Notes: a model not told the origin generated them from the letters alone. A DNA stretch of 56,313 nt from Prorocentrum cordatum (GCA_963575745.1 CAUYUJ010000097.1:62001-118313), one strand, 5' to 3'; counted from the first letter of the stretch, positions 1 through 56,313 are shown. Numbers and translations: made by a program.

Positions 1-606
1 CATGCCCTTCATCTTGACGCATATTGCACATCTTCGCAAGCCCCTGGATGGGGATCCTGGGGGCCTCTTGGGACGTGGCGCGGCCTGTGCCACAGCTTAT
101 CTTGGGTGCGCCTAGGGCCTAGGGCCAACTTGGGGCAATCTTGGGCCATATTCGGTCATGTTGACGCGTCTTGGGGCCGTCTTGGGGCCCCGTTGGAGCC
201 GACGTTGAGGAGGTGGGGGAGGTGGGGGAGGTGGGGGAGGGGGGGGGGAAATAGGAGGAGGAGGAGAAGGAGGAGGAGGAGGAGGAGGAGGAGGAGGAGG
301 GGGAGGGGGGATGGGGCTCCGTGCCAGCCCGAGAGGAGTCCAGCGGCCTGCAGATCGATAGTGAGATCGATGCTGGGAGAGGGTGTGATATCGATAGTCG
401 ATAGTGCGACCCATAGCGAGAGCATAGGGAGAGCGCCCGATAATGCGATCGATAGTGCCATCAATTGTGATATCGACATCGCCCTTCCTTCGACAGTCCT
501 GGGGGCCTCGGGGGACCTCCACCGCCTCCTTCCTCGTCGCTCGCGGCTCAGTGATAAACGTGGGCAGTCTCGGTCTCTCTTCGCTTGCCCAGAGGGTGCG
601 CGGCCG

Positions 607-1410
607 ATGGCGGGCGCGACCGATGCGTCTGCCGCCCTCCTGCCGCTGGCGCCGCTGGCGCCGGCCGAGGGCGCCAGCGCGGCGCCGGCAGCTGTGGGGG
701 CAGATAAGGAGGACAGACGGAATGCTTCGAAGGTAGCCAGAGATTCCTCGACGGCTGGACCCAGTCCCAACGCAGCCAGCACGCCCAGGGGTACCAGACA
801 GCGGAAGGAGGGCGCCGACCAGAGGGACATCGCTACAGAGAAGGCTGACACAAAAAGCAAGACGGACATCGGCAAGAGCAAGAGCAAGAGCAAGAGCAAG
901 AGCAAGAGCAAGAGCAAGACAGACAAAAAAATCAAAAAGGCAGACAACACCAAAAAGGACAAGAAGGACAAACAAAACAAAAAAGACAAAAGGGACAAGA
1001 AATGCCATAAGCGGAGGGACTCTGACGAGCGGCCAGCAGGCCAGGCGGGGAAACATGCCTGCGTGGTTGGCACGGTGGCGAAGGAGGGCAAGCCCGTCGC
1101 TGGCGGCGCGGAGTATGAGGGTAGCACGGCACATCTGCAGATCAGGCGGGCGGGCACTGACGCTGAGGCCTCCGCTCGCAAGCTCACGGACATCCCCGCG
1201 TGGGCCAGGTTGTTCCGGGGCCGCGCGCCTGTGATCCACTCGGCCCGGCGCCCGTCGGCACCGAGCGGTGGCAGCCGCCAGGTTGCGGCATCCGCCGCAG
1301 CCGCGGCCCCCGCGCCAGCGCCGTTGCCGACGGAGTCGATGGCCGTCGACAGCGGGAAGGAGGCGCCCACCGACGCCGCGGCTCTCGCGGTGCAGGCCGC
1401 GGCCCCGCGC
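607..1410 (+). CDS. Probable exon of a low-complexity Ala/Lys-rich protein (KS/KKD repeats), function unknown
   Basis: ATG at 607 within ORF 106..2007, protein-like MAGATDASAALL... with a Lys/Asp-rich tract. The rest of that ORF is microsatellite or repeat, and the 3' end is uncertain. Confidence 0.3.
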
Positions 1411-1649
1411 CAGCGTTGGGAGGGGGGGCAGGGGTGCCGATGGGCCGATGGGGTGATCTCTGGTAGCGACGGGTGCGGGCGTTGCTGCTGTCGTTGTTGC
1501 TGGCGCTGTTGCTGTTGTTGTTACCGAAGGCGGTGTGGGGGGGAGGTAAACCTCCCGTGCAGGGGGTGGGGGAAGTTGGAAAAGGAAACGCGCTGGACCA
1601 CCTGCGCCCTCATGGGCCGCTGGGATGTCCGCCGAGCTCGTTCGGGCAT

Positions 1650-1880
1650 GTCCAGGGTATCTCCAGGTATCTCCGCAGAGCTCCTCGAGGTATCTCTGCA
1701 GAGCTCCACGTCCAGATATGTCCAAGGTATCTCCAGGTGTCACCTCCGAGCTCCTCCAGGGTACATCCAGGTATCTCCGCCGAGCCTCTCCAGGGTTTCT
1801 CTATGTCCAGGGATGTCCCAGTATCTCCTCCGAGCCCCCCCAGGGTATGTTCAGGAATCTCCGCCGAGCTCCTCCCAGGT
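1650..1880. repeat. Degenerate minisatellite (CCAGGTATCTCCGCCGAGCTCCT-like unit)
   Basis: Repeated ccaggtatctcc / gagctcctcc units. Confidence 0.75.
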
Positions 1881-2048
1881 TGGTTGGCCTGGGGCACCCC
1901 GGGAGGCGGGGGGGGAGGCGGCGGGGGAGGTGGAGGAGGAGGAGGACGAGGAGGAGGAGGAGGGGGATGCGGGGGAAGGAGGGGGATCGGGGGTAGTGGA
2001 GGAGTAGGAGGGAGGACGAGGAGTGCGAGGCAGGACGGAGGGCGGAGC

Positions 2049-2060
2049 TTCTGGCTCAAG
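2049..2060 (+). other. Relict dinoflagellate spliced leader directly before an ATG
   Basis: TTCTGGCTCAAG|ATG matches the DinoSL 3' end TTTTGGCTCAAG at 11 of 12 positions. Confidence 0.55.
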
Positions 2061-3580
2061 ATGGCGACGCCCGAAGCGGCGCAGACCGCGCGGCTGGCCG
2101 TGCTACCCGCGTTGCCTCTCCGGGCTTCCCCCCTTGGCGCCCGCTCGGGGCCGTCGTTCGATTGCCCCCTCGAGTGTTGCGACGGGCCCGCCCCGAGGTG
2201 GTGGCGGGCGCCCGCGCCGCTGGCCTGGGGTGCGCCTTAGGCGCCCGACCTGCTAGCGCTGCCATAGTGCACGGCGCAGCGGCCTCTCCGATAGCACTTC
2301 AGTTGCGCCGCGCAGGAGGGGGGGTGGCCAGAGTCGTGGTTCATTCCCTTGGGCAGAAACTGTTGGAGGGAGCCTCCCGCGATATTCGCTCTGCGTCGGC
2401 GGGGGCGCCCCGAACGTGCGTGCGTGCATCCCGTGTTTCGGTCGTTGCGCCCCCCCGTTGCTCCTGGTCGCCATGCCCCTCCCCGTTCCCGCGGTGTATC
2501 GTTTACCCTTGCGGCCGCGGCGTCTGGGCCAGGGGCAACAGCGGCCGCTTCGCGGAGATGTTGAGCCCTGGGGGGCGTTGGGGCCAGGCCGCCTTGCCGC
2601 AGTGCGCAAAACCACGGATGTGGGGAAGGGGGGGAGGAGTGGTGGCGGCGATGGAGGAGGGGGGAAAGGGGATAGTAGAGCGGAGGATGTGGGGAGGAGG
2701 GAAGGAGGGCGAGGAGGGAGCCGCAGGCCGTGGTCACCGACGACGTGCCCCTCGGCCAGCTCGTCAGCCTCGACAGCGTCCCCCTGAGCACCGTGATCGC
2801 CAACCCGACGGCCATGGCCGTCGTCAGGGCGCAGGCGGCTGCAGCCTCAGTTGCTTCGCCGCAGTTGGCAGCCCCAGGTGGCGCGCCCCAGTTATCAGCC
2901 CCAGTTGGTACGCCCGAGTTGGCGGCCCCAGCAGTTGGTACACCCGAGTTGGCAGATCAAGATGGCGCGCCAGTTGGCACGCTCGATGGTAGCCCCAGTC
3001 AGCAGCCGCAGTTGGCAGCCCCAGTTGGCAGGCTCGATGGTAGCCCGCGTCAGCAGCCCCAGTTGGCAGATCCAGTTGGCAGCCCCAGTAGGCAGCACGC
3101 GTTCCCTGGTGACCCTCGTTGGTACGTGAATGGCGTGACCGTCGAGTCGTCGAGCAAGTCGCACCTCGTGTTGAGTCCGGAAGCTTGCCGCGCGCCCTCC
3201 GGCGAGCGTGCAGGTGCGCCAGGGGGCCGTTTACGGGTAACTAACTTCCCCGCCCGCGTCCCGCTCCTCACGTCTCCCCCTCCACTCCACGCCCGCCCTT
3301 GCCTGTCCCGCCCATTCCCTCCTAGCCGTCCGCCTCCTTGCCTGCCCCTCCCCTCGCCCTTGCATGTTCCTCTCATTCCCTCCTGGCCCTTCGCCCCTTC
3401 GGTCGCACGCCCCCCCCCGCCCCTTGCCTGCTGCCCCCCGCCCGCCGCCGTCAGGTGCAGCTGGCAGGAGCGCGGTCACCGACGTGCTCGCTTCGCTGGG
3501 GCTGGCGCCGCCGACGTCCGTGCAGGGCGGCGATGACTTCCCTTTGTCTTCGGAGCTGAGCCTCGAGGAGCCGCCCGAGG
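2061..3580 (+). CDS. Putative multi-exon gene, possibly the 5' exons of the downstream methyltransferase
   Basis: Coding-like blocks at about 2061-2100, 2256-2370, 2495-2570, 2727-2840, 3093-3190 and 3467-3580, separated by C- or G-rich intron-like DNA. Splice sites not resolved. Confidence 0.35.
2860..3090. repeat. Minisatellite (GCAGTTGGCAGCCCC-like)
   Basis: Many agttggca/agttggta units. Confidence 0.7.
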
Positions 3581-4162
3581 TTTCAAGCTGTCGGGGGTGC
3601 GCGCTTCTGCTCCTGGGTGTGTCGTGCCACAGGATTTCGAATATATTATGTAACAGGTGATTACTTTATTTAATCATTAATTCAATAAATAAAAACATTT
3701 TCGCCCAGATGAGTTCAGATGAGTTTGATTTCCATCTGAAGCGACTGTATCGATCGGGGCTCCTCGGCCAGATGAGTTCAGATGAGATTGAGGAAACCTT
3801 TTATTATACATATGCAATCATTTATTAAATATCCAAGCATTTCGTCTTCGTTGAGAAAAGATTCCACCGATGTGGATATCAGGCCCCCTTCACGCTCCGA
3901 GCCTAGCTGCTCGCTCTCCAACCACGCTGCTCCTTCGTCCTCTTCCTGCCCCCGTGCCCTCCCCCCTCCCGCTCGACACGCTATGCGGGAAGGGGCCCTC
4001 GGACGCCCTGCAGACTCCAGACTCTCCCGATTCCTGCCCTTGATCCGACGGGGGAGGTGCGGCGGGCGGGCCCATGGACGGGGCTCTTGGGGCGGGGGAG
4101 GTGGGCTTTGCGCCGTCGCCGAGGAGCCCGTCCACAGGGGCGACGTCGCGGTCGAGTGGGAC

Positions 4163-5925
4163 ATGCTGGATAGCGAGCTACGCGCGGCGCCCGGCAGTGC
4201 AGGGGGGGGCGTGAGTGCGTCGGCGGAGCTGGATGGCATGTTGGACCTGGGCGACGGCCTGCTCGACCAGGATTGCCCCACCCCCGACGGCGTCCCTCAG
4301 GTAGCGGCCCAGGTCACCACCGAGGCTATCATCGCCTCGTGGCACCAGTCGATGCCGCCCGAGATTGAGCTCGAGTACGTGCAGGCCCTCAAAAACATGC
4401 AGGCCATGTCGCCGGTGCAGCGGTGGGGCGTCTGCGCTGGCTCTGGGATATCGTCGAAGTTCTTCGAGAAGTACTCAAGCTTCCTGCGCGTCGCGTGGGG
4501 CCTCGACGTGGCCGTGGAGACGAAGCTGCTGTGCGAGGCGGACAATGACAAGATGAAGTGCTTGATGGTGCAGTGCCCCGCGAGCTATTACGTGCATACC
4601 ATGGAGGCGCTGGTGGGAGATTCCGCCCGCGTTGTTGGCGATCCAGGCGAGCCGCAGATCCTTCCTTACGTCATGCTACTCGACGGGGGGATCCCATGCC
4701 AGTCGAGGTGTTCGGCTTCCAACAGCAGGAAGGGGAACATGAACTGCGCGCAGGAAGGGCGCTCGAAGACGGGGGAGGGGTACTCCACATTCGAGCGCAT
4801 TGCGTGCAAGCACGGCGCCGACTACTGCATCGTGGAGTGCACCTCTAACCTTAACCAGAAGGACGCCGATAAGGCGGACGCCAAGTCCGATGCCGAGTAC
4901 ATGGTGGAGTCCATGGCGAAGAAGTTGGATCAGTGGACTCTGAAGGTGGACCTGGATGCCCGGGACTGGGGCTCGTTTCCACCTCGCCAGCGCACCTATT
5001 GGGTTGGCGCGAAGGGCCCCGTGGGCACTCACGACGAGATATCCATGTTCTTCATGCGCGTGCTGAGGGGCATGAAGGTCGCCAAGCCCGAGGCTCCGTC
5101 GGCATTTATCACCACCAGCAACGATGCGCTCGCAGAAGAGGCGGCTGCCCTGGGCATCCCCCTACACTCGTTCTTCGGCATGCGGGAGCCGAAGCACGGC
5201 CAGGCGGAGGTCGAGTGGAAGACCGAGCACATGCAGCTGTGCGATTTCCACGGCATCAAATGGCCCATCGACTTGTCAGAGGCTCGGGCAGGCGTCCGCT
5301 TCAACGGGTTGCTGCCGCAACAACGGGAGGTGTTGTACATCGTGGATCACTTGTTTCCTCGCTCTGTCAGTGATGAGCATGTGATCGAGTTCTTCGACGT
5401 CAACCCGCCAATCAATCGGACCCGCCAATCAATCGGACCTGCCTGGGCTGCCTGGAGGATGGTAAGTACGCGAGGAAGCCGAAGCAGGAAGCGGGGCCAT
5501 GGCGCCAGCATCCAGTCACGCTGATTGGGTCGTCGAAGATCATCTGCAGGTACGTCGACAGGGGCACTGGAGTAGTTGTCGCCCGCGCGCTCGAGGCGTT
5601 CGAGTACTTTCGGCTGATCTGCTGGTTCGACGAGTGCTGGGCCAAGATGCCTAAGGAGCTGAGTGAGAATGTCGAGTTCTTGGAGATGTGCGCGAACATG
5701 GCTGGCAACGCCTACAGCATCTACCAGTTCGGCCCCGTCTCCTGCGCGCTCTTCGCGACGATCGGGCGTTTCCACTCGGCCTTCGTCGACCAGGCCCCCG
5801 CCGAGGGGTCCCGGGGCACCAAGGCGGAGGTGGTGGACCTTGATGCTCCTGCACAGCCTGAGGAGGCCGCGCTAGACTTGGTCGACCTTAGCTCCGACTC
5901 GGAGTTAAGCGGAAGCTCGGATTAG
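4163..5925 (+). pseudogene. C5 cytosine DNA methyltransferase (DNMT5-like catalytic domain), frameshifted
   Basis: Motif I GVCAGSG (4427-4447), II CEAD, IV GGIPCQS (PC at 4694-4699), VI IVECT, VIII PRQRTYWVG, IX RALEAFEYFRL, X MAGNAYS (from 5698). The frame is broken by a 17-bp tandem duplication (5403-5419/5420-5436). The start is uncertain because upstream exons are likely. Confidence 0.85.
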
Positions 5926-6544
5926 GCAGGCTTCCCACTGTCCTCCTCGTGCTCCATTGCCCTCCTCCCCCTCGCCAGCCCATCGCCTTGCCCCTCCTCC
6001 TGCCCTTGCTTCCACAATGACAATATTCCACTCAGCCCCCTCCGCCCTCCAGCCGTCGAGCATCATGATCGTGCGTTTTCGGGTTGGCCGATCCGGAGTG
6101 CCGACGCGCTGGCCGTGGAGCGCCAGGGATGCCGGTTGGAGTGATTTGTAGATAGATGGTGCTGCGCATCGTCGCGGGAAATACTGATGCCCGAGCTCGA
6201 AGTCGCAATTCGAGACGCTTCGGGCATTCCCATCAGCCCATCCAGAAACGATGTCCAGGCGAGTTGGGGTGATCACAGGAAACAACCAAAACGAAGAAAG
6301 GAGGAAACGAGGAAAGGACGAAACGAGGAAAGGAGGAAACGAGGAAACAACCAAAACGAGGAAACAACCGAAACGCTCGAAGGAGGGAGGAGGAGAAGGA
6401 GGAGGCTGGCTGGATGGATGATGATGTGATGGAGAAGGAGGCCTGAGTAGGGGGGGAGGAGGCTGGATGGATGATGGAGTGATGAAGCAGTCCGCCGTGA
6501 ACACCCATTTCATTTCGTCATATCCTCCTCTGGGAAGGGTCTTC

Positions 6545-6550
6545 GTCGTA

Positions 6551-6586
<36 letters not shown>

Positions 6587-6649
6587 TTACTTCGACCAGA
6601 CCTTCATGGCGCAGGCCCGCGACGCGCGCTTGCAGCTCGCGTTGTCGTT

Positions 6650-6706
<57 letters not shown>

Positions 6707-6830
6707 TTACTTCGACCAGACCTTCGTGGCGCAGGCCCGCGACGCGCGCCTGCGCGCACGCGTGCCCGCGAGGAGGAGGAGGAGGAGGAGGAAGAGGAAG
6801 AGGAGAAGGAAGAGGAGGGCGGCAGGGCGA
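6545..6830. repeat. (GTC)n microsatellites with a duplicated ~43-bp spacer, then (GAG)n
   Basis: Two GTC runs, each followed by ttacttcgaccagaccttcRtggcgcaggcccgcgacgcgcgc. Confidence 0.85.
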
Positions 6831-6899
6831 GGTCGTGGGCGAGGACGAGGGCGGCAGGAGGAGGAGGGGGAGGACCAGGAGGCAGACGGCTGGGGGCGT

Positions 6900-7080
6900 C
6901 AGCAGCATTATCAGCAGCATCACGTTCCCATCGTCTGCATCATCATCATCATCATCAGCATCATCATCATCATCATCATCATCCTCATCCTCATCAGCAT
7001 CAGCAGCATCATCAGCATCATCAGCATCATCAGCATCATCATCATCAGCAGCATCAGCATCAGCATCAGTATGATCATCA
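6900..7080. repeat. (CAT/CAG)n microsatellite
   Basis: Direct reading. Confidence 0.9.
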
Positions 7081-7210
7081 AGGCAGATGGGGTCCCCGCA
7101 GCTTTGTGGCTTCAGCACTTGCAGGCCTTGGGCACTTGAGACCCTGGTTGTTGCTGGCGCTTTGCACCCCTCCGATCCCTATCTGCATCCCTGGGCGCCG
7201 AGGCTCGGCC

Positions 7211-12366
<5,156 letters not shown>

Positions 12367-12436
12367 GGGAGAGCAGCTCGAGTATTCCTGACACTTCGCG
12401 TCTCCCAGGCTGCGGCATTTGGCATCCGCGCTAGTA

Positions 12437-12648
12437 TTCTTGACGCTTCGCGTATCCCCGCCTGCCCATCCAGGGATGATGCCCATCAGAGCTGACGGGA
12501 GAAGGGATCTTGGGCTCTCTGAGGCCCTCTTGGGGCCCCGTCCAGACCCTGGGATGGGGGGGCCTCTGCCTCCCAAGCAGGGGGAGGAAGGAGGTTGGAA
12601 AAGGAAACGCGCTAGACCACTTGCGCCCTAAAGGGCGGGTGGGCTTCG
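12437..12648 (-). mobile_element. Short Helitron2/Helentron-like non-autonomous element
   Basis: Asymmetric inverted repeat (cccgcctgccc / gggcgggtggg) plus terminal hairpin acgcttcgcgt. Its ttggaaaaggaaacgcgctRgaccacYtgcgccct segment recurs at 1577-1610. Confidence 0.45.
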
Positions 12649-14135
12649 CGCCTGTGCTGATTCCAGCTCGCGGATTGGGTTGCAGTCCTCGGCGCCCTGG
12701 GTTGCGCGCCCTCACCTCCCGCCTCGCCATCTCACTCTTGCAGCGCCAAGGGGTCGTCAGCAGGCGCAGGCGTTTGCCTGCTTGCCAGCCGCCCGCGGCC
12801 CAGCGCGATGTTCGACAGCTCTGGCACTCGGGGGGGAGCAGGGGGCAGACGGATGGGTTCGGGGGAATTGGGTGCTTCTTGTGCTGCGGAGCTGTCGCGC
12901 TGAACCCAGTTTTTTTTTTTATCGTGGGTGGCGCAGCGCTGGGCGAGGCCCCCAGCGGGCCTTCGGGGCGCCCGGTGCCCTGCGCCGCTCGCTTTCGCTC
13001 GCGCCCCGCGTGGGGTTCGGGCGCAGGCGGGGGCTCCACGACACTGCGGCAGATGTGCCGCATGAAAATGCATCGATTCGCCAGGAAAATGAAGAATCGT
13101 CGGGCTCATTTCTGATCACCCGAGCCTCGCCGATTACCGATGGATCTCTGGCTTGATACAGGGGAGGGCCCCTGGGGAGATTTGTGTGCATGTGTCCTCG
13201 CTTGGGCCTCTTCCATCAGCTGCGACTCGTTGGTGGCTCTCTGGGGCTCGGCGGAGCGGGATCTTCGCATCTCCGATTCCGCGTGTGGATGCGTTCCTCC
13301 GGGGGCCTCTCCGATCGGCGGCTCTTATGCCTCTGTGATCAAACGTTACTCTGGCATGAATTCGTCATTTACCATTATTAGATTCATGTGTATTGTCATT
13401 TGCATTATCATTATCATGAATATTATCATTAATGGATCATTCGTATTATTGATTTGTTTTAATAATGTGGTTTAATATTAATATGCATATGTTTAGTATC
13501 ATTATTGATTTCATCATCAATATATCTTTTTTCTTTTATCATTTCTCTCATGGTCTACAGATAGTGATGTGTCCGCACGGGCCAAGCCATGCCCTTCCGA
13601 GGCCCTTGCATCCTTACCGTGCGTCCTCACGATACGGGTTGACTACCACACCCCTCGCCAAACCCCCGAAAGCCGCCGCCCTGGGCTCACCGCCGACTCT
13701 AGAGGTGCACCTTCCGGAGCTGTGCGCCCCGCCCGAGTTCTGCGGGCCAGTGTTCGACCACTGCGCGTCCATCCTCGGGCAGTCGGGCGGGGCTGCAGTC
13801 AACCCGTGGAGTCAGGACGCACGATCGGGATGCAAGGGCCGCGGAAGGCCACTTCGAGGCTTTTCGAGAGGGGCGCGGCCAGCGAAAGTGGCCAAGGCCG
13901 AGGGCAAGGACTTCAGGGTACCCTTGGGAAGGTTCCCCATCCTGCTTTTGCGGGTTGACTGCAGGACAATGACAAATCCGTTCCAGGGCACTCTCGGAGC
14001 GGTCCGCAACGCCCTGAGGAAGGCCGCGGCGCCCGTTGTGTCCTCCAGGGCCGCCGATTCTCAGAGATCCCTGTGTTTTTTTCCTCGGCCGAAGTTGTCC
14101 CAGCCCTGGCTTCGCCTTGGTCAGGGGCAACGATA

Positions 14136-14286
14136 GGGGGGGATGCATCGACCCATAATCGCCCATTGATCGCCGATAGGGGCCCGACAGCCCCAACGTG
14201 CCCAGGAAGGTGCGGATTCACTATCGGGGGCCTATCGCCGATCTATCGGCGATGCATCGCCGACCCCAGGTCGATGTTTCCCCCCC
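14136..14286. mobile_element. MITE, TA-flanked
   Basis: ta|gggggggatgcatcgacc ... ggtcgatgtttccccccc|ta. Related copies at about 34565-34719 and 37026-37180. Confidence 0.7.
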
Positions 14287-14486
14287 TATGCCTCTCCCCC
14301 CCTCTCGCTGCCCCTCACTCAGGCAGCTGACCTGCAACGCCGTGGTCGGCATCCTTGGGGCCGCCGCCCACCTGCGCCACGGCTGCGCCCGCTTCTGGGC
14401 CTCAGCCCTCGGGCACTGCTCGGGCCGCGTGGCGGGGGGCGAGTGGGAGCCGGAGGGGAAGAAGCCTGTGGCCATCGGGGCTCAAG

Positions 14487-14707
14487 AGACGGGGGTCAAT
14501 GCAAACGGGGGTCAGCCGGGGCACCGGATCCTGCAGGATCCTGCGAAGACCCCCTTTGGCTGACCCGGGTTAGCGAGCCGCTCGTGGCCGCGAGGCGGCC
14601 GCGCATATTGGCTGACCCGGGTTTGCGAAGACCTGCGTTGCAGTTTTTTTCTTGCATTGCAGTTTTTGGTTTCCTGCTGACCCAGGTCTGGATTGACCCG
14701 GGTCAGA
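14487..14707. mobile_element. Degenerate MITE
   Basis: gggtcaatgcaaacgggggtcagc ... gctgacccaggtctggattgaccc inverted ends, with internal gctgacccggg repeats. Confidence 0.5.
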
Positions 14708-14769
14708 AGATCCCCGAGGCCATAGCCAAAGCTTCAAGCAGTGGCGAAGCGTCCCGGCCAGCCCATAGG

Positions 14770-14838
14770 CCCACCCAAGAATGTTCTAAGAACATTTTGC
14801 GGTTTCAGCGAGATGTTCTTAGAACATTTCTGGTTGGG
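14770..14838. repeat. Foldback built from ATGTTCTWAGAACAT palindromes
   Basis: cccacccaagaatgttctaagaacat ... atgttcttagaacatttctggttggg, with a third palindrome at about 14866-14880. Confidence 0.65.
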
Positions 14839-15013
14839 TCTGTCTTGGTTTAACACATCGGGTTTATGTTCTAAGAACATGGCACATTTGGGGGGTCTAA
14901 GGACATTTCGTGGTAGGACTAGGAATGTTGGACGGTCGGTCCCTGCTCAAAGGCGACACTGAGATCCGGGCCGCGTTTTCGCCGGGTTTCGGGCCCCCAG
15001 GCCCTCACAGATC

Positions 15014-15207
15014 TCGGGGGCGGAAAAGAGGGGGGTGATGACTAGGGGGCGGTGGATATCATGGCGTGGGCCATGATATTTCCCCAGATCGCATGGCGCC
15101 TCTTCTTGTTTCATTACGTCCCTGGCCCCCCCGCTGGGCCGCGCACATGCCGCCGGTCATGATTTGCACCCCCCCCTCTTGGACACCCCCCTCTTGGCCG
15201 CTCCCGA
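15014..15207. mobile_element. MITE with 5-bp AGATC target duplication
   Basis: agatc|tcgggggcggaaaagaggggggtg ... cacccccctcttggccgctcccga|agatc. Confidence 0.7.
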
Positions 15208-15324
15208 AGATCGATGCGGCTCGAGAAATGAAGCAGAGAGACAGGGTCTATAGGGCTCCAGTGGCGATCTCTTTCGCGATGCGTGGATTTGTTTCTGTAA
15301 CGCCAGATCTGAGGGACCGCCCCT

Positions 15325-15398
15325 CCCTCTCCTCTCCTCTCCTCTCCTCTCCTCTCCTCTCCTCTCCTCTCCTCTCCTCTCCTCTCCTCTCCTCTCTC
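15325..15398. repeat. (CTCCT)n microsatellite
   Basis: Direct reading. Confidence 0.9.
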
Positions 15399-16862
15399 TG
15401 CAAACGCGTCGGTGTCGGTCGTGGTCGCCATGAACTCGTGGATCGGCCCCGCGAATCGGCGACGGCCGGCATGGAAGACGACCAAGATTGGCGTGGACAA
15501 GTTCCCGCGATTGGAGGGTTTCTCCGAAAGACTTAGGCGACCCGTCCTCCTCCTCCTACTCCTCCTCCCTCCTCTTCCTCCTCCTCCTCCTCCTCCTCCT
15601 CCTCCTCCTCCATCTCCTCCTCCCCTTCCCCCTCCCCCTCCTCCCCATCCACCTCTTTTGCAACCTTTGCAATGCGGCCCAATGTCGCTCCCGCGACGTG
15701 GCCGACGCCTCGGCGGCTTGTGCCGCGGAGGTTGCGGGCTTTGCCGCTCAGGTGGCGCACAGCACGGCTGCCGCGCCCGCACACGGAAGGGACACCCAGG
15801 CCTCACGAGGCCAAACCAGCCGCCAGCGGCCGAGGCAACGCGCCGGGGCCCGAAGGCCCGCGAAAAGGTCCAGAAAAGAAGGCAGGAGGAACGAGGAGCA
15901 GAGGGAGGACGCCTCCAGGGCTCTCAAGAGGGGAGGGGGCTCCAGCAGGAGCCGAAACCGGCGCGGCAAACGCGAAGCCCCGACCCCCGAGGAGAGAGAA
16001 GGAGAAGGTTGCGTGGCCAGAGGAGGAGAGGGGGACGTCAAAGCTCCCAGGCCAGGGGAGCAGTGACGGGGGGCCTGGAGCCTGGATGACGGCCTCATCC
16101 CTGACACCGCCACCCTCTACTGGCCTGCAGCAGCTCTCCGCGCCCAGCAGGTCGTCGAGCCGCCGTCTCCGCTCGGGGGGTGGCGGTATCTCGGGTTAGG
16201 CGCCTTCTGATGAGTGCACCCCAACCCCGCGAAGCGGGGGAAGGGAGGAAAAAAGGAAACAAGGCGGAGGATAGGCACCAGGACCGAAGGAGAGGGAGGA
16301 AGGAGGAGTAGTTTCACTGGAACGTCGGGGGCGGACTGGGTCCTGGGTCGTGGCTGGCCTCGCCCGCTCACCGCGGGGCGGTTCACGCGAGGAGCTCGAC
16401 CTCGTCCCCCTCCCCTGGAGGGGGTGTCCACGAAGATGCGGCCGACCATCCTGGTGTCGCTCTCTCCGCGCGACTAGTAGGCAACCTCTGGCTTCTCCCT
16501 GTGGCCTGCGTCAAGGCCTGCGCTATCGGTTGTTGTGGCGCTTCTGGTTGCGCCCACTGGACCAGCGGCTGCTCGTCCAGTATGGGCCGATCCAGGCACG
16601 TCGCCGTTAGTGCCAGCGGCCCCGCGACGGCTTGCCATCTCTACTACAGCTCGGTGCGCTGGCGCTGCGTAGAGCGGGGGCCCATTCGTCTTCTCCTCCA
16701 GGGAGACGGGTGGCTTGTCGTAATGTTGTGGTCGCCGTAGTGGTCGAGGTCGCCGAGGTGGTCGAGGGGCTGCTGTCGTTGTTGGCTGCCGCCGCTGGTC
16801 GAGTGCTGCTGTCGTTGTTGTTGGTCGTGTTGTAGGGGCGTTGATTGCACTGGTAAGGTCTC

Positions 16863-17160
16863 CATGCGCCGACTTCAGTGGGGTTCTTGGCTGTCCCACC
16901 TCGTCCCGCTATGGCTAGGGGTCACAGTGCCCTCGGTGGGGGCGAACCCCAGACCTTGTGCTTGCTTGGTCTGCGTGCTAACAAGTGGGTCGTTGGGTGG
17001 TCGCGTTGTTGCGGGTCGTGTTGTGTTCGTTGTGGGCGCACTTGTAAGGCCTGCATGCACCGACTTCAAGTGGGGTTCGTGTCTGTCCCACCTCGTCCCG
17101 CTATGGTTAGGGGTCGCAGTGCCCTCGGTGGGGGCGAACCCCAGGCCTTGTGCTTGCTTT
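16863..17160. repeat. Two ~105-bp direct repeats in the LINE 3' region
   Basis: 16863-16968 and 17054-17159 are highly similar. Confidence 0.85.
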
Positions 17161-17899
17161 TGCTGTCGGTAGGGGTCGTCTCGGCTGTCCTTTGCTCCGC
17201 CGCTAGGGCGCTCGGGTAAGCTCCAACTCCGCTATGGGAATGGTGGGGGCGGCGAGCTAGGGCGGACCGCGGGGGCGCGGGTAGTGGCCGTCCTACCCCC
17301 CTCCCCTGCCCCTCACCATCCCCCTTGGCAGGCGCGGGCAGTACTCGTCCTGCCCCCCCGCCATTCGAGCCCGTCTCGACGTTTGATCCTTGCCTCACCA
17401 GGACAGCCTCGACATGCACGCGTGCTGGTTGTGTGTTGTTCGTTTTCATTACCATTGTCCGTGTCGGACGTTGCGTTTGTTAAGCAGCTTAAACGGTTGT
17501 GCAATGGTATTTGTGGAGGTAATTGGGGCTGTGTGGGTTGCATTCGTCGTCTGTGTCGGTCGAGACGTTGCTCGTCTTGTATGTGTCGTGCGGTGGCTTC
17601 GTCGGTGCGGTCTGCGCTCTTTGTGTCGTAGCCGCCCTTCTCGTCTTCATGCGTGCCGTTGAGGAACGTCTCCTCAATATTGTCAAATTCGCTCCAATGG
17701 AGAGCATGTGGTAGCCTTCCTGCTGGTGGATTCCAACAATTCGGCGGCTCCTTGTCAACGTGGCTCGTCGCCTGGTCGTGCTGGTCGGCGTGCTGGCTAT
17801 CATGCTGGCCTTCGTGCAAATCGCGGTGGCGGACGCAGTGGGAAACGCTGTCACCCCGCTGCTGGTCGTTGTCGTGGATGTCACGGATACCGTGCCGTC

Positions 17900-18705
17900 T
17901 CATGCCTTGGTCGCCGTGGCGCCCAGAGTCGTTGCCTTCACGCGCCAGGATGTATGGGTCGAGGTGTGCTGCGTCATGGGTGGTCAGTGGGTCAGGCGGA
18001 GTGGTTGCTGGTGTTATACCCCATCGCGCAATCATCAATATGTCCAGGGATTATGAGATGTTGGTCATCATGTTGGTGCGTTCGCCGTCGTAGTCGATGC
18101 TGTTGTTCGTCGTCATGACCCTAGTTCGAGTTCCGTTGGGGCCTGTCGCAGTGGTAATGCTGGCGGTGAGGTGACGGCTAATGTGCTGCAGCTGAGGCGT
18201 CCTCGAGGCCGTAATTCCAGGTGGGTTGGTCGGTTATGCAGTTGGATGGGCGACAAGCATAGGGGCCTGGAAGGTCTGCGAGGCGCTGGGTATCTCGGTG
18301 ATGTCCCTGAGGTCGTCGTTCATGGCCGAGATGAGGTCGTAGTCCTTCTGGCCCATGCTTGGTGTGCCCCACGGGTGGTTTATGCTTCTGCGGGATGCGA
18401 TATTCATCTCGTCGGGGTCGTAGTTCTCGACGAACCAGGTGGCTGTAGGGATGTAGGCGTAGATACCAGCGATGGTGCCCCCTGTCATATTCGCCTTTAG
18501 TATGTTGGTCTCGTCGTTAGTGAGTCGTGGCCGAGGTGGAGGCTGATGTGGATGTAATCGAGCCTTCGCAAGTTGGAGATGCAATGGGTGGTCATGTGTT
18601 GGAAGAGGTCGTTGTCTATGCGTGCGATCGCCTGCCGTGGCGCAGTATTTGGAAAAAGGGGGAGGCGGCCTGGCTGGACTGGCGCGAAGTGGAGCATATA
18701 CCCTT
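17900..18705 (-). pseudogene. Degenerate cytosine-methyltransferase-like C-terminal domain of the LINE polyprotein
   Basis: Across frameshifts it reads YMLHFA... / GGTIAGIYAYIPTATW / RRSINHPWG / MLVAHP / LDPY. These are collinear with the LHLFSG, GPPCETW, RSxxxPWG and EHP blocks I recall from dinoflagellate Dnmt-carrying LINEs. The catalytic residues are substituted. Confidence 0.5.
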
Positions 18706-18899
18706 GGTTGCTGTGGGGAGGTCTCAAGAATGGGAAGTGGCGTGACGTCGCCCTTGTGGGCTGGTTGTGCTCCGTAGGCTTGAGGTCGTCCGTCCCGTCG
18801 GTTCTTCGTAGCTACTTCCTTGTGGTGGTCGTTGTTGAAGGCGATGTGCTGGTCGGTCAGGGGCGCGCCGCACGTCGTGCGCCATGCGCGCCAAGATGT

Positions 18900-21000
18900 C
18901 CGGCACTGTCCTGGTGCTTTCAGGTGTTTGACGAGGCGTGAGTAGGAGTGAAATCCCGTCTGGCAGCATCTGCATGCCGTCCCTGTGGCCCATTGTCGGG
19001 GGTCGTCGTGGTGCTTGTGGTCTCTGCCCATGTGGATTGCCACCCCCTGCTGCGCGGCTGTGACGCTGGCGCGTTCGCGCATGTAGCAGATGTACTCTCT
19101 GGTGGGCGCCTCTGTCGTGGATCTGGCGGTCGCTGCTGCCGGCTGGTCGTATCCGATGTCGCGGTTTGCTCGGTCGGTTTCGGCGTCTTCTTGTGCGTGT
19201 CTGAGGAAGGCGTTAGCGGCAGTGCCCACTGCTGAGTTGATCTCCTTATGTCCCTCCCTCGCCCATTCGACGACGCGGTGATCGACGTGGCTGGCGGTAG
19301 TCCAACGTTCGGGCTTGAAGTAGGTTCGGGGGGAGTTGAAGTCGTTCTTGAGCAACTGCACCCACCCCCGTTTGACTGTGGCGATGTTGTCGAGGAGTCG
19401 CAGCAGAACACGTTGTGCGTGGTTTAGAAGTCGTGGGAAGTACTTGAATCGTGCGATTGACTGGTGGGTAGTGAAGTCGGGAACGCGAGTGATTGCCGTG
19501 ACTTTCTTGGTTGCGATGTTGGTGGAGGGGGGTCTTCGGTAGTCCCATGGCGACGCGGTGCGGCCCTACGTACTTGACCGCCATAAACTTCGCGTCCGTC
19601 GTCGCCATGCCGTTCCATATGTGGTGGTTGAGCGAGGGCCGAAGTGGGCAAGGCGTGGACGTACTTGATCTTCGCTTTGGCAGGGAGTCATTTCAAACTT
19701 AGAATTTGCCGCTCCAGGGATGTAACCGCTGTGGCGGATCGGTTGTCTCGAAGTCGGGTCCCGGGCCCCATGGCTGCACCAAACGTAATGGTCGTTTCCA
19801 GAGCTTTGTGTTGGTCGGTAATCTTGAGCTGGACGTCGAGGTCGGGAAGGTCGAGGGTGTTGATTCGGTCGGCTGCAAGTCGCTGCCTTCCTTTCCTGGC
19901 GTTGGCGCCGTAGAAGTTGAGGATGGCCCTGGTCTTCTCGGGGTGCGGCTTGAGACCATAGGTGAGGGCGGTCCGGCGTAGGTTAGCGGCTGGCTGCTAT
20001 AGTGGTGGCCTCGACCAGGTCTGTTGCGTCTGCTGTGGGTGTAAGTCTAGTTAGGTTGTCAACGTACGAGAGGTGCCGCAATGCGTCTCCGTCGTGGCGT
20101 TCTTTGGCGAATAAAGGGTGGGGGCAAGGAGGGATTGGATGTCCGTTGTTACTGCATTCCTGCGTCCTGGCGTCGTGGCCGATCGGATTCAGGAGCAGAG
20201 CGAAGTGCCCGTTGAAGGCGACGTCGGAGAAGGGGGCGCCCGGTCGGGTTCCAGTAGTCGGCGCTTGATGCTGGATAGCCTCGCGAGCTGTCATCCAGTT
20301 GGATGCGTGGTGGTCTGAGATCATCATCTCGCAGAGGTGGGCGTCGTCGATCTTGCTCGTGCTACTGTCTGGGCGCTGCGCGTTCTGCGTGGGGGCTGGC
20401 TGAAGCCAAGCCGGGATGTCGATCGCGTTGATGAGGTCGTCGAGCTCCGAGGGCGCGGTGGGCAGCTGCATGGTGCATTTCCTGGTCGCGGAGTGGAAGG
20501 CCCCACGCGGGTCCAAGAAGATGATGGATCCCGGTGTTCCCTTTTGCCTGCAGTCCGCCACGAAGGCCATGATAACGCGGGTGGCGGAGTCCGTGGCCAT
20601 GCGCGGTCTGGCCCCACACTGGGTGGCGTTGAGCAGAGAAGGGAGCAAGTAGTTGACCTTGGACCTTAGAAAGGACAAGTGCGTCTTGCCAACGACGTTG
20701 TTCAGTAATCTGCCTCTGTAGGAGGACTGCTTGTCGAGGGCCCCCCCCCCCCCCCTGGTACAAGTGCGTCGAAAAACCGCCCTTCGCTGCTAGTGGCTCC
20801 GTTGACTGCACCTGCGTCTTGACCAGGATGGGGCGCAGTAAGCGTGCCATAAAGCAGGAAGTAGCTGTGGCCATTTCGTCTGTTATGCCATCTGGCCCCC
20901 CCCGTCGTCCTGGTCGCGCTCCAACAAGTGTCGTCGTGAGCTGTCCAATTGTCGTGATGTTGTGAATGGCTGGGTCAGGCTTGTCGTGGTTGGTGCGTTG
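18900..21000 (-). pseudogene. LINE reverse transcriptase plus Zn finger, frameshifted
   Basis: AKGG, IIFLDPRGAFHS, GTRPGAPFSDVAFN, YVDN (20055-20066, decayed YxDD), KYVG, CRCCQTGFHSYSRLVKHL (about 18920-18976). Confidence 0.85.
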
Positions 21001-21696
21001 GTATCATGGTCGGCGACGCCGTCGGCTGTGGTCTCCTTAGCGTGCTCGATTGATCCGTAGAACCTGAGAGCGCGGTCGGCGATGTCGGTCTTGCCGATGA
21101 GAATCTCTCCTTCAGGCGAGAGGCGCACGAGCGGAGTTAGCGGCTTCTTGGGCGGTTTCCCAGCGAAGGCGAGCAGCTTGTGGGTGTTGTTGATGATGGA
21201 GGTGTTCATGTCGCCGGCTGCGTTGTCGAGGAAGTCGTCTCTGTCCTGCTCGGCCCATATCCAGAGGACCTGGTTCGTCGAGGCCAAAATGTGGCAGGCC
21301 TGGCTGTAGACGTTCTGGCATGCTGGATATTGTAGATGTGTTGCGGCCCTACTCTAAGAGCAGATGGTGGCGGAAGTCGCCAAGGAGACGTAGCTCGGCA
21401 GGTCCAAAAGGCAATGCCCGCCGCTGGGATGTGGTAACAGGGCGTCGTTGGCTAGGATGCTGGCGAAGTATCGCGGCCTTCGTCTTGCAGTCTTCGAAGA
21501 GGGCCCGCTGCTCTTGACTATCCTGGTGGTCTTTATGGCGGCGCGCCGTGCCCGTAGCAGAGTAAATGACCTGGTCGTAATGTACGGTTTGCGTGGCGTG
21601 CGTCGGTCGCGTCGAAATACCTGCTGAGCGGTGGTGGTAATGTCTTCCGCAATGATGGCGCGGTGGTCGTTGACGGTGGCGCCCCAATTGCGTCGG

Positions 21697-22345
21697 TCAT
21701 ATCGTCGACTTTTTTTTTCTGCAGCTGGCGTCTTTCAGCTTCGATTTGTCGAGCTTTGGAGTAGTGGTAGATCTGGTGGTGTTTATATGGTACTGCATCG
21801 TGGTGCGAACTGGGGGGTGGTCGTCCTTCTTCTCGATGGTGTCGTCGCTGTCGATGCCAATCATCGTGGAACAGTCCGCGATGCAGCCCAGCATGTCGGT
21901 CTCGATGGCGGTATAGTTGATGCGGTGGGGGCCATTGTTGGAAAGCCGAGTGTGGTGGTCGCCTCCTCCGCTCTGGAACGTGCTAACTGCTGATAAGTTG
22001 TGCGAGCAGGAACTCGTGGAATCGCGTTCCGTCGTTGTCTTCTGGCTGGTGTGGGCCAACAGATCCTATAGCTGGTTAGCGGTTCCGTCCGAGCGTTGGC
22101 GTCGACCATCACCATCGATATGCTATACTTACTAGCAAGGTTGGACAGTGTGGTCCAGAAGAAATCCTTGTCGCTGGGATCTGCTGGCCGAGCGTGGGGA
22201 GCATGGCCGACGCAGATGGTCTGCTGGAACCCGGTAGCCGAGAGTTTTTGACCAATAGTAGCGTGGGGCTCTTATGGATGATGACGAAGTGGCCAGGTCG
22301 GAAATAAAATGGGGTGCCGCCGCTCCAGCCGCAGGGTTTTAATGT
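21697..22345 (-). pseudogene. APE-type endonuclease, C-terminal part
   Basis: CVGHAPH, MVDANAR, HRINY and DDHPPV motifs across frameshifts. Confidence 0.75.
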
Positions 22346-22615
22346 CGGCCCGTCGTCGCGGGCTGAGGGGGGCGGGCCGTCGTCGCCTTCGTCGGTCGCC
22401 CCCTCGCGCTCGGGCTCGCGCGCCGCGGGCCATCGCTCGGCGCCGCGGCCGCGGCGGGCGCCCCGCCTGGACGCCTCGTGAAGGCGAATCAGCCTGGCAT
22501 CGGCGCCAGAGGCAACAACGGGCGCAGGCGCGCACGTCGGTCGGCGCCCTCTCTGCCGCGGGGGCGCTCGCAGAGCACCGCGGCGCCCAGCAGACCATAG
22601 ACTGACCATTCGACA

Positions 22616-24933
22616 ATGGCGACAAGCTCAAACGCAACTGGCCCCCCAATAGGTGCAAGGCCGTCTCCCTGGAGGTCACAAGTACATCAGATCGCCTACC
22701 ACAAGCGCGACTCGAGCGGCCTCGGCCAGCAGCACCAGCAGCACAGTGACCAGCAGTGCGACAACCAGAAGCCCAACAACCAGAAGCACAACGGGACCCA
22801 GCAGCACGGGCGCCAGCAGCACCGCCACCAGCAGAGCAGCAACCAACAGCACAACACCAGCTGGAAGCAAGGATCGGGATCGAGAGCGGGATCATCGCCG
22901 AGAAAGGCTACGGGAAGGGCACCGTCCAGATCACCAGCCATATCAGATGACTTCCAGTACACCCAGAAGCAGCTCGAGATCATCGACAGCGCGGTGCCTG
23001 CCACTAAAGACGGAATTGATCAACGCGAGAGTTTCTCGAACCCACCCATCGAGACTGACGTCGAGAAGTTATGGGCCATGACGAATGGGCGCGCAGGGCG
23101 ATTGGCAGACCAGGCCCACGGGGCCAGGGCAGCTCGAGTCGACGACGCCAAGATCATCAACGAGCTGCCCATTACCACGGCCATGATCATGCCCACCCTC
23201 TCGCCCGAGGAGCGCGCCGCCCACTGCCGCTCCAGCATCGCGAGCGCCCTGAAGCGGAGAAGCGCGATGCGTGAAGACACCGCCAAGCTTCAGAATGAGT
23301 CCGACGTCATAGAAGGCGACATTATGATCGCGAAGACGCTCTTGCAGGAGACGAAGGACCAGCACGGAACATCGGCCTTGCCCGACCCAGGGGCGCGCCC
23401 GATTAGCATGGAGACCGCGAAGACCAAGGACGAGAGGGGCGCGACAGGAATACCGCACGGGGCAAGGCGCCACACCCGCGAGCACGTGAACCAAAACCTC
23501 GCCACCAATACCGACTCCAACGCAACGGCCAAACCACCCACAGCCGCTCAACACCAATGACGACGCCCAAGAACTTCGCAAGGTCATACCCGACCTCGCC
23601 AAGAAGGTCGACCACCAGCAGCAGCACACGGGCATCCACCAGCACCACCTCGCCTGCCTCAGCCAAGAGCAGCGGGCCAGCCAGCAGAAGGACAGGCAGC
23701 AGGCCGAGCGCCGCGAGGAGATTAAGGTAATGCACGACAGGATGGAAGTCTTGCGCAGACTACAAGAAGCACAGCATGCAGCTGGCACAGAACGCCATGC
23801 GATCGGAATTTCAACAGCGACAGCAACGACTCCAGGAGCAGCTGCAAGCCGACAGGGCTCTAACGGAAAGGAAGCTCGACACCGAAGAGAGCAAGCCAGA
23901 GAAAACTCAAGCGGCGGCAGAGCAGGGACAGCACCTGAGGCTCGCCACCTCCAAGGACTACGAGATAATACACAAGGGGAACAACGACCGCTGGGAGGCA
24001 CGACAGCAGGAGATGGACACCGCCAGGAACGCGCTCATCACGCAGGAGGCCCAGCACCAGCAGGAGCACAACAACGCACAGCAGCGGCTGCGACAAGCAT
24101 AACACCACGCGCGACAGGGGGAGCTGGCGAGTGCGTACAACTCGCTCATAGAGAACGAACAAAGGTGCCAGCAGCAGGAGGCCAACCTCAAGCATGAGCA
24201 GCAGCAACACCTAGCAGCAGTCCAAATCTTGGCCATCTCCGAGCAAGACGTTTTCAAACACGCCAAAGGACGACTACCCGAATAATACGGATAAGTACAG
24301 GCACTACGGCAACACGCGCTCAGAGCAAAACGCGAGTACAACCAAGAGAGCGCACAGCTACTACGCACATAACAGCATATGCTGATTCAGCTTGTGATCA
24401 ACATCCAGACCAACGAGGAGAAGCGCCTGAAGGAACGGGGGGAGCTCCAGGCCGAGCTACGCCAGGCCGAGCTTCGAGGAGACGCAATCGACATCGACTT
24501 TTTGAGGGAGCTCGACACCAGGATGAGTGAGCGCGACGAGGAGGAAACCTTACGGCAAGCCGTGGCGGATTCGGAGCAGCAGCGCATCGACCGCGAGATA
24601 GAGGGCGCAATACGTTCAATCCTACCTGGACCGCACGGCCAACCTCCACAAAACATCGACACCTACATCGAGCAGCTCAGGACCATGGGGCAGGACAACG
24701 GCACCGCCAACGCCAGCACGGCCGACCCGGAAGCATGGAGCTTGCAGGACCTCGGCTTCGCCCCAAGGCCCCCGACCGCTCCGCCCCCCTCCCGCTCAAG
24801 CCGTTTCCGCCGACTCCCACCGACGCACCGCAGTGTCTCGTCCCCCTTCAACGACCGATGCGACGAAGGCGCCGATCGCCGACGATGGATACGACGCCAA
24901 ACCCGACGACAGCAGACGCGCTCCCATCCCTGA
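22616..24933 (+). pseudogene. LINE ORF1-like Gln/Glu-rich coiled-coil protein, fragmented
   Basis: ATG 22616 follows a GC-rich 5'UTR. Fragments 22616-23560, 23776-24102 and 24379-24933 have heptad-like QQE/EQR tracts. Confidence 0.55.
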
Positions 24934-26829
24934 CCTTGCCCACGACCCAGATCTCGAAGGACGCGTTTACGACTTCATTGCGCCCAGGCAAAAGATCACC
25001 AGCACCCCAATCCCGACTAAGCAGCCAGCACCACCCATTCGAGAAAGCCCATCCCCCCCCGTTCGAGCCCTATCCGCCCCACCTGAAGCGAGCACTGGAG
25101 CTGAAGACGCTCATAGGCCTGGCCCAACAAACACCGTGCTCATCGACCTCAGCGCGGACGAACACGATGAGCCCACCACCCCAAAGAAGCACCTGGTCGG
25201 CAGCATCACGCCCACACAACCGATTATCCCAATTGAGCCACCGCTACGCTTTCACACGGGCACTCCAGAGAGAGCGCGTTCAGCGCCGCCTACTCGAACA
25301 CGATCAGCCCTGAGAAGCAGCAACCGACGGGGCCGCCCAGCCAGGAAGGTCCGCATCCACGACGCAGGTGGCGGTTTCGTAGACCCAGCCGATCGAGTTG
25401 CAGCATGTGCAGATGGTGACGACGAAGGTTCGGACACCACCTTACGCCCAGCAAAATAGTTACGACAGGCCCTAATGGGGGCGCGCTGGCCCATCAGAGC
25501 AGCCCAACGACACCAGTGCAGGAGGCCCTTGGTTGGCCCAAGTCGACCATGCGACTGAACCAGCCCGCGGTCAGCAATGCCCACTCGGCACACCGTGCAG
25601 CGACCAGCCTGACGACCCCTGCGGTGCAGGCGACTTGCAGCAGCGTTACGTCATCACCTCCACCTTCGCTTCCACTAAGGAAGCCCGACTCTGCCAGCTC
25701 CGACAGGCTGATACCCGCTTTGGGGATAGCGGGCCAGCCTAATGAACGACTTAAGCAGCAGCCCACCGCTTCGACGCCTCATTCAAACAATAGCTAAAAG
25801 CCCAAAATAACACCAGCCCTTCCTCATTTCAATATCTCAGCTGCCAGACAGGTCAGACGCCCGCCAAGTGGGAGATCTACTTGCGCGGAGAGCGCGACCC
25901 GCCAACAACGACGGCCAGACTCGGGAGCATCCCTCCAGCTAGTCAACACGACTCCGTGCTTGCTGCAGGTGGTCCACCAACCCGCACCAGGAAGGTACCA
26001 TTCAAGACGCCGTCACCACCGAGGGCGAAACCAGGTTCACCTACGGACGCAGAATCATAGTCTAGTGTTACTCCGTCTAGGCCTGACCGACCTAGCCCGA
26101 AGTCACGGCAGAAGCGACTAGCCATGTTGGCTCGAAGGCGCAACCACTGCACGACGAATGCATCCACGAAGCGGCCGACGCAAGATACGGCAGCCACTGC
26201 TCCTCTGTTCCCATGGCCGCCTTCGACAACATCGAGGCGACCTTTCTGGACGACCACAACCTCCAGGACGAGCACGACGGCACCAGTCCCGACGATGACT
26301 CTTCCACGAAGAGCAATGACCATGGTCTCAACGACACGATCGCCCGACGACGCTTTGCACGAGTCCAAAGACGTCTTTGCCAGCATCGAATACCTACCTA
26401 CTTGTCAACGTCCAATCGTTTCGACGCCTTACAGGACTCTGACGACAACCATCAAGCAAAACCTTCGCCGGCAGTCATGGAAGCAACCCCTGATGCCGGA
26501 GTACTTTACCATCGCCGCGAACGAATCCCCAAGCCATCAACTACCAGTCCTACACCACCACCACGCCCTCAAACAGCAACCCTCTACCCCTTTCGCATCA
26601 AAGGGTCCAAGAAACTATCCAAACCAACCCCTGACGACCAGCCCTCTCTACCAGATGAGCTACCACCAGGGCACGATCTGCACTTCAATCCTAAAGCTCC
26701 CATCAAAATAACCATCAAGCACAGCACTCCACCCAGCCTGACCTTCGATTTCGACCAACGAGCGGTGATCGAAACCGCGGACTACGTTCTCCGACACTTC
26801 CCACCTCGGCCTCTACTACAACAGCACCG

Positions 26830-27075
26830 ACTCCACCTATTCACCGATGGCTCCAAGAACCCGAAGAAGGCTGCACTACGGTTGCGACAGACAACTCACT
26901 GGGGGCCTTCAACCTTGCCATTCGCCAAGCCTTCACCGACCATGACGTCGACCTCGTCAAGACCCTCTGCATATTTTACGACATCGTGCAGGACCGACTC
27001 GAGCTTCGGCATGTCCACGCTCACGAGCACAACCCTTGGAACGAACTAGCCGACGCAGCCGCCAACCACGCCCGC
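26830..27075 (+). pseudogene. RNase H domain, internally deleted and frameshifted
   Basis: LFTDGS (26837-26854) and HVHAHEHNPWNELADAAA (27010-27063). Confidence 0.8.
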
Positions 27076-27289
27076 CATCAACCAGTTGATCATCCCCGGC
27101 CCGTGTGGAGCGCTACCATGGACGGAGCCAACCAGAGGGACTGGGAGTTCCTCATCAATGCCGACGACAACACCAAAAGAGCATACCCGACGCTCATGCA
27201 CGACCGCCCCCACGCACCTACAATTCCGACGACAGCCACCCCGAGACATATCCACCGAGACCCTGACATGAAGAAGCGAGAGGTAGAGG

Positions 27290-27550
27290 TAGCCATCACC
27301 TTCGCCACCTACAACATTCAGACTGGACGAGAACCGAGACCTGGTGCAAGTAAGAGGCGCGAAGATATATCCCGTCTAAAAAAGGTCATGGCCGCCATTT
27401 ACGACGACGACATCCACATCATCGGCATCCAGGAGGCCCGCACTGTCTTCGGCACCAGGGATTCGACCGACGCCGCATGCGTTGGACCAACAACTACGAC
27501 GTCATCGCCAGCGGCCACGACAACTTCAAATTGGGATGCGAATTGCATGT
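27290..27550 (+). pseudogene. APE-type endonuclease, N-terminal part
   Basis: TFATYNIQ, IIGIQEAR and LGCELHV, ending exactly at the right TSD. Confidence 0.8.
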
Positions 27551-27859
27551 CCCATCCACCTCCTCCTCCTCCTCCTCCTCCTCCTCCTCCTCCTCCTCCT
27601 CCTGTCGCCCACGGTCCCAGGGGAGACCGTCCACCCGCGACGTCATGGTCATGGTCATTGCGTTCCTTCCCTCGAGGAGCCCAGGTACGTGGCTGCCCTG
27701 GCGCTGCTCGTCTGCGGCCTGCGGGGCGCCCCGTGCTGCCCCGTCGGAGCTCGGCGGGGCACGGAACTCTCCCGAGAGCCGGGTTTCTTGCGGTTGCTTC
27801 ACGCTGGTCGCTTCCGCCCGCTTTCGAGCCCTGGGGCCTTCCCAGGTCGACCCGAGGCC

Positions 27860-27982
27860 AGCAGAAATGCGGCAGAAAGATGGGGTTTGGGGCTCGGGGC
27901 AATGCAGCAGACATCCAGCAGAAATGCAGCAGAAACCCAGCAGACATCCAGCGGAAATGCAGCAGACATGCAGCAGAAAGAT
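27860..27982. repeat. 11-bp minisatellite (GCAGAAATGCA-like)
   Basis: Direct reading. Confidence 0.7.
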
Positions 27983-28099
27983 GCGCGTGATTCCCCGCGA
28001 TGTTGCAGTTTTCGCCGGACCCTCCGTTGTTGGGTTTGCGTTTTGAAATCTAGAGCACTGTGGTCGCGTCCTCCTTCCCGCCCCCTTCCCGCCTTCCCC

Positions 28100-28440
28100 C
28101 GACCTCGCCATCCCTGTGGGGCTGCGATCTGCGAAACCGTCGCCGCTTTCGAGGGCTGATGGGCGGGCTAGCACATTGGAGCCCCATTCGGATTCAGATT
28201 TGACCTCGGCATCCCTGGGGGGCTGCGATCTGCGAAACTGTCGGCACTTGGGGCCAGCGCAGTGCGGCCCCATTCGGATTCTGATTCGACCTCGCCATCC
28301 CTGGGGTGCTGCGATCTGCGAAACGGTCGCCACTTTCGAGGGCTGCTTTGGGGCCCAGCATAGTGGGGGTCTTACGCAGATTATGATTCGACCCCTCCAT
28401 CCATGAGGGGGGAAACGATCCGCGAAACTGTCGGCACTGG
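28100..28440 (+). repeat. Four ~90-100-bp tandem units
   Basis: Core gacctcgccatccct..ggggctgcgatctgcgaaac.gtcg at about 28100, 28202, 28288 and 28390. The same core occurs reverse-complemented at 48345-48660. Confidence 0.75.
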
Positions 28441-29489
28441 CATACTTCGAGACATCATTTCTATCCTTCCCCTGACCGTATTTTGTCGTCACTCTGGTGC
28501 TGCTGCCATGTCCCCTTGCTGCTGGACCGCTTACGTTTCAAGCTCCCTTTCCGCCTTCTCCTCTTAGTCCTTGCCCCGCTTTCCCCTCGACCCATGGAAC
28601 TACCAGTCACCTCCACCAAGCCCGTGTCCACTGATCGGTGTCCTGCGGGCCGCGCACCTTGCGAGCCTCCCACATACCGTTCGCAGAACGTGGATCCTCT
28701 TGCCACGTTACCCCACCTATACAGTCTGCCCGGTGGGTCCATATCCAGGGTCATCTTCCCAACGTCGGATTTCAGGCGGGGGCAGCGCCAGTTTGCGCGG
28801 GGAGCCGCCGCGGGGGCGTCCGCGAGCGAGACGAGAGGGGGAGAGAGAGGCCCTGCAAGCGGCCGGCTTGGGGAGCATGCGGCATGGCAGGCGGTGGCGG
28901 GGCGGAGGCCGAGGCGAGAGGGGGGCGCGGCGCAGGTGGTGTGCATCACATCCGCGCACGCACATGCGTTCCTCATCCGGCGATGTGGCACCGCCGTCGC
29001 GACAGAACAGCCTGGCATCGCTCGGGCGTGTGCGTGTTCCCCGGCGATGACCCTCGAGGAGCACATCCTGGATCCATCGAGCAAGAGAAAGCGCGCACAG
29101 AGCCGAAGAGTGCACAGGGAATGGGCGTCCGAGCGATGGCAAGACAATCAAGGGGGGCGGGGGGTGTTGGTGGGGGGGAAGGTGGTGGGGGGGTCGGCGT
29201 TCCGAAGGGGGCGAAGGAGGTGGAGGAGGAGGAGGAGTAGGAGGAGGAGGTGGAGGAGGAGGAGGAGGAGGTGGAGGAGGAGGAGGAGGTGGTGGAGGTG
29301 GTGGAGGAGGAGGGGGAGGAGGAGGGGGAGGAGGAGGAGGCGCCCAGCCGCTCGGAAGGCCCCCATTCGGCCCTCCAAGAAGGCCCCCCGGGGGGTCCAG
29401 GAGGGGCCGTCCCGAGGAGGGGGCCGAGCCCTTCTGCTGGGCCCGCTCGCCCTGCCCCCCCGGCCAAGCCCGGTGCCCTGGCCCCTCCA

Positions 29490-29645
29490 CGGAGTCCACC
29501 CTGACCGTCGGGGTCCTCCAGACGCCGAGTGGTCAGGGGTCTGACCATCGGGGTCCATCTGACCATCGGGGTCCATCTGACCATCGGGGTCCTCCATCGG
29601 AGTCTGACCATCGGGGTCCACCCTGACCGTCGGGGCCCTCCTGAC
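29490..29645. repeat. 18-bp minisatellite TCTGACCATCGGGGTCCA
   Basis: Direct reading. Confidence 0.85.
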
Positions 29646-31685
29646 AGAATCGATGCGCCCCGAGATGGATTCCCTCATCGAGTCTACAAGGAGAGTGCGT
29701 GCAATGCTCGTAGATCTACGGGCCCCGTGTACAATGAACGTCGATTCGGCGAGAAAAAAGTCCAAGTTTGGGGCAACTCGGTTTCGTGGTCGACCTCCTA
29801 ACCTCGAAGACGGTGCGGCGACCGCCCCGTGCGGTGAGTCTCGGCGGGGACCCGGGGTCCGCCCTCCGAGGACGTCTCGGGCAGGCGGGGCCCTCCGAGG
29901 CCCAAGAGCGACGAGGCGGTGTCGGGCCCGTGCGGTGGGGCCGTGGCGGAGCTCGAGGTCGCTCCGCGCGGCCCGTCCCCGCGCCGCCCCCGGGAGCCCC
30001 CCCCAGATCGCAGGCTTCTCCGGGCCGCGCTCGGCCGCGGCGGCGGCGCGCCGCGGCCTGGGGCGCGAGAGGGGCGCCCTGGTTAATACAGGGCTAGGAT
30101 CGGGATGAATCGCTCCAGAGCGTTCCGGAGCGCTCTCAGAGCGTTCGGGAACGCTCTGGAGCTGCCGCGGCGCCCAATACATCCTCCAAACCCGCCGATT
30201 CTCAGAGATTTCGAGTTATCCCGATCCGATTTTGTCCCGATCTTCGCGTCGTTTTAGCCCTGGCCCGGGTGGGGCCCAGGCTTCTCCGCGCCGACGTCGC
30301 CGATGCATCGCCGGCGTCGCCGGTGCAGCTCGGCAGCGTGGCGCGGGGCACCGACGGCGGCGGGGCGGCGCGGCGCCGATGCCTCGCGAGGCATCGGCGA
30401 TGCGGCGCGACCCCATCCGCTCGAGCCCCACCCGGCAGGCCGCCAACATTCGCCGAACACGTAAGACTCGTAAGCCGGAACTCGGGTTTGCCGGCTTTTT
30501 TTGGACGAGCGCGTCCTGGGTTTTGACGGTCCCGTTTCCGTTGGATGTCTGAGGCGGGAGCCCGTGTCAAATCTCAGATCGGGTCTCGTCATTTTTTTGA
30601 TCGCCCCCGTCAGGCCAACACGAGTCCCCTGTACCCGAGTCCTACGTCTCCCCGAAACATCGCTGTGTGCGGTGCGTGAAGCTGGGTGACCCCGACGACG
30701 CTGACGTTAGGTCGGGCCTGTCCCCCCACAGAGGGATTTGGGGCGAAACATTAAAAGATACCCCAAAATATTCCAGAATGGTAATGAAATGCTCAAGAAA
30801 TCGTCCCCTGACTTTTTTTTTGTTACTTTTTTTGAATAACCCTCCTGTAGAGGGGCCCGCCCGACCTGACGCTGGCGACGCAGCCGCCGCTGAGGAGACG
30901 ACGACGTCGAGCGCCTCCTCCAGAGCATCGCCCAGGACCTCGGCGCAGGCTCCGCAGCAGGCAGCAGCCTGGGCCCCAGGGTGGTGCCGACGTGGGCCCT
31001 CCTGCCCTCGGCCGGGCAGGTGCGAAACGCACCACGCCCCCCAGACCCCCGACGCGCGACGCGGACCCCAGAGGCCTCGACCCCTTCCATGGGACTCGTT
31101 TTCAGTCGGGCGTGCCCTCCTACAGGGGGATTTGGGGCGAAAAGTTATAAATAGTCAAACAATACCCCCACATGGCCAACAAAAATACAAAAACCAAGTC
31201 CCCAGACTATGGACTATGTTTTGATTATTTTTGGCATTTTTTTATTTAATCGCTTCGCTCATTCCGCCGGCCCATAATGCGTAATCGCTGGGGTTTGGCT
31301 GAGCGTCCGTGAGCCATGCTGCGCTGATGGGGGGGACGTTGTTTTCGGTGGTGGGTGCACCAGTCCGGTGTAGTTGGTTCGACGTTTGCGGCTGTCAGTG
31401 GTTTGTGGCGCCATCGTCTGCTCTCATGGGGCTCGCGGATGGTGGTTTGGCGCGGTCCGCCAATGGAGCCCCGCTTTCTGGATGGCGAGCGAGAAGGAGG
31501 AGGAGGAGGAGGAGGAGGGGGACATTTGGGAGCCAAGTTTGGTCGTGGACAAGACGCGTTTTTTAGAGGCCGTTTGGGGTCTCTTGGGAAGCCTCTCGAG
31601 GGCCTCTTGGCAGTATTTCTAGAGCCTCCTGGGGCCTCCTGGGGGCCTCTTGGGGCCTGATGGGGGCCTTTTGGGGCCTCTCGGG

Positions 31686-32432
31686 GGCCTCTTGGGGGCG
31701 TTATGAGGTCTCCTGGGGACGTCTTGCGGCTTAGAGCGCGAAATGTCCGTTCCGGTCCCCCGTCGGGGCCCGGTCTTGGAGCCGTCTTGGGGCATCTTGG
31801 GCCATCTTGGAGGTTTCTGGGGGTCTCTTAGGGCTCTCTGGGGTCGTTTCGGAACGGTCTTGAACCCTCGTAGGCCGTATTGGGGCGATATTGAGGGCTT
31901 TTTGGGCCGTCTTGGAGCGCTAGGAAGCCGAAGAGGCGAGAACGCCAAAATCTTCAAAAAAGCAATGAAAATCATCAATTTTGGCTTGTTGGGGGCCTCT
32001 TGGGAGGTCTCTTGGACGCATCTTGGGGCGTCTTGGGAGCATCTTGGGCCGTCTTGAGGCCTCTTGGGGGCGTTATGAGGTCTCCTGGGGACGTCTTGCG
32101 GCTTAGAGCGCGAAATGTCCATTCCGGTCCCCCGTCGGGGCCCGGTCTTGCAGCCGTCTTGGGGGCATCTTGGGCCATCTTGGAGGGTTCTGCGGGTCCC
32201 TTAGGGCCCTCTGGGGTCGTTTCGGAACGGTCTTGAACCGTCGTAGGCCGTATGGGGGCGATATTGAGGGCTTTTGGGGCCGTCTTGGAGCGCTAGGAAG
32301 CCGAAGAGGCGAGAACGCCAAAATCCTAAAATAAACCAATGAAAATCATCAATTTTGGCTTGTTGGGGGCCTCTTGGGAGGTCTCTTGGACGCATCTTGG
32401 GGCGTCTTGGGAGCATCTTGGGCCGTCTTGAG
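31686..32432. repeat. 372-bp tandem duplication within a GGCCTCTTGG-rich interspersed repeat
   Basis: ttatgagg at 31701 and 32073, with the following sequence repeated. Confidence 0.8.
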
Positions 32433-33689
32433 GCCATCTGGGCCGTCTTGGGGCGCTCTTGGCTTCAGGCTGCTGGGCCTGCCACATTTTTGGCGTCTCC
32501 TTGGAGCGCTCCTGGAGCGCTCCAGAGGCCTCCAGGGCCGCGCCCAGGAAGTCCGGCATCTCTGGCCCCCACCCTGCCGGGGAGCTGCCGGGGTACTTTC
32601 CGCCCGGGGACTCCTAGGGGCCGCCCTGCGCGCGCGAACAAGAAATATTGTTTACCTGTTACCGGAGATCTTAGCACGCCCTGGCCCGTTGGGCCGGCGA
32701 ATTTCTCGTCGAAGCTCTCCCTGTAGGGGGACACGCCCGACTTAGAACTTGTTATTCATCCCGAGCCGGTGTCCGAAGGTCCCGAGGCCCGATGAGGGAG
32801 GGCCCTCGGAGGCTACACGCTGCCAAGCACGTTCCGCCCAGGTGGCTGTCACGATGGGAAGAGGCTCGGGAGGTGGCCCTGGCGAGGCACGTCGGCGGTA
32901 TACACAGCCGACGCGCACGGTAAGGATGAGTGACAGTCCCAATGGTTCGGCCCAGCTTTAGCCAGTCCTTGGCTCAGACAGCCTCAACTCGGGCATCCAA
33001 GACTTTCGAGGGGCTTGCATGCCTACCGCGCATCCCTTCCGCGACCAACTGCGAACACTGCTCGCCCCTGCGGGCCCATCCTTCAGGAACCCGGCATGCA
33101 GGGGTGCGGCTCGCAGGTGCTTGCTTGAAGGACCACCATGAACTCGGGAGGGGCTCAAGTTCTGGGGCCACTCCGAAGGTCTAGGCCGCGGAGCCTTTTC
33201 GCGGCCGAGGCTCGCCGTGGCCAGAAAAGCCACATTGTTCCTTGTTCCGCGTTCTTTACGGTATCACGATGACTGTCCCGCGCACCTTCCCTGAGATCCG
33301 ACGTTGCGAAACAATGTAGCAGCGCGAAACATCACGACAGGAGCCCCAGACCCCGTCTTCCTGCGGCACGTTCCGTGCCGGATCTATCGGCGATGGCCCC
33401 AGGGCACGGGCACTGGGCGAAGGCGGCGCGAAAAGTTTGCAACGCCCAGATCTCGGGCCTCGTCGCACGCGTCGGCTGTGGTTAGCCGACGGTTCGGCGT
33501 GGAGGAGCAGGAGGAGGAGCAGGAGGAGGAGGAGGAGGAGGAGGCTTCAGCACGTGTGTTAGCCCGAGCGGTTCGGGTCCGCCGACGGCGCGCAGCCGGC
33601 GCCGGCCCTCGCTGCGCCGCCTGCGTCGTATTTTGAAGGGCCTCGGTGGACTGACACACGTTGGCGCTAACACACTCAGCCACGCGCAG

Positions 33690-33810
33690 GGGAGGGGGGA
33701 GGGCTTCTTAGAGGCACCCCTGCTTCTTAGAAGGCGCGGGCCTTGTCTATAGATGCAAGGCCGGCGCCTTCTAAGAGGCAGGCTCCTTCTGAGAAGCCCT
33801 CCCCCCTCCC
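33690..33810. mobile_element. ~120-bp foldback/MITE
   Basis: Arms gggagggggagggcttct...cttagaaggcgc and gcgccttctaag...agaagccctcccccctccc flank a central TCTATAGA. Confidence 0.7.
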
Positions 33811-35179
33811 TCCACCCCCTTATGCTCGCCGCCAACACACGTTCCTAGGATCATCGAGGCAGGGCCAGGCCCGCCTCGATCCGATATCGATCCGGCCCCG
33901 ACGTCGACGTCGGTGGCCTCGCTTCGATGTCCATCGGTGCGATGCGACTTCGAGGGGCGATCGGTTCGATTCCCGATCGATCCGATCGATCCCCCGTCGA
34001 TCCGATCCTCGATGTGGGCGCCTCCCGCGCGAGAGGCGGCCGCGCGCTCCGCTACGGCCCCGGCCCGGTCGCGGACCTGGCCCGCGCGCTGCCGCTCGCG
34101 GGCGGCCTCGCGCCCGCCGCGCTGCGCGGCGCGGTGGAGCGGCGCGCCGCGGCGCTTTCCTCCGACGGCAGGGAAAGTGCTAAAACGACGCGAAGATCGG
34201 GACAGAATCGGATCGGGATAACTCGAAATCTCTGAGGATCGGCGGGTTTGGAGGATGTCTTGGGCGCCGCGGCCGCTCCAGAGCGTTCCGGAACGCTCTG
34301 AGAGCGCTCCGGAACGCTCTGGAGCGATTTATCCCGATCCTAGCCCTGTTTTCAGTGCCCGGGCGAGGCTCAAGTCGGTATCGTTTCACCGCCACCCGTC
34401 CCCATCGAGGGCCCCACCATCTCAGCACCCGAGTGGGAGACATGCCCCTCGAAGCCCGAGAGGAACAGCTTGTAGCCCCATCACTGGGGGGTACATCGGC
34501 CAGGGGGGCCCAGGCCACGCCCATAGGGAGAGGGGTCGGTTGCGCGATGTTCAGTCGAGGCCCAAGGGGGGGCGCATCGACCCCCAAGCGCCCGTTGATC
34601 ACCGATAGGGGCCCGATAGGCCCACCCCGCCCAGGAACGTGCGGAGTCGCCATCGGGGGGGCCCATCGCCGATCTAGCGGCGAAGTATCGGCCGTTTGCA
34701 GGTCGACGCTTCCTCCCCTGAGCGGGTCCCCTCCTGACGCTGGTCCTCATCGAGAGTTGTTCTGGCTTCGGGTTGCGCACAGAGCCCCCCGAGGTGGTCC
34801 CGGCTGGCCTCAACGGGCCCCTCGAGTAGCCTGGGGCGGCCTCACCACCATGGCGGCGCCCCTGGGGCGCTCCGTTGAGATGAGACCGCCCCACACTACT
34901 CGAGGTGCCTGTTGGGGCCAATTGGGACTACCTGGGGGGGGGGAGGACGTCTGCGCGCACCCCGAAGCGTTGGAGGGTTGAGGTTTGCCCGGAATGGTCG
35001 AAGTAGTTATTGAAAGAGTGGTGACGAAGGCCGACAGCAGTTTTTGTCCGTTCTGAACAGGGCTCGCTGGCGTTGCTGTGGACGTTTGCCCACTTGAGAC
35101 GGAGGGTCGCCTGCCAAACATCGGCCGCTGACGGCGGGGCATCGTGCCCATGTTTGCCGGTGCCCATCCGATGCTTGGG

Positions 35180-35206
35180 CATTGTCTCAAGACGTTTTGG
35201 CTCCAG
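35180..35206 (+). other. Tandem relict spliced leaders in the 5'UTR (also at 37641-37667)
   Basis: CATTGTCTCAAG then ACGTTTTGGCTCCAG, compared with the relict unit CCATTTTGGCTCAAG. Confidence 0.55.
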
Positions 35207-35287
35207 CTGGGCCTTCGCAATCCGAAACACACCCGCGCATTCTGCGCACGTCCTACAAAACTGCCGGTCGGCGCGCCTGTCTCGCAG

Positions 35288-36673
35288 ATGGCCCGACTTT
35301 TGGGGATCGCCAGCCTCGTCGGGGCACGCGGCGCCACCGGCCTGAGCGCGGCCCCACAGCTCACCGCTTCCAGCATGATGCAATTTGGAGCAGCGGTGGA
35401 CAAGAGCAGCGCCTCGCAGCAGGCAGCGGCGGCGTTCGCGGAGCGCCGAACCACTACATACATCGACCTGACCTCACAAACCGTGTGGAAAAATTCTGGT
35501 TACCACTCCACCTTCAACCAAAACGGCACTATGACGCTGGGAACGGAATCGAACACGTGGCCCATGTGGGCCCCAAAGACATCCGCCCTCAATCTCCCAG
35601 ACCCATCGTGTACTTGGACCTTGGAGGTTGGTTTCCACATCACCAGCTATTCGGAATTTAAATATATGTCGATTGGTTTCGGCGACGATGCTGCCATCAA
35701 AGACAAGACGTGGCATGGAGGCAATTACATTGTCTTTCAAGAGTGGAGTCAACAGGAGGGCACAGCTAGGGACGGTTTACGGTCTGAGGGCAGCGAGACC
35801 AATTGGAATCAGATGAGCCTCGGCGAATTCTTTGGAAATCCGAGCTCCAAAAAATACATCCGAATATCTTACCGCGCCGACAGAAAGATCGATTTCCAGA
35901 TCTTGTCTGCGGACAGATCTCATGTGCTTTTCAGCAGAGTCTATTGGGTCCCCGATAATGTGGGCTGGCCAGAGAACGTACTTGATGAGGACCGGTCTCT
36001 TGTGCAGTTTACGGTGGGGCGAGGGGTGACCACGTGGTCGGAACTAAGCGTAGAGCACAGCGGCACTTGCCCGAGCCCGCCAACGCCAGCTCCGACGCCA
36101 GCCGCGACTTCGGAGCCAACGCCACCTCCAGCGGGTGGGGCAGGTGCTGGAGCTTCTGCCGTTGGCGACCCTCACTTGCAAAACATCCATGGCGAGCGGT
36201 TCGACCTGATGAAGGCAGGCAAGCATGTTCTGTTAAATATCCCCCGTGGAACGGGTGCTGAGAGCTCCTTGCTTCGTGTGCAGGCCGACGCGCGTCGATT
36301 GGGTGGACATTGCGCGGACATATATTTCCAGGAGCTCAACGTTACTGGGTCTTGGGCATATGCCGAGCAAGCCGGAGGGTATCACTACAGCGTATCGCAA
36401 CGCGACATCAAGACTCCAGGGTGGGCCACTATTGGCAAGGTCGAGCTGAAAGTCGTTCGTGGACATACGGACAGTGGTCTGCAGTACTTGAATATGCACG
36501 TGAAGCATTTGGGTCGAGCGGGATTCGCAGTCGGAGGTCTTCTGGGCGAGGACGACCACGACGACGTGAGCACCGTTCCTGACGATTGCGCTCAGCATTT
36601 GTCCCTAGCAGCGGGGACGCGCAGCGATGGGAGCCCAGCTGTGGCTTCCGTTGCGGTGGCATCCCTTGCATGA
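35288..36673 (+). CDS. Intronless, probably secreted 461-aa protein: beta-rich N-domain, Pro/Thr linker, GDPH (VWD/ITIH-C-like) domain
   Basis: Part of ORF 35144..36673. Signal-peptide-like MARLLGIASLVGA, then PSPPTPAPTP linker, GDPH at 36164-36175 and VGGLLGEDDH. Confidence 0.8.
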   Translation: MARLLGIASLVGARGATGLSAAPQLTASSMMQFGAAVDKSSASQQAAAAFAERRTTTYIDLTSQTVWKNSGYHSTFNQNGTMTLGTESNTWPMWAPKTSALNLPDPSCTWTLEVGFHITSYSEFKYMSIGFGDDAAIKDKTWHGGNYIVFQEWSQQEGTARDGLRSEGSETNWNQMSLGEFFGNPSSKKYIRISYRADRKIDFQILSADRSHVLFSRVYWVPDNVGWPENVLDEDRSLVQFTVGRGVTTWSELSVEHSGTCPSPPTPAPTPAATSEPTPPPAGGAGAGASAVGDPHLQNIHGERFDLMKAGKHVLLNIPRGTGAESSLLRVQADARRLGGHCADIYFQELNVTGSWAYAEQAGGYHYSVSQRDIKTPGWATIGKVELKVVRGHTDSGLQYLNMHVKHLGRAGFAVGGLLGEDDHDDVSTVPDDCAQHLSLAAGTRSDGSPAVASVAVASLA

Positions 36674-37748
36674 TGGAGCCCGTTTGATTGGTTTAGACAG
36701 CTTGTTCCGGCCTCGGCCGCCAGCTGGGCGTGCCACTGTCCATTTCTGCGTTCAGGAAAAAATGCCCGTGCCCAGTTCGAGGGGCATGCCAATTGTTGCC
36801 GCTGTTTCCTATATTTGTTCACGCCTCCACGGGGGCCCTCGCCACCACGGCCAGGCCCCCCTCCAGATGATGGGCAGAAGCCCTTCCAGGAGAGCCGATG
36901 TTTGAGGGCAGACCCCCTCGCACCCCAGTGGGGGACATGCCCCTAGAAGCCCGACATCGGCCAGGGGGGCCCAGGCCACGCCCATAGGGAGAGGGGTCGG
37001 TTGCGCGATGTTCAGTCGAGGCCCAAGGGGGGGCGCATCGACCCCCAAGCGCCCGTTGATCACCGATAGGGGCCCGATAGGCCCACCCCGCCCAGGAACG
37101 TGCGGAGTCGCCATCGGGGGGGCCCATCGCCGATCTAGCGGCGATGTATCGGCCGTTTGCAGGTCGACGCTTCCTCCCCTGAGCGGGTCCCCTCCTGACG
37201 CTGGCCCTCATCGAGAGTTGTTCTGGCTTCGGGTTGCGCACGGAGCCCCCCGAGGTGGTCCCGGCTGGCCTCAACGGGCCCCTCGAGTAGCCTGGGGCGG
37301 CCTCACCACCATGGCGGCGCCCCTTGGGCGCTCCGTTGAGATGAGACCGCCCCACACTACTCGAGGTGCCTGTTGGGGCCAATTGGGACTACCTGGGGGG
37401 GGGGAGGACGTCTGCGCGCACCCCGAAGCGTTGGAGGGTTGAGGTTTGCCCGGAATGGTCGAAGTAGTTATTGAAAGAGTGGTGACGAAGGCCGACAGCA
37501 GTTTTTGTCCGTTCTGAACAGGGCTCGCTGGCGTTGCTGTGGACGTTTGCCCACTTGAGACGGAGGGTCGCCTGCCAAACATCGGCCGCTGACGGCGGGG
37601 CATCGTGCCCATGTTTGCCGGTGCCCATCCGATGCTTGGGCATTGTCTCAAGACGTTTTGGCTCCAGCTGGGCCTTCGCAATCCGAAACACACCCGCGCA
37701 TTCTGCGCACGTCCTACAAAACTGCCGGTCGGCGCGCCTGTCTCGCAG

Positions 37749-38118
37749 ATGGTCCGACTTTTGGGGATCGCCAGCCTCGTCGGGGCACGCGGCGCCACCG
37801 GCCTGAGCGCGGCCCCACAGCTCACCGCTTCCAGCATGATGCAATTTGGAGCAGCGGTGGACAAGAGCAGCGCCTCGCAGCAGGCAGCGGCGGCGTTCGC
37901 GGAGCGCCGAACCACTACATACATCGACCTGACCTCACAAACCGTGTGGAAAAATTCTGGTTACCACTCCACCTTCAACCAAAACGGCACTATGACGCTG
38001 GGAACGGAATCGAACACGTGGCCCATGTGGGCCCCAAAGACATCCGCCCTCAATCTCCCAGACCCATCGTGTACTTGGACCTTGGAGGTTGGTTTCCACA
38101 TCACCAGCTATTCGGAAT
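37749..38118 (+). pseudogene. Second copy of the GDPH-domain gene retaining only its 5' part (3' end lost)
   Basis: Near-identical to 35288-35657, cut off by the TIR at 38118. Confidence 0.85.
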
Positions 38119-41100
38119 ATACATATAACGGCGCACCGGGTCCTGGGGCCCGGGCCGGGACCTCGACCACAAATGTGGGCCCCGGGGCTCATTTTCCCTG
38201 TGATTTTACAGGGTTTCGGCGTCAAGGAGGGTCCAAGAGGCTCCAGAACAGACACCGGACGCCCGAAGGTCGCTCTTAGACGCTTAACATGGCCTCGAAG
38301 ACATTTTCAGAAGTCCCCAAGACACTCCAAGCGACCCCCAATAGGGCCCCCAATACAATTCCAAGCGGCCAAAATAGCATCATTCTGTTTGTAAAACGTA
38401 GTTTGTTTTCGCTGTCGGTACGGCCCACGAAGGGCCCAAGACGTTCGCAAACGTGGGCTCCGGGGATCTCGGGGAGCCCGAAAGCCGAGAGAGAGAGAGA
38501 GAGAGACCGAGGCACACCGAGAGAGAGAGAGAGAGAAAGCAATCAACAAAAAGAGAGACGAATAGAAGCCACGATGCCTCTTAGGAGTGGTCCTATCGGG
38601 CCTACAGAGCTCGTCGTTGAGCCTCCGGGAGCCCTCTCGGCACGGAAGGCTTGCGTTTCCGGCTTGCGGCGCCGTCTTCGGGAACGTTTCTGGCCGTCTT
38701 GGGCATTTTTTTAGGCCGCCCTGGGGCCTCTTGGGCCTCTGGAGCGATAAGTCCCACGCGCTTCAAAACCACTCGAGTTTCAACGGGTTCTATGTTTGTG
38801 GCCTCCTGGAGGCCTCTTGTGGCGGCGCTGGCTTTCTCGAGGCAGGAAGCTTGAATATGCGGCTTGCCGTTTCTTTGGTGGGGCTCGTCTCTTGGGGCCG
38901 TTTTGCCGCAGTCTTCGGCAGGAGGAGGAGGAGGAGAGGCAGGAGGAGGAGGAAGAGGGGAAGATGAGCAGCAGATATGTAGTAGGATGAGGAGGATGAT
39001 GAGGACGAGAAGGAGGAGGAGTAGGAGGAGGAGGAGGGCGGCTTGGAAGTTCTCTTGGGACGCCTCGGGGCCTTCTTCGCGGGGGGGATCTTCGGCCGTT
39101 TGGTAGTCGTCCTGGGGATTCTCCGAGCCGTTGTGGAGCGTCGGGGGGCCGAACCGGCGAGGTGTCCCAATTCGTTCAAGAAGCAAATGGAAACGAATAG
39201 TTCGCGTTTTCCTGGGCTCTTCTTGGAAAGGCCTCGCAACGCAGGGTTGGACCGCTTCGGCTTGTTGGTTACCCAGCCATATTCATTGAGACTCGTAGCT
39301 CTGTTCGTGGTATGTGTCGCGGGCCTTTATTCTGGCAGTCAGCTGGCTTGCGACCGTTGCCTCTTCTCGCAGGCGTGGCCTGGTATATCTGGGCAGCAGA
39401 GTCTTCATTTCAGCCTGCTGGACCGCCCGTCGCTCATCGGCAAAAATGACTCGGGAGCTGGCGGGCGTGGCAGACAGATCGGGCATATTGTGCGGGCAGC
39501 AACGCCTCGCTGAATGCCAGCGTGGTAGGGAACTTAATCCTTTTAAAGTGGCGCCGCCAGAGGTCCTGCGTGGTGGCCGCGCAAACATGCCCAGTCGTCC
39601 CTATTGTTCCCCCCCCCAACAAAAACAAAACACGGCCCAAAGGGGCTTCAATCAAGAAACGGAAATGATGGAGGCTATAGTTTAATACGTGGCTGGCTCA
39701 GGCCCCGACGAGGACAAGACCATCACAGGGTCGATTGCACGTCCTAGGGGTGCGATTCAGCATGCTGAGTCTGCACGTCGCTGTATCCCCAGCCAGCACA
39801 CGCTGTGACTGGCCAGCGTGTCCTGCGATTGTTTGTCTTGGCCAACGCAGGCCGCGACGGAGAGCCGATCCATGGTCGATTGCATGTGCTAGGGGTGTGT
39901 TTCTGCATGCTGCTTTTCGTGTCTCACTGGACCCGTGTCACTATATAAAGAGCCCTTGAAACAGAGTAGGCGTGGCACGCGAGACATGTGCAGGTCCTTG
40001 AGCATTTTTTTGGTAGACCATGTGCGGCTCAGGGTGGGGAAAAAAAAACTGCCCAAGAGGCTCCCAAGAGGGCTCCAAGATAGCCCAGGAGCGCTCCCAG
40101 ACGGCCCAAAGGGTCCCCAAGACGGCGCAAGAGGCTCGCAAAACGTCACAACAAAGCGCCATAAGAATCCGAAGACGTTCAAGGAGGGACCCGAGACGCC
40201 AAGAGTCCGCTCTAAGACGCCCAAGGTAGCCCCGAGACGGCCCAAAAAGCTTCAAGATGCCCACGGAGGCTTCAAGACGCTCCCCAGTAGGGCCCCAAGA
40301 GGGCATAAAGACACCAATTTTATTAATTGGCCGATTGGTTTTTATTAGTTTTTGGGGGTTCCCGCCTTTTCGGCTTGACGTTGCTCCACGACGGCTCCGA
40401 ATATCGCACCAAGGCAGCCAAAGAGGCTCACAAGACAGATCCAAAACACGCCAGGAGCGCCCCAACACGGCTTGAAGGGACCCCAAGACGGCCCAAGAAG
40501 CCCCCAGGACAGTTCCAAGAAGGGGGCCAGAGGGGGCATTGGAACGGAAGTCTCCGTCCCTGGAGGTCCCCAGGAGGCCTTGAGAAGCACCCAGGAGGCG
40601 CCCAAGAAGCGCCGAAGAGGCCCCCAAGACGCCCCCATGAAGCTCCGAAACGCCCCCTAGAGCCTAGAGCTTGCTTCCCGGACGCCCCGAAGCACCCCTG
40701 GCGATCCTGAGGGAGCCCCAGGGAACAGAAGTCGCTCCTCTCCGTTCGGAAGTCCACATGCAGGAGCTCCGAAAAATCGCCTCTTGAATGCCTCTTGGGC
40801 CGCCCTTCGCGCGCTCTTGGGGGCAACTTGTGTTTTTTTTGGGGGGGCCCTCTTGGAGACCGCTGGGGCCTCTTCGTCGGCAAGCGTTCGACTCCAAGAT
40901 ATGTGGAGCATGAGCACGCGCGAAGCGCGCGATGGTTCTAGCACCGATTGATGGTTGTCTTCTATATCGGTTATGCCCTTGACCGTCAACAGGGATGAGA
41001 TGATGTGTTTCTATGGTGTTCTTCAGGACGGGCAATGCCCCAGACCCTTCAAGGGGAGGCCTGGTGGTGCCTCGTTGTCAGTGTTCTGCCAGTGGTTGCA

Positions 41101-43130
41101 GGCTCTCCTTCAGAGTGCCTGGGAGGGTCTGAGGTTGATTGTTTTCGTGGGTGCAATGGTACGGTTTCCCTCGTATCACACGCTGCTTATATTGATTATC
41201 TTCGGTTCTGATGGGAAGTCGATCAGCTTTTTGATTGCAGCTTGCTCAGTATCGGTCATGTCACGCCCAAGACCATGAAAGGGTATTGGCGCGGCTTATG
41301 TTTGTTCATGGATGAGTGAGTACGGGTCATGACACCCACCTATTCCTTCTCTCCTCTTCTCCTCCTCCCCCTCCTCCTCCTCCTCCTCCTTTTCCCCCTC
41401 CTCCTCTTCCCCCTCCTCCTCTTCCTCCTGCCCTCTCATCTCCCGATCCTCCTCTGATTGGGGGAGCCGCCGCTGGCCATCCTCCCAATCCTTCCAATCC
41501 TCCTGCTCATCCTCTGCCCACGCGTGCCTGCATGTATGACACGGTGCTTAAGGCAATCCAGCATAATCGTGATGCGTCTGAGTTATCGGTGGGCGTTCCT
41601 TGGCTACTGGTGCCCAGGCTTTGACCCCAGTATGCAGGTGCCGTATACACTATGAAGCGATTGGGGCTCATGTTGGACGTCCTGGGACAACATCTTTTTT
41701 TACGGACGGGGCTTCCTTCGGACCGGCGATAACAGAGATAATGAGATGTGGATTGGCTTTTGTCATGTCTTCCTGTTCGTGCAGGTTTTGGACCTTCACC
41801 TGGCCCTGGGGCACCGGGGCCCTTGGGCCATCTTGGGCGCCTCTTGGGCCGTCTTGGGGCCCTCTTGGGCTGTCCTGGGGCCCTCTTGGAAGCTTCTTGG
41901 GCCGTCTTGGGGCGGTCTTGGGCGCCTCTTGGGCCGTCCTGTAACGTCGGAAAGCCCAAAAGACAACTTTGTTGAACATGTACGTTTTACGAAGGGAATG
42001 GGCCAATTTTTGCGTCTAGGGGCCCTCTTGGGACGCATGTTGGAGGCTTCTTGGGGCCTCTTGGGGGCGTCCTTGGACGTCTGGGGTCTCCTGGGGCATC
42101 TTTTGTGGTTTTGTTTGTTTTTAAGGGATCTGCAAACTGCGCGGGCCTCCTGGCTGGCCTTCTTTTTGTGGGTCGCGGATGAAGGCTCGGCTTGCGGGGT
42201 TCGTGGTCCCCTCTGGGCACCTCTTGGGCCCGTCCTTGGGGGCCCTCTGGGGGCCCGCCTCTTGGGCCCGTGCTCTTTGGGGCTTCTTCCTTGGGGCCCT
42301 CTTGGGCTTGTCCTGGGCCCTTTGGGCAGGGTCTTGGGCCTATCCGGTTCTTGGGGCGGGGTATTGGGCGCGCTCTTGGGCCCCTTGGTCCTCTCCTGTA
42401 GCGTCGGAAAGCCCAATGAGGCGACTTGTTTCTCAAAATGTACGTTTTACGAAGGGAATGGGCAAATTTTTGCGTCTAGGGGCCCTCTTGGGACGCATGT
42501 TGGAGGCTTCTTGGGGCCTCTTGGGGACGTCCTTGGACGTCTGGGGTCTCCTGGGGCCTCTTGAGGGGCCTCCTGGGGGCCTCCTGGCGGCCTCTTGGGG
42601 CGGAAGGCTCGAGCTTGCGGTTCGTGGTCCCCCTCTGGGCCCCCTCTTGGGCCCGTCTTGGGGCCCTCTTGGGCCATCTTGGGCGCCTCTTGGGCCGTCT
42701 TGGGGCCCTCTTGGGCTGTCCGGGGGCCCTCTTGGAAGCTTCTTGGGCCGTCTTGGGGCGGTCTTGGGCGCCTCTTGGGCCGTCCTGTAACGTCGGAAAG
42801 CCCAAAAGACAACTTTGTTGAAAATGTACGTTTTACGAGGGGAATGGGCCAATTTTTGCGTCTAGGGGCCCTCTTGGGACGCATGTTGGAGGCTTCTTGG
42901 GGCCTCTTTGGGGCCTCCTTGGACGTCTGGAGGCCATCTTCAGCATCTCGGAGCCCTCTTGGAGGCCTCTTGGAAGTTTCTTGGGCCGTCTTGGGCGCTT
43001 CTTGGGCCGTCTTGTCTGACTGGGGAGGCCTCCGGCAAGCCCCAACGAGCCTCCGGGCCCCCCGGGGCGCACATTTGTGGTAGAGGTCCCGGCCCCGGGC
43101 CCCCGGACCCGGTGCGCCGTTATATGTATA
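38118..43130. mobile_element. ~5-kb non-coding element with ~70-bp TIRs (TATACATATAACGGCGCACCGGGTCC...)
   Basis: 38118-38188 and 43061-43130 are inverted repeats. The interior is a mosaic of GGCCTCTTGG-type repeats. A related reversed segment lies at about 46890-47180. Confidence 0.7.
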
Positions 43131-43201
43131 CAATGGGCTGTACCGCAAAAACTGGAACTCTGTCGCTGTTGGCCTGCTCGGTTCTGAAGTGCAGCGTCGA
43201 G

Positions 43202-45087
43202 TCACGCGAAAGTGGCCCTTGCCACTGACAAAGACCGAGCCTGGCCTCTGGGTTTCTCATCCACCAGAAAGGTTCTCAGAAAGGTATGGTGGGCACAGTC
43301 CGCTGGGGGTGTCATTACGTCTCTGTGGTCGTCTTCCCCCAGCAGGCCCCCGACGGCAAGCCCTGCTCGCCCCAGATGTTTCACGTACACGTTCAAATAC
43401 TGGAGGCCACCGTCCGTGCGCCCGTGAACGACTTTCAGCTCCACCTTACGGAACGATGGGCCGAAAGCAATCCATTGTGGAGCCTTGTCATCGGGTTGCA
43501 ATGCGCTATGATGATACCCTCCAGCTTGTTCGGCCTCTGCCCACGAACCCGTAACGTTCAACTCTTGGAAGTACATGTCAGAACACTGTCCACCTAGGCG
43601 GCGCGCGTAGGCCTGCACGCGAAGCAATGCGACTTCAGCGATCATTCCACGAGGGATGTTGATTCGCCGACCCCTTCGGGTGACCCCGCGTGGGAGATCC
43701 TAGGCAGCCCACGAGGGTCACAAAGCTGCCAACGAAGCCCCTACGACCTCGCCCAGAGGTCCCCCAGGGCGGCCCAAGAAACACCAAAGATGGCCATTAG
43801 CCCGAAGATGGCGCCACGACGTCCGTGAGAGGATCCCAGAGAGTGCCTGCGACTGCGCCAGGCACCCGAAGATGGCCCAGGAGTCCCCCAAGAGGCTCCC
43901 AAGAGGCCTCAAGGTGTCTCCAGGAGGCCACCAGGTTAACCCCAAACACTCCCAGGAAACTCAGACGCCCATGCCCCATGCGTTCTGGACATGCACCACC
44001 CCTCGAAGCAAGAGGAACCCAATCTCACGTGTCAGCTGTAACTAAAATGCACCCAAGGGGTCGGCGGTGCGGCTTCAGCCCAAAAATCAGAACATGGTGG
44101 CCCGGCTTCATCAAATCGAACCGCTCGCCATGAAGGTTCTGCAAATGGGGATCGCCGGTGGCAGCCACACCAGCGCCAGCTGCACCAATCGAAGGAAACG
44201 TCGGGTGCGGCGTCGGCCAACCTGGAGGATACGTCGGGTTCGGTGTCGGGCTGGGCGTTGGGAACGGCGTCGGGAACGGCGTCGGGAACGGCGTCGGGAA
44301 CGGCGTCGGGAACGGCGTCGGGAATGGCGTCGGGAACGGCGTCGGGTTTGGAGTGGGGTTGGGAGTGGGGTTGGGCGTCGGGTTGGGCGTCGGATTAGGC
44401 GTGGGGTTGGGCGTGGGGGTGGGCGTCGCTGCGCTGCCCCCCCAGACGTAAAACACCACATCGTCCAACTTCTTGTAGTAGGAGCAATGGTGTCCACCGT
44501 TGACGCAGCGGTAGCCTGAAGGGCCCGCCCAGCAATCGACTGAACCATGCCCAAAGAAATATCGGCAGCACTCTTGTCCAGCGAGACCGGGCCTTGTGTG
44601 CAGCAAGTCTATGCCGTGCGCTGTGGAAGGTTAATAGGCCCAGGTCGAACAGGATTCGTAGGATGAAGCCAAGCAAACTCTGGTATTGGCGTACGTCAGG
44701 CCGAAAGACGCCGAGGTGTCGACGTAGTTGTCGTTCGACCTCACGTACAAGTAGCTACTGCAATCGGAACTCTTGATTTGGTAGATGTGCGAGTAGCCAT
44801 CTCGTGCCACTGCCCTAGAATTGATTTCAGAGTCAGACAATTTTGCATGGCTTGATCCGATCGACGAAGAGATGTTTCCGTACGCCCCGGTTGTGATGGG
44901 GGAAGGAATAGGACCCCTTTGAACCATCCTGGATCTGGTATATCTTAACCCATTCGCTGGCCTCCGCCATTGCCTCGGCCTCGGCCTCCATGCGAGACGT
45001 GTTGGTACGCTGCCGCGCGTGGACAGCGGCCGCGGTAGTGGACAGAACTGCCATCCACATGGACGCGCGTGCCGTATGGGCTCTCAT
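43202..45087 (-). pseudogene. GDPH-domain gene paralogue with a different Cys-rich N-domain and a (PT-x)n stalk; disrupted
   Basis: Signal-like N-terminus, +1 frameshift in the G5 run at 44898-44902, in-frame TAA at 44631-44633, GDPH at 44145-44156, insertion at 43663-44086, and C-terminus at 43202-43662 homologous to the 35288 gene. Confidence 0.8.
43663..44086 (+). mobile_element. 424-bp Helitron2/Helentron-like insertion
   Basis: Removing it restores ...HVLINIPRG. Terminal cgccgacccctt pairs with subterminal aaggggtcggcg, followed by hairpin ggcttcagcc. Inserted at an AT. Confidence 0.7.
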
Positions 45088-45639
45088 GTCGCCCGGGCCT
45101 TGCGAGAAGAGTTCGTAGGTGTCAGTGTGTGGGTACCAAAAGCTTTTGAGAAGACCTAATGGCTATGGAACAGCGCCTCTGCGTCGGCCATTCTGGAATC
45201 CCCGAGCCCTCATGAAGAAGTGGCACCTCTTGCTCTTGGGAACGCACCATCTACTTCTGCTTGCATCCGGAAGCCCTCTGCCGACGTCCGCCGACGGAGC
45301 CATCAATGTTCCATTTTCGACGGCTTTCGCCAGCATTTTCCCAGCCGAGGGCCCCAGAGAGCCCAAGATGACCGCCAAGATGGCTCCAGATGCCTCAAGA
45401 CGGTTCCAAATGGTTTCGAAGATATCTTAAAAGACTCCAAGACGGCCCCAAGACGGCCCCAAGTGGTCTGTGTTTGGTTGCCTCCTCGTCGTGTCACTTC
45501 TGATGCCTCCCCGAGGCCTCGGGATGACTCCAAGGTGGTCCAAGACAGCCCCAGGAGAGGTCCAAGAGGCCCCGAGACGGCTGCAAGAGCGCCCACGATC
45601 GCCTCAAGATGGGCTCCAAGAGAGGTCAAAGAGGCGCTC

Positions 45640-45938
45640 GAAAGTGGCCATTGTCAACGACAAGGAACGAGCCTATCCGCTGGTGTGTTCATTCACTGGA
45701 GAGGTATGATGGGTACAGCCCGCTGGGGGTGTCATTACGTCTTTGCGGTTTTCCCCCAGCAGGCCCCCGACGGCAAACCCTGCTCGCCCCAGATGCTCCA
45801 CGTACACGTTCACATAGTGGAGGCCAACGTCCATGCGCCCGTGAGCGACTTTCAGCTCCACCTTACGGAACGATGGGCCGAAAGCAATCCATCTCGGAGC
45901 CTTGTCATCGGGTTGCAATGCGCTATGATGATACCCTC
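45640..45938 (-). pseudogene. C-terminal fragment of a fourth GDPH-domain gene
   Basis: KVELKVAHGR...HLGRAGFAVGGLLGE, truncated at the (CCT)n tract 45938-46206. Confidence 0.8.
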
Positions 45939-48344
45939 CTCCTCCTGCTCCTCCCCTCCTCTTCCTTCCTCCTCCTGCTCCTCCTGCTCATCCCCCGCTC
46001 TCCTTCTCCTCTGACTCCTCCTACTGCTCCTCCTCCTCCTACTCCTCCTCCTCATCCTGCTCCTGCTCCTGTTCCTCCTCCTCCGGCTTTTCCTGCTCCT
46101 GCTTCTCCTCCTTATCCTCCTCCTCTTCTTGCTTCTGCTCGTCCTCCTCCTCCTCCTCCTCCTCCTCCTCCTCCTCCTCCTCCTCCTCCTCCTCCTCCTC
46201 CTCCTCTCGCTGGAAACATCCTGTCACCCCCAGCTCGGAGAGGCAGCGTGGACCTGCTCAGTGAAGGAAGTATCCATCTTGGAAAGATATCGGAAGCTCG
46301 GAAGCCATGAAAGCCAACCTGGGACGTTCTCAGGCGCTTCTCAGGCTGTCCCAAAACGTCGGGAAGGTCAAAACCGGGCCGTCTTGGGGCTCTCTTGGTC
46401 TGGCTTGAGGCCCTACTTGGAGCTTTTTTGGCCATCTTGAGGCGGTCTTGGAGGCATAGGCTATCTTTGGGCGCCGGGAAACTGAAAAGGCGAGGAGGCC
46501 GAACACCTGCAAAATCCCGGGGGAAATAAGTGATTTCGACCCTGGTGGCACTCGTGGGAGACCTCTTGGAAGCCTCTTGGGCCGCCTCAGCGACCTCGTG
46601 GGCTGTCCTTGGGCCATCTTCGGTCGGCTTGGAGTATATTCTTGGGCGCTCTTGGGCGCCTTCTGGGTCGTCTGGAGTTCCTCTTGGGCCGTCTTAGGGG
46701 TGCTCTGGAAAGCCCATTCTGAATTTCAATAAAACAATGGAACATCAACAGTGCTTGCCTGTTGAGGCCCTCCTGGGAGTCCTGGAGGGCCTCAACGAAA
46801 GTTGTGAGCCGTCGAGGAGCTCTCTGGGGCTGTATTGGGGCTCTCTGGGGCACGTCCTGGGCCGGACCGACAGCGAAAACAAACAACATGTTTAAAGTAT
46901 ACGTTTTACAAAGGGAATGGGGCTATTTGGGCCACTTGGAGCTCTCTTTGGAGCCCTATTGGGAGTCGCTTGGAGTGTCTTGTGGACTTCTGAAGGTGCC
47001 TTCGAGGCCATGTTGGGCGTCTGGGAGCGACCTTCGAGCGTTCTGGGTCTGCTCCCGAGCCTCTTGGGGCCTCCTTGGCGCCTCCTGTGAGGCCCTGGAA
47101 TGCCGAAACCCTATAAAAATACAGGGAAAATGAGCCCCCAGGCCACACATTTGTGGTCGAGGTCCTGGCCCCGGGGCCCCAAGACGGGCCCAAGAGGGGG
47201 CCCAGAGGGGGACCACGAACCGCAAGCTCGAGCCTTCCGCCCCAAGAGGCCGCCAGGAGGCCATCAGGAGGCCCCTCAAGAGGCCCCAGGAGACCCCCAA
47301 GAGGCCCAAAGGAGGCCCCGAGAAGCCCCACATCGGCCCCCAAAATGCGTCGAACCTGCTTCCAGGAGGCCCCCGACAGGTTCAGAGGCTCCCGAGAAGC
47401 TACGTCAAACTCCCAGCGAGCGACGGGACGAGGCCCCCCACAAAATCACAAGAGGGTTCCAGTATTTGTATCCTTCAGCGCTCTCTGGCCTTTTTCCCCC
47501 TGCCCCCTTCCCTGCGTGACCCGGGAGGCCCCGGGCGGCCCCCAAGAGTCCTCCAACATGGCTCCAAACGCTTCCAACAGCACTCCCACGAGGGCCCCAG
47601 CAGGCCAAACATTGATTTTTTCAATAGTCTTGGAGGGTTGGCCTTCTGATCTCGGCGGCTGTCCGACGCTCCTAGGCGGCCCAGGAGACCTCCGAGACCG
47701 CTCCCAAACAGCTCCAGAAGCGCCCAAGGCCGCCCCGAGGCGGTCCCAGAGGGCCCAAGGCTGGCCCAAGAAGCGCCCAGGGCCGCCCACGAGGGCCCCA
47801 AACAGGCCCGAAAGGTGTCCAAGAGACGGACCGCGCTCGGAAAACCCAGGGCTTCCGCTTCAAGAGAGCCCCAGGGGGCTTCAGATAGCTCCCAAGAGGC
47901 TTCAAACATGGCTCAGGACGCTTCCAGGAGCACCCCCCAAGAGGGTCCCAACAGGCCAAAATCGTTCGTTTGACTCAGGAATTGGAGGATCTTGGCCTTC
48001 TTGTCTGTTCGGCTTTCCGACGCTCCAATGGGGCCCAGCGCGCCTCCAGGTCCGTTCCCAAACAGCCCTGGGCGGGCCCGGGAAGCCCCAGGGAGCCCGC
48101 GAGACCGGCCTTGCGCAACCCAAGAGTTCCTCGGCAGGATAGGGAGGGGGGGAGAGCGGGGGGGCCTCTGGCGCCCCGTGCTCCAGGAACGCTCCTCCGG
48201 AACATGGCGTGCGAACGATGAGGATCGGGGATCCCAATAAGCAAAAATCGTAGATTTCCTTTGGGGAAACTGATATTTTGGGCGTGTTTGCCTTTTGGGC
48301 GTCCACTGCGCCAGGGGGCGCCAGGTGCGACAGGTGCGACAAGT

Positions 48345-48660
48345 GCGCCCGCAGGGGACAGGGAGGCCTCAAAGTGGTCCGCGTAGGACGTACCTTCGCT
48401 GGGCCTCCCAGGAACTTACGAAAGTGGCGACAGTTGCCAGATCGCAGCCCCGCAGGGGACAGGGAGGCCTCAAAGTGGTCCGCGTAGGACGTACCTCCGC
48501 TGGGCCTCCCAGGAACCCACGAAAGTGGCGACAGTTGCGCAGATCGCAGCCCCGCAGAGGACAGGGAGGCCTCAAAGTGGTCCGCGTAGGACGTACCTGC
48601 GCTGGGCCTCCCAGGAGCCCACGAAAGTGGCGACAGTTGCGCATATCGCAGCCCAGCAGG
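48345..48660. repeat. ~102-bp tandem repeat, three copies
   Basis: gggaggcctcaaagtggtccgcgtaggacgtacc at about 48361, 48462 and 48564. Confidence 0.85.
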
Positions 48661-48806
48661 GCACCGCGAACACAGGAGAGAAGAAGGAGGAGAGGGCGGG
48701 AGGTGGATACCACAGTGCTCTATTCAAAACGAGTACCCAACACAAGGAGGGTTTGGAAAAAAGGGAATGCCCAGAATTCCAGTTTTTTGTGTGTTTTTTT
48801 GTTTTT

Positions 48807-48847
<41 letters not shown>

Positions 48848-49547
48848 CTCCTATATATATATATATATATAGTGGGACTCTGACTCGGAGATCCCGCACA
48901 TCCCCTGACATTTGGCCAGTACCGCGCCTCCCGGCTTCCCGGGGGACCCCCAAGACGCCCAAAGACAGCTCAAGACGACCCTAAGGAGTCCCCAGAGCGT
49001 AAAGAACGGCCCAACACGCTCCCGCGCAGCCCGAGACACGGCTCTCCAGGCCTACAGGAGGCCTCCAGAACCCCCAGGGGGTCCGGAAGAACCAACACCC
49101 CTGAGGAGCCGGGCTAACAAAACCCACGAGGCACAAACAAAACACAGCGCCGAACGACGCCGAGGAACTGGAAAAAATGGACATCCCACAATTCCTTTTT
49201 CTTGTTTTTCAAGTTTGGCCCCCGGTCTACTCTCGCACAACACACCACAATTCAGACCCCGTCACCTCCCCCAAAAAACCCAGGAAGCATTTGAGGGCCC
49301 CAGATCGTTGAATACCGAAAGGAAATGAATTAATGATTTCTGCGTTTCCGCATTTCCCTTCTATACGATTCCGAGGCTTGCGCAGGGCCTCCAAGGGAGT
49401 CCCTGGACGCAGGAAGCGACCAAAATGAGATTACATTATTTGGCCGATCAAGCCTAGCTAGATCTTGAGCGCGCGCGAAGCGCGCGCGATGTTTTTGTTT
49501 ATTATTATTATTATTATTGTTATTGTTATTATTATTATTATTATTAC

Positions 49548-49591
<44 letters not shown>

Positions 49592-49606
49592 ATATATATA
49601 TATATA

Positions 49607-49641
<35 letters not shown>

Positions 49642-50284
49642 ATAATGGATAGGGGGTCCCGGGCACCCCAAAGTGCACTGATCTATCTTCTGGCCGTTTC
49701 GGGCTCGGCGGGGGGCGCCAAACAACGTCAAAGGGGGGCAAGAGGGCGCCAAGATGTCCCAAGAACGCTTTAAGAGAGCCCAAGACCGCACAAGAGCGTT
49801 TCAGAATTGGTCCAACATGGCTTAAAGACAGCCCGAGAGTGCTTCAAGACGGCCAAGATGCTCTCAAAAGGACTCCCACGAGGCATTCAGGAGGCGAACA
49901 AAGTGTTATTTTCGATGGTTTTTGACGGTTTTTCGTGTTCTCGCTGTTTCGTGTTTCCGACTGTCCAAGACAGCCCACGACGGCGCAAGAGAGCCCCAAG
50001 ACGGCCCAAGCGCGCCCCCCAAGACGGCCCACGAGGCGCTCAAGATCGCCCAAGAGGGCCCCAAGACGGCCCCAAGAAGGGCTCAAGAGGGGGAACACGA
50101 ACCGACAATTCGAGCCTTCCGCCCCAAGAGGCCTCCAGGAGGCCCCAAGAGGCCCCCAACAGAGCCCAAGAGGCCCCCTAGGTGCCCCACGAGGCCCCAG
50201 AGGCCCCAAAGAGGCCGCAACAGAGGCCCCAAGAGCACCCCAAACGGCCTCCAAAACATACCGGTGCATAGCAAAGGACCGCCT

Positions 50285-50900
50285 AGCCTATCGTGGCATC
50301 GCAGCGTTGCATGACATGGCATGGCACGGCACAGCTCGACATAGCTAACCGTGTCAATGCATATCACAGTATGGTTCAGCATACCATCGTATTGCATTCC
50401 ATAGCAGTGTTTAGCTGAGCCTCACACTGCAAGTCACGACGTAACATTGCCCAGCATGGCCTGGCATCTCATGACGCACCGTGGCGTACTATGGCACTCC
50501 AATGCGCATACATTACTATAACAGCACCGTACTGCTCTGCGCAAGAGTAAACCGTGACCATACAAATATCACACCCCCGTTGTTGCTCTTACTGTCGTCC
50601 TGTTTATTTTAGCCTAGCAGTTCATAACATGGCATAGCATTGCATTGCATTGAATAGCACGGTATGCCGTGTCTGTGCATACCGTGTAACGCGGTAGCAT
50701 CGTTCTTCATAGGAAACATCGCATGATATGGCTCAGCGTATCATCCAACATATTACCATAGCATTTCACAGCACAGCATGGCATGGCATGCAATGCGCAC
50801 TGTGCGGTATATCATGTTATTGCATTGCATACTGCATAGTGGCATTGCGCTTTATAGCGTAGCATGGCATATCATGGCGTCCCATAGCATAGTGCAACAT
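50285..50900. repeat. Degenerate pentamer satellite (GCATG/GCATA/GCATT)
   Basis: Direct reading. Confidence 0.7.
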
Positions 50901-51770
50901 GGCGCTGTAGCGCTGCATTTTTCCTGGCCCATAGCTTGGCGACAGATCACCGGTCGACCGGTCGATGAGAGCGGAGGAGGAGGAATAAGGAAGGGGCAGA
51001 AGGAAACATATGATGTTGACCTGCATTTGCATCTAAGGGGTAAATCGGCCAGCAGGGCCCACGCCACGCCAGTGGGGATAGGGATCGGTTAAACGATGCC
51101 CAGTTTGCCTCCTCCTGCTGCTCCTCGAGCCGACGGTCGGGGGGCGCGTTGTCGGCGCGCGGCCCCGCGGGCTCGGAGGAGCAATGCTTTGTGGTGCAGA
51201 GTGCCGCGAGTGTCGATCCTAGCCGCAGGGGAGTATGGCGTTTTTTCTGCATATTTGCACGTGCGGGTTCCTTGACACGAGTTTCGTTGATTGCCCCAAG
51301 TGCTCCGCAGCCACGCTCATAGCATAGTGCAACATGGCGCTGTAGCGCTGCATTTTTCCTGGCCCATAGCTTGGCGACAGATCACCGGTCGACCGGTCGA
51401 TGAGAGCGGAGGAGGAGGAATAAGGAAGGGGCAGAAGGAAACATATGATGTTGACCAGCATTTGCATCTAAGGGGTAAATCGACCAGCAGGTCCCAGGCC
51501 ACGCCAGTGGGGATAGGGATCGGTTAAACGATGCCCAGTTTGCCTCCTCCTGCTGCTCCTCGAGCCGACGGTCGGGGGGCGCGTTGTCGGCGCGCGCCCC
51601 GCGGGCTCGGAGGAGCAATGCTTTGTGGTGCAGAGTGCCGCGAGGGTCGCTCCTAGCCGCAGGGGAAAAATAAGTGCTCCGCAGCCACGCTCATAGCATA
51701 ATGCACAATGGCGCTGTAGCGCTGTATTCTTCCTGGCCCATAGCTTGGCGACAGATCGCCGGTCGACCAG
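50883..51770. repeat. Tandem repeat with periods 435 and 375 bp (two full copies and one partial)
   Basis: catagcataRtgca... starts at 50883, 51318 and 51693. Confidence 0.85.
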
Positions 51771-53531
51771 TTAAGCGCGCGCGAAGAGCATGCGTGGTTC
51801 TAGGGTCCCGGGGCCCCCAAAGTGCACTGATGTGTTTTCCGGCCGTTTCGGGCCCAGCGAAGGGCGCCAAAAAACATCAAAGGGGGCCGAGAGAGGTTCA
51901 AGAGGGCGCCAAGATGGCCCAAGAGCGCTCCAAGAGAGCCCAAGACTGCACGAGAGCGTTTGAACATGTGTCCAAGAGGCCTCCAAGAGGGCCCAAGAGA
52001 GCTCCGAGAGACGTCCCGAGAGGGCCCGAAGAGGCCCAAATCATTGATGTGCATTGGTTTGTTCGATGATTTTCGCTTTCTCGCGTCCTCGAGCTTCCAA
52101 TGTTCGAAGAAGGTCGAAGACGCCCTCAAGACCGCCTCAAGACCGCCGAAGACGCCCCAAAAGAGCGCCAAGACGGCTCCAGAGAACCTGCAAATTGCAC
52201 ACGAGGAGCCCCAGACGGCCCAAGAGGCTCCAGGATAGGCCCAAAATGGACCACAGAGCGGGAGCGGGAGGCCCCAGGGCGTTCGAAGACGGCCCAGATG
52301 GCCCGGGCCTCCCCTTTCTGCCCCTCCTTCCCTCCCACCCCCTCCTCCATTACCTCCTCTCTCCTCTTCTTCCCCTCACCCCTCAGTTTTCGTGCTTCTC
52401 CCTCCTCTCCTGGGACGGCCCCGCCAGAGCGCCAGACAGGCCCCGCCTGAGCGAGCGGGGCATCGCTATACCCTATCATTTCACAAGTTGCTTTGCCCGT
52501 CACACCCCTCAAGGGCGGCCCCGGCAGAGCGAATACAGTCCCTGTTACGTTTTGCTCTTCCCACCGCACCCGAAGTAGTTCCGTTAGAGCGCACGGGATG
52601 TGGTTATACCATAGTTTTCCTCAGGTTTCGTGCTCTTCCCTCCCCTCCTGGGCAAGCCCCGCCAGAGCGCCAGGGAAACCCCCGTTAGAGATAGCAGGAC
52701 ATCCCTACACCATACTCTTTCACGCGGCTTTTGCTCCTCCCACCCTTGCAAGGCGGACCCGCCCGAGCGAGCGGGGTGTGGCTATACCATACAATAGTTT
52801 AGGTTTCGTGCCCCTCCCCCACCTCCTGAAAAGGCCTCGCCAGAGCGCGAAGAAGGTACCGCCAGAGGCCCCGTCAGAGCTCCACGCAACCCCATATATG
52901 GGACTTGCCAGGCAAATCATTGAGCATCCCCCGTGACCCCGCCCCGAGCCTTCTGTTCCCACGGGTGCGATTATCGCCGGCATGAGGTTTGGCGTCCAGC
53001 ACAAAGAAGTTTCCCCACTCCCGTGGACGGACTCGACAGCAACTGATTGCAGAGACGGGCACAGATGACGAGGGCATCTGCGCGCGCCCTCTGCAAATAT
53101 CCGACAGCTGAACGACCGCTGTGAACGAGAAGCTTGGAGCACAAGGAAGAGGAAAATAACAACGCGCTCCCACGCGTGCGCAACGAGGCCCCGAGCCAAC
53201 CCCAACATCAGGAACCTTCAGATGTCTGCGTGATCGGGCATGGGGAGATTGAGCAGATTTGCGAAATCATTGAATGTTGCGACGGGGCAGAGCGGAAATG
53301 AAAGTGGAGAAACAAACGCAGTTCGATAAACCAAATGAAGGCGGCAGCGAGATTGTGAGGTGCGCGGGAACGTGGCGCCCCGCGTTCAGACTACGCGTTT
53401 TTTGCGTCTATGACATGGACCCGAGAACGCTGGAACTCGTCGTTGTGGCCACAGCGGGGTTTACAACGGCACCCGTGGCTCATCTGCGACTAGAACCTAA
53501 GCGCGCGCGTAGCGCGCGCGTGGTTTGAGTC

Positions 53532-56100
53532 CGATATGCTCCTACACATCGCTGTTAGGTTTGGCTTTGCCGGGATAAATGTTTACCTAACATTTGTTTG
53601 CTGATAGTTTTCTAAGTGGGATCAAAAGAATGCATCTTGACGGCCCAGGGGGTTTGGGCGGGATCCGGACAGTATCCGCCCCAGATCCCGGCAATCCCCC
53701 AGGAAGTTTAGGAAGCTTGAGAAATTCTCAGGAAACCTTATGAATCCATTCCCAGAACACCACTCCCTGGCCACATTTTGACTGCCCGGAGCGAACTGTA
53801 AGCCAATTCGTGTTCTTCGTGTTCCCAGAACACCACTCCCAGGCCACATTTTGATTGCCTGATGCTGGGGCAGGCTGAGGCTGAGGCTGATGCTGAGGCA
53901 GGCTGAGGCTGAGGCTGAGGCTGATGCAGGGTGAGGCTGAGGCAGGCTGAGGCTGAGGCCGAGGCTGAAGGCAGACTGATGCGACTACGACTGCGAGAGC
54001 AGCAGAATTCTACAACTGGATTACCATCTGAATCTGAAGGGGAATGCTTCCAGATATGCTCCTACACATCGCTGTTCGGTTGCTTTGCCGGGATAATGTT
54101 ACCTAACAGTTGTTGTTGATAGGTTTCTAGTGGGATCAAAAGAATGCATCTTGACGCCCCAGGGGGGTTTGGGCGGGATCCGGACAGATCCGCCCAGATC
54201 CGGCAGCCCCAGGAATTCTTAGGAAGCCTTGAGAATTCTCAGGAAACCTTATGAATCCATTCCCAGAACACCACTCCCAGGCCACATTTTGACTGCCCGG
54301 AGCGAACTGTAAGCCAATTCGTGTTCTTCGTGTTCCCAGAACACCACTCCCAGGCCACATTTTGATTGCCTGATGCTGGGGCAGGCTGAGGCTGAGGCTG
54401 AGGCTGAGGCAGGCTGAGGCTGAGGCAGACTGAGCTGAGGCCGAGGCAGGCTCAGGGCCGAGGCGGCTAAGGCTGAGGCAGGCTGAGCTGAGCCGAGGCG
54501 GGCTATAAGGCTGAGGCTGAGGCTGAGGCAGGCTGAGGCTGAGGCAGGCTGAGGCTGAGGCCGAGGCTGAAGGCAGACTGAGGCTGAGGCTGAGGCAGGC
54601 TTAGGCTGAGGCTGAGGCTGAGGCAGGCTGAGGCTGATGCTGAGGCAGGCTGAGGCTGAGGCTGAGGCTGATGCAGGCTGAGGCTGAGGCAGGCTGAGGC
54701 TGAGGCCGAGGCTGAAGGCAGACTGTTGCTGAGGCTGACGCAGGCTGAGGCTGAGGCTGAGGCAGGCTGAGGCTGAGGCAGGCTGAGGCTGAGAGTTTGA
54801 CGCTGGAGGCTGGGGCAGGCTGCGGCTGAGGCTGAGGGTCTGTGAGGCAGGCTGAGGCTGAAGGCTGTGTTGAGGCTGAGGCAGGCTGATGCTGAGGCAG
54901 GCTGAGGCTGAGGCTGATGCAGGCTGAGGCTGAGGCAGGCTGAGGCTGAGGCCGAGGCTGAAGGCAGACTGAGGCTGAGGCTGAAGCAGGCTGAGGCTGA
55001 GGCTGAGGCAGGCTGCGGCTGAGGCTGAGGCAGGCTGATGCTGAGGCAGGCTGAGGCTGAGGCTGAGGCTGCAGGTGCTGATGCTGAGGGCAAGGGCTGC
55101 GGTGCTGAGGAGGCTGAGGCTGATGCTGATGCAAGCTGGAGGTGCTGATGCAAGCTGGAGCTGAGCTGAGGCAGGCTGAGGCTTCGCCCTAGGCAGGCCG
55201 GGCGAGCTGAGGCAGGCTGAGGCTGAGGCTGATGCTGAGGCAGGTTGCGGCTGAGGCAGGCTGAGGCCGATGCTGAGGCAAGCTGAGGCTGAGGCAGGTT
55301 GGAGCTGAGGCTGAGGCAGGCTGAGGCTGAACCCGAGGCAGGCTGAGGCTGAGGCTGAAGCTGAGGCAGGCTGAGGCTGTGGCTGCGGCTGAGGCTGAGG
55401 CAGGCTGAGGCTGAGGCAGGCTGAGGCTGAGGCTGAGGCAGGTCGAGGCTGAGGCCGAAGCAGGCTGAGGCTGCGGCTGAGGCCGAGCCTGAGGCTGTGG
55501 CTGAGGCAGTGGCAGAGGCTGAGGCTGAGGCTGGGGCTGAGGCTGAGGCTGAGGCCGAGGCAGGCTGAGGCTGAGGCCGAGGTAAGCCGAGGCAGGCTGA
55601 GGCTGAGGCTGAGGCTGATGCTGAGGCAGGCTGAGGCTGAGACAGGCTGGGGCTGAGGCCGAGGCAAGCCGAGGCAGGATGAGGCTGAGGCTGATGCTGA
55701 GGCAGGCTGAGGCTGAGACAGGCTGAGACTGAGGCTGAGGCAGGCTGAGGCTGAGGCAGGCTGAGGCCGAGGCCGAGGCAGGCGAATCCTTCGGAAGCCT
55801 TCGGATACCATAGGAATCCGTAGGAATCGTTAGGGGCCCCTAGGAACCAGGATCCTTGAGGATTCTCCAGGTGTCCTATGGATTCCTAAGGATGCCCAAG
55901 GATGCCTTAGGAATCCCTAGGAACCCTTTGGATCCCATTGGATCCTAAGGCCGTTGCCACTGCGACTGTCATCGCGAATGCGACTGCGACTGCGAAAACA
56001 ACCGAATTCTACAACTGGACTACCATCTGAACATTAAGGGGGATGCTTCCAGATATGCTTCTACACATCGCTGTTAGGCTGCTGTGCCAGGATATGTTTT
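53532..56100. repeat. Complex tandem repeat containing a length-variable (GCTGAG)n satellite
   Basis: Unit start gatatgctYctacacatcgctgtt at about 53533, 54053 and 56052. The hexamer array is about 110 bp in unit 1 and about 1.4 kb (54380-55783) in unit 2. Confidence 0.85.
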
Positions 56101-56104
56101 CTCG

Positions 56105-56313
56105 AGCGCTGTGCGCTGCCAGCTATTCATGTGTTTTGGCATTATCCAGCGCTTTGCGCTGCTCCGCTTTGCGCTGCTCCTATCCCCCCAGCGCGCGCGC
56201 TGTTCCCCTTCCAGCGCTTCTGGCGCTATCCAGCGCTTTGCGCTGCTCCTCCCCCCTCCAGCGCTTTGCGTTGCCCCTCCCCCCAGCGCCTGCGCTGTTC
56301 CCCCACCAGCGCT
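56105..56313. repeat. CCAGCGCTTTGCGCTGCTCC-like minisatellite
   Basis: Direct reading. Confidence 0.7.

Follow-up and report, generated by a model that had tools for sequence, protein, structure and literature searches.

A LINE with an inverted 5' half in a (CCT)n tract of a dinoflagellate-type genome, probably a product of twin priming

Twin priming, a two-ended variant of TPRT (target-primed reverse transcription), was reportedly put forward by Ostertag and Kazazian in 2001. L1 copies that carry an inversion are usually 5' truncated. In the 5'-inverted L1 insertions of human, chimpanzee and mouse, opposed segments of one element, adjacent in element coordinates, are enclosed by one TSD. According to excerpts of a published account (PMC2912911), in twin-primed L1s an internal position borders the TSD and the element's front end lies inside, the TSDs of 5'-inverted copies measure 10-17 bp, and about 70% of 5'-inverted insertions have microhomologies of 2-5 bp. 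The insertion analysed here shares this arrangement of segments, with an internal position at the 5' TSD, but belongs to a dinoflagellate-type genome and to an element other than mammalian L1.

APE-type LINEs that also carry RNase H are known from the I, Tad1, ingi/L1Tc and plant or oomycete L1 clades, where RNase H usually lies downstream of RT. In contrast, the element described here and its relatives (P0002, P0037) have RNase H before APE. By RT profile match the nearest solved structure is human LINE-1 ORF2p (8uw3_A, 9k6g_A, 8sxt_A, 8c8j_A), in which, as in our family, APE precedes RT. The family differs from ORF2p in that a bacterial-type RNase HI lies upstream of APE, the N terminus is greatly extended and the C terminus bears a C2H2 finger. 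Compared with L1 in the strict sense, the element differs in the RNase H before APE, a short A4 tail and a CCT target. We found no description of the order RNase H-APE-RT in dinoflagellates in the literature searched.

The insertion and the order of its halves

The window, the whole stretch of DNA that was analysed, is 56,313 bases long. An earlier note on this sequence had proposed that what look like two divergent LINE relics are a single insertion with a 12-bp TSD in a (CCT)n-rich target. In our analysis the exact 12-mer CCCATCCACCTC was found only twice in the window, at the two ends of an insert of 11,895 bp (15656-27550; Table 1). By chance 0.02 exact matches are expected, and none of 100 shuffles had two or more copies; if one mismatch is tolerated, 0.55 matches are expected and at least two appeared in 13 of 100 shuffles. 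The match at fixed positions has p ~4.5e-6 given the base composition of both CCT tracts, and when the triplet units of the left tract were shuffled, a 12-nt terminal match with 3 nt of slack arose in 89 of 200,000 trials. The (CCT)n target is also as proposed: both TSD copies lie within one tract, and deleting the insert and one TSD copy in silico leaves flanks that form a single continuous tract, 96% pyrimidine. Tracts of this kind make up about 3% of the remaining window, and the insertion of the element into one of them is a single case. We rejected the tract as the element's own 3' tail, as a TSD copy separates it from the element body and it resumes past the opposite end of the insert. 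Long direct repeats such as LTRs are absent from the insert ends.

Table 1. Features of the insertion and its target, in window coordinates
Feature	Position	Strand	Evidence
Left (CCT)n-like polypyrimidine target flank	15537..15643	.	TRF period 3, 15545-15655
Left TSD copy, adjoining element 3' end	15644..15655	+	exact repeat
3' terminal segment of insert	15656..16500	-	A 0.12, T 0.20, unlike body
Distal A/C-rich part of non-inverted segment	16501..18104	-	composition
ORF C-terminal region	18105..19565	-	tblastn P0011, P0058
Reverse transcriptase, decayed	19986..21000	-	tblastn P0002, P0005
APE-RT linker, in-frame stop inside	21001..21807	-	P0001 residues 498-736 on 21689-21018, 41% identity
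APE C-terminal three quarters, start of non-inverted segment	21808..22348	-	tblastn, motifs
Inner (inversion) junction, resolved to ~13 nt	22346..22358	.	minus-half homology ends 22345-22348
G+C-rich leader (76%, 267 nt), putative 5'UTR	22349..22615	+	composition; first ATG 22616
Long N-terminal ORF extension, ~1,390 codons before RNase H, several frames	22616..26683	+	composition
RNase H domain and conserved stretch ahead	26684..27066	+	P0002 residues 17-78, 153-347
APE N-terminal quarter, end of inverted segment, adjoining TSD	27262..27551	+	tblastn, motifs
Right TSD copy	27551..27562	+	exact repeat; first 1-3 bases (CCC) equally assignable to element (microhomology)
Right (CCT)n target flank	27563..27603	.	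TRF 27555-27603, period 3, 16 copies

The related proteins, of which the nearest named ones are from Prorocentrum cordatum, run on from one opposed half to the other. In tblastn searches P0002 matches the plus strand with residues 17-374 (26684-27551) and the minus strand with residues 376-1483 (22345-19083), while P0004 matches the plus half with residues 40-239 and the minus strand with residues 241-439 (22345-21752). P0001 is likewise collinear over both halves. Next to the break, residues 219-239 of P0004 lie at 27489-27551 on the plus strand, and the APE part of P0002 is divided into residues 356-374 on the plus strand and 376-488 on the minus strand. The plus half thus stops, as had been claimed, with the APE peptide LGCELHV (27531-27551) directly at the TSD, the minus half resumes with TLKPCGW (22345-22325) and then CVGHAPH (22214-22194), and the two are consecutive parts of the same APE domain in both P0002 and P0004. 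A single HSP crosses the break position in 117 of the 150 relatives, and those that reach both sides of it are collinear without exception (114/114, 0/114 broken). Since these 117 relatives read through the break and none is broken, the family is collinear and it is the copy in the window that has been rearranged. The gap between the halves amounts to one codon with zero bases missing. Four of 20 in-silico joins preserve the spacing of the relatives, and as these use exactly the bases present, nothing was lost at the breakpoint.

The two halves also resemble each other in other respects. P0004 is 62-76% identical to the plus half and 59-64% to the minus half, and sense-strand composition is equal in both (A 0.26-0.27, C 0.34-0.35, T 0.12-0.16), the flanks having A 0.16-0.17 and T 0.18-0.24. 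Frameshift density is similar, with about two in 0.87 kb of the plus half and at least 6-8 in 3.3 kb of the minus half. Contigs of related copies from sequencing run X1, with approximately 90% identity, match both halves, and the family is multicopy in the organism. The origin of the halves in different families, which the earlier note had named as a refutation, is not what we find: the same relatives match both halves, with similar identity and composition, and most of them span the break. At the level of sequence analysis it is therefore confirmed that the two apparently divergent relics are one insertion with rearranged halves, which resolves two fragments into one 11.9-kb element.

Domain organization and decay of the element

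Its sequence marks the element as an APE-type LINE, diverged, in which the predicted order is RNase H, APE, RT, C2H2, and a single giant ORF, some 3,000 codons long, probably encoded the whole. The domain assignments rest on the relatives, to whose domain regions the window copy was aligned. In the relatives, Pfam RNase_H scores above cut-off in P0002, P0007, P0008 and P0016, as does PF03372 (Exo_endo_phos) in P0073 (36.2 bits), P0037 (36.6) and P0027 (26.0); RVT_1 is found at E values from 1.5e-6 to 6e-3, below the gathering score (best 28.5 vs 29.6). RNase_H occupies residues 65-211 and RVT_1 residues 937-1203 of P0002, and in P0037 RNase_H (848-982) is followed by APE (1098-1313). The relatives are 2,000-3,500 residues long, with some 850-1,600 residues ahead of RNase H. 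A profile built from 13 members of the family matches the RT of human L1 ORF2p at E 4.9e-21 (profile positions 722-1030 on ORF2p residues 294-615) and, more weakly, R2 proteins at 4e-12; its RNase H matches the bacterial RNase HI type (1goc_A) at 1.7e-9. Searches with single sequences gave nothing comparable: Pfam returned no families for 18 raw window ORFs at E <= 0.01 and chance-level matches only for seven of the raw ORFs at E up to 10, and a PDB search returned no matches for a window peptide and one chance match for P0002.

The motifs of these domains can be followed through both halves of the copy. On the plus strand there are the RNase H motifs DGS (26837-26857) and NELADAAAN (27040-27066) and, for APE, YNIQTGRE (27307-27333) and GIQEAR (27424-27441). 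APE continues on the minus strand with DANAR (22106-22089) and DDHPPV (21828-21808), in a part that contains at least three frameshifts, and RT is represented by FLD (20519-20490) and TRPG (20249-20223). The family conserves the APE catalytic N, E, D, N and DH as well as the RT motifs FLD and FVDD, with D1158 and D1159 of RT nearly invariant among the relatives (alignment A1), whereas RT motif C of the window copy reads YVDN (20069-20052). With its frameshifts, stop codons and the loss of a catalytic Asp, this copy is, to judge by sequence, old and dead. In the C-terminal region P0011 residues 1687-1934 align to 19451-18693 and P0058 residues 1806-1938 to 18479-18105 in tblastn, and a C2H2-like zinc finger (CRCC...HLK) lies on the minus strand at 18974-18918. 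The A/C-rich part that follows contains a tandem duplication (16813-16967 and 17004-17159, 87% identity). The terminal segment is either 3'UTR or transduced sequence, and its sense strand ends in four A residues (15659-15656).

At the other end of the element, the earlier note had placed the 5'UTR at the internal junction. A G+C-rich leader before the first ATG does adjoin the inner junction (22349-22618 with the ATG), and its status as the true 5' end is putative. One contig of a related copy (record 3 of run X1) aligns to the plus half only from 22359 on, covering 22359-22591, with 20 unaligned letters at the left. The N-terminal extension has an A/C-rich, T-poor sense strand like the remaining element. 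A search for homologous proteins with 22637-23560 of this extension gave no matches, and tblastn of the 150 relatives on 22349-26650 gave none at E <= 1e-3 and six of chance level at E <= 1. A metagenome scan with 26872-27480 produced 61 pattern matches, none of them confirmed, and Rfam and tRNA scans of the locus returned nothing above threshold. The dinoflagellate spliced-leader core had six matches at three mismatches, none at the junctions.

Origin of the inversion

From the structure of the insert, twin priming is in our view the best explanation, and a probable one. The layout corresponds to that described for twin-primed L1s in the excerpts (PMC2912911), as had been claimed: an internal APE position abuts the TSD at 27551, the element's front end sits at the inner junction, and the non-inverted minus segment ends at 15656 beside the other TSD copy. 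The 12-bp TSD falls inside the range of L1 5' inversions. The first bases of the TSD are CCC, and at the corresponding place the minus half opens with CC, so that two to three bases may be in common, and this possible CC/CCC overlap at the 5' junction agrees with the L1 microhomologies, although it presupposes that the progenitor had CC(C) at a codon that is Leu in the relatives and Pro in the window copy. The element departs from L1 at its 3' end, where there is no poly(A) past the four A residues, no T-rich nick site and no complementarity to the priming end, and in its (CCT)n target. Unlike in the usual inverted L1, the inverted part is very long and apparently carries the leader and the first ATG.

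We envisage a single retrotransposition event, in which one RNA of a dinoflagellate-type non-LTR retrotransposon would have been copied into a (CCT)n microsatellite whose two strands had been nicked 12 bp apart, giving rise to the TSD. The first 3'-OH would have primed at the 3' end of the RNA, yielding the 6.7-kb non-inverted part (22348-15656, minus strand). The second 3'-OH, that of the TSD end, which reads GGG on the element sense strand, may have annealed within the APE coding region and primed a cDNA toward the RNA 5' end, the 5.2-kb inverted part (22349-27550, plus strand). If the first cDNA was extended as far as the position of the second primer, no bases would be missing. The two cDNA ends would have been joined at about 22346-22358, and the copy would have decayed after insertion.

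The same final map, with nothing lost, would also result from a full-length insertion in minus orientation and a later balanced inversion of its 5' 5.2 kb, with one break inside the APE region and the other exactly at the boundary of 5' end and TSD, the segment being re-joined in reverse. The age of the copy, which is evident from its frameshifts, would have allowed time for this. However, such an inversion requires a chance break no further than about 3 nt from the element/TSD boundary, with no flank base carried inside and no element base left beside the TSD, and it would not predict the possible CCC microhomology there. An inverted repeat with arms at the two breakpoints is also absent; the nearest inverted pair (22441-22466 and 27721-27746, 26-nt arms, 77% complementary) lies 92 and 170 nt from them. 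We regard a balanced inversion as unlikely.

A different template switch during the same insertion, by a jump of the RT or a snap-back of the cDNA, without priming from the second target end, seems to us somewhat less likely again. It would likewise be a single event with a TSD, and the primer is not identifiable from the structure. Nevertheless, the inverted part starts exactly at the TSD end, which is the site of the free target 3'-OH, and a flush meeting of the two parts is what a second primer standing in the way of the first cDNA would produce.

The assembler may instead have flipped the block 22349-27550 in what is really a collinear full-length element. Of the three sequencing runs only X1, at low coverage, holds part of the locus (0.15 of its words), X2 and X3 yielded nothing of use, and none of the contigs listed from X1-X3 bridges 15655/15656, ~22349 or 27550/27551. 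The empty site was not found in these runs either. One candidate joint for it, 14950 to 27875, was rejected; it is present in one contig with a side of 21 letters, and lies off the TSD in very high-copy flanks. The assembly and the single-step origin rest on the logic of the sequence. That logic makes an artefact very improbable, as a flip by the assembler requires repeats at both edges of the block, where there are none, runs of N are absent, and an arbitrary mis-join is rarely base-precise, whereas at 27550/27551 the interior of APE passes straight into the TSD and the (CCT)n tract. Least credible is a head-to-head arrangement of two independent fragments of this multicopy family, whether by chance or by insertions, nested or adjacent, and deletions. 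Although contigs of related copies match both halves, one fragment would have to stop, and the other to start, at a single codon within a 12-kb element, and one of them would be a 3'-truncated copy, which is not a TPRT product. The outer ends, moreover, have in common a 12-bp repeat without mismatch and a single microsatellite tract, and the halves are equally decayed and equally similar to relatives.

Meaning for LINE biology and annotation

The proposal of the earlier note that the mechanism described for mammalian L1 operated in this protist LINE has the structure of the insert in its favour, and we consider it likely. From this locus it seems that the two-ended form of target-primed reverse transcription is not confined to mammalian L1 and would also occur with a LINE lineage very far removed from it, in a genome of the dinoflagellate type. 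As the mechanism is already known and its occurrence elsewhere is to be expected, this is a tidy and unsurprising example in a new host, and it opens no long-standing question. For annotation, it indicates that divergent LINE relics found head to head can, in repeat-rich genomes of this type, stem from one insertion. A LINE family whose domains follow the unusual order RNase H, APE, RT is brought to notice as well.

A broader reading, which we offer tentatively and regard as doubtful when all of its parts are taken jointly, is that the locus combines the first documented twin priming outside mammalian L1, an undescribed alveolate LINE lineage, a collision of cDNAs and a possible preference for (CCT)n. 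If this were true, the base-exact meeting of the 6.7-kb and 5.2-kb cDNAs would be natural evidence for two reverse transcriptions that run until they collide, and the landing site would hint that the lineage may favour (CCT)n microsatellites. The alveolate lineage would then be one of giant single-ORF LINEs with a bacterial-type RNase HI ahead of APE.

One element in two opposed halves

What look like two divergent LINE relics had been read in the earlier note as one insertion with an inverted 5' half, and our analysis confirms this observation. The strand skews reverse near 22 kb, and the sense strands of the two halves are alike in composition (+ 22637-27550 and - 22348-16501: A 0.26-0.27, C 0.34-0.35, T 0.12-0.16), an unusual composition compared with the flanks (A 0.16-0.17, T 0.18-0.24). 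The + strand ORF at 26695-27550 matched P0001, a 736-aa partial protein named Prorocentrum cordatum by its source, and 675 relatives of P0001 (E <=0.001) came from a full HMMER search; the best 150 of them were taken further. Aligned to the window, the relatives follow a single collinear path with one strand change (table). The proposal that the halves are consecutive parts of one endonuclease (APE) domain is borne out by P0002 and P0004, which align in order; exactly one residue of each relative, Leu, lies between the + and - alignments. The peptide coordinates hold: LGCELHV runs to 27551, TLKPCGW begins at 22345 and CVGHAPH occupies 22214-22194. The similarity ranking of relatives is identical for both halves, and identity to P0004 is 62-76% in the + half and 59-64% in the - half, which makes them equally close to it. 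Of 20 in-silico joins, four keep the relatives' spacing, all from bases present, so the element has lost no base; CC or CCC (2-3 bases) is common to the start of the TSD and that of the minus half.

Among the best 150 relatives listed, a single blastp HSP covers the break position (P0002 residues 360-395) in 117, and all 114 that reach both sides are collinear there, with none broken. Relatives arranged like this copy, which would have spoken against the earlier reading, were looked for in these 150 and none was found; judged from the alignments, the inverted arrangement is not that of the family itself. Around residues 314-326, P0001, the closest named relative, lacks ~45 APE residues that the window copy shares with P0002 and P0004; a gap in the gene model or a deletion in P0001 is the probable cause.

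Alignments and repeats in the window (window coordinates)
Feature	Coordinates	Detail
P0001 (tblastn)	+ 26872-27551; - 22190-21018	residues 86-314; 326-736
P0002, 1,527 aa (tblastn)	+ 26684-27551; - 22345-19083	residues 17-374; 376-1483
P0004, 440 aa, closest (tblastn)		residues 40-239 on +; 241-439 on -
Tandem duplication, 3' region of element	16813-16967; 17004-17159	87% identity, ~158 bp/copy
(CCTCT)15 array	15322-15396	immediately left of insertion
(CCT)n/(AGG)n tracts	224-317; 1923-2040; 6767-6880; 29195-29343; 33501-33544; 38917-39040; 41335-41455; 45932-46212; 52308-52377	40-280 bp each, ~every 5 kb across window
Right flank tandem repeats	27901-27979; 28170-28335	11, 22, 33 bp; 86 bp
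Direct duplication	34493-35666; 36954-38127	1,174 bp, 99.4% identity, 2,461 bp apart
~440-bp-unit repeat family	31.6-32.5; 40.2-40.6; 41.8-43.0; 47.2-47.9; 49.9-50.2 kb	67-97% identity among copies
Long degenerate tandem array	53.5-55.8 kb	many self-matches at 75-93% identity

Domain order and decay of the element

Pfam gave no family match for the window's own raw ORFs because this copy has diverged and broken up too far. In relatives, RNase_H scores above cut-off on the N-terminal side (P0002, P0007, P0008, P0016), as does Exo_endo_phos in P0027, P0037 and P0073, and RVT_1 is significant yet under the gathering score (best 28.5 vs 29.6 bits). In a 13-member alignment all three enzymes keep their catalytic residues, invariant or nearly invariant. 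The best match of its profile is the reverse transcriptase (RT) of human L1 ORF2p (8uw3_A, E 4.9e-21), with R2 proteins next (4e-12); the RNase H portion of the profile hits bacterial RNase HI (1.7e-9). The domains follow one another as RNase H, APE, RT and C2H2 finger. In LINEs, RNase H normally lies downstream of RT. Literature searches turned up no account of how LINE domains are arranged in dinoflagellates.

Many of the best 150 relatives listed have 2,000-3,500 residues, with ~850-1,600 ahead of RNase H; in the window copy RNase H follows the first ATG (22616) by ~1,390 codons, which is compatible with this. Homologue searches with this N-terminal stretch, including the best 150 relatives, found none, and it is assigned to the element on composition, continuity and contigs of ~90% identity from X1, a sequencing run, that match places within it. 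One X1 contig (depth 6.5) runs from 22756 straight on to 24042, two letters being inserted between them, so a related copy lacks 1,285 bp of this region. X1 word depth is 255-294 in bins of the 3' tandem duplication, against <=6 elsewhere in the element, so the organism carries this unit as a high-copy repeat in its own right; scans of it for Rfam families and tRNAs found nothing.

Judged by its reading frames and motifs, the window copy is dead. It carries in-frame stop codons, its tblastn alignments shift frame at least twice over 0.87 kb of the + half and at least 6-8 times over 3.3 kb of the - half, and its RT motif C is YVDN, compared with FVDD in the family.

Flanking repeats, target and junctions

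The 12-bp TSD described at both insert ends is an exact repeat, CCCATCCACCTC, with just two occurrences in the 56,313-base window (15644-15655 and 27551-27562). Chance alone would give 0.02 exact matches, and 0/100 shuffles reached two or more; with one mismatch these figures are 0.55 and 13/100. Both copies lie within CCT-type polypyrimidine tracts (15545-15655 and 27555-27603), and since these are of low complexity the match was tested against the tract background. With its two A residues, a match at a fixed position has p ~4.5e-6 under tract base composition, and shuffling the left tract by triplet units 200,000 times, with 3 nt slack allowed, produced a terminal 12-nt match 89 times. The repeat is the longest A-containing string common to both tracts and occupies the extreme end of the left one. 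Excision of the 11,895-bp insert and one repeat copy leaves a single continuous tract, 96% pyrimidine, which upholds the (CCT)n-rich target. CCT/AGG tracts are frequent in the window (~12, ~3% of non-insert DNA); landing in one, ~1 in 30 by chance, is suggestive, and one case is no evidence of preference.

At the outer junction (27550/27551) the TSD directly adjoins the APE interior. At the inner junction minus-half homology stops at 22345-22348, and a + strand leader of 267 nt (22349-22615, 76% G+C) lies upstream of the first ATG of the + frame. The 5'UTR placed here by the earlier note corresponds to a G+C-rich leader, its role as 5'UTR being putative. In X1, a contig from a related copy aligns over 22359-22591 with 20 unaligned letters on its left, a start that agrees with an inner junction at 22346-22358. 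The 3' junction (15655/15656) has four A residues at the element end, and no complementarity of that end to the priming end was found there.

The flanks at 14800-15253 and 27966-28400, some hundreds of bases beyond the insert, are extremely high-copy in X1, with word depths of ~15,000 and ~115,000. The direct duplication has the appearance of a recent event, segmental or tandem. The ~440-bp family, dispersed and locally tandem, is unrelated to the LINE family by tblastn; the strongest AT skew of the window is at 41-43 kb (-0.34 to -0.52), and the 53.5-55.8 kb array has strong G over C skew (0.28-0.33). Window G+C (~0.6) is near the 59.7% that PMC11453091 lists for P. cordatum.

Origin of the inversion

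In 5'-inverted L1 as described in PMC2912911, 3' non-inverted and 5' inverted segments lie inside one normal-length TSD, and microhomology at the 5' junction is usually 2-5 bp; the window insert has the same map. This layout, the flush halves and the single TSD support the twin-priming interpretation, and twin priming probably produced the inverted insert. On the sense strand of the element the 5' TSD copy ends GGG, which could pair with the CC(C) lying at the break position in the RNA. The GGG end would prime the antisense copy, whose present start is 27550, and the first cDNA would terminate at the spot where the second priming occurred, so that nothing would be lost.

A balanced inversion after insertion would give an identical final map, but it requires one break within ~3 nt of the element/TSD boundary, and its breakpoints have no inverted repeat (the nearest pair, 22441-22466 and 27721-27746, is 92 and 170 nt off), which makes it unlikely. 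Some other template-switch route within the same insertion event appears slightly less probable again. An assembly error that flipped the block is very improbable, the bounding repeats needed for it being absent, and two independent fragments, of which one would have to stop at the codon where the other starts, with a single TSD common to both, are scarcely credible.

Twin priming has been treated, by the titles and abstracts among the matches listed, nearly always in L1 of humans and other mammals, and our literature search found no paper combining it with a dinoflagellate. The evidence supports the locus as one clear example of an already known mechanism, with both the host and the LINE lineage being new.
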